The notes: a model not told the origin generated them from the letters alone. 64,000 nt of DNA from Halodesulfurarchaeum sp. (GCA_034520565.1 JAXHNL010000002.1:1280001-1344000), one strand, 5' to 3'; numbered from the stretch's first letter, positions 1 to 64,000 are shown. Program-made: numbers and translations.

Positions 1-257
1 TAACTCACGCCGAAGCGGTCCTCGAAGACCTCCATCATGTCGGCTTCGATGGCCTCGATTTCCGCCGAGTCTTCCCCCTCGCTGTGGTGGGCCAGGGCGT
101 GTGCGCGCTCGGTGAAGGCCATGACGAGCATGTCGCCGGCGATCTGGGCGTCAGTCTCGTCCGGTTCCTCGCGATAGAGGTCGAGAATCGCTTCCGGGAG
201 TACGAGTTCGTCACCGTCGGTCTCCGTTTCGACTGCGACGCGGATGGTGTCAGCCAT
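1..257 (-). CDS. Small acidic hypothetical protein (3' end outside window)
   Basis: Manual translation from ATG at 257: MADTIRVAVETETDGDELVLPEAILDLYREEPDETDAQIAGDMLVMAFTERAHALAHH...; typical halophilic composition; runs off the window edge. Confidence 0.7.
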   Translation of the reverse strand, partial: MADTIRVAVETETDGDELVLPEAILDLYREEPDETDAQIAGDMLVMAFTERAHALAHHSEGEDSAEIEAIEADMMEVFEDRFGVS

Positions 258-343
258 GACTCATGTAGGGCGAGCCGCCTTGTAAAGGTGATCATCGTCG
301 GACCCGCGGCAAGCGGGCGGGTCACGGCTTCTCGTTCGGTCCG

Positions 344-1438
344 TCAGTCGTCCGCCGGTGCCGGTTCGGACTGCTTCATCGACTCGGGCCCGCCCCCGGC
401 GAGCCACTCGTCGACGTCGAGGGCGGCCTGGCTGCCCATCCCGGCTGCCGTGACCGCCTGCTGGTAGTGGAAGTCGACGACGTCGCCCGCGCCGAAGATG
501 CCCTCGACGTCGGTCTTCGTCTGGTTACCGCCGCGACCGCCCTGGGTAATGAGATAGTTGTCCTCGTCGAGTTCGACGCCCGTGTCCTCCAGATAGGCCG
601 TGTTCGGCGTGTGGCCGATCGCGAGGAAGACGGCACCGACGTCCATGGTTTCCTCCTCGACCTCCTCATCACCGGCCTCGAGGCGCTCCTTTGGATGTCC
701 GTCGGGATGGGAGATGACGTGGACGTGGTCGATCCCGTCCTCCGGGCTGCCGTGAATCTCCGTGACTTCGGTGTTCCTGACGATTTCGATGTCACCCTCC
801 TCGACGGCCTCCATCGTCCGATCGATCCAGAAGTCTTCCGCGCGGAACTCCTCGCGTCGGTGGACGATGTAAACCGTGTCGGCGAACTTCGTGAGGAAGT
901 TCGCTTCCTCCATGGCCGCGTCGCCACCGCCCACGACGATCATGTCCTCATCGCGGAAGAACGCGCCATCACAGGTCGCACACGTGGAGACGCCGTAGCC
1001 CATCAGGTCGGCCTCGCCCGGAACTCCGAGGGTTCGGGCACTCGCGCCGCTCGCGGCGATCACGGCGTCGGCGGTGTACACGTCCCCGTTCGAGAGTGTC
1101 ACCTCGAAGGGATAGACCGAATCGTCGACGGAGACGACGATCCCGTGCTCGATTTCCGCGCCGAACTTCTGGGCCTGTTTTCGCATTCGGTTGATGAGTT
1201 CGGAGCCGTTGATCCCGTCGGGGAATCCGGGATAGTTGTCGACCGCCGTGGTGAGCGTGAGCTGGCCGCCCGGTTCGTCGCCCTCGATGAGCAACGGATC
1301 GTTATTGGCTCGACCCGCGTAGATCGCGGCCGTCAGTGCGGCGATCCCGGAGCCGACGATGACGAGGCGCTGGTGTTCGGCGACCGAATCTCCGGATTCG
1401 TCGCCGACCGAACTGGTGTCCGTCTGCGGAGCTTCCAT
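344..1438 (-). CDS. trxB: Thioredoxin reductase
   Basis: GSGIAALTAAIY FAD motif, CATC redox motif, GGGDAAMEEA NADPH motif, GDVVD..YQQAVTAAG. Confidence 0.93.
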   Translation of the reverse strand: MEAPQTDTSSVGDESGDSVAEHQRLVIVGSGIAALTAAIYAGRANNDPLLIEGDEPGGQLTLTTAVDNYPGFPDGINGSELINRMRKQAQKFGAEIEHGIVVSVDDSVYPFEVTLSNGDVYTADAVIAASGASARTLGVPGEADLMGYGVSTCATCDGAFFRDEDMIVVGGGDAAMEEANFLTKFADTVYIVHRREEFRAEDFWIDRTMEAVEEGDIEIVRNTEVTEIHGSPEDGIDHVHVISHPDGHPKERLEAGDEEVEEETMDVGAVFLAIGHTPNTAYLEDTGVELDEDNYLITQGGRGGNQTKTDVEGIFGAGDVVDFHYQQAVTAAGMGSQAALDVDEWLAGGGPESMKQSEPAPADD

Positions 1439-1575
1439 ACGGGTAGAAAGTGCTCGAAGTGCCTATTTACCTTGCGCCCTCGGTTTTCGGTGCAGGCTTT
1501 CGTGTGGTACTGGCGACCGACCCTCACGAGCTCGGCTCCGGCAGGTTTAGGCCATCACCTCCCGAAATCCGGGAT

Positions 1576-1866
1576 ATGCCTGCTGCACTCCAGGAGAAGA
1601 CAGACCGGTACGAATCCCTGCTTGCAGACGCGCTCGAAGCGGCGGAGCCGACCCCTGCTCTGGACACTCCGCTTGGAACCGTCGCGATGGAGTTCGAGGA
1701 GATGGCCACGTCCTACCTCGAGGATGGGCGGCACTTCCGCGAGATGGACGATCCGGTCAACGCGCTCGCAGCGTTTTCCTACGGGCACGCCTGGCTCGAT
1801 GCCGGGGCCAGACTGGGCGTCTTTTCGGTCCCCGAGGGCAGCGAACTCTTCACGGTCGATTTCTGA
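1576..1866 (+). CDS. DUF357 domain protein
   Basis: [39 protein letters not shown] signature; ATG at 1576. Confidence 0.85.
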
Positions 1867-1985
1867 GTGCGTTCGAAGCTCTCTCGGACGATTCATGCGG
1901 ACTGTCGCCACTTTCGGGCACTTGCGGTCCGTCCGGACGGAACGTGCGTTTTTTAACCGTCACCGCAGTACGGTCTGCCAAGACA

Positions 1986-2279
1986 ATGCCGTCGTCCAAC
2001 GGACCCCTCGAAGGAACCCGGAAGAAACTCTCCAACAAGCCACGCGAACGGGGAACGTCCCCGCCCCAGCGGTCGGTCGCCGAATTCGATGCGGGACAGA
2101 CCGTCCACCTCAAGATCGACCCGAGCGTCCCGAAGGGTCGGTTCCACCCGCGCTTTAACGGGCATACAGGCGAAGTGGTCGGGAAACAGGGGACTGCGTA
2201 CAAGATCCAGATCAACGACCGGGGCAAGGACAAGACCCTGCTCGCCGGTCCAGCCCACCTCCACGAGCAGCAGGACTGA
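1986..2279 (+). CDS. rpl21e: 50S ribosomal protein L21e
   Basis: [15 protein letters not shown]...[14 protein letters not shown]. Confidence 0.96.
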
Positions 2280-2280
2280 C

Positions 2281-2637
2281 ATGAGCCTCTTCAAGGAGAC
2301 TCTCGATGAGGAGTTACTCACCGTCCCGGAGGCAAAGGAACTGCTGGCGGGCGTCGAAGCGGAGCGTGCCGAAGACGAAGACCGGGAACTTCGATACGAA
2401 CTCGCCCGGGCTATCGACCACGTCAACCGGTTTGCGGTCCTCGGCGTCGAGGAGTCACTTGAACTGGTCGAGGAACTCGAGGCCCTGGAGACCGTCGACG
2501 AGCCCGTCGCGTACAAGATTGCGAATCTCCTGCCGCGAAGCCGGACCGAACTCCGTGCCGTGTTCGCCCAGGAGCGCTACGCGCTCGACGGCGAGGAACT
2601 CGACGAGATTCTCGACATCGTCTCGAAATACGCCTAG
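2281..2637 (+). CDS. rpoF: RNA polymerase subunit F (Rpo4)
   Basis: ELRYELARAIDHVNRF..AYKIANLLPRSRTELRAVF; conserved position after rpl21e. Confidence 0.92.
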   Translation: MSLFKETLDEELLTVPEAKELLAGVEAERAEDEDRELRYELARAIDHVNRFAVLGVEESLELVEELEALETVDEPVAYKIANLLPRSRTELRAVFAQERYALDGEELDEILDIVSKYA

Positions 2638-2716
2638 TCTGGATTCGGAGGCCGACGGTACCGATTTCTTGCGATTGGGACCACTGTTTAAGTGACAGCT
2701 TCCCCTACTCGTGGGT

Positions 2717-3289
2717 ATGCCCGAGGATACCGGCGAGCCGGAGTCCGCATACGGGGTCGTCCTGGACGTGCTTGCCCACGGTCGCAGCGACGCCGACGAG
2801 CCACAGTACCGGCGGTCGCCGGTGATTTACGCGGTCGGCACCGAACACTTCTCCCTGTACGAACTCACGTTGACCGAAGACGCCGACATCTCGATCGGCG
2901 ACGAGATCCGGATCCGACCCGACTTCGAGGAGGGTATCAATCGAGGGCGACAGATCGACTACGATGGCCTCTCGGACGGCGCGAAGTCCGAACTCGAGTA
3001 CGTCATCGAGGAGATCGTCGAGGCGGCGGACTCGAAATTCGTCGACTTTTTCAACGAGGCACAGCCGGTCAGCTTGCGCCTCCACCAACTCAATCTACTC
3101 CCTGGAATCGGCGATAAGCTTCGGGACACCATCCTCGATCAGCGAAAGCGCCAACCGTTCGGTTCCTTCGAGGACCTGGAAAACCGGGTTTCCGGCCTCC
3201 ACGACCCGAAATCGATCGTCATCGACCGGATCAAGGCCGAGATCCGAGGGGACGAAGATCTCAAGTACGACATTTTCACGGCCTCGTAA
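2717..3289 (+). CDS. DUF655 putative nucleic-acid-binding (HhH) protein
   Basis: FFNEAQPVSLRLHQLNLLPGIGDKL HhH motif; conserved rpoF-DUF655-ksgA order. Confidence 0.88.
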   Translation: MPEDTGEPESAYGVVLDVLAHGRSDADEPQYRRSPVIYAVGTEHFSLYELTLTEDADISIGDEIRIRPDFEEGINRGRQIDYDGLSDGAKSELEYVIEEIVEAADSKFVDFFNEAQPVSLRLHQLNLLPGIGDKLRDTILDQRKRQPFGSFEDLENRVSGLHDPKSIVIDRIKAEIRGDEDLKYDIFTAS

Positions 3290-3321
3290 GGGGTAAACTT
3301 CCCCGCCGTGAAACCTGGGTA

Positions 3322-4146
3322 ATGACCCCTCGCGATCCGGATCGACTGGCGGCCACAGCTGGCCGTGGGGACCCCGACCGCGATCAACACTATCTCGTTG
3401 ACGATCGCGTCCTCGACCGGATCCCCGAGTACGCCGGCGACTTCGATCTGGAGCACGTACTCGAAATCGGGCCGGGTGCTGGCGCGTTGACGGATCGGCT
3501 CCTTCAGGTCGCAGCGAGGGTCACGGCCATCGAACGCGATTCGGGCCTCGTGGCACACTTGGAGAACGAATTTGCCGACGAAATCGAGGCCGGGCAGCTC
3601 ACGATTGTCGACGGAGACGCCCTCGAAGTGCCGTTCCCGGACTACACGGTCTGCATCTCGAATCTCCCGTATAGCATTTCGACGGCGGTCACGTTTCGGC
3701 TCCTCCGGGCGGGGAAGCCAGCGGTGTTGATGTTCCAGCAGGAGGTCGCCGATCGACTGGCTGCCGACCCGGGAACGAGCGAGTATGGGCGCCTTTCCGT
3801 CGGCGCCCAGCACTACGCAGCAGTGAAAATCCTCGAGCCGGTCCCGCCGGAGGCCTTCGATCCCCAACCCGCGGTGGACAGCGCGATCGTCTCGCTCACG
3901 CCCCGCTCACCGGACTATGCGGTTCCGGACGACGAGGCGTTCCTCGACCTCGTGAAGGCCCTGTTTACCCAGCGGCGGAAGACGGTCCGGAATGCGATCC
4001 GCAACACGGTCCACATCTCGGGCATCGAAAATCCGGAAGCCGTCATCGACGGGCTTCCCGAAGCCATTCCGAAGAAACGCCCCGACGCACTCACACCGGC
4101 CGAGTACGCCGAAATCGCCGCGACCGCGGCTCGTATCGATGGCTGA
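3322..4146 (+). CDS. rsmA: 16S rRNA adenine dimethyltransferase
   Basis: DQHYLVD, VLEIGPGAGALT, SNLPYSIS, FTQRRKTVRNA. Confidence 0.94.
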   Translation: MTPRDPDRLAATAGRGDPDRDQHYLVDDRVLDRIPEYAGDFDLEHVLEIGPGAGALTDRLLQVAARVTAIERDSGLVAHLENEFADEIEAGQLTIVDGDALEVPFPDYTVCISNLPYSISTAVTFRLLRAGKPAVLMFQQEVADRLAADPGTSEYGRLSVGAQHYAAVKILEPVPPEAFDPQPAVDSAIVSLTPRSPDYAVPDDEAFLDLVKALFTQRRKTVRNAIRNTVHISGIENPEAVIDGLPEAIPKKRPDALTPAEYAEIAATAARIDG

Positions 4147-4714
4147 CCTGGCCGAACGGCGCGGGGTCAATACTGAGGTTTACCAGCCGGCCGAGGACTC
4201 ACAACTCCTTCTCGAGGCCGCCCGATCCGGAATCGATGGGGGCGATCTGGTTCTCGAGGTCGGGACGGGATCCGGGTACGTGGCGAGCGAATTGGCCGCC
4301 GGGACTGGGGCGACAGTCATCGGCTCGGACCTCAACCCCCACGCGTGTCGGCGCGCCAGGGAGCGGGGCGTGCAGACGGTGCGTGCCGACCTGGTCGAGC
4401 CGTTCGGCGAGGACGTTTTCGATGTCGTCCTGTTCAATCCGCCCTACTTGCCACGGGTCGAGGCGGCCGAGCGGGACGACTGGGTCGAGCAAGCGTTGAC
4501 AGGTGGGGACTCCGGTCGGGCAGTGATCGAGCCGTTCGTGGAGACGGTCGGTCGCGTTCTCGCGTCCGATGGAGTGGTATTCCTGGTCGTCAGTTCGCTC
4601 ACAGGTGTGGACGAGGTCGAAGCCGTTGCCCGTGAGGCGGGGTTCGAAATCGAGACGGTCCGGGAGGAATCGTTTCCGTTCGAGCGGTTGTTTGTGCTCA
4701 GGTTGGCGTCCTGA
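4139..4714 (+). CDS. HemK2/MTQ2-family protein-glutamine methyltransferase
   Basis: VYQPAEDSQLL, LEVGTGSG, FNPPYLP; overlaps the ksgA stop. Confidence 0.9.
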   Translation: MADLAERRGVNTEVYQPAEDSQLLLEAARSGIDGGDLVLEVGTGSGYVASELAAGTGATVIGSDLNPHACRRARERGVQTVRADLVEPFGEDVFDVVLFNPPYLPRVEAAERDDWVEQALTGGDSGRAVIEPFVETVGRVLASDGVVFLVVSSLTGVDEVEAVAREAGFEIETVREESFPFERLFVLRLAS

Positions 4715-4766
4715 GACCGGTTGCTCGGTATTATCGGGGGCGGAACCATCTCCGATTCGACGGGGG

Positions 4767-5273
4767 CTACGCCCGATACTGTTCGGTCGCCCGCACCACC
4801 GTTTCGAAATCAGCCGGGGAGTAGGCGATGAACGAAACCCGTTCGAGGGAATCGGGGTCGTACTCGGCGATCGTCTCGCCGATAATCGCGGCCCCCTCGT
4901 CGAGCGAAAACCCGGCGACTCCACATCCCAGCGCGGGGATGACCACCGACTCACAGCCCAACTCGTCGGCCGCCTCGAGGGCGTTTCGCGTCGCGTGTTC
5001 GATGCTCTCGGCTGTCGCCTTCCCGTCGCCGTAATGGGGCATCGCGGCCGCGTGTACGACGTACTTCGCGTCGAGTTCGAACGCATCGGTAACGGCCACG
5101 TCCCCGAGTTCGGTCGGCCCCTGTTCGACTGCGGCCTTGTTGATCGGCCCGCTTGCCCCACGACGCAAGGCGCCGGCGACGCCCGATCCCATTCGAAGGC
5201 TCGTCCCCGCCGCGTTGACGAGACAGTCCGCGGACTGTTCGGCGATGTCCCCCTGGATCACCTCGAAGTCCAT
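4767..5273 (-). CDS. Macro domain (ADP-ribose-binding) protein
   Basis: QGDIAEQSADCLVNAAG..GSGVAGAL, VVHAA, PALGCGVAGF. Confidence 0.9.
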   Translation of the reverse strand: MDFEVIQGDIAEQSADCLVNAAGTSLRMGSGVAGALRRGASGPINKAAVEQGPTELGDVAVTDAFELDAKYVVHAAAMPHYGDGKATAESIEHATRNALEAADELGCESVVIPALGCGVAGFSLDEGAAIIGETIAEYDPDSLERVSFIAYSPADFETVVRATEQYRA

Positions 5274-5321
5274 ACGAACTATCAAAAGCCGCTCGATAAA
5301 GGAAGTTACCCGCGACCCGCG

Positions 5322-5777
5322 CTATTCGTAGAGCCAGGCTTCGTCGATTCGCTCGTAGGACTCGAGTTCGTCCGAGTCGAAGAACAGTTCGATCTCTCGT
5401 TCTGCGGATCCCGGTTCGGTGTCCGAGCCATGAATGACGTTCCGGCCGAGGTCAAGCCCGTAGTCACCGCGGATGGTGCCCGGTGCCGATTCGGCGGGGT
5501 CGGTTGCGCCCATCATCGTCCGAACCTGGGCGATCGCGTCCTGTCCCTCCCAGACCATCGCGAGCACGGGGCCCGAGGTGATGAAGTCCGTGAGGTCTTC
5601 GAAGAAGGGTTTGTCCTCGTGTTCGGCGTAGTGCCGTTCGGCGAGTTCCTGATCGATCTGCATGAGCTTCGCCCCGACGAGCTTCAGGCCGCGGTCCTCG
5701 AATCGAGAGACGATCTCGCCGATGAGCCCTCGCTGGACGCCGTCCGGCTTGACCATCACGAAGGTGCGCTCGGTCAT
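5322..5777 (-). CDS. ndk: Nucleoside diphosphate kinase
   Basis: [28 protein letters not shown]. Confidence 0.96.
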
Positions 5778-5953
5778 TCTTCGTTGTCCTGGCCGGCCCA
5801 TTCGACGTCGCGGGATTCGCGTCCCATGCCGGCGTTTTTCTCGCACTTCGAGGAGCAGAAGTACGTCGTCTCGCCGTTCTTCCTGACGTACATCGTGCCG
5901 GTCCCCTGATCGATTTCGTCACCGCAGTAATCACAGGTGCGTGTCCGTGGCAT
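5774..5953 (-). CDS. rpl24e: 50S ribosomal protein L24e
   Basis: [25 protein letters not shown]. Confidence 0.95.
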
Positions 5954-6177
5954 TATTGACCACCGATCGAGTCGGCTTCGCGGGCCGTCTCGCGAAGTTG
6001 CAAGACGTCCCCGACCCTGACGGGGCCGAGGGCGTTTCGCGTGATGATGCGGCCCTGGTTCGACCCTTCCTTGATTCGACACTTCACCTGCATGGCCTCG
6101 CCGTGCATGCCGGTTTTCCCGACGATCTCGATGACCTCGGCGGGTGTCGAGCCTTCAGTCGATTCCTCGGCGCTCAT
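5953..6177 (-). CDS. rps28e: 30S ribosomal protein S28e
   Basis: [36 protein letters not shown]. Confidence 0.95.
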
Positions 6178-6179
6178 CG

Positions 6180-6542
6180 CTATTGCAGGTCCTCGATTTT
6201 GGTCGCGATGTCTTCGACGTCGGCCTCGGCGTCACCGTCCTCGACGATAGCGGCTGCCGCGCTTCCGACTTCGAGGCCACAGGCGTGACCGATGTCGTCC
6301 TGGGTGTCGACGAAGACACACGAGATCCCCTTCTCGTCGGCGAGTTCGGGGAGGTGCATGACGATCTCCTCGGGGGAGACGTCCTCCGCGACGAAGACCA
6401 GTGATGCGTTGCCGCGTTCGACGGCCTTCGTCGTCTCGTTTGTCCCTTTCTTGATTCGTCCGGTGTCTCGGGCGACCTCGAGGGCCTCGAGCGCTCGGTC
6501 CTGGAGGTCGGCTGGAACGTCGTAGTCTACGTATACTGGCAT
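6180..6542 (-). CDS. rpl7ae: 50S ribosomal protein L7Ae
   Basis: [28 protein letters not shown]. Confidence 0.96.
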
Positions 6543-6630
6543 AGTGGATCACCGTTCCCACAGAGGGGCTTTCGCTCCCCCGCCGTTCGATCCTGAGGCT
6601 GGAAGCATCATCGACCCCTGTGAGGTGTAT
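6543..6630 (-). promoter_or_regulatory. Structured rpl7ae 5' leader with K-turn-like element
   Basis: TATA-like TTTTAAG at ~6651-6657 on minus strand; CACAGGGG/CCCCUCUGUG outer stem and UGCUUCC/GGGAGCG inner stem flanking a GAUGA internal loop. Confidence 0.55.
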
Positions 6631-6746
6631 TGCTGAGTCGGCACCCCGTGCTTAAAAGCGTGTCCAAACGGGGGAGGGGCGGACAGCAATCGGGAAGACG
6701 GATTGCGAGGGAAACGCCCTTGCCCGACCGCATGCAAGTGACGGCG

Positions 6747-9005
6747 ATGGACTGGCAGCCGATTCAGGAACTTGTCCGGGAAGCTGCCAGTCACGACGAA
6801 CGCCGGCTTCTCGTGCTCGCCGGCGAATCGGGGCACTCCGAAGCGGTCCGTGGAGCCCTCGAAGCCGCGGATGCTGCGTTGGGCGACGGTTCGATATTCG
6901 ACGATTCGACTGTCGTTGGGCCTCCGTCGGGACTCCCCTGTGATCACCTCGCTCCAGACGACGTGGGCCAGCTGCTCGGCACGACGCGAACGGCAGTCGT
7001 TCTCGACTGTCGGGCGGCCTGCCGACCGAACGACCTCGGGCAGGTCGTCGGGGCCGTCGACGGTGGTGGGCTACTGGTCTTGTTGACGCCGCCACTCGGC
7101 GACTGGCCCTCTCGACGCGACGAGTTCGACGAGACACTGGCTGTCCCGCCGGACACCGTCGATGCCGTCACGGGCCACTTTCGCGACCGTCTGGTCGAAA
7201 CGCTCACCGTTCATCGGGGCGTCGCCATCGTCGACCTCGACGCCGACGAATTCGTTCGCGACGGGCTGACGGGACAGGCACCACGACGGGATCCTCCGCC
7301 GATCGAAACGCCAGCCGGGACGGAAGCGATTCCCGATCCACTGTTCGAGAGCTGTCTCACCCAGGATCAGGCCGACGCGCTCGCGGACCTCGCGGCGCTC
7401 GCGACCGGACCGACGGCAGCCGTACTCGAAGCCGATCGGGGACGCGGCAAATCGAGCGTAGCTGGCCTTCTCGCCGCCTGGTTCGTCGCGAGAGGGGAGC
7501 GAGTCGTGGTCACCGGGCCGAGCCGGTGGGCCGCAACGGCATTCTTCGAACGGATTCTGGAGGTCCTCCCGCCCCTCGATGGCGTCCGATCCGTCGACGG
7601 TTCACCGCCGAACCGGATTGTAGCCGCGAGCGGCGGCGAGATCGAGTTCGTCGCGGCCCAGGAAATGGAGTCCAAACTGGAATTGGCTGCCGTCCTCTTC
7701 GTCGAAGAGGCCGCCGCCCTCCCCGTCGCCCTGCTCGAATCGACGCTCTCGGTCCCGCGTGTTGCCTACACCACGACGGTCCACGGGTACGAGGGATCGG
7801 GCCGGGGGTTCGCGGTCCGGTTCCGCGACAGCCTCGCGGCAGCCCGTCACGACGTTCTCGATATCACGCTCGCCGAACCGATTCGCTACGCTGGTGGCGA
7901 CCCGGTCGAAGTGTGGGCCGCACGGGCGCTGCTGCTCGATGCCTCACCGGTTCCAGGCTCGCTGATCGAGGACGCCAGACCGGAGACGGTGAGGTATCTG
8001 GGACTCGATTCCGAGACGCTCCGTCGGGACGAACAGTTGCTCCGGGAGGTGTTTGGCCTGCTCGTGACGGCCCATTACCGGACCGAACCCGCGGATCTCG
8101 CCAGACTGCTCGACGGGTCGAACCTCGCCGTCCGGGCCCTCCTTCGGGACGGACACGTCGTTGCCGTGGCCCTAATCGCCCGGGAAGGGGGTCTTCCGCC
8201 CGAGACCCTCGAACGCGTCTCGCTCGGCGAGCGAATCCGGGGCAACATGCTCCCGGACGTTCTAATGAGCCAGTTACGGGACGAGGACGCCGGGCGGTTG
8301 GTCGGTATTCGGGTCGTTCGAATCGCCACCCATCACGCGGTTCGGTCACGGGGGCTGGGAAGTTACCTGCTCTCCAACGTCGAGGACGAGTTCGGGCCAG
8401 TTGTCGACTGGATCGGGACGGGATTCGGTGCGACCCCCAAACTCGTCTCCTTCTGGCAGGCAAACGGCTACGAGCCGATCCACCTCTCGACGAGCCGCAA
8501 TGAGCGCAGTGGGGAACACTCCGTGCTGATGCTTAAGCCCACAGCCGACCCCGGGAATGTCCTCGCCGACGCACATGGGCGTTGGTTCGGAACCAGAATT
8601 GGTGGTGTCCTCCAGGATTCACTCGAGGATCTCGACCCGGACGTCATTCGCGCAGTCCTGGACGCGGGCACTCACCCTCCGTCGTTGGCATTTTCGCCTC
8701 ACCGGTGGCGGGTCATCGCCGGCGCAGCCTTCGGTCCCGGCCTGTACAGCGTCGACCCAGAACCGTTTCGCACGCTTTCCCTCCACGGACTCGTCGATGG
8801 TGCGGTGGATCTGTCCGATCGGGAGGAGCGACTGTTGGTTCGCGGCCTGCTACAGGGGCATTCCTGGGATCGAGTCGCGGACGAACTCGATTTCGTCTCC
8901 GGGACCGCGGCGATGCGGGCCTTCGGGCGAGCGCTGCAACCGCTGGTCGAGGAATACGGTCCAGAAGCACTCGACACGTATCGGACCCGCTTCGAGTCGG
9001 CGTAA
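6747..9005 (+). CDS. tmcA: tRNA(Met) cytidine acetyltransferase
   Basis: ADRGRGKSS Walker A, EEAAALP, TTTVHGYEGSGRGF, AHYRTEPADL, GNAT RVVRIATH..RSRGLGS. Confidence 0.93.
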   Translation: MDWQPIQELVREAASHDERRLLVLAGESGHSEAVRGALEAADAALGDGSIFDDSTVVGPPSGLPCDHLAPDDVGQLLGTTRTAVVLDCRAACRPNDLGQVVGAVDGGGLLVLLTPPLGDWPSRRDEFDETLAVPPDTVDAVTGHFRDRLVETLTVHRGVAIVDLDADEFVRDGLTGQAPRRDPPPIETPAGTEAIPDPLFESCLTQDQADALADLAALATGPTAAVLEADRGRGKSSVAGLLAAWFVARGERVVVTGPSRWAATAFFERILEVLPPLDGVRSVDGSPPNRIVAASGGEIEFVAAQEMESKLELAAVLFVEEAAALPVALLESTLSVPRVAYTTTVHGYEGSGRGFAVRFRDSLAAARHDVLDITLAEPIRYAGGDPVEVWAARALLLDASPVPGSLIEDARPETVRYLGLDSETLRRDEQLLREVFGLLVTAHYRTEPADLARLLDGSNLAVRALLRDGHVVAVALIAREGGLPPETLERVSLGERIRGNMLPDVLMSQLRDEDAGRLVGIRVVRIATHHAVRSRGLGSYLLSNVEDEFGPVVDWIGTGFGATPKLVSFWQANGYEPIHLSTSRNERSGEHSVLMLKPTADPGNVLADAHGRWFGTRIGGVLQDSLEDLDPDVIRAVLDAGTHPPSLAFSPHRWRVIAGAAFGPGLYSVDPEPFRTLSLHGLVDGAVDLSDREERLLVRGLLQGHSWDRVADELDFVSGTAAMRAFGRALQPLVEEYGPEALDTYRTRFESA

Positions 9006-9077
9006 TTGGGTCCGGAGTCCGGGGCAGGGAGCGGATATCCCTTTCAATCCACAACTGGTGACAGTTTCTAACTTCCT

Positions 9078-9104
9078 TGCTGCATACAACGCGCGTATCT
9101 TGCA
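9078..9104. repeat. 27-bp imperfect palindromic site 1 (putative recombination site, spacer class A)
   Basis: TGCTGCATAC-AACGCGC-GTATCTTGCA; 25/27 identical to 11154-11180. Confidence 0.75.
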
Positions 9105-9290
9105 TGAGTACGCTATTTCTCGTCGGGCTTTCGTCCTGACAGTCGTCATGACGGTAAGGTACGTCGGCTGACGGGCAAACGACCGTCGGTGTACTCGCAG
9201 GCTGGGTCGGTCCATTCCACGAGGGGCTGCTGGCGCGCCAAGCCACAGGGTCAGATCTCGGTCGCACCGAGGCCGCAGCGGCCGTTGTCC

Positions 9291-9872
9291 TCAGCCCGGT
9301 TGGGGCCTGACCTGCCGGCCGACGAGTACGAGACTGCCGACGAGCAGGGTGACCGAGACCGGCAACAGTAACTGAAACGCAGTCAATAGCGTGCTCGACG
9401 CTTGGATCCCCAGCATGATCAGCACCACCGGGCCACAGCAGGCCGTCCCCGAGAGCAGCGCAGGAATACTCGCGAGGAACCCGCTCGACGAGCGGCCGAT
9501 GCCGCAGGCCTTGGGCTGCATCCACACCAAATAGGTCAGCGCGAGGTTCAGCCCCACTAGCAGGGCGATGGAACCGCCAAGCACGGTATTGAACGAGAAC
9601 AGGTAGGTGATTGGGCCGACGGTGACCCGGGCGATTGGCGTGAACATGAAGGGACCGAGTTCGGGCTGCAGGAACTTACCGAACGGGTCGGCGATGACCG
9701 TCATGCCGGTATTACCGAGGCCCGTGGCGAGATGATTGATCATCCAGAGGTAGACTGACAGGTAGACGGCCGACACAGCGCCGAAAACGACGGCGGCGTC
9801 GCGGCGGCGGAGCGCAAACATGGTGGCAGTGTGTGTCCGCCCAAACGCGGTCCGGACGCTGGCGACTGACAT
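9291..9872 (-). CDS. Membrane protein with ACG and ACCGP motifs
   Basis: Several hydrophobic segments, LLSGTACCGPVV motif; starts 1 nt after the DUF3179 stop. Confidence 0.75.
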   Translation of the reverse strand: MSVASVRTAFGRTHTATMFALRRRDAAVVFGAVSAVYLSVYLWMINHLATGLGNTGMTVIADPFGKFLQPELGPFMFTPIARVTVGPITYLFSFNTVLGGSIALLVGLNLALTYLVWMQPKACGIGRSSSGFLASIPALLSGTACCGPVVLIMLGIQASSTLLTAFQLLLPVSVTLLVGSLVLVGRQVRPQPG

Positions 9873-9873
9873 G

Positions 9874-10990
9874 TTACGCATAGGTGGTGGTCCCTGGATA
9901 GTAGCCCGCCCAGGCAAACCACATCGCGTCAAAGGTGTGGATGTGCGTGAGCGAGAGTGCGTCCGGCGCGTGGTCGGCCCCGTCCGGCCCGACGACCGTC
10001 CCGTCGTCGTATTCGAACGAGATCCCGTCGGGGTTTTCGTAGATGTAGGCCGTATCTAATCGATCGTCGTAGATGGCCACGACCGGCGTGTCACCGAGTG
10101 CGCCCGTCATGACGTGCTGGTCCCGGATGGCGTCCTTTCGGAAGGCCACGGCGCCGTCGGGTGCCCGCGCGCCCATGACGACAGTTTTGTCTTCGAATGT
10201 GTCCGGCCCCTCAAGCGAGGGGAACATTCCACCGCCGCTCCGGTAGTACCCCCCGAGGGGATTGTAAGAGCCGTAGGGATCGTTGCCGTAGTTCCTCGCG
10301 GAGCCGGTGTCCGTCGAAAGGACGCGCGTGTCGGGGTGTTGGGTCCGCCACCGGTCCCACGTGGTCCAGACGAGCCGGAACTCGCGCAACGAGTGGGTCC
10401 CCGGCGACGCGTTCCAGGGCCCCGGAATCGAGGTGGCCAGGATCTGGGGCCACCACGTTTCCGTCGCGCGGTCGTACATCACGAGGTTGTTGTTGATCAG
10501 CCGGCCGGAGACGCCGAAGGTCGTCGTCCCCCGCTCGAACCCCAGGACGGTTCCCGTAAGGGGGCAGTAGGTCACGCTCACCGGTTCGTCCCCGAGGGTA
10601 TCGTTGACGATCTCGTGCTGGGCGAGGATTTTCTGGGCGTAGACCTTCGTCTCGCCGTTCCGGACCACGCCGAACACTGGGTCACCGGGGTCGAGAAAGT
10701 CGACCGCGGACGGGTCGATGAACTGCGGGTCATCGATCGACGGGATGCCGTCCTTGGGTGGGCCACCGGACCGGGCCGCATCTCGGAGTTCGACGGGCGC
10801 CATTGGCAACGGGAGCTGTCGATCCGCCGTCGGTACCGCCGGCGACCCGTCTCCGGACTCTGATGGAGCCTGGGCAGACCCCGTTCGGTGTCGGCGTCCC
10901 CTGTTCCGGTGTATCCCTCCCGCTACTACATCCGGCAATCGCCGTGATACCTGCCACGGCGAGGAACTGGCGACGAAAAATGTGATTCAT
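9874..10990 (-). CDS. DUF3179-family Tat lipoprotein (one frameshift at ~10880)
   Basis: N-terminal FRRQFL..AIAGC Tat/lipobox in one frame; SGGPPKDGIPSID, HEIVND..VTYCPLTG, FGVSGRL..NLVMYDR in another; frames join at the G4 run at 10879-10882. Confidence 0.82.
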
Positions 10991-11087
10991 ATTATAAGAT
11001 TGGCGCTCTATCAGTTAACGGTTACACCAACGTGTGACATCTTTACACACTCGATGAAGCGTAAGGTATTCCCTTTCAGGAACACAC

Positions 11088-11114
11088 CGCTGACTACAGC
11101 CTCTACATCTTGCA
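11088..11114. repeat. 27-bp imperfect palindromic site 2 (spacer class B)
   Basis: CGCTGACTAC-AGCCTCT-ACATCTTGCA; downstream ~28 nt also resembles the sequence after site 4. Confidence 0.65.
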
Positions 11115-11153
11115 GTCGGTTTCTGACAACCTCTGATTAGATCTCACGGAGCG

Positions 11154-11180
11154 TGCTGAATACAACGCGCATATCTTGCA
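11154..11180. repeat. 27-bp imperfect palindromic site 3 (spacer class A)
   Basis: TGCTGAATAC-AACGCGC-ATATCTTGCA. Confidence 0.75.
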
Positions 11181-11463
11181 AAGCAATCGCTGAGCGCAGT
11201 TCGAAATGATGCCAAGTCTTGGAGATCAAGAACTTATAATTGCGAATCATGCTCTCCGGCTTCTTCCACTCAATAAAATCTCCGAAACTCTCGATTATCC
11301 TCGTAACTTTCCCAGTTTCGTACGCAATCATTTCCAAAATTATCGATATTTGTTTCGTCTCATCGTTCGGCCGATCGAAGTCTACCACTTTGAAGTGGAA
11401 CTCCACATCTTGGTCTCGAATTCGATTGTGTCGCTACCCGTCTCGATTTCAGATACTAGAATG

Positions 11464-11708
11464 GGCCTTGTTTAGACGCTAGCGAAAGACGCTCTAAGCG
11501 CGGTTTCGATAGTGAAAATCGGGAAAATGTATTGAGTGTGTACGTCGAAAGCCGAGACAGGAGAGCGGTAGAACCCGGGCAAAACCCGCTAAATTGGCCG
11601 GATGGTCTGAATCGGCTCCAAGATGTCGCGGTCCTTGTCCGACTGTCGATGGTTGACTTCGGCAGGGGCGGCGTTCATACAGGTGAATTCAAGCGTCTAA
11701 ACACGGCC
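11464..11708. mobile_element. 245-bp MITE related to the IS5-family element at 15251-16234
   Basis: TIRs GGCCTTGTTTAGACG / CGTCTAAACACGGCC; flanks CTAGAATG / CAAGAATG (8-bp TSD, 1 mismatch); no transposase. Confidence 0.85.
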
Positions 11709-11772
11709 CAAGAATGACTAATGGGCAGGTTCTCGGAAAAACTATTAACTATTAACCAGTTATTACCAGCCT

Positions 11773-14700
11773 ATGGACGAGGAAATCCAATCGAGACTTT
11801 TTCTGGGGAATAAAATAACCCGACGTAACCTTCTTCGGTCTACAACTGGTGCGTTTCTATTTTTGAACTCGCCCCTCGTTTCGGCTGCTTCTGGCACCAG
11901 TACGAATAGAACTAGTAAACAATTGAAATTAGACGAAAATTCACAGATCACGAAACCGTCCTATCTTCCGTATCCATCTGATCCTTTTATATTGGGTCAA
12001 TTTGCAGACCAATATTTGAGTTCTACCGACCGCCAGGGATGGGAGCCAGTGCCGATAAATGAGGAGATCCACACCCTTCTTCGTTTGCACTTGGATGTCC
12101 TTGATAGTGCTCCACTGGCATCGTTTGAAAATGGTGAGTTACTTCCCAACTCCTCTGCTTCCAATGCACTCGACTTTTCGCTTCGAACCGACGTGCCCGC
12201 AACGGCGGGTCGAAATACCACGATCGAAATGGGTCGCGTTGAAGAGGGGTCCATGGAACCAATCCTGTCAGAACACGATTGGACGCAACCAAATGGTGAG
12301 CCTGTCACGTCCGTTTCGGAGAATCTAGCGGAGACGATAGCGGGCGAAGATCAGTATATGGAATGGACATTTACTACAAATGGAATTCCGTCTGCATTCG
12401 CACCCCTCGGTTTACATTTGATGATAAAATCGACAACAGAACGACTAGAACAGGGATTTGCTGGGTTTTTTGTAGATATGCTTTTTTTGTTCCATGGGCT
12501 AGATTTCTCTGACTGGGCGACTACTGCCTTCACGAAGCATTTGAGTTCGCTCCCACAAAGCCGTCTCGAAGAACTCGATATAAAAGCTCCTTCAGAATTC
12601 AAGGTGAAGGAGTATTTAAAGCAAGAAAACCTCACACCCGAGTCCGACATCAACCCTCTGGAAGATCCTGTGTTTCGAGAGTTCATCGTTCATAACCATC
12701 TTGGGGTCCGAGAGTTCTTTGCGGACTATCGTGACGCTGTATCAGGGTCTTTTCCGGACCGTAGCACAGCAGATGAGATTGCCCTCTGGGCGAACCAGTT
12801 CGTCGGGAGTTTATACAATCCCCAGGCCGTCAATGTCTATGTATCCGACTTTCTCGATCTGATTAACACAGAACATTTCCCCACGGTCAACGAACCCTCA
12901 GACCACAAATATAAACTCTTAAAGGCAAACGGCCGATTCTCGAAGCCTGTTATCGCCAAAGCGACGATAACCAAATCACCCGGCTCTGAGGAATATCCCG
13001 GATTTGACCCGACAAAGTCATATCCAATGCTCCAAAGGTATCAGGTCGCTGAGGCCTTCGCAAATGGTGCACGCCTGAAGATACCATTGTCCCCACGTGG
13101 AGCACACTCTACAAACGAGTCAATCACTCAGTGGATTCAGGCCGATGGAAATGTCCCCTCCGAATTGCAAGAGTTCATCGATTTTGTTTGGGCCCACAAA
13201 CGATTCCTAACCGATGAGGAGCCGAACCACCCGGTCGCCGTCATTTGGTCTCTCCCCGACCGAATGTTCCGGAAACTTCCACAATGGGATATTGAGCCAA
13301 GAGAGCAGTCACAATCGGGGGTGTCTTCGTTCAATGGAACGACTACGCTCCTCCGTGAGGCCCAAATTCCATACACTGTGCTCACATTTGGACACCCAAG
13401 ACTTTGGGAGGACACCGATTTACTCGAAGGTCTACAGGAGTATGAAGTGATCATCCTCCCCAATGTCCGCTCCCTCTCGGAGGCCCAACTATCTGCACTT
13501 TCCGATTACGTAGACCAGGGCGGGCACCTGGTCGCAAATGGTCAAACGCCAGATAGAACTGCAAATTTCGCCCCTCTAAATAATCTCGATGGGCTCTTCG
13601 AGAAAGATAGAGCAATCGTTCTATCGGGAGACCCAGGCTCATATCGGGAGGAGAAGGGTCAGGCAAAGGGATCCCTTTATTCTGAACTTGAGAAAATTGA
13701 TGTCAACCCAATAATACCGAACGATAATACCAGCCTTAGCGTTAATATTCGGCAACAATCTGAAAATAACCGGACCATTGTACATTTGTTGAATCACGAC
13801 TACTCACGACAAACGGACTCCTTCGACCCAATTAGAGATATCCCGGTCACGGTGCCGAACCTTGGTCACGATGTATCGGCGGTACAGTTCTTCTCGCCCC
13901 AAAAATCGAAAACTCTCGATTTCGAAAGTGGCGGAAATAATATCCAGTTCACGGTTCCAGAAATCGTTGATTGGGGATTCGTCGTCCTTGCGACCTCCGA
14001 ATCCAGCATTTTCCCGACCGAGAACAAAAATGATGCGCAAAAAAAGGTTCAGCAGGCTGAAGAAACACTCGCCAAAGCCACCGACGAAGGATTTGACTGG
14101 TCGCCAGAGTCCACTATCGCTGAAGCCGAACTCGAGAATGCACGGATAGCTTTCGACCACCAGGCGTACGGTCAAGCAGTGGAAGCTGCCGAGGCAGCAC
14201 ATTCCGCAGCCGCCGAAACGACATATCCGCGACCGACGATTGCACTTGACCTCGCGCATTCTCAGTCTTCTTCCTATGACGGTGAGCTACAAGGTGAGCC
14301 ACTTGAAGATCTCAAGAATGAGTTTCAACATTTGGATTATCGACTCATCGATTCGTGGAGCGAGGATGAACTCGCCGATGTCGACGTACTCATCGTACCC
14401 CCAGCATTACGTTACAAGGGAGAAAGTTTTGGCTTTAAAGATAGCGAAATCGACCAGATCGTTTCATTTGTTGAGGGAGGTGGCAGTCTTGCGATCTTGG
14501 CAAGGGGGGCGGTTGCACGGGATATTGATGACCTAACCGAACAATTTGGCTACCGGTTTGACGGGTCCTCAATCCAATTTCCAGAGGGAATAGAAGAGTA
14601 TGCCACGGTCACCGATCCACTTCATCCATTAACACGGGGAGTAAGGCGGTTTTACGTAGATTGGGGAACGCCCATAACGCAGATGCCCGATGATGCAACG

Positions 14701-15147
14701 GTACTCGCCACAGTTGGTAAGGAGACCGGTGCATGGCTACACGACGAAACACCACATGACACCCGCCAAGAAGGAGAGAAATTATTGCAGAAAGACCCGA
14801 TATATGCGGTCTCAAAGCAGGGACTTGGCCGGGTTGCTGTTCTGGGTCAATGGGCGTATTTATACCATGAGGGATTGCACCACTGGAAAGCACTAACCGG
14901 CAATCTCGTTTCTTTCCTCGGGCAATCAGCTGCTGCCACCCAAGCTGAGTCAGTGGAAACCAACCCGACGTCGACCGACGTTTCCAATGAGACTACGGAG
15001 ACCACCCCAACACCGACCGACGTTTCCAATGAGACTACGGAGACCACTGATGAAACTGCTCCAGGGTTTGGGTTTGGGACAGGAATTGCTGGTCTTGTCG
15101 GGACAGGATACTTTCTCCATCGATTACGCGACACAGACCAAGACTAA
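11773..15147 (+). CDS. Large Tat-exported, PGF-CTERM-anchored glycoside-hydrolase-like multidomain protein
   Basis: ITRRNLL Tat signal; GFFVD barrel-like motif; beta-galactosidase trimerisation/GATase-like segment (YEVIILPNVRSLS..YVDQGGHLV); DUF4350/GIFT-like segment (FVEGGGSLAIL); Thr-rich linker; PGFGFG+TM+basic tail. Confidence 0.8.
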   Translation: MDEEIQSRLFLGNKITRRNLLRSTTGAFLFLNSPLVSAASGTSTNRTSKQLKLDENSQITKPSYLPYPSDPFILGQFADQYLSSTDRQGWEPVPINEEIHTLLRLHLDVLDSAPLASFENGELLPNSSASNALDFSLRTDVPATAGRNTTIEMGRVEEGSMEPILSEHDWTQPNGEPVTSVSENLAETIAGEDQYMEWTFTTNGIPSAFAPLGLHLMIKSTTERLEQGFAGFFVDMLFLFHGLDFSDWATTAFTKHLSSLPQSRLEELDIKAPSEFKVKEYLKQENLTPESDINPLEDPVFREFIVHNHLGVREFFADYRDAVSGSFPDRSTADEIALWANQFVGSLYNPQAVNVYVSDFLDLINTEHFPTVNEPSDHKYKLLKANGRFSKPVIAKATITKSPGSEEYPGFDPTKSYPMLQRYQVAEAFANGARLKIPLSPRGAHSTNESITQWIQADGNVPSELQEFIDFVWAHKRFLTDEEPNHPVAVIWSLPDRMFRKLPQWDIEPREQSQSGVSSFNGTTTLLREAQIPYTVLTFGHPRLWEDTDLLEGLQEYEVIILPNVRSLSEAQLSALSDYVDQGGHLVANGQTPDRTANFAPLNNLDGLFEKDRAIVLSGDPGSYREEKGQAKGSLYSELEKIDVNPIIPNDNTSLSVNIRQQSENNRTIVHLLNHDYSRQTDSFDPIRDIPVTVPNLGHDVSAVQFFSPQKSKTLDFESGGNNIQFTVPEIVDWGFVVLATSESSIFPTENKNDAQKKVQQAEETLAKATDEGFDWSPESTIAEAELENARIAFDHQAYGQAVEAAEAAHSAAAETTYPRPTIALDLAHSQSSSYDGELQGEPLEDLKNEFQHLDYRLIDSWSEDELADVDVLIVPPALRYKGESFGFKDSEIDQIVSFVEGGGSLAILARGAVARDIDDLTEQFGYRFDGSSIQFPEGIEEYATVTDPLHPLTRGVRRFYVDWGTPITQMPDDATVLATVGKETGAWLHDETPHDTRQEGEKLLQKDPIYAVSKQGLGRVAVLGQWAYLYHEGLHHWKALTGNLVSFLGQSAAATQAESVETNPTSTDVSNETTETTPTPTDVSNETTETTDETAPGFGFGTGIAGLVGTGYFLHRLRDTDQD
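14972..15047 (+). repeat. Intragenic tandem repeat, 42-bp period (TDVSNETTET x2)
   Basis: CGACCGACGTTTCCAATGAGACTACGGAGACCAC at 14972 and 15014. Confidence 0.9.
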
Positions 15148-15250
15148 CTCCGTATTATAAAACCGCCCTGGGTAATTTACCAACGCGTACTAAGTAAAGA
15201 GCAATTTCCTTTCGCAATCCCAAGAAAGTATTTGCTGAATACATCCTCTG

Positions 15251-16234
15251 GGCCTTGTTTAGACGCCTGATTTCACCGGTTTGAACCCTCAAACGCGCGT
15301 TCGATGTTTCGGACCGCGGATTTCATGACAAGTTCACGGAATTGGCCGAACCAGGTTCTCGACCAGAGCGTATCTCCGTATCTGCGTCGGAAACCGAAAA
15401 ACACCGATTCAGCGTTTGAACGTTGGTGATACGCCCGATCATGGATAAGCAAATTTCTCGCCCATCCTCGCATTCCAGGATCTCGCTGCGGAATCAGCGG
15501 TGTGATACTTTCCGCACGCAACCGTGTTCGAAGTTCCTCCCAGTCGTAGCCCTTATCCGCCGCGACAGTGCCTAAAACGTCGAGATTCCGCACTAGCACT
15601 TGCCAGCCGACCTGTGTATCGTGCGGTTGTTTCATCGAGCAATGTATATCTAGGATTGCACTTGTCTTGCAATCGATAAGTACTGACGCTTTGACCGCTT
15701 CAAATGTGTAGTCGGTTCGTTCGGCGTAGTGCTGGCTAGCTTGGACGCGATCAACGCCGGTCGCATCGATTGCCTGCACCTCGCCGAGCTCGTATAGATC
15801 GACCGAAAAATCGAGCATTGCTCGCCACCGCTTCATCGGAATCTCTTGCTTTCTCGCGCAAACAGTCGAGAAGTGTGGTAGCGTCTCAGGCGGTTAAACC
15901 AAGTAATATTCGCGACTTTCGGCATTTCTCGCAGTACATCCATCAGCTTCCGGTAATCGTGGTGATCAAGATACTCTTTCAGTCCCTGAATAGCGAGAAT
16001 TACCCAGTCGGCATAGCCATATTTTCCTGGTCGAAAAGCCGGATCTGGCCGACCAACGACGGCTTTTTGTGCGAGCGATACCACCTTCTTCGTGAAGCGG
16101 GCGGTCTTGGTTAGCACATCAAAACCGACCCGCTTCACTTCCTAGTAATTTTGGTAATTCTTTAGAGTTACTAGAACCCTGATAATGGTGGTACAAGCTC
16201 TAGTCTGCTCGAATTTGATCGTCTAAACAAGGCC
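15251..16234 (-). mobile_element. IS5-family (ISH1-like group) insertion sequence, 984 bp
   Basis: Perfect 15-bp TIRs GGCCTTGTTTAGACG; 9-bp TSD CATCCTCTG at 15242-15250 and 16235-16243; DDE transposase inside. Confidence 0.92.
15273..16138 (-). pseudogene. IS5-family transposase, frameshifted near 15905
   Basis: AIDATG, ADKGYD, YHQRSNAESVF DDE motifs in ORF 15273-15836; N-terminal part (ARFTKKVVSLA..YRKLMDVLREMP) in ORF 15833-16138. Confidence 0.85.
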
Positions 16235-16299
16235 CATCCTCTGTATTCAGCAGTCCGGTTCTATCAACAGCTGAATAAGCCACTCGAAATTCCGCTGCA

Positions 16300-16884
16300 T
16301 TGGCACAGTTATTTCACTCCCAGACCATCCCCTCCTACGGAACTTCTTCTCGCCCCTCGAAGGTATCCAATCCGCTCACGAACCGGCCCGAACCCTTTGT
16401 CGTTCGAACCGAATATGCAATTGTGTTCGGCAACCCGACCAGCCGACTGGACCGACTCCAACACACGCTCGCCTTCGCGAACACGCCCGAAGGACGCAGA
16501 ATTGTCCTCTGGCGGCGGATCGCAGCGCCACCGGAGCGAGTCTGGGAACTCCTCGTCGACACCCGCCGGTGGCCCGAATGGGGGCCGAGTGTGCTCGACG
16601 TCGAAACCCAGTCCCGTCGAATCGAGACGGGATCGACCGGTCGAGTTCGAACGATCTTCGGGCTGTGGCTCCCATTCACCGTCACGAGGGTATCCGAATG
16701 GGCCTGGGCCTGGCGAATCGGCCCGGTCGAGGCAACTGGGCATCGGGTTATTCCAGGCGACTCCTCGTGTCGGGTCGGGTTCGAGGTCCCCCTGTACGCG
16801 GTTCCGTATCTCATCGTCTGTTGGTGGGCGCTTCGTCGGATCGAGTCGCTTGCAACAACGGCCGCTACTGACAACACAGATTGA
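16300..16884 (+). CDS. SRPBCC (START-like) family protein; true start probably ~16423
   Basis: IAAPPERVWELLVDTRRWPEWGPSV motif. Confidence 0.75.
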   Translation: MAQLFHSQTIPSYGTSSRPSKVSNPLTNRPEPFVVRTEYAIVFGNPTSRLDRLQHTLAFANTPEGRRIVLWRRIAAPPERVWELLVDTRRWPEWGPSVLDVETQSRRIETGSTGRVRTIFGLWLPFTVTRVSEWAWAWRIGPVEATGHRVIPGDSSCRVGFEVPLYAVPYLIVCWWALRRIESLATTAATDNTD

Positions 16885-16945
16885 CCGGAGCTTGTGAGGT
16901 GGGAGACGTGGAACCGAGCAGGGAGACGGCAAAACAGCGAGGTGA

Positions 16946-18700
16946 CTATGGGTGGGTGAAGTACGTGACAGTCTCGTCGTCCGTTCGGCCATCGATCCGG
17001 GCGAAGCCGATCCGCTCGAACTGGACGACCTCGTCAGCGTCGTGATCCTCGAGACCCGGCTCGGCCCGACCGGTCACGATCCCATCCATCGTGTGCATCC
17101 GAACCGGGACCGACGCCGCGGCCGACACCCAGTGGATCACGTCGACGCCGCCCTCGGTGACCACGTCGAGGTCGTCGCGGGTCGCAACTAATTTCTCGCC
17201 GGCCAGGCGAACGGCTCCGAATCCCTTGAGCCAGACGCGTTCGCCCTCGGGTGGCAGATCGTCGACCTCCAGCAGCACCTCGTCTCCGACGGGGATTTCG
17301 CGGACCCCCCGCTCCTCGTGGTCGGGATGCAGCGGCGGGTTCGCGACGTCCGGACCGCCCTCGATCGGGAGGGCGATTGCTTCCAGCGCTGCGGGGTCTG
17401 CGGTTGGATACGGCTCGATCGACTCGCGGACGAGGAAGCGCCGATCGGTCTCGTCGTCGATCAGTTCCCGATTCCGGGCGTAAACGGTGCTCATCGAGAG
17501 GTCGACGTTGCTCGTCGAGGTGCCGAGGCCGATCATCGCCGAGACCAGGGCTTCCCCCTCGATTCCCCGGCGTCGAACACTCTTGATCGTGGGGGCGCGT
17601 GGGTCGTCCCACCCGTCGAGGTCGCCCGCGTCGATCCGCTCCTTGATCGTCGAGGTGCTCATGGAGACGTCGTAGTCCTCGACCTGAACGTGCCCCCAGT
17701 GGATCACTTCCGGGTACGTCCAGTCGAAGTACTCATAGACGAAGCGCTGGCGCTTTTCCGAATCCTGGAGGTCGATCCCCCGGATGATGTGTGTTACTCC
17801 TGTCAGGTGGTCGTCGATCCCGGACTGGAAATCGAGCATCGGCCAGCAGCGGTACTCGCTCGCGGCCTCGCGGGGGTGGGGCGTGTCGATCATCCGGAAG
17901 GCGACCCAGTCCCGGAGCGCCGGGTTGGGATGCTCGATGTCGGTTTTTACCCGGAGGACCATCTCGCCCGGGTCGTACCCGCCTTTGACCATTTCCTCGA
18001 ACTCCTCGCGGACCGCCGCTGGGTCTTTCCCCCGGTGCTCGCAGGGTTCGCCAGCGTTTTTCAGCTCCGAAAAGGTCTCGCCCGCACAGGAGCAGGTGTA
18101 GGCACCGCCCCGCTCGATGAGGGCCTGGGCGTGCTCGTAGTAGGTTTCGAGGCGATCGCTCGCCCGGATCACGTCGTCCGGCTCGAATCCCAGGTACTCG
18201 ATGTCCGAGAGGATCTGACCGTAGGCCTCGAGGTCGGGGCGTTTCGTTTCCGGATCCGTGTCGTCGAAGCGGCAGAGAAACGAGCCGTCGTATCGGTCCT
18301 TGTAGGTCCCGATCACGGCCGGCATCCGGGCGTGCCCGAGGTGCCAGGGTCCGTTCGGGTTCGGGGCGACTCGCATTCGGACCTCGCCGGGTTCGGCGTT
18401 TGGCAGATCCGGGAGTGCATGCTCGTCTTCGTCGTCTTCGGTCTCGAGTTCCTCGATGGCCTCGGGGTCGAGTTCGGCGAGGCGGTCCCGCTGTGTGTCT
18501 CGATCGAGTTCGTTCACCCTGGCGACGACCGGGCCGCCGATTTGCGGGATTTCGTCCCCGTGTTCGCGGAAGACGGGGTTCTCTCCCATGAGTGGCCCCA
18601 TTATCGCCCCGATCTGGGCGTCGCTCTCGTGTTTGAGCGCGTTGTGGAGGGCGTGTTTTTCGATTTCCCGTTCGATCCGCTCCCGAAGCTCGTCGTCCAT
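16946..18700 (-). CDS. gltX: Glutamate--tRNA ligase
   Basis: RVAPNPNGPWHLGH (HIGH-like), RFDDTDP, THIIRGIDL, MSTS. Confidence 0.95.
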   Translation of the reverse strand: MDDELRERIEREIEKHALHNALKHESDAQIGAIMGPLMGENPVFREHGDEIPQIGGPVVARVNELDRDTQRDRLAELDPEAIEELETEDDEDEHALPDLPNAEPGEVRMRVAPNPNGPWHLGHARMPAVIGTYKDRYDGSFLCRFDDTDPETKRPDLEAYGQILSDIEYLGFEPDDVIRASDRLETYYEHAQALIERGGAYTCSCAGETFSELKNAGEPCEHRGKDPAAVREEFEEMVKGGYDPGEMVLRVKTDIEHPNPALRDWVAFRMIDTPHPREAASEYRCWPMLDFQSGIDDHLTGVTHIIRGIDLQDSEKRQRFVYEYFDWTYPEVIHWGHVQVEDYDVSMSTSTIKERIDAGDLDGWDDPRAPTIKSVRRRGIEGEALVSAMIGLGTSTSNVDLSMSTVYARNRELIDDETDRRFLVRESIEPYPTADPAALEAIALPIEGGPDVANPPLHPDHEERGVREIPVGDEVLLEVDDLPPEGERVWLKGFGAVRLAGEKLVATRDDLDVVTEGGVDVIHWVSAAASVPVRMHTMDGIVTGRAEPGLEDHDADEVVQFERIGFARIDGRTDDETVTYFTHP

Positions 18701-18773
18701 TATGGGATGGGACTCGGCGGGCAAGCAAAGTGGTTGGGATTTTCCCCGTCGTCTCGATCACCGAGGGACATCC

Positions 18774-19827
18774 TCAGTAGGACCGTTCGATGAGGTAGGT
18801 TCCGATCTGTTTCAGTCGCTCTCGGGCCTCGTTTTCGGGGAGTGTGTCGAGTTCCTCGGCGCCCTCTGCGATGAGGTCGGCGGCGAGATCCTCGGCGTAG
18901 GCGATCGACCCGGCCTCCTCCAACGTTTGGACGGCCGCGTCGATTTCGGCGTCCGTCACGGCATCCGGGTTTGATCCCTCTATCAGGGTGTCAACGTCGA
19001 CTCCCTGTTCTTTCGCGTGTTGTGTGATGACCGTCCGTTTGCCCTCGATCAGGTCGCTTCCACGGGTTTTCCCGAGTGTCTCGCTCGATGTCGTCAGATC
19101 GAGGACGTCGTCGTAGATCTGGAAGGCCTGCCCGATCGAGCGTCCGTACGCTGAAAGGGCGTCGACGATTTCCTCCTCGGCGCCCAGCAAGACCGCTGGA
19201 ATCGAGGCGGAGGCGGCATAGAGGACGGCGGTTTTCCGGTCGACCATGTCGAGGTATTCCTCCGTGCTGACGGCGTCCCGGGTCTCGAAGTCCACGTCCA
19301 GGGACTGGCCCTCGCAAATACGGGTGCAGGTCGAGGCCAGCCGGTCGATCGCCTCGAGCCCTCGGTCCGACGGCGCCTCGCTCTGAAGCATGATCTCGAA
19401 GGCCTTCGAATAGAGCGTGTCGCCGGCGAGAATGGCCGTATCCGAGTCGAAGGCGACGTGGACGGCCGGTGCCCCACGGCGCATCCCGTCGTCGTCCATG
19501 ATGTCGTCGTGAATCAGCGTGAAGGACTGGATGACCTCGACGCTCACCGCCGCGGCCAGAAGGTCTATCGGCTCCTCCGTCGGGCACCGTCGTCGGGAAC
19601 TCCCGGTAGCATTCGGTTCCCGGGACGGTATCCGTGACTGCTTCCCCGGCGACCAGCAGAATCGTCGGGCGAAGGCGCTTCCCGCCGGCTTCGAGCAGAT
19701 GGCGGGACGCCTGGTAGAGTCGCTCCGGGTCCGCGATCGGGAGGTAGGTGTCGATGTGGTCGTTGACGATCTCCCGCCGGCTCGCAATGGCCTCCTCGAC
19801 GGTCGCAGCACGCACCTCGGGTTTCAT
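18774..19827 (-). CDS. idsA: Geranylgeranyl diphosphate synthase (frameshift at ~19585)
   Basis: GGKRLRP in one frame; LIHDDIMDDD and FQIYDDVLD in the next. Confidence 0.9.
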
Positions 19828-19828
19828 G

Positions 19829-21177
19829 TCACTCGACGAGTTGGATCCTGTTGCCGTTGCGGGTGATGTGGAGGTCACGCCCGACGCGGTAGCCCTCCGA
19901 TTCGGCCAGACTCACGTAGGGTGCGTACCCCTCCATGTCCTGGTGGGCCGGAATGACGTGCTGTGGGTGGAGCGCTTGCAGCATCTGGTAGTGACCCTCC
20001 TGATTGAGGTGACCGGAGACGTGAATCTCGTCGTAGATGCGAGCGCCTTGCATGCTCAGAAGCTTCTCTGCCTGGTAGCGCTGGCCCTCGTTGGTCGGCT
20101 CGGGGATGACCCGCGCCGAGAAGATGACCTTGTCGCCGTCTTCGAGTTCGTAGGGCGTCTCGCCGCGGCCCATCCGGGTGAGCATCGCGCGCGGCTCGCC
20201 CTGGTGGCCGGTGACGACGGGCAGGAAGCGGTCCTTGCCCTCGTTCATGATGCGTTTGAAGGCGCGGTCGACGCTCTTCCGGTGGCCGTACATCCCGAGG
20301 TCGTCGGGGAAGTCGACGAAGCCGAGCCGCTCGGCCGCCCCGGAGTACTGCTCCATCGAGCGCCCGAGGAGGACCGGCTGTCGGCCGATCTCCTTGGCGA
20401 ACTCGACGAGGCTGCTGACACGGGAGATGTGACTGGAGAACGTCGTGGCGACGATGCCGCCGTCGTAGTCCTCCATGGCTGTCGAGCGACGTCCTTGAGG
20501 TGGCGTCGGGCGACGGACTCGCTCGGTGTGCGCCCTTTCTTCTGCGCGTTCGTGCAGTCCTCGATGTAACAGAGGACGCCCTCGCCCTCGCGACCGATCT
20601 CGCGGAACCGCTTCATGTCGATCGGATCCTCGAGGACCGGATCGTGGTCGAGACGCTTGTCGAGTCCGTAGACGATCGCCCCCTCCGGGGTGTGCAGGAC
20701 GGGGTTGATCGCGTCGATGATCGAGTGGGTGACGTGGACGAACTCGAGTTCGAGCCCGTTGCCGATCTCCATCGACTCGCCGCCCTCCATTTTGACGAGG
20801 TCGTTGTCGACGCCGAACTTCTCCTCGCCCTCGATCTGTCCCTTTACCAGTTCGATGGTGTACGGAGACGCCACCACCGGTGCGTTGTATCGGTGGGCCA
20901 GCTTTGAGATGGCGCCGATGTGGTCGAGGTGGCCGTGCGTCGGCACGATGGCCTTCACGTCGCCCTCGAGGTCGGACATCACGCGGTCGTCCGGAATGGC
21001 CCCCATGTCGATGAGGTCCAGACTGTGCATCCGTTCGGTCTCGACGTTGTCGTGGATGAGGACCTTCGACAGGTTCAGGCCCATGTCGAAGATGACCACG
21101 TCGTCGCCGGCCCGCACGGCCGTCATCTGCCGGCCGACTTCCTCGTAACCGCCGATTGTCGCAAGTTCGATTTCCAT
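19829..21177 (-). CDS. rnj: Ribonuclease J, beta-CASP (frameshift at ~20480)
   Basis: [34 protein letters not shown]. Confidence 0.92.
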
Positions 21178-21389
21178 TGTTGATCACTGAAAGCCCTATC
21201 GGGCCCGCTCAGTACTGAAACACGGGTCTGTCCGCCGCCACGACCCCGGCGTCTTGCAGCCGTCGACCCTGGCGGTTTTGATCGACTGTGGTATGTGACC
21301 TATGTCACCCTTCTCCTATAAACCACCTGATTGTGCCGTCGACCCGTCGTTTGGCTGTTTGGTCGGTCGGTCACCGTTTTGACCGGCGT

Positions 21390-22190
21390 TCACCGCTCGG
21401 ACCGACCGTCGATCCGCGTTCCCGGTTCCCCGCCGGCCAGAAACCCAGCTAATCCCGCCAGGTCGAATATTCGGGATGATGCGTCCAATTCGAGGAGTGC
21501 ACGCACTTTCCCAGCCATTCCTCCAGTCACGTCGGTCGAGTCGCTCCCCCCGAGGACGTCGCTGACGACCTCGAAGTCGCCGATCTGGGGAATCACTTCG
21601 TCATTATCGTCGAGGACACCCGGCACGGTCGTACAGAGTCCAACTGCCTCGGCATCGAGGGATTCCGCGATCGAAACGACCAGTTCGTCACCGCTCACGA
21701 TGGTCGCCCCCGCCCCCTCGGTGGTGAGCACATCACCGTGAAGGACGGGAACGAACCCTTCCGCGAGCATCGCCGCGATTTGATTCGTCGTGAGGTGAAC
21801 TGCGCCCGATTTGTCCCGGTAGCCGGCCGAAAACGGTCGGACTGGGACTGCTTTCACCCCGTTTTCTTCCAGGGCATCGAGTACCGAACCGTGTAACCGG
21901 CCCATAGCCTCGTGGATTTCGCGGATCGCACGGGTGTCCGTCGTTCCGGCGTCAATAGCCGCCCCTGCGGCCTCGGCTGCTGGATGGCCGAAGGATCCAC
22001 CGCCATGGACGATCACGAGTTCCTCGACGTCGGCAGCGCCAATCGATGCGGCCGCGGCGGCCAAGGCCTCGGTAGTAACGGTTTCATTTCCGTCCTTGTC
22101 GGTGATGACGCTCCCGCCGAGCTTGATAACGACTGGAGACACAGCTGGGGGTTCTGCAGTATCGGTGCTCGAATCAGTGCCGGAAGTCAT
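21390..22190 (-). CDS. ipk: Isopentenyl phosphate kinase
   Basis: IKLGGSVITDK, VHGGGSFGH, SGDE, DVTGGMAGK; next to mvk. Confidence 0.9.
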   Translation of the reverse strand: MTSGTDSSTDTAEPPAVSPVVIKLGGSVITDKDGNETVTTEALAAAAASIGAADVEELVIVHGGGSFGHPAAEAAGAAIDAGTTDTRAIREIHEAMGRLHGSVLDALEENGVKAVPVRPFSAGYRDKSGAVHLTTNQIAAMLAEGFVPVLHGDVLTTEGAGATIVSGDELVVSIAESLDAEAVGLCTTVPGVLDDNDEVIPQIGDFEVVSDVLGGSDSTDVTGGMAGKVRALLELDASSRIFDLAGLAGFLAGGEPGTRIDGRSER

Positions 22191-23173
22191 GGTTCACGTC
22201 GAACCCCGTCGGTGTCCAACCCTGCCCTGAATGCCGATTCGCAGGCCTGGGAGTACTCGAGTGCCGTTTTCGTCGCGTCAGTTTCGTCGAGCGCGACGAT
22301 GCAGCCACCGCCTCCGGCCCCGGTGAGTTTCGCGCCGGTGGCGCCTGCTTCCCGAGCGGCCCAAACCATCGCGTCGAGCGATCGGGAGGAGACTCCCAAC
22401 GCGTTGAGCAGACCGTGATTGAAGTTCATGAGCCGCCCGAGTTCACGCATGTCCCCTTCGGTGAGTCTGTCGAGGCCCTGCTCGACCACGTCGCCGATCG
22501 ACTCGACCGTATTCGCCGCGAACGGGTACTCATCCCGCAGGGAGCGTACGCTCGAGACGAGCGCTCCGGTATCTCCCGCTCCGCCGTCATAGCCGATCAC
22601 GAAGGGGAGTTCGGGAGCCTCGAGCTGTTCGCGGTCGTCGCCTTCGACCAGTACAGCCCCACCCATTGCCGAGCAAAAGGTGTCCGCACGGGAGGCCTGA
22701 CCGTCCTGAACTTCGTGTTCGACCCGGTATGCCCGATCGGCGATCTCCGCTCTGTCGAGTGGTTTTCCGAGGGCCCGCGTCGCAGCGTCGATCGTGGCGA
22801 CGACGACTGCGGCGGAGGAGCCCAACCCTGCACCGAGGGGAATCTCACTCTCGATCTGGACCTCGAAGCCGGCGTCAGGTGTGTCTGCTGCGTCCCGGGC
22901 CTGTTCGATGGCACCGTCAACGTAGCCCATCGCGGCCCGGACGAGATCCTCCGTCACGTCCACCTCTGGAGTGCCCTCCGTCGACCCGTCGTACTCGACG
23001 GTAAAGCCGTCGAGGCTCAGGTCCCGGGCGCTCACCCGGAGTCGGCCGTCCGCACGCTCATCGACGGTAACCGTCGCCCGGCGCTCGATGGCACAGGGTA
23101 CTGCGGGTTCGCCGTAGACGACTGCATGCTCCCCGAAGAGATAGACCTTCCCGGGGGCGCTGGAGGTTGCCAT
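22187..23173 (-). CDS. mvk: Mevalonate kinase
   Basis: APGKVYLFGEHAVVYG, PLGAGLGSSAA, KLTGAGGGG. Confidence 0.94.
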   Translation of the reverse strand: MATSSAPGKVYLFGEHAVVYGEPAVPCAIERRATVTVDERADGRLRVSARDLSLDGFTVEYDGSTEGTPEVDVTEDLVRAAMGYVDGAIEQARDAADTPDAGFEVQIESEIPLGAGLGSSAAVVVATIDAATRALGKPLDRAEIADRAYRVEHEVQDGQASRADTFCSAMGGAVLVEGDDREQLEAPELPFVIGYDGGAGDTGALVSSVRSLRDEYPFAANTVESIGDVVEQGLDRLTEGDMRELGRLMNFNHGLLNALGVSSRSLDAMVWAAREAGATGAKLTGAGGGGCIVALDETDATKTALEYSQACESAFRAGLDTDGVRREP

Positions 23174-23234
23174 ACCGTTTCCTCGGCCCGCAGGCTAAAA
23201 AACGCTTGAGTCCGTCCAAAAGTGTCTTCGCCGC

Positions 23235-23992
23235 TTAGATTTCGCTCTCTTCGAAGTCCGCGAGCGAATAGGCGGGTTCGGCGCCGCGACGGTCGAGAAC
23301 CTCGTTGCCGAGCAACCAGTAGACGACCGAGAGCGCACGTCGACCCTTGTTGTTCGTCGGAATGACGAGGTCGACGTTGCTGGTCGCGTTGTTCGAGTCA
23401 CACATCGCGATGACCGGGATGCCCACGGTAATCGCCTCCTTGACCGCCTGGGCGTCACCGATGGGGTCGGTGACGACCACGTACGTCCGGCTCGATGTAG
23501 CCGTCGTACTGCGGGTTCGTCAGCGTCCCCGGGATGAACCGGCCGGTCCGGGCGCGCGCGCCGACGGCCTCGGCGAACTTCTCGGCCGGGAACCGGCCGT
23601 ACTGCCGCGAGGAGGTCACGAGGACCTGCTCGGGGTCGTAGTTGTCGAGGAAGTCCGCGGCGGTCCGGATGCGCTCGTCGGTCTTGCTCACGTCGAGGAC
23701 GTACAGCCCGTCCGTCCGGACGCGATGGATGAACCGCTCCATGTCCTTGGTCTTCTGCTGGGTCCCGATGTGGACCCCCGCGCCGAGGTACTCCTCGACG
23801 GGGATCAGCAGGTCCGGATCCGACGCCGCCATGACGTCCTCGTCGAGCGCGGCTCCTCGGCTGCCTCTGCCTCGGCTCGGCGTCGGCCGCGTCGGTCGTC
23901 GGTCGGCCTCGCGGTCGGCGGCGTCGCGTCGGCCTCGTCGGCGTCGTGCTTCGTCGTCGACGTCCTCGGTCTCGGTGTCGTTCGTCGCTCAT
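23235..23992 (-). CDS. rps2: 30S ribosomal protein S2 (frameshifted)
   Basis: [32 protein letters not shown]; [14 protein letters not shown]. Confidence 0.9.
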
Positions 23993-25207
23993 GTGCGTCG
24001 TCGCTCGATTCGGATGAGTTCGTTCAGTTTGGCGGTTCGCTCGCCGCCGACGGTGCCCGTCTTGATGAACGGGGCGTCGGTCGCCACGGCGAGGTGTGCG
24101 ATGGTAGTGTCCTCGGTCTCGCCCGCTCCGGTGGGAGACGACCGGAGTCGTAGCCGCGCTCGCGGGCGCAGTTCGATGGCGTCGACCGTGTCGCTGAGGG
24201 TGCCGATCTGGTTCGGCTTGATCAGGACGCTGTTTGCCGCGCCGTGTTCGATCCCGTCGGCGATCCGGTCGGTGTTGGTCACGAACAGGTCGTCCCCGCA
24301 GATCAGCGTGCGAGAACCGACCCGCTCGGTCAGCCGGGCGAAGCCGTCGAAGTCGTTCTCGTCCAGCGGATCTTCGACGTAGACCAGGTCGTATGTATCG
24401 ACCATCTCGGCGATATACTCGATCTGCTCGTCGGTGGACGTCCGCTCGCGTCGCCGTAGCGGTAGACGTCGGCGTCGTCGTCGTAGAGTTCGGCGGCCGC
24501 CACGTCGAGGCCGAAGCCGATCTCGAAGCCGACGTCGTCGGCGACGTCGCTCGACGGCCTCGGCGACGACCTCGAACGCCTCGGCGTCGTCGATCGGCGG
24601 GCGCCCAGGCGCCCTCGTCGCCCTTCGCCGGCGGCGATGCCGCGCTCGGCGAGGAGCTCGCCGACCGCCGCGTGGACCGCGGCGTTCGCGAACACCGCCT
24701 CGCGCGACGCTCGGCGCGCCGACGGGCGCGGCGAGGAACTCCTGGATTGCGGTCGCGTCGGCGGCGTGTTCGCCGCCGCCGATGACGTTCCCGAGCGGAA
24801 TCGGGAAGGACCGTCGCCGCGGAACGCGCCGCCGAGGTGCTGGTACAGCGGTGCACCGAGCACGTCGGCGGCGGCCTTCGCGGCGGCCATGCTGATGGCG
24901 ACGGCGCTGTTCGCGCCGATCTCCGAGAAGTCGTCCGTGCCGTCGGCGGCGTGGAGCACCTGGTCGACCTCGCGCTGGTCGCCCGCGTAGGCGTTCCCCT
25001 CGAGTCGTGGGATCGCGTGTTCACGGGCTGCAGCGATAGCTTCCTCGACGGGCCGTTCGATGGCCTCGTGCTCGCCGGTGGAGGCCCCGCTCGGCGCGGC
25101 CGCACGCCCGAAGCCGCCCGACTCGGTGAGGACGTCGGCCTCGACCGGTCGCGTTGCCGCGGGAGTCGAGGATCGGCCGCGAGCCGGACCGTCTCGATCA
25201 GCGTCAT
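23989..25207 (-). CDS. eno: Enolase (multiple frameshifts)
   Basis: [52 protein letters not shown] fragments. Confidence 0.88.
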
Positions 25208-25386
25208 GTCCGTCGCCTCGTCGGACCGTGAACGGCAGGACCGGCGTCGTACTCCTCGGCCGCGATGAGGATCGGCTCGGTCTGATCGGTGTCGATCAGC
25301 ACCGGCGCGCCGTACGACACCTGCAGCGCTCGCGCACCGAGGATTCGGGCCTTTTCGTACCGGTTGTAGTGTTCTTGACTGGACAT
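25204..25386 (-). CDS. rpoK: RNA polymerase subunit K (Rpo6)
   Basis: [21 protein letters not shown]. Confidence 0.93.
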
Positions 25387-25387
25387 G

Positions 25388-25588
25388 TTACTGGTAGGGG
25401 GAGACGACGTCGACGAGGTCCTGGTGGGAGACGAGCATCCGGCGACAGCAGTGTCGTTCGACGCCGAGGTCGTCGAGCACCGCCTCGGGGTCCTCGTCGC
25501 CGTCCAACGTGGCCGCGCGGGCCTGGTATTCCTCCCAGTATTCGCCGACGACGTTGCCGCACGTGAAACAGCGGACTGGGACCATCAT
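25388..25588 (-). CDS. rpoN: RNA polymerase subunit N (Rpo10)
   Basis: [19 protein letters not shown]. Confidence 0.95.
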
Positions 25589-25595
25589 GACTGAA

Positions 25596-25994
25596 TCACC
25601 TGTAGGACTTCTGGTAGCGCGCCCGTGCTCCCGGGCCGCCCCACTTCTTGGGTTCGGGCTGCCGGACGTCGTTGACCAGCAGCGTGCGGTCGAACTCCAT
25701 GAACGCGTCCCGGAGTTCGGCGTCGCCATAGAACTGGACCAGGCCGCGGGAGATGGCCGTCCGGACGGCGTCTGCCTGTCCGGCGAAGCCGCCGCCCTCG
25801 ACGGTCACGTCGATGTCGACGTCCTCCCGGAGCTCGTCGTCGGCGATCCGGAACGGCTCGAGCATTTTCAGCCGGGCCATCTCGGGCTCGACGAGTTCGA
25901 TCGGCGTCGAGTTGATTCGCACGCGACCCTCGCCCTCGCGCACGGTCGCGCGAGCGATGGCCGTCTTCTTCTTGCCGCTCGTGTTCGTTACCAT
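25596..25994 (-). CDS. rps9: 30S ribosomal protein S9
   Basis: [30 protein letters not shown]. Confidence 0.96.
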
Positions 25995-26431
25995 GTGACG
26001 TTCGCTCCGAGTTGTTCGCTGACCTCGCCCAGGTGGACGAAGCGGATGTTCGAGAGTCGGTCCAGCGAGGTGCCCTCGAGCGACCTCGCGCGTCCTCGTC
26101 GTAGCGGGTTGCCGACGTAGACGCGGACGCGCTCGAGCGCCTCGCGGCCGCGCGGCTTCTTGTACGGGAGCATCCCGCGGATGGCGCGCTTGAAGATGCC
26201 GTCCGGCCGCTTCGGGTAGTGCGGGCCCGCGGTCGGAGCCGAGCTCCGCGCGCGTCCTGGTACGTCTCGAGGACGTCCTCGCTCGCGCCGGTGATGACGG
26301 CGTCCTCCGCGTTGACGACGGCGATGCGCTCGCCGTCGAGGGCGCGCTCGGCGACGTGGCTCGCGACGCGACCCAGGATGCAGTCCCGGGCGTCGACGAC
26401 GAGGTCGGCGTCGAACTCGGCGAGCGCTCAT
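25988..26431 (-). CDS. rpl13: 50S ribosomal protein L13 (frameshifted)
   Basis: [14 protein letters not shown] (manual); [24 protein letters not shown]. Confidence 0.88.
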
Positions 26432-26785
26432 CGGATCACCCGGACGTTCGGCGCCGTCGGGATTCGTTCGAGTGCCTGTTCGAGTGTCGACGGCCTCGCC
26501 GTCGGCCTGCTCGATCTTCGTCTCGCGCGGTGCGCGGAGAAGTCGACGGCGGCGACGGTGACGTCCTTCCGCAGCGACGCCGCAGCCGAGCACCTTGCCC
26601 GGAACGACGACCGTCTCGTCCTCGCGTGCGTACCGTTCGATGCGGCTCAGGTTGACCTCGGCGTGGGTCCGGCGCGGCTTCTCGAGCCGACCGGCGACGT
26701 CATGCCAGACGTCCGCGCCCTGGTCGCGGGCGGCGGACTTCAGTTCGGCGATGAGACCGCTGAGTCTCGGACTTGTCTTGCTCAT
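26428..26785 (-). CDS. rpl18e: 50S ribosomal protein L18e (frameshifted)
   Basis: [28 protein letters not shown]. Confidence 0.9.
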
Positions 26786-26810
26786 TACGGTGCTGGAAAA
26801 GTGTGGGGAG

Positions 26811-26895
26811 TGCAGGGAGCAGGATTTGAACCTGCGAACCCCTACGGGACAGCGCCCTGAACGCTGCGCCTTTGGCCTGACTTGGCTATCCCTGC
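26811..26895 (-). tRNA. tRNA-Leu(CAG)
   Basis: GCAGGGA/TCCCTGC acceptor stem, CAGCG-TTCAGGG-CGCTG anticodon arm, long variable arm, GTTCAAATC T loop. Confidence 0.93.
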
Positions 26896-27034
26896 ACGCA
26901 GTCCGTCACGTACGGTTCGCGCCTCGCCCCTGCTCAGACCCCGTTTCGGTCGATTCCGGTCGCCGGCGCCGCTGCCGTGGGGCGGGCGCGCGACGCCGGC
27001 GGTGCGAGGTGGTCGGGTGTCGAGTCGTCGTGCG

Positions 27035-27795
27035 TTACAGTTGGCACTGCGCTGCTTCGAGTTCGTCCGCGCGGTCGTACAGCGACGTCGACGCGCCGCG
27101 CGAGCACCAGTTCGTCGACGCGGCATCGAGCCGTCGGTCTCGACGTGGAAGACGAACGCGTCTCGGGACGTCGTCGACCGTCGACCTCCTTGTCCGGGTA
27201 CCGGTTCGTGAGGTCGTTGTCGAACGTCTCGGTCGGCGATCGAGCTCGCCGTCGTCCTCGATGACGCCGCGGACGATCTCGGGCTCGTCGTCCTCGTACT
27301 CGTCGCGCGTCGCCGACGACCTCGACGCGCTGGAGGTGTCGGTAGCCGACGGCGACGCCGCCCTGGTGTTTGGCGTGGTCGCGGCCGGTCCCGAGGACGG
27401 CGTCGGCCTCGAGTTCGAGGCGCTGGTCCTCCTTGAGGTCGATGATCGGGACGTTGTCGTCGGCGGGTTCGACCAGCTCGTCGCTGGAGACGAGGTCGCC
27501 GGAGTAGGCCGTGCCGGGCCCCTCGACGTCGAGCGCGAGCGTGACCGCGTCGCCCTCGTCGAACTCGCCCTCGGGCGTAGTGAGCGGGACGAGCCCGAGA
27601 CGGAGCGCGATCTGCTCGTCGAACATCACGCTCGAGTTCTCGACGAACCGAACCGTGTCGATCGAAAGCGTGGGCACGTCGGCGAGCATGGCCCGACGGA
27701 TGCCGTTCGCGAACGCCGGCGTGATGCCCCGGACGAGGAACGCGGGCTTCGCGGTCGCCGCGTTCGATGAACTCGACGTCGAAGTCCGTGCTCAT
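27035..27795 (-). CDS. rpoD: RNA polymerase subunit D (Rpo3) (frameshifted)
   Basis: [40 protein letters not shown]. Confidence 0.9.
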
Positions 27796-27797
27796 GG

Positions 27798-28190
27798 TCA
27801 GTACCCGCTGTTCTTCGGTGGCCGCGGTGCCGTCGTGCGGGATCGGCGTGACGTCCTCGATGCGGCCGATCTCGAGGCCGGCGCGCGCCAGCGCCCGGAT
27901 GGTCGGCCTGCGCGCCCGGGGCCGGGGTTCTGCTGTTGGTTGCCGCCTGGTCCGCGAACGCGGACGTGGACGCCTTCGATGCCTTGCTCCATCACGTTCT
28001 CGGCGATTTTCTCGGCCATCTGCATGGCCGCGTACGGCGAGGCCTCGTCCCGGTTCTGTTTCGACGACCGCGCCACCGCTCGACTTGGCCAGGGTTTCGG
28101 CCCCGGTCTGGTCGGTGATGGTCATGATCGTGTTGTTGAACGACGCGTGGACGTGGGCGATGCCCCAGCTGGTCGTCGTCTGCCACTCAT
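27798..28190 (-). CDS. rps11: 30S ribosomal protein S11 (frameshifted)
   Basis: [17 protein letters not shown]; [17 protein letters not shown]; [14 protein letters not shown]. Confidence 0.9.
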
Positions 28191-28191
28191 G

Positions 28192-28714
28192 TCATCTGTC
28201 CCTCCGCCCGTTCGGGGTGGAGTTCGTCCGCGAGCGGGCTGCGTCTCGTCGAAGTCGATGCGCGTCCTCCTCGTCGACGTCGACCGTGTACGACGGCTCG
28301 CGTGACGCGGCTGTCCGTCGACGATGACGTGGCCGTGGGTGACGAACTGTCGGGCCTGATCGACGGTGTTGGCCAGTCCCTTGCGGTACACGACCGTCTG
28401 GAGACGCCGTTCGAGGACGTCGGTCACGTCGAGTGACAGGACGTCGTCGAGGCCGTCGCTGCTCGTCGAGGATGCCGATCGCGCTGGAGGCGGCCGAGGA
28501 ACTCCGTCGCCGGACTCGCCGTCCTCGCGGTCCGGCCGAGCAGCCGCCGGGCCTCGCGGCGGTAGCGAGCGCAGCTCGGACTGGGCGCGCCAGAGCTCCT
28601 CCTTGTTCTTCAGGCCGTACCGGCCGACGAGGTCGCGCTCCTCGGCGATGCGCTCGCCCTGGAAGGGGTGGTTCGGCGTCTCGTAGAACTTGGTGTTCTG
28701 CTCCGGAGCGCCAT
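28192..28714 (-). CDS. rps4: 30S ribosomal protein S4 (frameshifted)
   Basis: [25 protein letters not shown]; [25 protein letters not shown]. Confidence 0.9.
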
Positions 28715-29233
28715 TACTCGTCACTCTCCTCGGCGGCCTCTTCCTCGGCCTGCTCCTCCTGGATCGCCTCGACGTTGACGCCGATGGTGCCCTCCGTACG
28801 GCCCGTGGACTTCGTGCGCTGTCCGCGGACCTTCTGTCCGCGCTCGTGGCGGACGCCCTTGTAGGACCGGATCATCTGCATCCGGTTGATGTCCTGCTGG
28901 CGGGTCAGCTCGAGGTCGTTGCCGGTCTCGTGGGTGGTCTCGCCGGTGAAGAAGTCGTTCCGGCGGTTCGCCATCCACTCGGGGACTTCGTCGGCGAAGC
29001 CCTCGACGAGCGTCGACGACTGTCGTCGATGGCGTCGTCGTCGAGGCGCGCCGAACGTGGCCGTCCGGTCGACGTCGGCCTGCTCGGCGATGATGCGGGC
29101 GGCCCGGCGGCCGATGCCGTTCAGTCTCCGTGAGGGCACGCTCGACGGACTTCGTCCCGTCGAGGTCGGTCTGTCCGATGCGGACGAAGTACCGAATGTC
29201 CTCGTCCTCGTCCTCTGGTTCTTCCGAACTCAT
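28714..29233 (-). CDS. rps13: 30S ribosomal protein S13 (frameshifted)
   Basis: [15 protein letters not shown]; [25 protein letters not shown]. Confidence 0.92.
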
Positions 29234-29249
29234 GTTTGGTGTCGGTGAG

Positions 29250-29333
29250 CGTCGTGGCGGGGATTTGAACCCCGGAGGCTTACGCCACAGAGTTAGCAAC
29301 CCTGCGCCTTGGGCCAGGCTAGGCTACCACGAC
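29250..29333 (-). tRNA. tRNA-Ser(GCT)
   Basis: GTCGTGG/CCACGAC acceptor stem, CAGGG-TTGCTAA-CTCTG anticodon arm, long variable arm. Confidence 0.93.
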
Positions 29334-29516
29334 GCGCGTGTTCGGTATCTGTCGCCCTCTCGGACTCGGGGCCGTACGCCCCTGCAGTGACCTGCAGCAG
29401 AATATCGCCGCCGGTACTTAAGCACCGTCGGAACGCCTGCGAGTCCGACGACCGGATCGCGTGACCCGCGGATCGCCCGCTGGCGATCTGATCGAGTCGT
29501 CGGTCGACGGCCGTGG

Positions 29517-30531
29517 TCACGCGGATTCGCGCGAGTCGGTGTGCTCGCAGCGTCCGGATGTCGGCGACCCGCATCGAGGTCCTCGTTGTTCACCTCCCAG
29601 TCGCCGTCGCATCGTTCTGGACCATGTACTCCCCGTAGTAGGGAACCCGGTTCTGCGACGGTCTCCCGGAAGGCCGCCCGGATCTCCTCGCGCGTCATCT
29701 CGCCCATCGACCGGAGGTCGTCGTTGCGGTTCAGACAGCCCTTCAGCTTCCCGTCGTGGGTGACGCGAACGCGGTGGCAGTTCGCGCAGAACGCCTCGTT
29801 CTCGACGGGGTCGACGATCTCGACCATGCCGCCGTCGACGCAGTACCGCTTGCCGGTCGTGCATGTCGCGGCGCTCGACGCGGTCGGCCTGCTCGGCGAG
29901 CCAGTCGTGGACCCGCTCGATGTCGATCGCCCACTCGGGGTGGCCGGCGAGCTCCGGCATGTACTCGATGAGCTGGAGCTGGAGCCCGTCGTTCTCGGCG
30001 ACGTGGTCGACCATCTCCGGGACGTACCCCGCGGTCTTCTCGAAGACGACCATGTTGAGCTTCACGGGGTCGAGGCCGGCGTCGACGGCCGCCTCGACGC
30101 CCTCCAGAACCTGGTCGTAGGCACCGCTCTTCGTGATCTCCGCGAACGCCTCCGGGTCGAGGGCGTCCTGGGAGACGTTGACCCGCTCGAGTCCGGCGTC
30201 GACGAGCGCCTCGGCCCGTCCGGGAGGAAGGTCCCGTTCGTCGTCATCGAGACCTCCATCGCCGTCGGGCGTCCGACGCGATGATCTCCTCGAGGTCCTC
30301 GCGGAGCATCGGCTCCCCCCCGGTGAACTTGACCGCCTCGACGTCGAACTCGCGGGCGACCTCGAGGAACCGGACGACCTCGTCGGTCGACATCTCGTCG
30401 TCCTGGGGCTCCATCGGCCCGCGGGTGTCCCCGAGCCCCTCGTTGTGACAGTAGACGCAGTCGAAGTTACACCGGTCGGTGAGAGAGACCCGGACCCCGG
30501 AGACCTCGCGGCCGAAATCGTCTTCGAGCAT
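29517..30531 (-). CDS. moaA: GTP 3',8-cyclase MoaA (frameshifted; 3' end approximate)
   Basis: [19 protein letters not shown] radical-SAM motif; [20 protein letters not shown]. Confidence 0.88.
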
Positions 30532-30746
30532 ATCTCTTACTCACTTCTGAATTGCCTTAACTGCGATGGTAATTTGGCCGTTAGGTAACGAATACTGGTT
30601 ACGCACGGTCGAATCGGGTGTTGCGCCATCCGTCATCGCTTCGTGCGCACACGATGTCAATGATTCCCACAGATTGTGCACGACTGGCGACCGCAAATCC
30701 CTGCCAAACACAACCCTTATTCACGGTTCCCGGCCTACGTCGGGGT

Positions 30747-31819
30747 ATGCAGGAAGCCGACGTTCGGGAGATTCTGTCGGGGATCGAGGACCCCGACCTC
30801 GGCACAGACATCGTTTCAGAGAACCTCGTTTCCGGGATCGACCTGGACGGGGAAAGCGTCACGGTGAAACTGGCCCTCACGGCCATCGGTTCGCCCACGG
30901 AGGAGCAGATCCGGGCCGACGTCCGCGAGGCGCTGGAAGCCGAGGGGCTTTCGGTCACGCTTGAGCCCGATTCAGCCGAATCGGCCGCAGCGGGATCGCG
31001 TCGAGAACACGGTACCGATGCGAACGTTCGACGGAACCACTTCCCGGCGTCGAGAACGTCATCGCCGTCGCCTCGGGAAAAGGTGGGGTCGGGAAGAGTA
31101 CCGTCTCCGTGAACCTCGCGGCCGGACTCGCAGATCTGGGGGCCGAGGTCGCGATTTTCGACACCGACATGTACGGGCCGAACGTCCCGCGGATGCTCGG
31201 GGTCGACGAACAACCCCGGGCCACCGAGGACGAGACGATCGTTCCCGCCCGAGGCGTCCGGCGTGGAGCTGATGAGCATGGCGTTCATGCGTCGGGCGAG
31301 GACGACCCCGTCATCTGGCGTGGCGCGATGGTCCACCAGACGCTCACCCAGCTCGTCGACGACGTGCAGTGGGGCGACATCGACTATCTCGTCATCGACC
31401 TCCCGCCGGGAACCGGTGACACGCAACTCACGCTCCTCCAGTCCATCCCGATCACCGGCTCGGTGATCGTGACGACCCCGCAGGACGTTGCACTCGAGGA
31501 CGCCCGCCGCGGCCTCCAGATGTTTGCCGAACACGACACGCCGGTGCTGGGAATCGTCGAGAACATGAGCACGTTCGTCTGCCCGGACTGCGGCTCGGAA
31601 CACGACATCTTCGGCTCCGGCGGGGGCGAGCGCTTCGCCGAGGAGAAGGACATGCCGTTCCTCGGCTCGATCCCGCTCGATCCCGGCGGATCGCGGGAGC
31701 GGCTGGCGACGAGGGCTGCCGCGATGCGTGGATGGCCGAGGTACGGCTCCGCCCGACGACCGGCGTTCCGGGGTCATCGTCGGGAGACCGACGGCGGACA
31801 TCGGTCGGCGACTTCGTGA
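30747..31819 (+). CDS. mrp: Mrp/NBP35 Fe-S cluster carrier ATPase (frameshifted; 3' end approximate)
   Basis: IEDPDLGTDIVS N-domain; SGKGGVGKS (manual); DLPPGTGD, VTTPQDVA, ENMSTFVCPDC. Confidence 0.87.
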
Positions 31820-32008
31820 ACCGGCGAGAGCCGAACGTAGAACAGATCCCGCGTCGGTCGGGATCCGGGTCCAATGAGCCGTTCCGCCGAAGGACGTCTT
31901 TGTCACGCATTCGATCCTCAGGCTAGAACTGAACGGACAAACCGTTTCAGTCTACACGGCGTGCCCGATAGAGTTTTTGTAACGGTCCTTTCGGGCCGAT
32001 ACCCTACT

Positions 32009-33929
32009 ATGACTCAGGACGAACTCATCTGGCGAATCGCGGGCGGTTCCGGCGACGGAATCGACTCGACGAGCCAGAACTTCGCGAAGGCCCTGATGCG
32101 GTCGGGCCTGCACGTCTTCACGCACCGACACTACCCGTCGCGGATCCGCGGCGGTCACACGTACGTCGAAGTACGGGCCAACGAAAAGCCGGTCACCTCC
32201 CGCGGTGACGGCTTCAACTTCCTGTTGGCTCTGGGCGACAGTTTCGCCCGGAACCCGTCAGGAGGACGCCTACTACGGGGACGAGGAGAAAAAGCCGCTC
32301 TTCGAAAACCTCGATGACCTCAACGAGGGCGGGGTCATCGTCTACGACAGCGGGCCTCATCGACGACGAAGACGTCTCGAGCGACCTCGACGAGCGCGCC
32401 GCCGAGAACGACTGGCACGTCTACCCCATCGACCTCCGTTCGATCGCGACGCGAACACGGCCGGGACGTGATGCGAAACACGGCCGGCGTCGGCGCGACG
32501 GCCGCCCTGCTCGACATGCCCCTCGATCCGATCGAGGAACTGATGGGCGAGGCGATGGGCGGCGAGGCGATGTCGAGCGCGAACCTCGAGATCCTCGACG
32601 CGCGCCTACGAGCTGGTCACCGAGGAGATCGACCGGACCCACGACCTCCGGATTCCCGAACACGACCACGACGAGGAGCAGGTCCTGCTCTCGGGCAGTC
32701 ACGCGATCGCCTACGGCGCGCTCGACGAGGGCTGTCGGTTCATCGCCGGCTACCCGATGACGCCGTGGACGGACGTGTTCACGATCATGTCCCAGAACCT
32801 CGCCCGACGTTCGGCGGCATCGCCGAGCAGGTCGAGGACGAAATCGCGGCCTCGATGATGGCGATCGGCGCGAGTCACGCGGGCGCCAAATCGATGTCCG
32901 GCTCCTCGGGCGGCGGGTTCTCGCTGATGTCCGAATCGATCGGCCTGGCGGAGATGACGGAGACGCCCCTCGTCCTGGTCGAAGCTCAACGATGCGGGCC
33001 GGTCCCTCGACGGGGATGCCGACGAAGACCGAACAGGCCGACCTCGAGCACGTCCTGCTACACGAGCCAGGGCGACTCCGAGCCGGGTGCGTCTTCGCGC
33101 CCGGAAACCATCGGGAGGCTTACGAACAGACCCGCCGGCATTCGAACTCGCCTACGAGTACCAGCTCCCGGCGATCGTTCTCTACGACGATCAACTCACC
33201 GGCGAGTTCCGAAACGTGCCCCGGAGCTTCTTCGATCAGCGAGCCCAACCCCCGATCTGGGATCGGTCGCTGACCGAGGAAGAACTGGCGGACTTGCCCC
33301 ACGGCGACGGCGGCCGCTACGAGCGGTTCAACACCGATCTCGATGCCGACGTGAACCCGCGGTCGTTGCCCGGGCAGCGCGGGGGTCGCTACCTTGCGAC
33401 CGGGAACGAACACTGGCCGAACGGGCAGATCTCTGAGGACACCCGGAACCGGATCAAGCAGGTCAATCGGCGCGTGAACAAGGTGCAGGTCCTCAAGGAG
33501 GACCTCGCAGACCGTCCATCCCAGGACACGTTTGCAGGTGACGAGGACGCCGACCTCGCCCTCCTGACCTGGGGCTCGCAGAAGGGTGTCGTCGAGGAGG
33601 TCGTCCGCCGACTGACCGACCAGGGGGTTCCGATCAAATCCCTCTCGGTCAGTCAGATGGCCCCACTCCGGACCGAGGAGATCGCTTCCTTCCTCGAGGG
33701 CGTCTCCGACGTGCTGGTGGTCGAGATGAACGCCACCGCGCAGTTCAAGGGTGTCATCCAACAGGAATTCGGGGACTACGGCGACCTTCTGGGCAGTTTC
33801 CTGAAGTACAACGGCGATCCGATCGAACCGGACGAACTGATCGAAGCCGTGGAGATCGTCCGGAACGACGAGGCCTGGGAGACCGCCTCTGAAACCGACC
33901 TTCGGCCCCCCGCAGGTGATCGAGCATGA
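32009..33929 (+). CDS. porA: Pyruvate/2-oxoacid:ferredoxin oxidoreductase alpha subunit (multiple frameshifts)
   Basis: LIWRIAGGSGDGIDSTSQNF..YPSRIRGGHT; EQVEDEIAA; SSGGGFSLMSE; VVEMN. Confidence 0.87.
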
Positions 33930-34861
33930 CCCAATTCAACGCCATCGGCGGCGGCGAGGACGTCACGGACGACGACTACACCCTCGAAGCGGAACCCCAG
34001 CCAACGTGGTGTCCGGGGTGTGGTGACTTCTCGGTCCTGCGTTCGCTCAAGGGGGCGATGGCCGATATCGGTCGGGATCCCGAAGAGATCCTCCTCGTCA
34101 CGGGGATCGGCTGTTCGGGCAAGCTCAACAGCTACTTCGACAGTTACGGATTCCACGCGATTCACGGTCGCACGCTGCCGCTCGGTCGAGCGGCCAAGAT
34201 GGTCAATCAGGACCTCGAGGTCATCGCAGCCGGCGGTGACGGCGACGGCTACGGGATCGGTGGGAACCACTTCACCCACACCGCCCGCGAGAACCACGAC
34301 ATGACCTACATCGTGTTCAACAACGAGGTCTTCGGGCTCACGAAGGGCCAGTCGGCACCGACCAGCCCAAAGGGCCACGTTTCGAAGACCCAGCTCAAGG
34401 GCGTTGCAAAGGATCCCGTTCGGCCCCTTTCGCTCGCGCTCTCTGCTGGTGCCTCGTACATCGCCCGGACCGCTGCGACGAACCCGAATCAGGCCCGCGA
34501 AATCCTCGCGGAAGCCGTCGAGCACGACGGCTTTGCCCACGTGGACTTCCTCACGCAGTGTCCGACCTGGAACAAGGACGGCGGCGAGTACGTCCCGTAC
34601 ATCGACGTCCAGGAGTCGGATGACTACGACTTCGACGTGACCGATCGGCGGGAGGCCGCCGAGATGATGCACGAGACCGAAACCCAGCTCTACGAGGGGA
34701 CGGTCCTCACCGGCCGCTACTACGTCGAGGAGGATCGGCGGACCTACCAGGAGGAAAAGCAGATGCGCGAGGAGATGCCCGAGAGCCCGGTCGTCGAACG
34801 GTACTTCGACGAGGACTACGAGTGGGAGCGCTCCTACGATCGGCTCGACCGCCACCTGTAG
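33926..34861 (+). CDS. porB: Pyruvate/2-oxoacid:ferredoxin oxidoreductase beta subunit
   Basis: TWCPGCGDF, GIGCSG, GGDGDGYGIGGNH TPP motif, GLTKGQ. Confidence 0.92.
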   Translation: MTQFNAIGGGEDVTDDDYTLEAEPQPTWCPGCGDFSVLRSLKGAMADIGRDPEEILLVTGIGCSGKLNSYFDSYGFHAIHGRTLPLGRAAKMVNQDLEVIAAGGDGDGYGIGGNHFTHTARENHDMTYIVFNNEVFGLTKGQSAPTSPKGHVSKTQLKGVAKDPVRPLSLALSAGASYIARTAATNPNQAREILAEAVEHDGFAHVDFLTQCPTWNKDGGEYVPYIDVQESDDYDFDVTDRREAAEMMHETETQLYEGTVLTGRYYVEEDRRTYQEEKQMREEMPESPVVERYFDEDYEWERSYDRLDRHL

Positions 34862-34956
34862 GCGACCGACCCGACTCGGTGATTACCCGCTTTCGGGAAT
34901 CGACAACAGTTTTCAGATTCGGAAGGTATTTTTTCCGCGATCCCAAAGGATTCTTC

Positions 34957-35385
34957 GTGACCGAGGCATCGACCAGGGACCGCATCCTCGCGGTGCTCGA
35001 GGCGGACGCGAACGCTTCCTACGGCGAGATCGCCGACCAGGTCGGCGTCTCGAAGCCGACGGTCCGGAAGTACGTCTCCCAGCTCGAGGACGAGGGCGTC
35101 ATTCTCGGCTATTCCGCGGAGGTCGATCCGAAGAAACTCTCCGAAACCTCGATCGCCCTCGTGGGATTCGACATCAAAAGCGAGTGTTACGTCGACGCCA
35201 TCGAGGCGTTGAAGGATCTGGATTCGGTCCGTTCGCTTCACACCGCGAGCGGCGACCATATGTTGATGGCCGAAATGCGCGCCGAGAGCGGCGACGCCTT
35301 GGCCGGCATCATTCAGGAATCGGTGATGTCGATCGACGGGATGGAAGAGGCGCATCCGACCTTTCTCCAGGAGCGGTTGAAGTAA
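34957..35385 (+). CDS. lrpA1: Lrp/AsnC-family regulator (LrpA1-like)
   Basis: ASYGEIADQVGVSKPTVRKYVSQLEDEGVILGY HTH; GTG start; convergent with an aminotransferase. Confidence 0.85.
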   Translation: MTEASTRDRILAVLEADANASYGEIADQVGVSKPTVRKYVSQLEDEGVILGYSAEVDPKKLSETSIALVGFDIKSECYVDAIEALKDLDSVRSLHTASGDHMLMAEMRAESGDALAGIIQESVMSIDGMEEAHPTFLQERLK

Positions 35386-35412
35386 CGATCTTCAGGAGCG
35401 GTTGAAGTAACG
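35368..35412 (+). repeat. 20-bp direct repeat duplicating the lrpA1 3' end
   Basis: CAGGAGCGGTTGAAGTAACG at 35368-35387 and 35393-35412. Confidence 0.9.
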
Positions 35413-35434
35413 GCCGAGCATTCGCCTGGCCGAA

Positions 35435-36568
35435 TCAGCCGCTCAGATACGCCTTCAGTCGCCTGATCGCTTCCTCGATATTGTTCGTGCTGGCCGCGAA
35501 GGACGCCCGGAGCATGTGCTCTGTCTGCGTTCCGAAATCCGGGCCGGGTGTCAGGGCGACACCAGCGTCTTCGAGGAGCCGGTCGGCGACGTCGAACGCG
35601 TTACCGTCCAGGTCACTGACGTCGAGTAGCAGGTAGTACGCTCCGGCGGGCGTGTATCCCACGTCGAGATCCAGCTCTCGAACGCCCTCGAGCAACAGGT
35701 CTCGTCGTTCCCGGTACACCGACCGGATTTCCGCGAGTCCGTCTCCCTCCCTGATGGCCACTTCGGCTCCGTCCTGGACGTGGTTCGGCGCACAGATGAG
35801 GAAGTTCTGGACGAGCCGATTCAGCGCTTCGGTTTCCGCCGGCGGCGAGACGATCCAGCCCAAACGCCAGCCGGTCATTCCGTAGCGCTTCGAGACCCCG
35901 TCGAGGACGAACGCTTCGTCGGTGTATTCGAGGACCGAGTGAGCCTCGGCGTCGAAGTCGAGTCCGTGATAGATCTCGTCGGCGATCAACTGCGTGTCGT
36001 TCCGGGTGGCCAGGTTCGCGAGTCCCTCGATCGCGTCCGCGTCCATGACCGCTCCCGTCGGGTTCGCCGGTGAGTTGATCAACAGCCCCTGCGTGTCCCG
36101 ATCGACAGCGGCCTCGAAGTCAGCGAGATCGGGCTGAAACCCGTTCTCCGGGCGGAGATCGACCGTCGTCGTCAGACCCTCGGCCTGCCGGACGAAGTTC
36201 GGATACGGGGCGTAGTAGGGGTCGGTGAGCACGACCTCGTCCCCTGGGTCGACCACGTCGAGCATCACCATCAGGAGGGCCGGCGAGGAGCCGGGCGTGA
36301 CGTGAATGCGCTCGATCGGAACGTCCACGCCGTACTCGCGGTCGTAATACGCGGAGATGGCCTCCCTGAGACTCGTCTTGCCGCGGGCGTTCGTGTAATT
36401 CACGCTCCCACTGGCGAGCGAGTCGATGGCGGCCTCGGTCGCGACTGCCGGCGGCTCGAAATCGGGTTCCCCGACCGAGAGGTCGACGACGTCGTCCAGT
36501 TGTTCGGCCTTCTCGAGGACGTCCATGGCCGCAAAGGGCGTCGTCTCCATCGCTCGCTTCGAAGGCAT
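35435..36568 (-). CDS. Class I/II PLP aminotransferase (aspartate aminotransferase-like)
   Basis: LSVGEPDF, INSPANPTG, DEIY, SKRYGMTGWRLGW. Confidence 0.9.
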   Translation of the reverse strand: MPSKRAMETTPFAAMDVLEKAEQLDDVVDLSVGEPDFEPPAVATEAAIDSLASGSVNYTNARGKTSLREAISAYYDREYGVDVPIERIHVTPGSSPALLMVMLDVVDPGDEVVLTDPYYAPYPNFVRQAEGLTTTVDLRPENGFQPDLADFEAAVDRDTQGLLINSPANPTGAVMDADAIEGLANLATRNDTQLIADEIYHGLDFDAEAHSVLEYTDEAFVLDGVSKRYGMTGWRLGWIVSPPAETEALNRLVQNFLICAPNHVQDGAEVAIREGDGLAEIRSVYRERRDLLLEGVRELDLDVGYTPAGAYYLLLDVSDLDGNAFDVADRLLEDAGVALTPGPDFGTQTEHMLRASFAASTNNIEEAIRRLKAYLSG

Positions 36569-36657
36569 AACCGATCCGAAGACCGCCCCGCATATAGGTT
36601 CGCCGTCATCCGTTTGGGCCACGGGAACGTGGTCCGGCTGGCTCCCTGCTCGGCGGG

Positions 36658-37482
36658 CTAGTCGGGAAGCGCGAGGCCCGGATACCAGTGTTCGACGCCG
36701 GCCTCTGCTTTCTTTCGATCCATTTTCGCGAGCAGTTGGACCGCCAGTGTGGCCGTTTCCGCGGCCCGATCATCGCCTTCCGTGCGGAACTCGCCGGTCT
36801 CCCGGTTGGCATAGACCGAACAGATCGCCCCGGTCCGCAGGCCGTAAAGGGATCCGAGGGTGAGAATCGCGCTTGCCTCCATCTCGATGTTCTTCACGTT
36901 TGCCTCCCGCAACTCCTCGACCAGCGTGTCGCTCCCCGCTGCCTCGAACCCCTCGAACCCCGCCCGACCCTGTCCGGCGTAGAAACTGTCTGCGCTCATG
37001 GTCACGCCGACGTGGTAGGTATAACCTAGCCGCTCGGCGGCCGCAATGAGGGCCCCCGTTACCTCCCGGTCGGCCACGGCGGGATAATCTTCGCGGACGT
37101 ACTCGTCGCTGGTGCCTTCCTGTCTCACCGCGCCGGTCGTGATGACCAGATCGCCGATGTCCATCTCCGGCTGGATGGCGCCGGTCGATCCGACCCGGAT
37201 GAACGTGTTGGCACCGGTGCGGGCGAGTTCCTCGATGGCGATCGCCGCGCCCGGGGCGCCGATCCCGGTCGAGGTGACCGAAATCGGCGTCTCGTCGACG
37301 GCCCCGGTGACCGTCCGGTATTCGCGATGGAACCCTCGCTCTTCGGCGTCATCCCAGAATCCCGTGATCGTCTCGATCCGGTCGGGGTTTCCGGGTAAGA
37401 GGACGGTGTCGGCCAGATCGTCGGGTCCGACCCCGATATGATACTGCACGTCGTCGCTCGGGTCCTCGCTGGTTTTCGTCAT
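36658..37482 (-). CDS. udp: Uridine/nucleoside phosphorylase
   Basis: LLPGNPDR, STGIGAP, IRVGSTGA, IEMEAS. Confidence 0.88.
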   Translation of the reverse strand: MTKTSEDPSDDVQYHIGVGPDDLADTVLLPGNPDRIETITGFWDDAEERGFHREYRTVTGAVDETPISVTSTGIGAPGAAIAIEELARTGANTFIRVGSTGAIQPEMDIGDLVITTGAVRQEGTSDEYVREDYPAVADREVTGALIAAAERLGYTYHVGVTMSADSFYAGQGRAGFEGFEAAGSDTLVEELREANVKNIEMEASAILTLGSLYGLRTGAICSVYANRETGEFRTEGDDRAAETATLAVQLLAKMDRKKAEAGVEHWYPGLALPD

Positions 37483-37531
37483 GGCTCACCCAAGGCAGAG
37501 GGACGGCAAAACCCTTGGCCCACAGCGTTCG

Positions 37532-37936
37532 TCATTCCTGGTTCGTATGGTCGTGGATCTGCTCGCCGGTGAAGGCGTGGGGTAGGAGGTCGGTCAATCG
37601 GTGTGATTCGGGGCCATCGGGATGGTCGACCAGTACCTCGAAATCCCCGTCTGCGAACTCTGCGAGGGTCTGTCGACACATGCCACAGGGAGTTACACCG
37701 TCATTTGCGTCAGAGGCGACCGCGATCCGCTCGAAGTCACGGTGACCCTCCATGACCGCCCGCGCCAGGGCGACTTCCTCGGCGTGCAAGCTGTTCGAGT
37801 AGTTCGCGATCTCGATGTTTGCCCCGGTGTAGACCGACCCATCGACCGTTTCGATGGCTGCGCCGACGGCGTACTCCGAGTACGGAACGACGGCTCTGGA
37901 ACGGGCCCTTCGGGCCGCGTCGAGAAGTTCGTCCAT
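37532..37936 (-). CDS. cdd: Cytidine deaminase
   Basis: PYSEYAVGAA, GANIE, HAEE, PCGMCRQ. Confidence 0.93.
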   Translation of the reverse strand: MDELLDAARRARSRAVVPYSEYAVGAAIETVDGSVYTGANIEIANYSNSLHAEEVALARAVMEGHRDFERIAVASDANDGVTPCGMCRQTLAEFADGDFEVLVDHPDGPESHRLTDLLPHAFTGEQIHDHTNQE

Positions 37937-37965
37937 GAAGACGGATGGATCCCCGGGGTGAAAAA

Positions 37966-39044
37966 TCACTCCTCGCCGGATTCGTAATGCTCGCCGGCAG
38001 CCTCTGGGAGTCGCGTGTGACCGACCAGGGCCAGCACGATGACGACGGTAATGTAGGGAATCGTTCGGACCAGCGACTGGGGAATCGCGAAGACGTCCCC
38101 GACCTGCAGGGCGATCTGCACGGCCTCGAGGCCCGCGAACAGCAGGGTCGAGAGCATCGCTCCGATCGGATTGTAGTTGCCAAAGAGGTAGGCGACAATG
38201 GCGATGAACCCCTTCCCGTTGACCATCGTCGCGCCGTTTCCGATGAACTGGCCGAGCGAGAGCGAGAGGGCTGCGCCCCCGATTCCCGAGAGCACGCCGG
38301 ACAGGAGCACGGCTACGTACCGGACGCGACTCACGTTCACGCCGGCGGTATCGAGTGCTTTCGGGTTCTCCCCGCTCGCGATCACCCACCGACCGAACGA
38401 GGTTCGATTGAGGGTGTACCACGAGGCGGCGACCGCCACGAACATGAGGTAGACGATTGGCGAGGCGTCGAAGAGCGCGCCGAAAAAGGGAATCTCCGAG
38501 AGAAGCGGGATCGTGATGGTGCCCAACGACTCGACGCTGTCCGTGTTCGGTCCGTTGTAGATGACCTGGGAGAGGAACGGCGCCAGTCCCAGCGCGATGA
38601 GCCAGACGGCCAGCCCGGCGATGATCTGGTCGGCCTTGAATTCGATGCAGACGACCCCGAACAGCCCGGCCAGCAACGTCGAGGCGAGCACCCCGGTCCC
38701 CATGCCGACCCACACGTTGCCGGTGACGTCCGTCGGCGTACGATGCCGAAGAATGCGGCGATGATCAGGAGCCCCTCGAGTCCGATGTTAATGACGCCGC
38801 TCTTTTCGGCAAAGATTCCGCCGAGAGCCGCGAACGCGATCGGCACCGAGAGGCGCAGTGCGGAGGAAAAGGTGCTCTTCGAGGTCAAGATGTCAAAGAG
38901 GGCAGCGAGGTTCGACCCGGGATAGAGTACGCCGATCAGTCCGAGGAGGGCGAGTAGGAGGACCGTCACGAGCGCCACGTATCCCCGGATACCGAGAGAC
39001 TGGAACCGCTCGATCGACTGGCGGACGTCGATTCGGTCAGTCAT
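37966..39044 (-). CDS. Nucleoside ABC transporter permease (frameshift at ~38735)
   Basis: AALGGIFAEKSGVINIGLEG; ASGENPKALDTAGVNV; GKGFIAI. Confidence 0.87.
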
Positions 39045-40314
39045 CGCCGCTCACCTCGGATCGTTTCGTCTCCGTCGGGGGTTCCAGTCGGCCGTCGGGA
39101 ACCACGCGTTTGCCGATCATGCGGAAGAATTCGGGCATGGCGACGAACAGGATGATCAACCCACGAAGAACGCCGACGAGCTGGGGTGGGACGTCGGTGC
39201 CGACGTCCACCACCACGGAGCCGCTCTTGAGTACACCGAAGAGCAGGCCAGCAAAGCCGACCCCCAGCGGGTTGTTTCCGGCCAGGATCGAGACGGTGAT
39301 CCCATCGAACCCGTAGCTCGGGACCCCCGTCTGGAAGTTTCCGAGCACCATGAGCACGTAGACGGCCCCGCCGACACCCGCCAACGCCCCGGAGAGCACC
39401 ATGCCGGTGAGGATCGTCCGTTCAGCGTTTACGCCACCGTACTCGGCGGCGTCCGGCTGGATGCCGCTCGTGCGGATGTCATAGCCGAGGGCGGTGTGGT
39501 TCAAGAGATACCAGATGGCAACCAATGTGAGGACGGCGACGATCAGGGCGATGATGGAGAAATCGTCCCGCGCTTCGAAGATCACGTTCGGGAAGAGGGC
39601 ATGGTCAGGAAGCGAAATCGTCTGGTTGGCGAAACTTTCCGGGTCTTTGAAATGATTTGCCACCAGGTACAGGGCGACCGACGTGGCGACGAAGTTGAGC
39701 ATGATCGTCGTGATCACCTCGTTCGCCTCGAGGTACGCCAGGAGTGCCCCCGGGATTGCCGCGAAGGCCCCGCCTGCGAGCGCGCCGACGAACAGTCCGA
39801 TGGTGAGGAGTACGATGGTTCCGAAGGCGCCGGTGACATGCGGTGCGAGTGGCAGCAACACGAGTGCTGTCGCCAGCGCGCCGACGACGAGCTGACCCTG
39901 GGCCCCGATGTTGAAGATCCCCGCCCGAAACGCGATTGCGACCGCGACGCCGGCGAAGATGAGGATCGTCGTCTCCGCGAAGGTGGTCGCGAGCTGGCCG
40001 TTGAGCGGGTCGAATCCCGGTCGAATGATCCAGGCGAACTCGCCCTGGAGTGGCTTGAACGCCGGGTTGATGGGATCGCCGAACGCGCCGAAAAAGAGCT
40101 TGTCGAAGACGGCAAGCGGACTGTAAGCAAAGTCATAGCCCAGAATCGTCCACGCCGGATCCTCGGTCTCTGCCAGCAGCCCCGCAAAGAGGATGAGCAC
40201 CGTGCCGACGAGAATCGAGAGAACGAGTGCCGCCAAACTGATCAGAATGCGTTCGGTTCCCGAGGAGCGACGGAGCCGAGCGAGCAGGTCGAGGGCCCAA
40301 TCGGGGAGATTCAT
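39037..40314 (-). CDS. Nucleoside ABC transporter permease
   Basis: FRAGIFNIGAQGQ, NEVITTIMLNF, GFDGITVSILAGNNP. Confidence 0.9.
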   Translation of the reverse strand: MNLPDWALDLLARLRRSSGTERILISLAALVLSILVGTVLILFAGLLAETEDPAWTILGYDFAYSPLAVFDKLFFGAFGDPINPAFKPLQGEFAWIIRPGFDPLNGQLATTFAETTILIFAGVAVAIAFRAGIFNIGAQGQLVVGALATALVLLPLAPHVTGAFGTIVLLTIGLFVGALAGGAFAAIPGALLAYLEANEVITTIMLNFVATSVALYLVANHFKDPESFANQTISLPDHALFPNVIFEARDDFSIIALIVAVLTLVAIWYLLNHTALGYDIRTSGIQPDAAEYGGVNAERTILTGMVLSGALAGVGGAVYVLMVLGNFQTGVPSYGFDGITVSILAGNNPLGVGFAGLLFGVLKSGSVVVDVGTDVPPQLVGVLRGLIILFVAMPEFFRMIGKRVVPDGRLEPPTETKRSEVSGDD

Positions 40315-41873
40315 TCCCGCACCTCCGCGTCGAGCGAACGATCGGCCGCGTCGAAGTCGGTCGGTTCTTCGCCCGCCATGAGCAGTCCGAGTTCCTCATC
40401 GGAAACCGCGTCCGGATCCACGACGGCTACGAGTTCGCCCTCGTACATCACGGCGAGTCGGTCCGAGAGCGCCTGCACCTCGTCGAGTTTCGAGGAAACC
40501 AGCAGGACGCCGGTTCCCTCCTCCCGGAGTTCGACCAGTCGGTCGTGGATGTACTCCGTCGAGCCGACGTCCACGCCACGAGTCGGATGCGTCGCCATCA
40601 TCAGCCGCGGGTTTCGTTGGAACTCCCGGCCGACGATGAACTTCTGCTGGTTGCCGCCGGAAAGCGAAACGGCGGTCACGTCCGTTTGGCCGGGACGGAC
40701 GTCGAACTCCTCGACGATGGTGTCGGCGTGCGTGCGGGCTGCCCCCCAGTCGAGGCGACCGCCATTGCCGAACGGCCGGGAGTGTTGGCTGCCGAGGATG
40801 CCGTTTTCGACGAGGTCGAAGTCCATGACGAGTCCCCGCTCCTGGCGATCTTCCGGGATGTAGGCCATCCCCTGCTTGATGCGGTCGAGGCGACTCCAAC
40901 CGGTCACCGTTTCACCACTGAGACGAACCGTCCCCGATTCGGCGGTTCGAAGCCCGGTGATCGCCTCGACGAGTTCCGCCTGTCCGTTCCCGTCGACGCC
41001 GGCGATTCCGAGGATCTCGCCCTCCCGAACGGTGAGCGAGAGATCGGAGACGGCCGTCACCCCGCGGTCGTTTTCCACCGTGAGATTTGCCACGCCGAGG
41101 ATCGGATCACCCGGGGTCACCGGCGGTTTCTCGACTTTCATCAACACCTCGCGGCCGACCATCATTTCCGCGAGGGACTCGCGATCGGCCGCTTCGCCGG
41201 CGACCGTGCCCACGTTTTTCCCGTCCCGGAGGACGGTGATCCTGTCTGCTGCCTCCATGGCTTCGCCGAGCTTGTGCGTGATGAAAATGATCGTTTTGCC
41301 CTGGGCGGTCAACTCCTCGAAGACGGCGAACAGCTCCTCGACCTCCTGGGGCGTGAGCACCGCAGTCGGTTCGTCCATGATCAGGATTTCCGCCCCGCGA
41401 TAGAGCGCCTTCAGGATCTCGACGCGCTGCCTGACGCCCACGCTCACCTCCTCTATTCTGGCGTCCGGATCGACGGCGAATCCGTACTGTTCGCGGAGCG
41501 AGACGACTGCCTCACGGGCGCGTTTCTCGTCGACCAGCAATCCTCCCCACTTCCGCGGCTCGTTCCCGAGGACGATGTTTTCGGTGACCGTCATCGGGCC
41601 GACGAGCATGAAATGCTGGTGGATCATTCCGATGCCCGCCTCGATGGCCTCTCTCGGGGAATCGAAGTCCCGCTCAGTTCCGCTGACGGTCACCGTCCCG
41701 TCGGTCGGCTCGTACAGGCCGTACAGAATATTCATCAACGTCGTCTTCCCGGCCCCGTTCTCGCCGAGGAGCGCGTGGACGGACCCGCGTTCGACGGAGA
41801 GGTCGATGTCGTCGTTGGCGAGGACGCCGGGAAACTGCTTCGTGATTCCCGACAGCCGGACGGCTGGCTCCAT
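40311..41873 (-). CDS. Nucleoside ABC transporter ATP-binding protein (double ABC domain)
   Basis: GENGAGKT, DEPTAVLTPQE, LSGGNQQK, PTRGVDVG. Confidence 0.93.
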   Translation of the reverse strand: MEPAVRLSGITKQFPGVLANDDIDLSVERGSVHALLGENGAGKTTLMNILYGLYEPTDGTVTVSGTERDFDSPREAIEAGIGMIHQHFMLVGPMTVTENIVLGNEPRKWGGLLVDEKRAREAVVSLREQYGFAVDPDARIEEVSVGVRQRVEILKALYRGAEILIMDEPTAVLTPQEVEELFAVFEELTAQGKTIIFITHKLGEAMEAADRITVLRDGKNVGTVAGEAADRESLAEMMVGREVLMKVEKPPVTPGDPILGVANLTVENDRGVTAVSDLSLTVREGEILGIAGVDGNGQAELVEAITGLRTAESGTVRLSGETVTGWSRLDRIKQGMAYIPEDRQERGLVMDFDLVENGILGSQHSRPFGNGGRLDWGAARTHADTIVEEFDVRPGQTDVTAVSLSGGNQQKFIVGREFQRNPRLMMATHPTRGVDVGSTEYIHDRLVELREEGTGVLLVSSKLDEVQALSDRLAVMYEGELVAVVDPDAVSDEELGLLMAGEEPTDFDAADRSLDAEVRE

Positions 41874-41885
41874 TTTGTGCCGTCG

Positions 41886-42959
41886 TTAGGCGTTATCGGG
41901 ATCGGTTGGGACGCTGATGTCTCCTGCGATGATCGACTCTCGGGCGTCGGCGACTTCGTCTTTGACCTCCTGGGGAATCTCCGATCCCAGGTCAGTCCCG
42001 TAAACGGCTTCGATACCGCTGTCCTGTAACCCGAGCTGGTTCAACGAGCCCTCGAAATTGCCTTCGACGACGGATTCGACGCCAGTGTACACAGCCGTGT
42101 CGACGCGCTTGACCATGCTCGCGAGAATCACGTCGGCGTAACTGGATTTGGTGACCGACTGGTCCCGGTCGACGCCGATGGCGAACCGCCCCTCGCTCTG
42201 GGCGGCCTCGAAGACGCCCGTCCCGGTGTTCCCCGAGGCGTGATAGACGATATCGCTTCCGGACTCGTACATCGCGATCGCCGTCTCCTCGCCGCTGGAG
42301 GGTTCGTTGAACGATCCAACGTAGGAGGACTGGACCTCGATCTCCTCGTCGACTGACTTGACGCCCGCGATAAAACCGGCCTCGAACTTGCCGATGAGGT
42401 CGCCCTCGACTCCGCCGACGAAGCCGACCGATTTCTGGTCCGGATCCGTGCTTCCGCCGCCCGCACTGAAGTCTCGGGTCGTCAACAATGCGGCTAGCTT
42501 CCCGACGAGATACGACCCCTCGTGTTCTGCAAAGACGAACGAGGCGACGTTGTCGGCGTCGACGACGCTGTCGACGATCATGAAGTTCTGATCGGGATAT
42601 TCCGAAGCCGTTCCCGAAAGCGAGTCCGCCTGAAGATACCCGATCGCCGGAATCAGATCGTAGTCCGGATCCGTCGACTCGGCGAACTGGCTCTGATAAT
42701 CGCTGAACTGTGAGACTTCCTCCGGCTGGGCCTCGTCGTAGGCGAGGTCGAAATCCTCGGCTGCCTGGATGATTCCCTGCTGGGCCTGGTCGTTGAACGA
42801 TCCGTCGCCGAGGCCTCCAGTCGCATACACCATTCCGACGTTGTATCCGGCTCCTTCCTCCGTTTCGCCCCCGCCGGAACACCCGGCCAACGCGCTGAGT
42901 GATGTTGCGCCGATGCCACCGGCCACCTTGAGAAACGTTCGCCGATCGAAGGTACCCAT
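41886..42959 (-). CDS. BMP-family nucleoside-binding Tat lipoprotein
   Basis: DRRTFLK..LAGC; GGLGDGSFN; AIGVDRDQ..ASMVKRVD. Confidence 0.92.
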   Translation of the reverse strand: MGTFDRRTFLKVAGGIGATSLSALAGCSGGGETEEGAGYNVGMVYATGGLGDGSFNDQAQQGIIQAAEDFDLAYDEAQPEEVSQFSDYQSQFAESTDPDYDLIPAIGYLQADSLSGTASEYPDQNFMIVDSVVDADNVASFVFAEHEGSYLVGKLAALLTTRDFSAGGGSTDPDQKSVGFVGGVEGDLIGKFEAGFIAGVKSVDEEIEVQSSYVGSFNEPSSGEETAIAMYESGSDIVYHASGNTGTGVFEAAQSEGRFAIGVDRDQSVTKSSYADVILASMVKRVDTAVYTGVESVVEGNFEGSLNQLGLQDSGIEAVYGTDLGSEIPQEVKDEVADARESIIAGDISVPTDPDNA

Positions 42960-43042
42960 ATCTTCACAGGGTACGTGGCTGTGAAATAAAGGCGTCGAAT
43001 AATCGCTCGGAAACCCGTTTGGGACCGGCTGGGTAAGTCCCG

Positions 43043-44444
43043 TTAGTTTTCGATTCGTTCGATCGCCGATTCGATCGTCGATCGGACCGCAGTCACCAGG
43101 TCGTCGACGGTTTCGCTCTCGGCGTACAGCCGCACGTAGGGTTCGGTGCCGCTCGGTCGCACGAGGGCCCAGGCCCCGTCGTCGAATGCCAGTCGCACCC
43201 CGTATTCCGTCGAGACCGTCGCCGCCGGGAACGCCTCGGGCAGCGTCGGTTCCAGTCGATCCATGACTGGCGCTTTGTTCCCCTCCTCGCAGGGAATGCT
43301 CACTTTTCGGTAGGGACGCTCCGTGATTGGTTCCCGGAGTTCGGCCAGGCCGCCGGCCGCAGCCACGAGTACGGAAAGGAGGCCCGCGCTTGCGATCCCG
43401 TCGATCCAAAGCCCGAGTTGTGGATGGACGTGTTTCCAGGGCTCCGCGGCGAACACTACCGTCCCGGCATCGGACTGCACTGCAGCGATCCCCTCGTGGA
43501 GTGCGCCCAGTCGAACCCGTTCGACCGTCCCGCCCGCTGCTTCGACCCGCTGGTCGATCCGGCCCGACGCGTTCGGGGTGGTTACGACGACCGGGTCCTC
43601 GACCGTGGTCGTGCGCACGTAATATTCGGCGAGGATGGCCACGACGGTGTCCTCGTGGACGACGTCGCCCGGATCCGTCGAGCAGCACGACCCGGTCCGC
43701 GTCGCCGTCGTGGGCGATCCCGAAATCCGCCGGATGGTCCGCGACGAACGTGCTGAACGCCGAGAGCGTTTCGGGAGTGGGTTTACTGGGTCGGCCGGGG
43801 AACAGCCCGTCGACGTTGCCGTTTACCGACACGACGTCGGCGCCGAGGCGGTCGAGGACCTGGGGCGTTCCGAGACTGCCCATTCCGTTTCCACAGTCCA
43901 CGGCGATCGTTAATCCATCGAGTGGCGTCGGTTCCGCGAGTTCCGTGCCCGGCCCCGCTGGATGGCTTTCGGGGAGGGCCCGTCCCTCCAGGAATCCCAG
44001 GACCGCTGTTCGGTAGTCCTCGAGGATCGATTCTGACTCGGTCTCGCCCCACTGGTCCCAGTCGGCCGGTTCGGGTCCGCCGGCGATGCGATCGGCGACC
44101 GTCAGTTCGGCATCCCGGTCGAACTCCGACCCGTCGACGAAGAGTTTGATCCCGTTATCCTCCGGCGGGTTATGCGAGGCGGTCACCTGGACGCCATAGC
44201 GGCCCCGGGAGGCAAAGGCAAGCGCTGGCGTCGGAACCATGCCGACGTCGTGCACGGACGCTCCGGCACTCTCCAGACCGGCTCGGAGCGCGTCTCGGAG
44301 CGTCCCGCCAGTCACTCTTCCGTCCCGGCCGACTGCGAACTCCCGGCCCGGTTCGCCGACGGCCTGTCCCACCTGCAACGCGAGTTCCGGGGTCACCTCG
44401 TCTTTGACTCGGCCCCGGATCCCGGCGGTTCCAAAGAGATCCAT
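43043..44444 (-). CDS. Phosphohexomutase/phosphopentomutase (frameshift at ~43670)
   Basis: LFGTAGIRG, TASHNP, DGDADR, VRPSGTEP. Confidence 0.88.
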
Positions 44445-44503
44445 ACCCGGGGTTGCCGTCGGAGGTAGTATATAGTATCGAAAGTCGCTGTGCAATTGTC
44501 ACG

Positions 44504-44971
44504 TCACAACTGGACGCCGTTCGGAAGCAGGCTCTCTGACTCCCGGAGTTCGCCGGATTCGCCATAGACGAGAAACGTGTCCATCTCGACGGTTCGGACC
44601 GGTGTGGTCCCGGCGACGAACTGGATCCGGTATTTCGGCGGTCCGTCGACGGTCGACGCGCGACGTTTCGTCGCGTCCAGAAATTCGAGGACGCGTTCGG
44701 CGTCCACGTTGCACTCACAGATGTAATCGCCAGTGAGGCGATCGGAAACCCCGAGGACGCCTGCCTCCACGGACTCGGGCTCCCCCTTGAACCGGAGCGA
44801 GACGTCGACGTCGGATTCGTCAAGCGGGTTGCCATCCGCGCTTTCGAGGCCAGTTCTGAGGTCCGAGCCGGGGCCGTCGTACTGGATCCGCAGGGTCGGG
44901 AGCGGCGCCGTTTCGGCTCCCGAGACCGGCTCGACGTGTCGCATGGTCAGGGAGAACTCCTGGCGCTGCAT
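44504..44971 (-). CDS. Conserved haloarchaeal protein (DUF5793-like)
   Basis: Acidic ORF with GVLGVSDRLTGDYICE and SLLPNGVQL; family assignment from memory. Confidence 0.65.
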   Translation of the reverse strand: MQRQEFSLTMRHVEPVSGAETAPLPTLRIQYDGPGSDLRTGLESADGNPLDESDVDVSLRFKGEPESVEAGVLGVSDRLTGDYICECNVDAERVLEFLDATKRRASTVDGPPKYRIQFVAGTTPVRTVEMDTFLVYGESGELRESESLLPNGVQL

Positions 44972-45071
44972 TACCCGCAGTTCGGGTTCGCGAAAAATGA
45001 ACGTGACGGCGGGGGCGAGTCGTGTGGGGGGTTTTTAAGCAGGGCGCCGCCATCTGTGTGTGTAGAGATCG

Positions 45072-46760
45072 ATGCCCGAGAATCCAGCCGGGAACGGGGA
45101 CTCTCCCCCGGCCTTTGACTCCACGCTTTCGTCGATCCGGTGGCGACTCGCCCGGATCGCGGAGGTCATCACCGGCTCGTCCATCGACCTGGAGCCGTAC
45201 GACCCGGCCCGGGACGGACCGCTCGCCAGGTTTTCTGGACTCGAAGGGTACGAAGAGCTCGAGCGCTACTGGGTGAACGCCCCCTTTGCCTTCGTGACGA
45301 TCGCCCACAATCCCGAGCAAAACGAGTTCCGCTATCTCGTGGTCGAACCCGACCTGACCGAGTTCCAGCACGAACTCCTCGACCAGGTGTTCACCGATAC
45401 GCGGGAATCGCTGATCTTCCGGGCGGAGTACGACCCGGCCGACGCGGAAGCCGTCATCACCGAACACCTCCTCGAATTGCTCGGCCAGTACGGTGTCGAC
45501 GTGGACCCAAACACCGTCTATCGCCTGTTTTACTACCTCTATCGCACCTTCGAGGGTTTCGACAAACTCGACCCGCTCATGCGGGACCCCCACATCGAGG
45601 ACATCTCCTGTGACGGCTATGACCTCCCGATTTACGTCTATCACGACGAGTACACCGACATCCAGACCAATCGATCCTTCGCCGAGGAGGAACTCGACGA
45701 CTTCGTGATCAAGCTGGCCCAGAGTTCGGGCCAGCACATCTCGATCGGGGACCCAGTGACTGATGCCACGCTCTCCGACGGCAGCCGTGGCGAACTCGCC
45801 CTCGGTCGTGAAGTAACCCCTCGGGGATCGGCATTTACCATCCGGAAGTACGCAGAGGAACCGTTTACCCCCGCCGCGCTGGTCGACCTGAAAACCTTCA
45901 GCCTCGATCAGATGGCCTACCTCTGGCTCGCCATCGAGAGCAACAAGTCCCTCATCTTCGCCGGCGGAACCGCCTCGGGGAAGACGACATCGATGAACGC
46001 CGTCTCGATGTTCGTCCCGCCGAACGCGAAGGTCGTCACCATCGAGGACACCCGGGAGTTGACCCTCTATCACGACAACTGGCTCTCTTCGATCACCCGG
46101 GAGAGCCTCGGGGAGGGCGAGGACATTTCGATGTACGATCTGCTCCGCTCCTCGCTGCGTCATCGCCCGGAATACATCATCGTGGGGGAGGTCCGGGGCC
46201 GCGAGGCGATGACGCTCTTCCAGGCGATGAACACCGGGCATACCACCTTCTCGACGATGCACGCAGACAGCGTCCAGACGGTGATCAACCGCCTCGAGAA
46301 CGAACCGATCAACGTGCCACGCGCGATGATCCAGTCCCTCGACGTGCTCTCGGTGCAGACCCTGACCTACGTCGGGGACGAGCGGGTCCGTCGAACCCGG
46401 ACGATCGCCGAAATCGAGGGGATCGACCAGCGCACGGGGGATCTCGATTATTCGATGGCCTTCGAGTACGATCCGGAGAGCGACTCCCATGAGCAGTTCG
46501 ACAGCATCGTCCTCGAGGAGATCAGGGAGGATCGCGGCTGGACCCGCTCGGAACTGCTGCGCGAGTTTCGCGACCGGAAACGCGTCCTCCAGTACCTTCT
46601 GGAACACGACGTCAGGGATTATCGCCGATTCACCGCTCTGGTTAACGACTACTACGCCGACAAGGAGTCCGTCATGGCCCGCATTGGCGATCAACTGGAG
46701 CAATCGGTTCGGGGGCCGGACGTGATCGACCGGTCCGCCGACACGGAACCGGCCGGGTGA
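45072..46760 (+). CDS. pilB: Type IV pilus/T2SS assembly ATPase
   Basis: IEDISCDG, GGTASGKTT, IEDTREL, LRHRPEYIIVGEVRG, TGHTTFSTMHA. Confidence 0.92.
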   Translation: MPENPAGNGDSPPAFDSTLSSIRWRLARIAEVITGSSIDLEPYDPARDGPLARFSGLEGYEELERYWVNAPFAFVTIAHNPEQNEFRYLVVEPDLTEFQHELLDQVFTDTRESLIFRAEYDPADAEAVITEHLLELLGQYGVDVDPNTVYRLFYYLYRTFEGFDKLDPLMRDPHIEDISCDGYDLPIYVYHDEYTDIQTNRSFAEEELDDFVIKLAQSSGQHISIGDPVTDATLSDGSRGELALGREVTPRGSAFTIRKYAEEPFTPAALVDLKTFSLDQMAYLWLAIESNKSLIFAGGTASGKTTSMNAVSMFVPPNAKVVTIEDTRELTLYHDNWLSSITRESLGEGEDISMYDLLRSSLRHRPEYIIVGEVRGREAMTLFQAMNTGHTTFSTMHADSVQTVINRLENEPINVPRAMIQSLDVLSVQTLTYVGDERVRRTRTIAEIEGIDQRTGDLDYSMAFEYDPESDSHEQFDSIVLEEIREDRGWTRSELLREFRDRKRVLQYLLEHDVRDYRRFTALVNDYYADKESVMARIGDQLEQSVRGPDVIDRSADTEPAG

Positions 46761-48841
46761 TCCAGGTGCTCGAACTGCTTCCGCTCGGACTCGTGGTGTT
46801 CTTCCTCTCGATGATCGTCCTTGCCGGCGTGTCGAGGCGGGTGAATCGGATCGTCTCCCGTCTCTCCCTCGCGATTTTCGGGTCTTACGTCGCGAAGCGT
46901 CGGTCGAGGAACGTCGAACAACTCCACACTCTGGCGGGGGCCCACCGGATCGACACGTTTCGCGTGTACGCCGCCAAGACGTTTCTCTACGCCACCATCG
47001 GCGCGCTTGCCGGCAGCGTAGCAGGCGTATACGTCTTTCTCGCCTTCAGACAGGCACTCGTCGCCGTGGGGATCCCCGAACAAATCCCGTGGCTGTTGGG
47101 CTTTCTCCGGAACGAGCCGGCCGAGATGGGGGTATTTGGCCTGTTCGTCCTGCTTCTTTTGAGCAGTGCGACGATCGGGGCCGTGGGCGCGTACCTGATC
47201 TATCAGTTCCGGTGGTACCTCCCGAAGTACGTGGCGACCGAGCGATCCCGGCGAATCGACTCGACCCTCAAGCGAAACATCGCGTTTCTCTTCGCGCTCT
47301 CCCGGAGTGGAATGCCCTTCTCGAAGGTACTGGGGACGCTTGCAACACACACCCCCATCTACGGCGAGACCGCCCGCGAGTTCGAGGTGACGATGAAGGA
47401 CATCGATCTCCTCGGTGCCGACCTCGTCACGGGTATCGAGCGGACGAGCGATCGAACGCCCAACGACAACCTGGAGGAGTTCTCGGAGAACCTCGCGAGC
47501 GTGCTCCGGAGCGGGGGCTCGCTGACCGACTTCTTGGGGGGCCAGTACGAGTACTTTCTCGACGAGGAAAGTGCCCAACAGGACCGCTTTATCGAGTTGC
47601 TGGGAGCGCTCGCGGAGGCGTACGTGACCGTTTTCGTGGCCGGCATGCTCTTTCTCATCACGATCCTGGTGGTGGTTGGGCTGCTTCTTGGGGGGACACT
47701 GGCGCTCCTCCAGGTACTCGTGTACGTCGTGATCGGGCTGGCCAATATCGGCTTCATCGTCTATCTCGACACAATCACCGAGGACGTCCCCGACCCGGAG
47801 GAAACGCAGGCTGGATCGACTGACGTCGGCCAGTTCCCGGGCCTCTCAACCCGACAGCCGGAGGGACGAACTGACGATCCGGGTTCGGCGGTGGCGAAAA
47901 ATCGGTACAAACTGGTGATCGCCCGTCGATTGAGCCCGATTCGTCGCGCCTTCGACGACCCCGGCCGACTGTTGACCGAGCGGCCGAGCGCGATTTTGGC
48001 AGTGACGGTCCCACTCGGGATCATTTACTTGCTCGTGGCCTGGATGCCGTCCCTCGCGAGCGGAGCGATCGAGCCGGCTGCACTGGACGACCCATTGATC
48101 CAGGTCGCCGTTTTCGTTACCGGAACCTACGCCATTACCTACGAAACCGGACACCGACGTGTCAAGGAGATCGAAACGGCGATCCCCGACTTTCTCGAAC
48201 GGTTTGCCGCGACGAACGAGGCCGGTATGTCGATGATCGAGAGTTTCGGTCGGGTGGCCCGCACTGACATCGGGGCGCTCACGACGGAGATGCGCCGGAC
48301 CTGGACCGACATCCAGCTCGGTGCGCACATGGAAATGGCGTTGAGCCGTTTCGAGCAACGCGTTCGGACGCCGGCGATTACCCGGGTCACGACGCTGACG
48401 ACGAACGCGATGGGGGCCACCAACGACATCGGGCCGGTACTGCGTATTGCCGCCGACGAGGCCAAGTCCGCCAGGCGGCTCGAACGGGATCGCCGCAACG
48501 AGCTTTTGACCTACGTGGTCGTGATTTACGTCGCCTTCTTCGTGTTCATCGGTATCGTGCTGGCCCTCGATCAGGTGTTCATTCCGAGCATCCCCACGAA
48601 CCTTGACGTCGGTGGAGGGACCGCCCCTGGAACGGGACTCGGGTTCGGTGGGAGTATCGGTGATCTGACCGAGGCGAAAAAGGATGCCTACGGGCTGGTC
48701 TTCTTCCACGCCGGCCTCGTCCAGGGCTACGTTTCGGGCTTCGTCGCGGGCCAGATGAGCGACGGGAAACTCGCGAGCGGGGCCAAGCACGCGACGATCA
48801 TGCTCGTCATCGCGTATGCCGTCTTCCTGCTCTTCGGATGA
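46757..48841 (+). CDS. pilC: Type IV pilus membrane platform protein (T2SS F family)
   Basis: Two T2SSF-like repeats with TM segments; overlaps the pilB stop. Confidence 0.88.
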   Translation: MIQVLELLPLGLVVFFLSMIVLAGVSRRVNRIVSRLSLAIFGSYVAKRRSRNVEQLHTLAGAHRIDTFRVYAAKTFLYATIGALAGSVAGVYVFLAFRQALVAVGIPEQIPWLLGFLRNEPAEMGVFGLFVLLLLSSATIGAVGAYLIYQFRWYLPKYVATERSRRIDSTLKRNIAFLFALSRSGMPFSKVLGTLATHTPIYGETAREFEVTMKDIDLLGADLVTGIERTSDRTPNDNLEEFSENLASVLRSGGSLTDFLGGQYEYFLDEESAQQDRFIELLGALAEAYVTVFVAGMLFLITILVVVGLLLGGTLALLQVLVYVVIGLANIGFIVYLDTITEDVPDPEETQAGSTDVGQFPGLSTRQPEGRTDDPGSAVAKNRYKLVIARRLSPIRRAFDDPGRLLTERPSAILAVTVPLGIIYLLVAWMPSLASGAIEPAALDDPLIQVAVFVTGTYAITYETGHRRVKEIETAIPDFLERFAATNEAGMSMIESFGRVARTDIGALTTEMRRTWTDIQLGAHMEMALSRFEQRVRTPAITRVTTLTTNAMGATNDIGPVLRIAADEAKSARRLERDRRNELLTYVVVIYVAFFVFIGIVLALDQVFIPSIPTNLDVGGGTAPGTGLGFGGSIGDLTEAKKDAYGLVFFHAGLVQGYVSGFVAGQMSDGKLASGAKHATIMLVIAYAVFLLFG

Positions 48842-49482
48842 CCGACGGGGAACCGGATCCACCGTCGATTCGCCGGGTCTACGACCGGATCGGGGCCCAT
48901 TTCTCTCAGACCAGGCGCTATCCGTGGACGGACGTCACGGACTTTCTCGAGACCGTCGAGGGGGTGGTGGGGCTCGACGTCGGTTGTGGAAACGGTCGGC
49001 ATACCGGACCCCTTGCCGAGGTCGTTGACCGTCCGCTGGGGATCGACCTGAGCCGGACGCTGCTTTCGGAGGCCACGGAGCGGGCTGTCGAGGGGGACTA
49101 TCGGGCCGATTTCGTTCAGGGAACGGCCACATCACTTCCGATCGGTTCATCGACGGTCGATGTCGGACTCTACATCGCGGCGATTCATCACCTCAGAAGC
49201 CGGGCGGCCCGGATCGAGAGTCTCGACGAGTTGGCCCGGGTCCTCTCCCCGGGTGGAACGGCCCTGCTCAGCAGCTGGTGTACGACCCACGACCGGTTCG
49301 ACCGGACGATGGGTTTCGATACGACCGTCGACTGGACGCTTCCGGACGGGGAGACAGTCGCTCGATTCTACCACATTTACGACCCCGCGGAATTCAAGAC
49401 TGACGTCGAGGCGAGCGACCTCGAATGGCACGCGGTCTGGGTGTCCGCGGGCAATTGCTATGCCCGCGTCGGGCCGAGATGA
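48838..49482 (+). CDS. Class I SAM-dependent methyltransferase (Trm9/ALKBH8-like)
   Basis: VYDRIGAHFSQTR..W, LDVGCGNGRH, IAAIHHL, RFYHIY. Confidence 0.85.
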   Translation: MTDGEPDPPSIRRVYDRIGAHFSQTRRYPWTDVTDFLETVEGVVGLDVGCGNGRHTGPLAEVVDRPLGIDLSRTLLSEATERAVEGDYRADFVQGTATSLPIGSSTVDVGLYIAAIHHLRSRAARIESLDELARVLSPGGTALLSSWCTTHDRFDRTMGFDTTVDWTLPDGETVARFYHIYDPAEFKTDVEASDLEWHAVWVSAGNCYARVGPR

Positions 49483-49518
49483 AAGCTTCTTATCCGGGGG
49501 TCACATAACCTCGGCCGA

Positions 49519-49589
49519 GCGCCGGTGGTCTAGCGGCAGGACCTGAGCCTTCCAAGCTCATGGCCCGGGTTCGAATCCCGGCCGGCGCA
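49519..49589 (+). tRNA. tRNA-Gly(TCC)
   Basis: GCGCCGG/CCGGCGC acceptor stem, TGAGC-CTTCCAA-GCTCA anticodon arm, GTTCGAATC. Confidence 0.95.
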
Positions 49590-49590
49590 T

Positions 49591-49737
49591 CCACTTTTTA
49601 CTCCCTCGGGTTTCCTCGGTCGCCTTCGGCGACCTCCGGGAACCACTCGGTCGCAAAAACTTGGGGAAAAAGCCGCAGCTCGACGCTCACTCCGTTCGCG
49701 TCGAGTGAACCGCACTCGCTCCGCTCGTGCGGATGCT
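49591..49737. repeat. Multi-hairpin palindromic element directly after tRNA-Gly
   Basis: Hairpins GGTCGCC-TTC-GGCGACC, CTCGACGC..GCGTCGAG and CCGCAC..GTGCGG; outer CCACTTTTT..AAAAACTTGG pairing. Confidence 0.6.
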
Positions 49738-49875
49738 CAAACGTTGAGCTTTTTTAGAGACCGTCGATCCTTTCCTTTCGTTTGCTTTGTTTCCTCGCCG
49801 TTTTCTCCCTCTTTTTGCCTTCGAGACGGCACCTGTCCCCGTATATTAATACCATCGCCACCCGACGGCGAAGGT

Positions 49876-50622
49876 ATGCTGTCGTATCGGTTCGTGGACG
49901 TACTTGGACGGGCCGTCGAAACCGCCGGGCAGGCGGTTGCCGACGCGGCCGACGTGACCTCGGACCACCAGGGTGGCCTGATCCCGGACCAACCCGGCGT
50001 CGAGGAACGAGTCGGGGGCGAACTCCTGCGACAGATGGCTCGCGAGACCGACGGCCGCGAACTGGAGCGGGCCACGTTCGCGGCTCGCAGCGTTCGCGTC
50101 GACGGCTCGAAGCACTCCCCGTCTATTCCGGGTGTGGACATCGGGCTGGTGGTGTCAATCGACCTCCCGACCTACCGGGCCACGAGCGTGGCGCTCGGCA
50201 CGGTCCTGCATACGGCGAGTCTCCCCGAGGACGTCTCCGGGACGAACGGAACCCCGGTCAGGGATCGAGTGCAGTCACTCGTGGAACGAACGCCCGCGTC
50301 GTTCCTGCTTCTGGTGACCGAGACCGGGACCAGGGCCATCCCTGGTCGGAGCCTTCTCGCAATGGCCGACCCAGCGACGGTCGAGACCCTCGAAACCCAT
50401 CTCTACGGCCGGGCACTGGGTCGATTCGTCCAGGATCTCGCCGAAGGATTCGTCGGGGTGAGTCGACTCGACGGCGATACCAGGCCGCTCGCCGTGGCGC
50501 TCCAGGATGGGACGGGGCTTCGGGAGTGGGCGAAATCCCACCAACTCGACGGCGTGTACTCGCTGACTGTGGGAACGACACAGGATCGAACCGAATCCTC
50601 GCTTTCGGCCTTTCTCGACTGA
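49876..50622 (+). CDS. Hypothetical protein, possibly a degenerate PD-(D/E)xK nuclease fold
   Basis: 248-aa ORF; GVDIGLVVSIDLPTY..TPASFLLL..EGFVG pattern. Confidence 0.6.
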   Translation: MLSYRFVDVLGRAVETAGQAVADAADVTSDHQGGLIPDQPGVEERVGGELLRQMARETDGRELERATFAARSVRVDGSKHSPSIPGVDIGLVVSIDLPTYRATSVALGTVLHTASLPEDVSGTNGTPVRDRVQSLVERTPASFLLLVTETGTRAIPGRSLLAMADPATVETLETHLYGRALGRFVQDLAEGFVGVSRLDGDTRPLAVALQDGTGLREWAKSHQLDGVYSLTVGTTQDRTESSLSAFLD

Positions 50623-50643
50623 CACAACCCGTTCCCGAACCGC

Positions 50644-51447
50644 TCAAAACTCGATCCGCTCGACGAGTTGCTCGTCCGGGCTGGTGGTGTTGACCGCGAC
50701 GACCCGAATCTCGTCTTCGAGGCCCGAATCTCGGAGCTTGTTCATGAGCAAGCCGTCGACCTGGTAGACGCCGGCGGCGTTTCGCATGGTGATCTCGACG
50801 AGAACGGGGGTTCCGTCGCCCTCGAGGAGGTCCACCCGCTCGATCGACTGACTCGAAATCGTGTTGATTCCCCGGCCACCTTTCTCGTATGGGACCCGGG
50901 AGCGCCCGCGTTCCATGTCCAGTGCATCGGCGACGCGGATGACGCCCGCCTCAGTCGTGAGGGGGTCCTCGGCGGAGTGATGGCAGAGTATCGCGTGGAG
51001 GATCTCGCCTTTCATCTTCACCCGATCGGTGACGTCGTAGAACTCCCCGAGGAGCCGGTCGAGGACGTCCGCGGCCAGCATGATCGAGTAGTAGGTATGG
51101 TCGTCGCGGTGGACGACGTGGCCGATGTCGTGGAGCGTCGCCGCAAACGCGATGATGACCGACTCGTCGGCCTCCTCGAGTCCCTGGTCAGTCGCCCCGT
51201 TGAACGGAACGTCAGCGCGTTTGAGCAGCCCGTAGAGTCTGAGCGCCCGGTTCCGGACGATTTCGACGTGTTTCCAGCCGTGATCGTTGTACCCCTTGCG
51301 GTCGACCGGATTCACGTTCTGCGCTTCGAGATACGCCTGAACCTCCGGGTCGTCCTGAATCAAGTCCAGTGCCTCGTTGAGGCGCTCGTCTGGGAAGGCG
51401 TGGTCCGCGGCAGGATCGTAGGCCTGTGTTCCGTTCGAATCGCTCAT
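50644..51447 (-). CDS. HD-domain phosphohydrolase
   Basis: YNDHGWKH, LHDIGH, ILCHH, VADALD. Confidence 0.88.
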   Translation of the reverse strand: MSDSNGTQAYDPAADHAFPDERLNEALDLIQDDPEVQAYLEAQNVNPVDRKGYNDHGWKHVEIVRNRALRLYGLLKRADVPFNGATDQGLEEADESVIIAFAATLHDIGHVVHRDDHTYYSIMLAADVLDRLLGEFYDVTDRVKMKGEILHAILCHHSAEDPLTTEAGVIRVADALDMERGRSRVPYEKGGRGINTISSQSIERVDLLEGDGTPVLVEITMRNAAGVYQVDGLLMNKLRDSGLEDEIRVVAVNTTSPDEQLVERIEF

Positions 51448-51625
51448 GGGGGATCAAACGGCTGCCATCCCATTAGGCTTCGTGGCTCGGCATTCGACGG
51501 GGTGCCACGAAAGTCCAGTACAGGCACCACCGAACGGTGGTTTTGCTCGGCCAGGGGCATTTGTCGGGCGGACTGGAAGCGACGGAGCATAAAGCCTATA
51601 ATCGCTACTGGGTTAGACCCGTGTA

Positions 51626-51898
51626 ATGACATTCGAGGTGCTACCCGCGTTCGGACTACCCGCCGGGGGGATGGAACTGGCGATCATCCTGTTGATCGCC
51701 GTGCTCCTGTTCGGGGCGAACAAGATTCCGAAACTGGCCCGTTCGACCGGGCAAGCGATGGGCGAATTCCAGCGCGGTCGCGAGGAAATCGAACAGGAAC
51801 TCGAGGAAGTACGGGAGGGCGGTAGCGCCTCCGAAGAGACCGAACTTGGCAGTTCCGAGGGCGAGTCGGAGCCCGCGACCGAAACCGAAGAAGAGTAA
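51626..51898 (+). CDS. tatA: Twin-arginine translocase TatA
   Basis: GMELAIILLIAVLLFGANKIPKLARSTGQAMGEF. Confidence 0.93.
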   Translation: MTFEVLPAFGLPAGGMELAIILLIAVLLFGANKIPKLARSTGQAMGEFQRGREEIEQELEEVREGGSASEETELGSSEGESEPATETEEE

Positions 51899-51931
51899 CG
51901 GTTTTTTCCCGGCCCCGGTTATTCTGGTTCG

Positions 51932-52004
51932 GGGCGCGTGGCCAAGAGGATACGGCGAGAGGTTCCTAACCTCTAGATCGCGGGTTCGATTCCCGCCGCG
52001 CCCG
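51932..52004 (+). tRNA. tRNA-Arg(CCT)
   Basis: GGGCGCG/CGCGCCC acceptor stem, AGAGG-TTCCTAA-CCTCT anticodon arm, GTTCGATTC. Confidence 0.93.
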
Positions 52005-52414
52005 TGTCGTGGGTCGAGCAGGTGCGACTTTTTTTGTTCGGTGATTCGGAAAACCGTCCAGGTCCGCGCTCCTCTGGAATCGACTCTCGGGTTCGACCGA
52101 TCAATTCCCGATCAGTACTGCAACTGTGTCTCGTGGCACCCTGTGATGTTCGGGACTACGAGAATACACACCTCAATTTAGAGGTAGGTTTTGAGGAATG
52201 TAGCAGGTATTCTGGGCACGCAACTTGCCGCACACGTTCGGAGTCTCCTTTTTGGGGCACTGAACCCCGGTCAGTAAAACTCCCCGAAGTCGGGGCAATT
52301 ATAACGGGTGGGGTCCGATTTCACGTGTACTGGAGGCAACCGATGCCCCCTTGCAAAGGCCCTATGTGGGAGACCTGAGAACTGAACAAATGGAACTGTT
52401 AACCTGACACACAT

Positions 52415-53803
52415 ATGATAGACCCTGTAATCGCGAGCCGTTTGCAATTCGCGTTGACGACGGCCGTGCACATCATCTTCCCTGCCATTTCGATGGGTCT
52501 TGCCCCCTTCCTGGTGTACTTCGCCTGGAAGGAGATGCGGGGAGCTGGTGAACCGTGGGTGTCCCTGCGACGGTTCTGGGTGAAGATCTTCGCCCTAACC
52601 TTCGTCGTGGGCACCGTGACTGGTATCGTCCTCGAATTCGAATTCGGAACCAACTTCGCCGCGTACGCATCCGCAGTCGGCGGGATTTTCGGCGGTCCGC
52701 TGGCCACCGAGGGGCTCATGGCGTTCATGCTCGAGTCGACGTTTCTCGGCATCCTGCTCTTCGGGAAGGAACGGGTGGGACGGCGTATGTACTTCCTTTC
52801 GGCCGTCCTCGTCGGGTTGGGGTCCTGGCTCTCTGCGGTGTGGATCCTGATCGCGAACTCCTGGATGCAACTCCCCCGCGGGTTCGAGATGGGGACCCGG
52901 GCAGGTCAGGAAGTCGCCGTGATCGTCGATCCGGTTGCCGCGTATTTCAATCCGCGATTCTTCTACATGTTCACGCACATGCAGGCCTCGGCCGTGCTGG
53001 CCGCCGCGCTTTTCATGGCCGGCATTGCCACTTACAAGTTGACGACGGCCGAGACGCGGCGGACGTTCTGGATGACGAGTCTCAAACTCGCCATCGTCGG
53101 GATGCTGATTACGGCCCCGTTCATGGCGATTCAGGGGGACTCTTACGGGCGGCACGTGTACGAGACCCAGCCGCAGAAGTTCGCGGCGATGGAAGCCGTC
53201 TACGAGACGGAATCGGGCGTTGCCGAGTATCTGTTCGCGTTCCCGACTGATCCGGCCGATCTCCGCAATCCGAGTGCCCGGAACCTGTTCGCGATCGGCA
53301 TCCCGGGAGGTGCGTCGTTCCTGGCGAGCGGGGGTGATCCCGGTGCGACGATTCAGGGTCTGGATGACATGGAAAGTCTCCAGGGCGTCGAGGGTGAACC
53401 ACCAGTCGCGATCGTCTTCTGGTCCTTCCGGGCCATGGTCGGGCTCGGCATGTGGTTCATCCTGCTGGCGCTCTGGGCCGGCGGCCGCTGGTACCAGGGC
53501 AAGCTGATGGACGACGAATACCTGCAGAAAGGGCTCATGGCGTCGATCCCGCTCGGCCTGTTGGCGATCGAACTCGGCTGGATCGTCGCCGAAGTCGGCC
53601 GCCAGCCGTGGGCCATCCAGGAGGTATTGACCGTGGCAGACGGGGTCTCACCGGGCCTGACCGGTGGCGAGGCGCTCCTGACGCTTACCGGGTTCGTGAT
53701 CGGGTACGCGCTCCTGCTGGGTATCTGGGCCTATCTCGTCCGCCGGCTCATCCTGCGGGGTCCGAAGGAAGCGACGGGTGAATCGGAGGTGATCCCCGAA
53801 TGA
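52415..53803 (+). CDS. cydA: Cytochrome bd oxidase subunit I
   Basis: SRLQFALT..HIIFP, FEFGTNF, QPQKFAAME, FRAMVG, ELGWIVAEVGRQPW. Confidence 0.94.
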   Translation: MIDPVIASRLQFALTTAVHIIFPAISMGLAPFLVYFAWKEMRGAGEPWVSLRRFWVKIFALTFVVGTVTGIVLEFEFGTNFAAYASAVGGIFGGPLATEGLMAFMLESTFLGILLFGKERVGRRMYFLSAVLVGLGSWLSAVWILIANSWMQLPRGFEMGTRAGQEVAVIVDPVAAYFNPRFFYMFTHMQASAVLAAALFMAGIATYKLTTAETRRTFWMTSLKLAIVGMLITAPFMAIQGDSYGRHVYETQPQKFAAMEAVYETESGVAEYLFAFPTDPADLRNPSARNLFAIGIPGGASFLASGGDPGATIQGLDDMESLQGVEGEPPVAIVFWSFRAMVGLGMWFILLALWAGGRWYQGKLMDDEYLQKGLMASIPLGLLAIELGWIVAEVGRQPWAIQEVLTVADGVSPGLTGGEALLTLTGFVIGYALLLGIWAYLVRRLILRGPKEATGESEVIPE

Positions 53804-54795
53804 TGCCTCTCGCATCGGGTCCGACATGGTTCGGCGTTCCACTGGTCGAGCTGTGGTTCGTGGCGCTGTTCCTCACGCTCGCCATGTTCCTCTGGCTCGA
53901 CGGGACGAATTTCGGGATGGGCGTCCTCTACGGACTCAGTGACGACCACGAGACTCGCGAACGCATTCTGGCCGCACTCGCTCCGCTCTGGGACGGCGCC
54001 GAAGTCTGGCTCGTCGTCTTCGGCGGGGCCCTCTTCGCGGTGTTTCCGGACGTGTATGCGGGTATTTTTAGCGGGTATTACCTGCTGATGTTTGCGATTC
54101 TCGGGGCATTGATCATTCGCGGTATCTCCCCGGAGTTCATGGAACAACGCGATGATCCACAGTGGCGGCGGGCCTGGAGCATCACGTTCGTTCTCGGAAG
54201 CACCCTCGCTCCGTTCCTCCTCGGGATGTTCGCCGCGAACTGGCTCGTGGGTGCTGAACGTCTCGTCACGCTCCCGGGAATCGTGGTGGGGCTTGCACTC
54301 GTCGCGATCTCGATGGCCCAGGGGGCGGGGTTCCTCGGGATGAAAACCGCGGCCGGGCTCGACGAGACGATGACGCGGTACGGCCTGCTTTCCCAGGTGG
54401 GCTACCTCGTTCTGGCCGTCGTGACAGTCGCGTATCTCTCTCTCGCCGTCGAGGGGATGGCTGCCAAGGTGGCCCATCCGAGCATTCTCGGACTGGTCGC
54501 ACTGACGGCTATCCTCGGAATCGCGTACCTGTGGTTGTTGCAGAACGACCAGTACCGACCGGCCTTTCTCGCGGCTGGGGCACAAATCTTCGGGCTGGTG
54601 GCGCTGGTCGCGTTGCTCTTCTTCCCGGTCATTTACCCGGCCGCCGGGCTCACGGCCTTCGATGCGGCGGTTTCGACGCTTCAGCTCAAGATCATGACCG
54701 TCGTGCTCGCGATTTTCCTCCCGCTCGTGCTGCTCTACTTCGCCGTGCTCTACAGTGCCTTTGCCGGCCCGGCAGAACCAGCCGAAGGGTACTGA
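53800..54795 (+). CDS. cydB: Cytochrome bd oxidase subunit II
   Basis: LDG.NFGMG, PLWDGAEVWLVVFGGALFAVFP..Y; overlaps the cydA stop. Confidence 0.9.
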   Translation: MMPLASGPTWFGVPLVELWFVALFLTLAMFLWLDGTNFGMGVLYGLSDDHETRERILAALAPLWDGAEVWLVVFGGALFAVFPDVYAGIFSGYYLLMFAILGALIIRGISPEFMEQRDDPQWRRAWSITFVLGSTLAPFLLGMFAANWLVGAERLVTLPGIVVGLALVAISMAQGAGFLGMKTAAGLDETMTRYGLLSQVGYLVLAVVTVAYLSLAVEGMAAKVAHPSILGLVALTAILGIAYLWLLQNDQYRPAFLAAGAQIFGLVALVALLFFPVIYPAAGLTAFDAAVSTLQLKIMTVVLAIFLPLVLLYFAVLYSAFAGPAEPAEGY

Positions 54796-54846
54796 CCGGC
54801 GTCTTTCGACCGGTGAACTCAATTCCGTTCCCCGTCAAGATCAGCC

Positions 54847-55473
54847 ATGCACGTCGCCTTCGACATGGACGGCGTCCTGCTCGACTCCGAGTCCGATCTC
54901 TCGTGGCTTGACCGCGCGCTGGAGGAGACACTTCGTAGGTTCGACGTCGAACCGACGGACTCGAACCGGAAACTTCTGTATCCGACCAATCTCCGGGACT
55001 TCGATACCGCGGCCGAAACGCTTGGCGTTCCGCCCGAGGAACTTTGGCCGGTTCGCCATGAGGCATACGTCCGGGAGAAACGGGCGGCAATCCAATCCGG
55101 GGAAATCGCTCCCTTTTCCGATATCAACGAACTTCACTCCATCGCCGAATTTGCGTCGCTCTCGATCATCAGCAACTCGCCCGAATCGATCGTCGAGACG
55201 TTCGTGGCCGAGGCCGGCCTGGAAGACGCTATCGACCACCGGATCGGCCGCGGCCCGGAGCGGGCGGCCGTCGAGACGATGAAACCCGCGAGGACCTTTT
55301 TCGACCGGCTCAACGCGATGACCGACGCGTCGGAATACGTCTACGTCGGCGACAACAGTTCGGATGCGCTTTTTGCCCAGCGGACTGGAATGACCTTCGT
55401 TCATCTCGACCGCGAGAAAGGGGCAGTCACGTCTCTCTTTGAAGCGAGAGAGCGAATCGAGGAACTGCTTTAA
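54847..55473 (+). CDS. HAD-family hydrolase
   Basis: FDMDGVLLDS, ISNS, KP, YVGDNSSD. Confidence 0.9.
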   Translation: MHVAFDMDGVLLDSESDLSWLDRALEETLRRFDVEPTDSNRKLLYPTNLRDFDTAAETLGVPPEELWPVRHEAYVREKRAAIQSGEIAPFSDINELHSIAEFASLSIISNSPESIVETFVAEAGLEDAIDHRIGRGPERAAVETMKPARTFFDRLNAMTDASEYVYVGDNSSDALFAQRTGMTFVHLDREKGAVTSLFEARERIEELL

Positions 55474-55557
55474 CTTCGAGGCCGGTCGTCGTCCGGTGTT
55501 GGTTGCCGTTTGGGACTGTCCGCAAGATTTGAGACATTTCCACGCCAACTGCTAGCT

Positions 55558-55980
55558 ATGACCATTGCCGATCTCATGTCGACCGATCTGGTAACTGTGC
55601 CACTCGGAGCGACCCTCGATCGGGCCGTCGACGAAATGCTCGGGAACGGGGTGGGAAGTGTCGTCGTAATCGACGGCGAGGACGCCGTCGGCATCATCAC
55701 CGAGACGGACGTTCTCGCCGCCGGTTCGGGAACCGAGCGACCGTTCGGCGATATTCCGGTCTCGCGTGCGATGAGTCCGAATCCGGTCACGATCGGCCCG
55801 GAGGAACCGCCCGAATCCGCGATCGGTCGCATGCAGGAATACGGCATTAAGAAACTGGTCGTCGAGGATGGTGGGGACCTCCAGGGCATTCTCACGACGA
55901 CCGACCTGGTCTCCTACCGAACGGATTTCGCCGAAGCACTGGTCGCAATCGATTTCGAGCCGCCCGCTCCCGACAGCTGA
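55558..55980 (+). CDS. CBS-domain pair protein
   Basis: IADLMSTDLVTV, VGIITETDV, GILTTTDL. Confidence 0.88.
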   Translation: MTIADLMSTDLVTVPLGATLDRAVDEMLGNGVGSVVVIDGEDAVGIITETDVLAAGSGTERPFGDIPVSRAMSPNPVTIGPEEPPESAIGRMQEYGIKKLVVEDGGDLQGILTTTDLVSYRTDFAEALVAIDFEPPAPDS

Positions 55981-55981
55981 C

Positions 55982-56536
55982 TCACTCGGCGTCCTCCGGC
56001 GTGTCGAAGTCGTGGAACTTCTCGCCGTTCACGTCCGAGAGAATGTTGAGCGCCGCTGCCGCACCATCTCCGGCGGCGATCTGGGCCTGCCACTCTTCGA
56101 CCCGCCCCATCGCGCCGGTCGCATAGACCCCCTCGACGCTCGTTTCCATGGTGACGTCGACGTCCACGACGGCCAGATCGGTCAATTCACAGCCGAGGTC
56201 CTTCGCGAGTGTGCGATCGGTCCCGGTCGCCAGGACGAGATAGTCGGCCTCGTAGTCCGCCTCGTCCGTTTCGACGAGGAAGTGATCTTCGAAGTTTGCT
56301 GCACCGGTTACCTCCTCTTCGCGAATTTCCGCACCGAATCCCGCGACCTGTTCGCGGGCCGTCTCCATGAACGCGGAGCCGTCGATGCTTTCGATGCCGA
56401 GGTAATTGAACAGGTGGGCCTTGTGCATCCAGGTCCCGTCCGTGTCGAAGACGACCGTGTCGAGTCCGTTTTTTGCCGTGTACAGTGCTGCTCCGAGGCC
56501 GGCAGGTCCGCCGCCGACGACGATTACGTCAGTCAT
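55982..56536 (-). CDS. Short thioredoxin-reductase-like FAD oxidoreductase
   Basis: VIVVGGGPAGL, NYLG, LVLATG, TSVEGVYATG; no NADPH domain or CxxC. Confidence 0.85.
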   Translation of the reverse strand: MTDVIVVGGGPAGLGAALYTAKNGLDTVVFDTDGTWMHKAHLFNYLGIESIDGSAFMETAREQVAGFGAEIREEEVTGAANFEDHFLVETDEADYEADYLVLATGTDRTLAKDLGCELTDLAVVDVDVTMETSVEGVYATGAMGRVEEWQAQIAAGDGAAAALNILSDVNGEKFHDFDTPEDAE

Positions 56537-56570
56537 ACAGCCCATGTTTGGGGACACTCGGACTATAAGG

Positions 56571-57038
56571 TTAGGCCCTGCCGAGCATCTCGCGGGTTTT
56601 TCGGTGACGGCCAGCAAACGCGAGCGCGAATCCGGGTTTGAGTGCCGTATCGACGGTCGATCCGTATCCGGTCCCAAAATCGATTTCGTCACGCAGGAGT
56701 GTGCCACCGTTCGTCGCGACGAACCGGTGGGTGTGTCGCCACGATTCGAATGGCCCATCTCGCATCTCGTCGACGAAAACCGCTTCCCCGGCCGTCCGTT
56801 CGCGGGAAACGATTTCCGAGACGAACCGGACGCGTGGCCCACCGGGGATCGGCCCGACCGAGAGCGTCATTTCCGTCCCCGCCTCGAGAATCTCGCCCCC
56901 ACCCGGGACCTCGAGGGACTCCACGCGGAGACCAGCCCACCCCGGTGTGAGCGCTTCGAGTCCGTCGATTCGGGAGTGGAACCTCCAGACCGTCTCGAGG
57001 TCCGCGTCGACACGTGACTGGCGGGTGAACCGTGCCAT
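56571..57038 (-). CDS. SRPBCC-family protein
   Basis: VWRFHSRIDGLEALTP, FVDEMRDGPFESWRHTHRF. Confidence 0.85.
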   Translation of the reverse strand: MARFTRQSRVDADLETVWRFHSRIDGLEALTPGWAGLRVESLEVPGGGEILEAGTEMTLSVGPIPGGPRVRFVSEIVSRERTAGEAVFVDEMRDGPFESWRHTHRFVATNGGTLLRDEIDFGTGYGSTVDTALKPGFALAFAGRHRKTREMLGRA

Positions 57039-57084
57039 GTCTTGCAGAAGGGGTCAGGACGAATACGTGTGGTCCAATCAATAA

Positions 57085-57618
57085 TCAGCGCCCGGGATCT
57101 TCGGCCGGGGCGATCATCTTTTCGATTTTGAGGATCACCACGTTTTCGGCCTCGTCCCTGGCGTCGACCCTGCCATCGACGCGTAGCTTCGAGATGGGTG
57201 TGGGGCCGACGGAAACCGAATCCCCCTCGTGGAAGTCCTTGACCGACCCGCGGACCTGGATCTCGGCCCGGCAGAGGTCGGGGTTGAAAACCGTCGTCAA
57301 ATCGATGTTCTGGACGTTGACGTTCTCGACCGGGTCGCCGTTCAGCGTGACCGGAACGACGGCCGGCGAGTCGATCTGCTCGATCTCGAGGGCCTCGAAC
57401 GCGTTCGTCGTCGGTCGATACCCGCCTTTCGGCCCGGGGACGCCTTCGACCAACTGGAGGGCCTTGAGGCTTTGCATCTGATTCCTGATCGTGCCCGGGT
57501 TTCGGTCGACCTCCTCGGCGACTTTCTCGCCCTTGACAGCGGACTCCTCCTGGGTGTATAGGTCCACGAGAGCGCGGAGGATCGTCTTCTGGCTCGCGGT
57601 CAACTCGATAGAGGACAT
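57085..57618 (-). CDS. Winged-HTH transcriptional regulator (HrcA/Rrf2-like N-terminus)
   Basis: VKGEKVAEEVDRNPGTIRNQMQSLKALQLVEGVPGPKGGY. Confidence 0.85.
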   Translation of the reverse strand: MSSIELTASQKTILRALVDLYTQEESAVKGEKVAEEVDRNPGTIRNQMQSLKALQLVEGVPGPKGGYRPTTNAFEALEIEQIDSPAVVPVTLNGDPVENVNVQNIDLTTVFNPDLCRAEIQVRGSVKDFHEGDSVSVGPTPISKLRVDGRVDARDEAENVVILKIEKMIAPAEDPGR

Positions 57619-57763
57619 TGGGCGAACGTTGGCCGCATCGTTCTATAAAACCCCCGGCCATTGGGTGGTGCCGGAATGCGACGGGTCCGGAGCCGGCACG
57701 CGCGGGTACCCGGTCGCACTCGAAATCGGGAGGCTTAATCCGCCGACAAGTGTGCACACGCTC

Positions 57764-58690
57764 ATGCAGGGACAACGCGTGCTCGTCACCGGCGGAGCCG
57801 GGTTCATCGGCTCGAATCTCGCCAACACCTTGGCCGCCGACAACGAGGTCATCGTCGTCGACGACCTCTTTCTCGGCACCGAAGAGAACCTTTCCGAGAC
57901 GGTCGATTTCCGCGAGCGAAGCGTACTCGAGGACGACCTCCCGACCGACGTCGACGTGCTCTTTCACCTCGCCGCGCTCTCCTCGATGCAGATGCACGAG
58001 GACGACCCCCAGCGGGGCGCTCGCGTCAACGTCGAGGGGTTCGTGAACGCGATCGAGCAGTTCGTCCAGGACGGCGGCGACACCGTCGTTTACGCGACGA
58101 CGTCCTCGATTTACGGCGACCGCACCGAACCCTCGCCCGAAACGATGTCCGTGGAGGCCCGGACCGGCTACGAGGCCTCGAAACTCGCTCGCGAGCGCTA
58201 CGCCGAGTACTACGACAACTATTATGACGACCTCTCGGTGGCCGGACTCCGGTACTTCTCGGTGTACCAGGGAATGGTCGAGGGTGCCGAGGGACACAAG
58301 GGCGAGTACGCCAACATCATCGCCCAGTTCGCCGACGACATCGCGAACGGCGAACCGCCGGTGATCTACGGTGACGGCACCCAGACCCGTGATTTCACCC
58401 ACGTCGAGGATGTCGTCGCGGCCACGATCCAGGCCGCGGAACACGACCTTTCGGGGATTTACAACGTCGGGACGGAAACCCAGTACTCCTTCGAGGCCGT
58501 CGTCGAGATGCTCAACGACGAACTCGGCACGGACGTCGAGCCCGAGTACGTCGAGAACCCGATTCCCGAGGACGTGTACGTCCACGACACGCTCGCGGAC
58601 GCGTCTCGGATCCGGGAGGCGACGGACTGGGTACCGGAGATCTCCTTCTCGGAGGGCATCGAGCGGGTCTGTGCGCCCTACACGGACTGA
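57764..58690 (+). CDS. NAD-dependent epimerase/dehydratase
   Basis: VTGGAGFIGS, YEASK, YGDGTQTRDFTHV. Confidence 0.92.
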   Translation: MQGQRVLVTGGAGFIGSNLANTLAADNEVIVVDDLFLGTEENLSETVDFRERSVLEDDLPTDVDVLFHLAALSSMQMHEDDPQRGARVNVEGFVNAIEQFVQDGGDTVVYATTSSIYGDRTEPSPETMSVEARTGYEASKLARERYAEYYDNYYDDLSVAGLRYFSVYQGMVEGAEGHKGEYANIIAQFADDIANGEPPVIYGDGTQTRDFTHVEDVVAATIQAAEHDLSGIYNVGTETQYSFEAVVEMLNDELGTDVEPEYVENPIPEDVYVHDTLADASRIREATDWVPEISFSEGIERVCAPYTD

Positions 58691-58694
58691 CTGA

Positions 58695-59654
58695 CTAGTT
58701 TTCGTCGGTTTCAGGTACAGCGTCTTTCCGATCGAAGAGCATCGCGCCGACCGATCGGAGCGAATCGAGACCGTCGACCGCCGTCGAAAGTTGCGGGACT
58801 GTCACCAATCCAGGCTGATCGCCGTATTCGGCCTCTAGTTCGGCGAGGTGTTCGGCCTGCATCGCCACCCGTTCCCGGTGGTACTCACAGTCACAGACGT
58901 CAGCCGTGAGCAGGCGGTTCGCGACGACGGCGTCGACCGAAATCTCCCGCCGTTCGAGTTCCGCGACGATCCGTGCGGTCTCGGCGACGGCCAGGGATTC
59001 GGGATTCGTCACGACCACGAAACTCGTTCGTTCGTCCCGGACCATCTCGAGACAGTCCTTTGCGAGCCCGCGCCACTCCTCGAGCAACGCGCTCGGATCG
59101 TGGGATACGTCCCGGCTGACCGCCGCCCGCAACTTCGCGTAGAATCGTGGGGCGTCCCCGAGGTGGGCGTAGAGTTCCTCCTCGAGTTCGATGAGGCCGA
59201 TGGTGGCCCCGGCCGGTGCCGTATCCCAGACGATCCGGTCGTAGGTCTCCCCCTCGAAGAGCTCGAGGAGGTAACTCAGTGCGAACTGTGTCGCGATCCC
59301 GGGTGCCTCCGCGAAGTAGTCGATCACCCAGCGATCGACCGGCATGAACGAGGAGACGACGGCGTACATCTCCTCGCCGAACTCGGCTTTCCACCGTTCG
59401 GCGACGGCGTCGAAATCGAGTTCCATCGCGTCGAGCTCGTCAACCCCGGGGACTGGCGTCAGTTCGCCGTACACGTCGAAACCGAGGACGTCCGAGAGGG
59501 ACGGGGATCGATCCGTCGAGAGCAAGAGCGTCCGTTCGCCCCGTTCTGCAAAGTGGATCGCGGTCGCGGCCGAACTGGTCGTCTTGCCCACCCCGCCCTT
59601 TCCGGTGAAGGCGAGCAGCCGAGAGTCCCCGGCGAGCGCCGCGAGACTGTTCAT
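58695..59654 (-). CDS. ArsA/GET3-family ATPase (single domain)
   Basis: [29 protein letters not shown]; ATGA overlap with the gyrA stop. Confidence 0.88.
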
Positions 59655-62118
59655 GAGTCCTCTGACTCCGCGTCCATCGGTCGGAAGACGCTCACTTCGG
59701 CGAGTTGGTCGGTCGCTTCGACCCGCATCACGAGGACGCCCTTGGTGTTCCGCCCGATCTCGGAGACCTCCGAGACCGGAATCCGGACGAGCTGGCCGGC
59801 CTCGCTCATGCCGATGACGTGATCGCCATCGGACACCGCCTGGAGAGTGGCTACCCGTCCGTTCCGCTCGTCGGTTTTGATGTCCATGAGCCCCTTGCCG
59901 TTGCGGGTCTGGGGTCGGTACTCCCCGAGCGGGGTTTGCTTCCCGTAGCCGTTCTCCGTCACGGTGAGCAGGTCGCGGTCGTCGTCCGGGCGGACGGACG
60001 TGACCCCGGCAACCTCGTCGCCCGGTTCGAGCGTGATGCCACGGACGCCGCGGGCCGTTCGTCCCATGTGCCTGACGTCGGTCTCGGCGAACCTGATCGC
60101 GCGGCCCCGTCGCGTGCCGATGACGATCTGGGACGCGCCGTCAGTGATCTCGACGTCGACCAGCTCGTCGTTACCCTCGAGCCGGGCGGCGATGATTCCC
60201 GTCGAGAGGATGTTCTCGAACTCCGAGGCTGGGGTTCGCTTGACGTATCCTTGACGCGTGACCATCGTCAGGAATTCGTTTTCGTCCACGTCGCGGGTGG
60301 CGACTACCGCGGTGAGGTTCTCCCCGCGATCGAGGTCCAGGAGGTTGACCGCGGAGGTCCCCCGGGCAGTCCGGGACATCTCGGGTACCTGATAGGCCTT
60401 GAGGCGATAGACCTGGCCTGCATCGGTGAAACAGAGGAGTGAATCGTGGGTGCGAGCGGTGAACGCCGCAGCAACCCGATCGCCCTCCTTGAGGTCGGTC
60501 CCGATGATCCCCTTCCCGCCCCTGTGCTGGGCTTTGAAGGCGTCCATCGGGACGCGCTTGATGTAATCGGCCTCTGAGAGCGTGATGAGCACGTCCTCCT
60601 GTGGGATGAGGTCCTCGTCGGTCACCTCGCCGTCGGCCTCGATGATCTTCGTCCGGCGCTCGTCGGCGTATTCTTCCTTCTGTTCGCGGAGCTCTTCCTC
60701 GATAACCGCCCGGAGTTCGGATTCCTCGGCGAGGATCGTTTCCAGCCGCTCGATCCGGGCCTGGACTGACTCGTACTCCTCCTCGATTTCGGTCCGCTCG
60801 AGGGAGGTGAGACTGCCCAGTTGCATCCGCACGATGTGCTGGGCCTGCTCGGTCGAGAAGTCAAATTCGGTCTGGAGCCCCTCCTTTGCCGCGTACCGAT
60901 CCTCGGAGTTGCGGATCAGCTCGACGACTTCCTCGACGTGGTCGAGTGCGCGCAACCGTCCTTCGAGGATGTGGGCCCGGTTTTTCGCCTCGCTGAGGTC
61001 GTGTTCCGAGCGCCGGCGGACGACCTCGCGGCGGTGATCGAGGTAATGCTGGAGCAGTTCCTTGAGCGAGAGCACCTCCGGGTTGCCATCGACCAGTGCC
61101 AGGTTGATCACGCCGAAGGTCCGCTCGAGGACGCTTTCGAGCAGTCGGTTCTCGACGATGTCGGTGTTCGCCGTCCGCTTCAGTTCGATGACGACGCGGA
61201 TGCCGTCCCGGTCGGACTCGTCGCGGAGGTCGGTGACCCCGTCGAGTTCGCCCTCGTTGACCATCTCGGCGATCCGCTCGACGAGTTTCGACTTGTTCTG
61301 CTGGTACGGGAGTTCCGTGAGGACGATCCGATCGCCGCCGTCTCGCTCCTCGATTTCGTAGTCGGCCCGGACCGTCAGCCGCCCGCGGCCCGTCTCGTAG
61401 GCCTTCTTGATCGCGTTCTTGCCGACGATTGTCGCACCCGTGGGGAAGTCGGGGCCAGGTACGAACTCCATCAGATCCGCGACGGTCGCGTCGGGATTCT
61501 CGAGCAGGTGGACCGCCGCGTCGATCACCTCGCCGAGGTTGTGCGGCGGGACGTTTGTGCTCATGCCCACCGCGATCCCGGAGGAGCCGTTCACGAGGAG
61601 GTTCGGCACCGCAGCGGGGAGCACGGTCGGCTCCTCGAGGCGGTCGTCGTAGTTCGACTCGAAGTTGACGGTGTCCTTCTCGATGTCCGCCAGGAGTTCC
61701 TCGGCGATCGGGGCCATCCGGCTCTCCGTGTACCGCATCGCCGCGGCCGGATCGCCGTCGACCGAGCCGAAGTTCCCCTGGCCGTCAACGAGGGGATGTC
61801 GCATCGAGAAGTCCTGGGCCATCCGCACGAGCGTGTCGTAGATGGCGCTGTCCCCGTGGGGGTGGAAGTTCCCCATCGTCTCCCCGACGATCGAGGAGGA
61901 CTTCCGATGCCCGGAGCCACTCGTGATCCCGGCCTCGTGCATCGCATAGAGGATCCGACGGTGAACAGGTTTGAGGCCGTCTCGCACGTCCGGAAGGGCC
62001 CGACCGGCGATCACGCTCATCGCGTAATCGATGTAGGACTGCTCCATCTCGTCTTCGACCCGCACGGTTTCGATCTCGTCTCCGACCTGTCCGGACGGCT
62101 CGGGCAATTCGGAGCTCA

Positions 62119-62119
<1 letters not shown>
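59651..62119 (-). CDS. gyrA: DNA gyrase subunit A
   Basis: [37 protein letters not shown], GyrA box QHRGGKG. Confidence 0.97.

Positions 62120-64000
<1,881 letters not shown>

Follow-up and report, generated by a model that had tools for sequence, protein, structure and literature searches.

Several described systems resemble the haloarchaeal locus analysed here. Like it, integrons are co-oriented arrays of short, mostly single-gene and diverse cassettes, often of unknown function; their arrays often lack an integrase close by, and a tyrosine recombinase serves as the enzyme. pdif modules are bounded by inverted 11-6-11 sites that neighbouring modules have in common. Integrons with IntI, attI, attC arrays and CALINs have been reported in archaeal MAGs, in a preprint whose main text does not contain the word 'Halobacter' (10.1101/2022.02.06.479319). 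On Acinetobacter plasmids, the pdif modules of XerC/XerD likewise consist of accessory genes bounded by Xer-type cores, with many sites in plasmid accessory regions and the recombinase acting in trans (PMC6449649). Archaeal dif, a unique 11-6-11 chromosomal site acted on by XerA, has comparable inverted arms around a short central region (PMC2958812, PMC5357621), and the IS605-type transposons and PATEs of Haloquadratum and Natronomonas similarly have palindromes near both ends, short terminal-only derivatives and other mobile elements inserted into the palindromes (PMC3119063). No description of the two-site cassette system presented below was found in the literature searched. We think it probable, with considerable reserve, that the four sites S1–S4 of this locus are double-stranded tyrosine-recombinase core sites of a cassette system that spans the Halobacteria.

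The window, a 64-kb stretch of genome G000, contains all four sites where the initial annotation had placed them. S1 (9078–9104, + strand; TGCTGCATAC AACGCGC GTATCTTGCA; 38.8 bits with the PWM) belongs to class A and forms the left end of the array, with neither a B site nor the 39-bp linker found upstream of it. S2 (11088–11114, +; spacer AGCCTCT; 29.0 bits) belongs to class B and S3 (11154–11180, +; spacer AACGCGC; 41.9 bits) to class A. S4, of class B, is split: its left arm and spacer ATCCTCT (15233–15249, +) are separated from the duplicated spacer and right arm (16236–16252, +; right arm GTATTCAGCA at 16243–16252) by a 986-bp IS (15250–16235, − strand) with two ORFs, recognized by its DDE_Tnp_1 Pfam match, inverted repeats and 7-bp duplication. 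Because ATCCTCT is duplicated on both sides of the IS, rebuilding S4 by removing the element, as had been proposed, is legitimate. The spacer order A-B-A-B and the separation of S2 and S3 by 39 bp also stood up to re-examination. A pattern search allowing up to three mismatches found S1–S3 as the sole matches in the window, and the same search gave no match in any of 100 shuffles.

Two spacer classes, as annotated, were recovered: class A has the consensus TGCTGAATAC-A..GCGC-GTATCGGTCA or GTATCTTGCA, and class B TGCTGAATAC-A..CTCT-GTATCT(C/T)GCA. The sites have the suggested layout of tyrosine-recombinase core sites, with inverted arms in a 10-7-10 arrangement and a 7-bp overlap. Their description as palindromes, however, holds only for the reconstructed S4, in which 10 of 10 arm positions are complementary, against 7/10 in S1, 3/10 in S2 and 6/10 in S3; S1–S4 are asymmetric direct repeats rather than palindromes. 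Among 173 distinct sites from several genomes, mean arm complementarity was 5.5/10 in class A and 6.3/10 in class B. At the four inner and the two or three outer arm positions, 52–95% of 161 classified sites show complementarity, and the middle three are conserved yet non-complementary, pairing in 16–36%.

Such arms bear directly on the reading that an HUH (Y1) transposase acts on the sites as single-stranded hairpin ends, like those of IS200/IS605/PATE or REP/BIME elements. Palindromes at unit ends, a fixed short junction and insertions into palindromes are indeed known from haloarchaeal IS605-type elements and PATEs (PMC3119063), and both full copies of the IS in G000, the one in S4 and its only other full copy (C1:132789-133768), lie within B spacers. 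We nevertheless consider this reading very improbable. The arms are conserved without being complementary; the window composite, folded as single-stranded DNA, gave z values of -1.0 and -0.9, no better than shuffles, and two of three single sites behaved likewise (z +1.6 and +0.7), while the stem of S2 (z -2.2) is short and lies inside its left half instead of joining the arms. Pairing of B left arms with A right arms was not found. The genome, at 80.7% completeness, has no Y1_Tnp match, none of its three TnpB genes lies near a site of at least 17 bits, the gene that occurs between sites encodes a tyrosine recombinase, and homology breaks inside the spacer, as detailed below. These features set the sites apart from IS200/IS605 elements and PATEs, a distinction drawn from the published descriptions of those palindromes. 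The folding values also differ from what is expected of an integron attC (R''/L''/L'/R').

Comparison of arrays revealed a common grammar: an A site, a cassette, a B site, a 39-bp linker and an A site, all co-oriented. The linker between S2 and S3 (11115–11153, +), detected by nhmmer, recurs in eight full composites of G000 (E 8e-25 to 3e-15) and is also present in the congener G008. Co-oriented B and A sites are spaced 64–67 bp apart, start to start, in 4/4 cases in G000, 6/6 in G008, 23/25 in G157 loci and 15/16 in plasmid loci, and A-to-B neighbours are at least 200 bp apart throughout (7/7, 2/2, 27/27 and 17/17, respectively). Lone A or lone B sites mark the array ends. Tandem cassettes with recombination sites between the units thus follow the integron plan, but integrons have one folded single-stranded attC where this system would have two double-stranded 27-bp cores with different spacers, and an integrase at the array head where the recombinase gene here lies between two cores; the cargo here is on either strand.

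The array lies between tmcA (6630–9005, +; Pfam NAT10_TcmA_helicase, GNAT_acetyltr_2 and TmcA_N) and gltX (16946–18724, −; Pfam tRNA-synt_1c), core flanks that are each kept in 10 of 11 congeners. The two genes are only 52–285 bp apart in six congeners; by this comparison the whole 7.9-kb interval of the window is an insert, in agreement with the earlier proposal that modules were stacked there. The congeners' gaps contain no site of at least 10 bits, and hence nothing that could have served as a target before the insertion. The enclosed genes match the original description. Cassette 1 encodes a 213-aa membrane protein (9291–9932, −; an ORF with only a weak MerT match below the cut-off) and a DUF3179 protein (9874–10938, −; Pfam, 300 bits). 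The latter occurs in two of nine sampled congeners (E<=1e-80), its best homologues (66–68% identity) belong to another family, and none of 13 homologue loci has a site within 1.5 kb. Cassette 2 encodes a secreted protein of 1124 aa (11773–15147, +; GC 0.50), with a GC3 of 0.49 compared with about 0.8 in neighbouring genes; its only Pfam matches, to GH42M and DUF4350, are weak and below the cut-offs. Homologues were found in 4 of 400 other genomes of the order, flanked by sites in two and by none in the other two, and cassette 2 itself is present at about 98–99% identity in a metagenome from a different study.

Between S3 and the 1124-aa gene lies a MITE (11463–11709) whose terminal inverted repeats are those of the IS; it is missing from a contig of run X3, in which 11455 is joined to 11709. 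Downstream of S4, a degenerate linker and a degenerate A site (16253–16299, +) were weakly discernible by nhmmer and by reading of the sequence, with a partial match of 16232–16283 to composite positions 7–58 (E 0.05). They are followed by an SRPBCC gene (16300–16884, +; Pfam Polyketide_cyc2, 36 bits) that is missing from the 52–285-bp gaps of the six congeners and is likely a third, older unit of the insert, in addition to the two clear cassettes.

The site system is order-wide and no local oddity. G000 contains 27 sites of at least 17 bits, 18 of which had served as PWM seeds, against none in the reversed-genome control (maximum 15.4 bits). As the initial annotation had anticipated, matches cluster at cassette boundaries: the sites form a few clusters over low-GC3 accessory genes on both contigs, apart from three stand-alone exceptions (C1:38994, C2:527678 and C2:861962), a distribution unlike that of an IMEX, which integrates at a single conserved chromosomal dif. 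Loose pattern matches were found in 263 of 301 genomes of the order, with a maximum of 136 per genome and 0–3 per genome in the reversed-pattern control. An A-site 27-mer was found in exact form in 18 stretches, which all come from Halobacteria and represent at least 12 genera, and the B-linker-A composite in 20 haloarchaeal plasmids. Near-palindromic, intergenic sites conserved across an order could be operators of a conserved transcription factor, but numbers ranging from 0 to 136 per genome, positions at both 5' and 3' ends of units regardless of gene strand, unrelated flanked cargo and homology breakpoints inside the sites make that reading scarcely credible.

The crossover points were resolved in three named Haloprofundus plasmids, where one B site joins the left half of one record to the right half of a second. 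In pMHR1-2, this B site (L065:14820) has its left flank, left arm and spacer in common with NZ_CP083664.1 (L063:9001) and its right arm and right flank in common with NZ_CP083668.1 (L064:20639), and this three-way comparison places the switch within the 7-bp B spacer (AACCTCT/ACCCTCT). The opposite end of that 94.7%-identical cassette falls in an A site, at which the right arm and downstream sequence are common and the left arm, spacer and linker differ; similar A-site breakpoints were found in G157. Breakpoints in other genomes therefore fall at the sites, as predicted, and inside their spacers. Since a switch within a 7-bp spacer is a hallmark of conservative site-specific recombination, these alignments suggest that partners sharing an overlap exchange within it. 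The expected excision or empty-site joints (S1xS3, S3xS4) were absent from the contigs of four runs.

Tight linkage to the sites was found for a single gene, that of a mobile 234-aa Xer-like tyrosine recombinase, which matches PF00589 only and consists of the catalytic domain alone. Of the 19 loci of its close homologues (at least 66% identity), 16 have a site no more than 110 bp away, whereas none of the 11 loci of distant homologues does. Typically the gene lies between B and A, the A site being at -46 and the B-type site at +34 to +39. The stretch that follows B was aligned to the beginnings of 37 distinct linkers for six such B-int-A modules: in four it outscored every one of 200 shuffles, and in the remaining two the alignment was no better than shuffles; from these alignments, the 39-bp linker looks like a recombinase module with its gene deleted.

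This likeness is also what speaks for a mobile junction, in which B-int-A (about 0.9 kb) and a 93-bp miniature would move like an IS and its MITE or like terminal-only PATEs, and the 'cassettes' would be DNA trapped between insertions. The recombinase gene does lie in the B-to-A interval, arrays have linker subtypes in common, and a 202-bp piece that bears a whole composite and whose ends are not at sites occurs in only one of the two copies of a duplicated two-gene block. Terminal-only derivatives of palindrome-ended elements are described from Haloquadratum (PMC3119063). We regard such a mobile junction as unlikely: homology breaks inside the sites, between spacer and arm, instead of at the composite's outer limits, array ends carry lone A or lone B sites, and the A-to-B segments are foreign, low-GC and patchy DNA, within an interval inserted as a whole. 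Moreover, since their spacers differ, B and A are incompatible with attL and attR of a single conservative insertion.

The initial annotation had proposed that a trans-acting tyrosine recombinase, possibly the host XerA, moves the modules. The cassette idea finds support, but the linked gene is that of the 234-aa protein and not xerA, whose product may still be involved. Indeed, the cassettes could be pdif-like modules that the universal chromosomal XerA binds and moves, with no need of a dedicated enzyme. Single-copy orthologs of the 337-aa XerA-like protein of G000 (60–84% identity) are present in 286 of 301 genomes and in 210 of 210 high-quality genomes, including some with no site matches, a conservation in keeping with a left arm that is constant across the order. 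The 234-aa protein itself scores best with XerA_Arch (50 bits; cut-off 220), and its best relative among solved structures is XerA 5hxy (E 0.008). Array-rich genomes exist without it: 10 of 19 genomes with at least 44 pattern matches, among them G240 (136 matches) and G147 (123), have no match to it at E<=1e-15, and two plasmids have no annotated integrase within 14 kb of their arrays. We still hold XerA as the sole enzyme to be rather doubtful. If XerA bound this motif, a dif of this type would be expected in complete genomes such as G298, G057 and G036, which have XerA and no pattern match; at the two loci tested, congeners keep no site in the syntenic chromosomal position, and xerA adjoins no site in G000. 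The layout also departs from that of pdif modules as generally given, being co-oriented and 10-7-10, with a 7-bp spacer, two spacer classes and two sites per junction paired through the 39-bp linker; the pdif/XerA specifics of the annotation were not borne out, and tens to more than 100 sites per genome, in two classes and at cassette borders, differ from the unique archaeal dif. Two other enzymes were rejected: an IntI-type integrase next to an attI at the array head, TIGR02249 scores being 20–31 bits (20 for the 234-aa protein) against a cut-off of 265, and a serine resolvase acting on a res-type site, for which G000 has no PF00239 match.

Under the favoured reading of S1–S4 as core sites of a cassette system, A would pair with A and B with B, and strands would be exchanged inside the spacer, so that a cassette would run from the right arm of A through the cargo to the left arm of B. 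It could be excised as a circle and inserted at another site of the same class, and a double crossover would swap it. This unit matches cassette exchange of the loxP/lox2272 type, in which heterospecific sites flank a cassette and each recombines only with its own kind, so that a double crossover swaps the cassette; that exchange was designed in the laboratory, whereas this one would be natural and extend through an order. Against this reading count the missing joints, the siteless congener gaps, the array-rich genomes without the 234-aa protein and its absence from G000, the two modules with no linker-like alignment, the siteless loci of cassette-gene homologues and the 202-bp piece. The mobile 234-aa recombinase would occupy the B-to-A interval of autonomous copies, and the 39-bp linker would be that module minus its gene. 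The window's array carries no recombinase gene, and G000, 80.7% complete, lacks a close homologue of the 234-aa protein; the array would be non-autonomous, comprising cassette 1, cassette 2 with its 1124-aa surface protein and probably the older SRPBCC unit, and, if it is active at present, would need a recombinase acting in trans. S4 was later split by an IS that has B spacers as its target.

More tentatively, the system may be a natural 'two-lock' exchange, an independent analogue of the integron in which A and B are heterospecific, perhaps served by the 234-aa recombinase together with host XerA. If those two proteins cooperate, the constant left arm would be recognized by one and the class-specific right arm by the other, in the manner of XerC and XerD. 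With two heterospecific sites, any cassette would be swappable in place between chromosomes and plasmids and across genera. Two-lock exchange would also account for the unexplained 'deletion-coupled insertions' described in Haloquadratum, in which unrelated DNA occupies the identical position in two strains (PMC3119063).

All four of the 27-bp sites (two 10-bp arms around a 7-bp spacer) that the initial annotation had reported between tmcA (6630-9005) and gltX (16946-18724) were confirmed, namely S1 at 9078-9104, S2 at 11088-11114, S3 at 11154-11180 and S4 at 15233-15249 joined to 16243-16252, the last being interrupted by a 986-bp IS at 15250-16235. In a pattern search allowing up to three mismatches, S1-S3 were the sole matches in the 64-kb window, and none of 100 shuffles of the window yielded any match. 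The description of the sites as palindromic held for S4, whose arms are complementary at 10 of 10 positions, but S1, S2 and S3 had only 7, 3 and 6 complementary positions, respectively; the common feature of the sites was a direct 27-bp pattern with conserved asymmetry. Two classes of spacer were found, A..GCGC (class A) and A..CTCT (class B). S2 and S3 together formed one copy of a repeated 93-bp unit, hereafter the composite, in which a conserved 39-bp linker joins a B site to an A site. The array began with a lone A site on its left border and ended on the right with a B site, after which come a linker and an A site, both decayed.

The cargo enclosed from A to B, termed a cassette, differed between the two units. 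Cassette 1 (S1-S2) carried two minus-strand genes, one for a DUF3179 protein and one for a membrane protein of 213 aa, and cassette 2 (S3-S4) a single gene (11773-15147) for a protein of 1124 aa, with a GC3 of 0.49 versus about 0.8 in the flanking genes. This protein has a signal-like stretch at its N-terminus, and its C-terminus consists of PGF followed by a hydrophobic tail, a putative haloarchaeal PGF-CTERM archaeosortase sorting signal; two 42-bp Thr/Pro-rich tandem repeats (14946-15029) precede this tail, and all Pfam matches of the protein were sub-threshold. An SRPBCC gene (16300-16884) lies after S4 and a degenerate copy of the linker. No Rfam match at E<=0.1 was obtained in 8500-17500, and no tRNA gene was found in 5000-20000. 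The IS in S4, of the DDE type, has GGGCCTTGTTTAGACG as its terminal repeat and a 7-bp duplication, ATCCTCT, on either side. A 247-bp MITE carrying the terminal repeats of this IS is located at 11463-11709; its insertion is polymorphic, since it is missing from a contig of another study's metagenome, in which 11455 is joined to 11709. Only two full copies of the IS, 84% identical to each other, exist in the source genome, the second at C1:132789-133768, and both occupy the same position in a B-site spacer, with 7-bp duplications of ATCCTCT and ACACTCT. The IS thus seems to target B sites, resembling some bacterial IS that target attC or REP sequences. In assembled contigs of two sequencing runs (X1 and X2), the match to the window started exactly at the left arm of the B site (15233), with different DNA upstream.

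Comparison of the tmcA-gltX interval across relatives, which the initial annotation had put forward as a check, bore out the interval as an insert but revealed no site in the gaps of congeners. The tmcA and gltX matches lay 52-285 bp apart in six congeners, and no site of at least 10 bits and no empty target site was detected in the tmcA-gltX gaps of eight congener loci; the short, site-free gaps in the six congeners identify the whole of 9006-16945 as an insert. The nearest relative, G011, contained a different 6.3-kb insert between the two genes (G011:C10, L023), sharing only a related IS, so that insertions appear to recur in this gap. Homologues of the 1124-aa gene were present in 4 of 400 other genomes and were flanked by sites in two of them, those in G349 and G027 being without sites. 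Cassette 2 itself was present, at about 98-99% identity and minus the MITE, in a metagenome of a different study. The best DUF3179 matches (66-68% identity) belong to another family, and none of the 13 DUF3179 loci examined had a site within 1.5 kb; capture of an ordinary gene may have given rise to this cassette. Logan contigs of four runs contained no S1xS3 or S3xS4 joint, although contigs drop rare forms.

A position weight matrix built from 18 sites of the source genome, taken by coordinate, was used to scan its assembly (1.86 Mb, two contigs, 80.7% complete), in which the window spans C2:1280001-1344000, at a threshold of 17 bits. At least 17 bits were reached at 27 positions, compared with a maximum of 15.4 bits in the reversed genome. 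As the initial annotation had anticipated, these matches were concentrated in a few clusters, which lay over patches of low-GC3 genes, with three stand-alone exceptions (C1:38994, C2:527678 and C2:861962). The last of these was not a conserved dif, being absent in four congeners in which only the adjacent core gene was kept. Cargo in the source genome comprised PAS/GAF histidine kinases, a pyrimidine-dimer glycosylase, PNPOx-like, LiaF-like, CPBP, HTH and glyoxalase proteins, and proteins without a family. The PAS/GAF histidine kinases occurred in five cassettes (C1:9482-12713, C1:130922-132703, C2:222327-224108 and C2:898651-901350), and sensor kinases seem to be frequent cargo.

Eight full 93-bp composites were identified in the source genome (nhmmer, E 8e-25 to 3e-15), and the same spacing grammar was found elsewhere. 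Co-oriented B and A sites were 64-67 bp apart in 4 of 4 cases in the source genome, 23 of 25 in G157 loci, 15 of 16 in two named plasmid loci and 6 of 6 in G008 loci, whereas the A-to-B spacing was never below 200 bp (7/7, 27/27, 17/17 and 2/2, respectively). In G157, arrays contained as many as about ten cassettes, each 0.35-1.5 kb long with one small low-GC3 ORF, divided by composites that all had the same orientation. The linker sequence of the window was restricted to the source genome and one of 11 congeners, with no occurrence in 29 other relatives; G400, which belongs to a different family, had a linker of 39 bp with weakly similar sequence, and one junction in G094 was 97 bp long. A 409-bp stretch was 89% identical between G400 (L033:452-859) and the source genome (C1:12952-13358); it adjoins a composite in both and ends off the sites.

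Crossover points were located by comparing related cassettes. A cassette with a phosphothreonine-lyase-domain gene was 94.7% identical between NZ_CP083664.1 (Haloprofundus salinisoli) and pMHR1-2 (NZ_MN918442.1). The B site at its right end in pMHR1-2 was a hybrid: the left flank, left arm and spacer were as in NZ_CP083664.1, and the right arm and right flank matched the backbone of NZ_CP083668.1, in which another cassette occupies the opposite side. The switch point thus fell within the 7-bp spacer. At the left end of the cassette, the switch occurred in the A site, with the right arm and everything downstream in common and with the left arm, spacer and linker, including the linker subtype, differing between the plasmids. 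Switches at both ends therefore define the exchangeable unit as the A right arm through the B left arm. Duplicated blocks in G157 had the same kind of A-site breakpoint, and many contigs from the metagenome of a different study matched the linker, A left arm and spacer of the window and diverged at 11171-11175. The composite could instead be the true mobile element with the cassettes as passengers, as one 202-bp presence/absence difference spanning a whole composite would suggest; this reading is opposed by breakpoints that fall within the sites, by the lone sites at array ends and by the foreign composition of the A-to-B segments.

Among candidate recombinases, a 234-aa Xer-like protein was linked to the sites. 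In G157 its gene lies exactly between a B and an A site; the protein has PF00589 over residues 28-219 and no N-terminal domain, its best family model is XerA_Arch at 50 bits (cut-off 220), and its only solved relative is XerA 5hxy (E 0.008). The family is patchy (65 of 301 genomes) and mobile, because identity is 80-91% across five taxonomic families. Of 19 loci with close homologues (at least 66% identity), 16 had a site of at least 17 bits within 110 bp. The start of the gene was typically preceded by an A site at a distance of 46 bp and the stop followed by a B-type site at 34-39 bp, with the gene in either orientation; none of 11 loci of distant homologues had a site. In four of six recombinase modules, the roughly 30 bp from B site to stop codon outscored all 200 shuffles when aligned to the start of 37 distinct 39-bp linkers; in the other two they did not. 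From this alignment, the linker may be read as a recombinase module minus its gene. The source genome has no close copy of the 234-aa protein, and 10 of 19 genomes with at least 44 pattern matches lack a match to it, which makes a sole role for this protein doubtful.

The source genome encodes a XerA-like protein (337 aa, C2:1456246-1457259) and larger integrases of 423 and 380 aa; it has no resolvase gene, no Y1 transposase gene and no integrase gene adjoining an array. Integrases of the source genome and G157 were mutually unrelated by blastp, except for the 380-aa/423-aa pair. The 380-aa integrase is within a 39-46% GC island (L005, C2:518000-532000), bracketed by a weak site at 522721 (14.4 bits) and a good near-palindromic site at 527678 (23.6 bits), and L005 may be a larger integrative element with related sites. 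A TAG codon disrupts a short tyrosine-recombinase gene at C2:709723-710292 (L020:2203-2799; about 200 aa, catalytic domain only), which has no close kinship to the 234-aa family and no site nearby. That host XerA alone moves the cassettes appears improbable: the protein is always available, being a single-copy ortholog in 286 of 301 genomes and all 210 high-quality ones, but genomes in which no motif was found have it as well. In G157, a 436-aa integrase gene with a SAM-like N-domain lies beside a perfect palindromic site (L037:1885), and a 347-aa integrase gene with a zinc ribbon just upstream of an array (L038:2075-3118). More than one recombinase family may use the sites.

Complementarity of the arms over 173 distinct sites averaged 5.5 of 10 positions for A (n=93) and 6.3 of 10 for B (n=68). 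The three middle arm positions were complementary in just 16-36% of sites, yet they were conserved, A right arms having CGG there and B right arms CT(C/T). Single-stranded folding of the window composite gave z of -1.0 and -0.9, and single-site folds gave +1.6 for S1 and +0.7 for S3; the S2 fold (z -2.2) was a short stem within the left half, in which the arms were not paired with each other. The sites thus appear to be double-stranded rather than hairpins. Several outward features are in common with IS605/PATE elements (PMC3119063); an origin as IS605/PATE or REP elements nevertheless fails on the enzyme, the arm pairing and the breakpoint position. Some sites may have been catalogued earlier under another name, for example as PATE ends (Tables S8 and S9 of PMC3119063).

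The pattern TGCTGAATACANNNNNNRTATYNNGCA, searched with up to three mismatches in 301 genomes of the order, was matched in 263 of them and in 196 of 210 high-quality genomes, with up to 136 matches per genome and 0-3 in the reversed-pattern control, and both spacer classes recurred throughout. An exact A-site 27-mer was found in 18 stretches of a species-representative collection, all from Halobacteria (Haloquadratum, Halorubrum, Haloferax, Haladaptatus, Natrinema, Natronococcus, Natronorubrum, Halovenus, Halopelagius, Saliphagus and others), and in none of 2.9 million viral contigs. The composite was present in 20 haloarchaeal plasmids of PLSDB, with no annotation beneath it, and the sites are currently unannotated in RefSeq records. 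A role as operators does not fit the placement of the sites or this range of copy number.

Beyond the observed sites, spacing grammar, breakpoints and recombinase-gene linkage, we infer a model in which A sites would pair with A and B with B for recombination, by an enzyme that may be active at present. Two neighbouring A sites would release a circle of cassette, B site, linker and one A site, which could enter at any A or B site, and a double crossover involving both an A and a B site would replace a cassette at its position; for arrays with 39-bp linkers, the recombinase would have to come from elsewhere. Such a system acts like an integron or pdif modules, yet it qualifies as neither. Integrons of archaeal MAGs are described in the main text of a preprint as having canonical folded attC and IntI (10.1101/2022.02.06.479319), in contrast to the unfolded 27-bp haloarchaeal sites, and the string 'Halobacter' is absent from that main text. 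According to a 2026 paper on haloarchaeal plasmids, the surroundings of plasmid xerA genes held no known Xer site (PMC13532300), and the word 'cassette' is absent from a review on archaeal tyrosine recombinases (PMC8371274). No description of these sites or arrays was found in searches of open-access literature.

Haloarchaea are characterized by rampant gene exchange, accessory islands and megaplasmids, and the papers searched contain no description of a site-specific cassette mechanism in this group. The two-site grammar would provide a mechanism for much of the accessory-gene flux in haloarchaea, given its presence in 263 of the 301 genomes sampled, and a simple sequence rule to annotate cassette borders. 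A small recombinase with heterospecific 27-bp sites is also a candidate natural toolkit for halophile genome engineering. Finally, the grammar makes testable an old observation in Haloquadratum, that of unrelated inserts at identical positions between strains.
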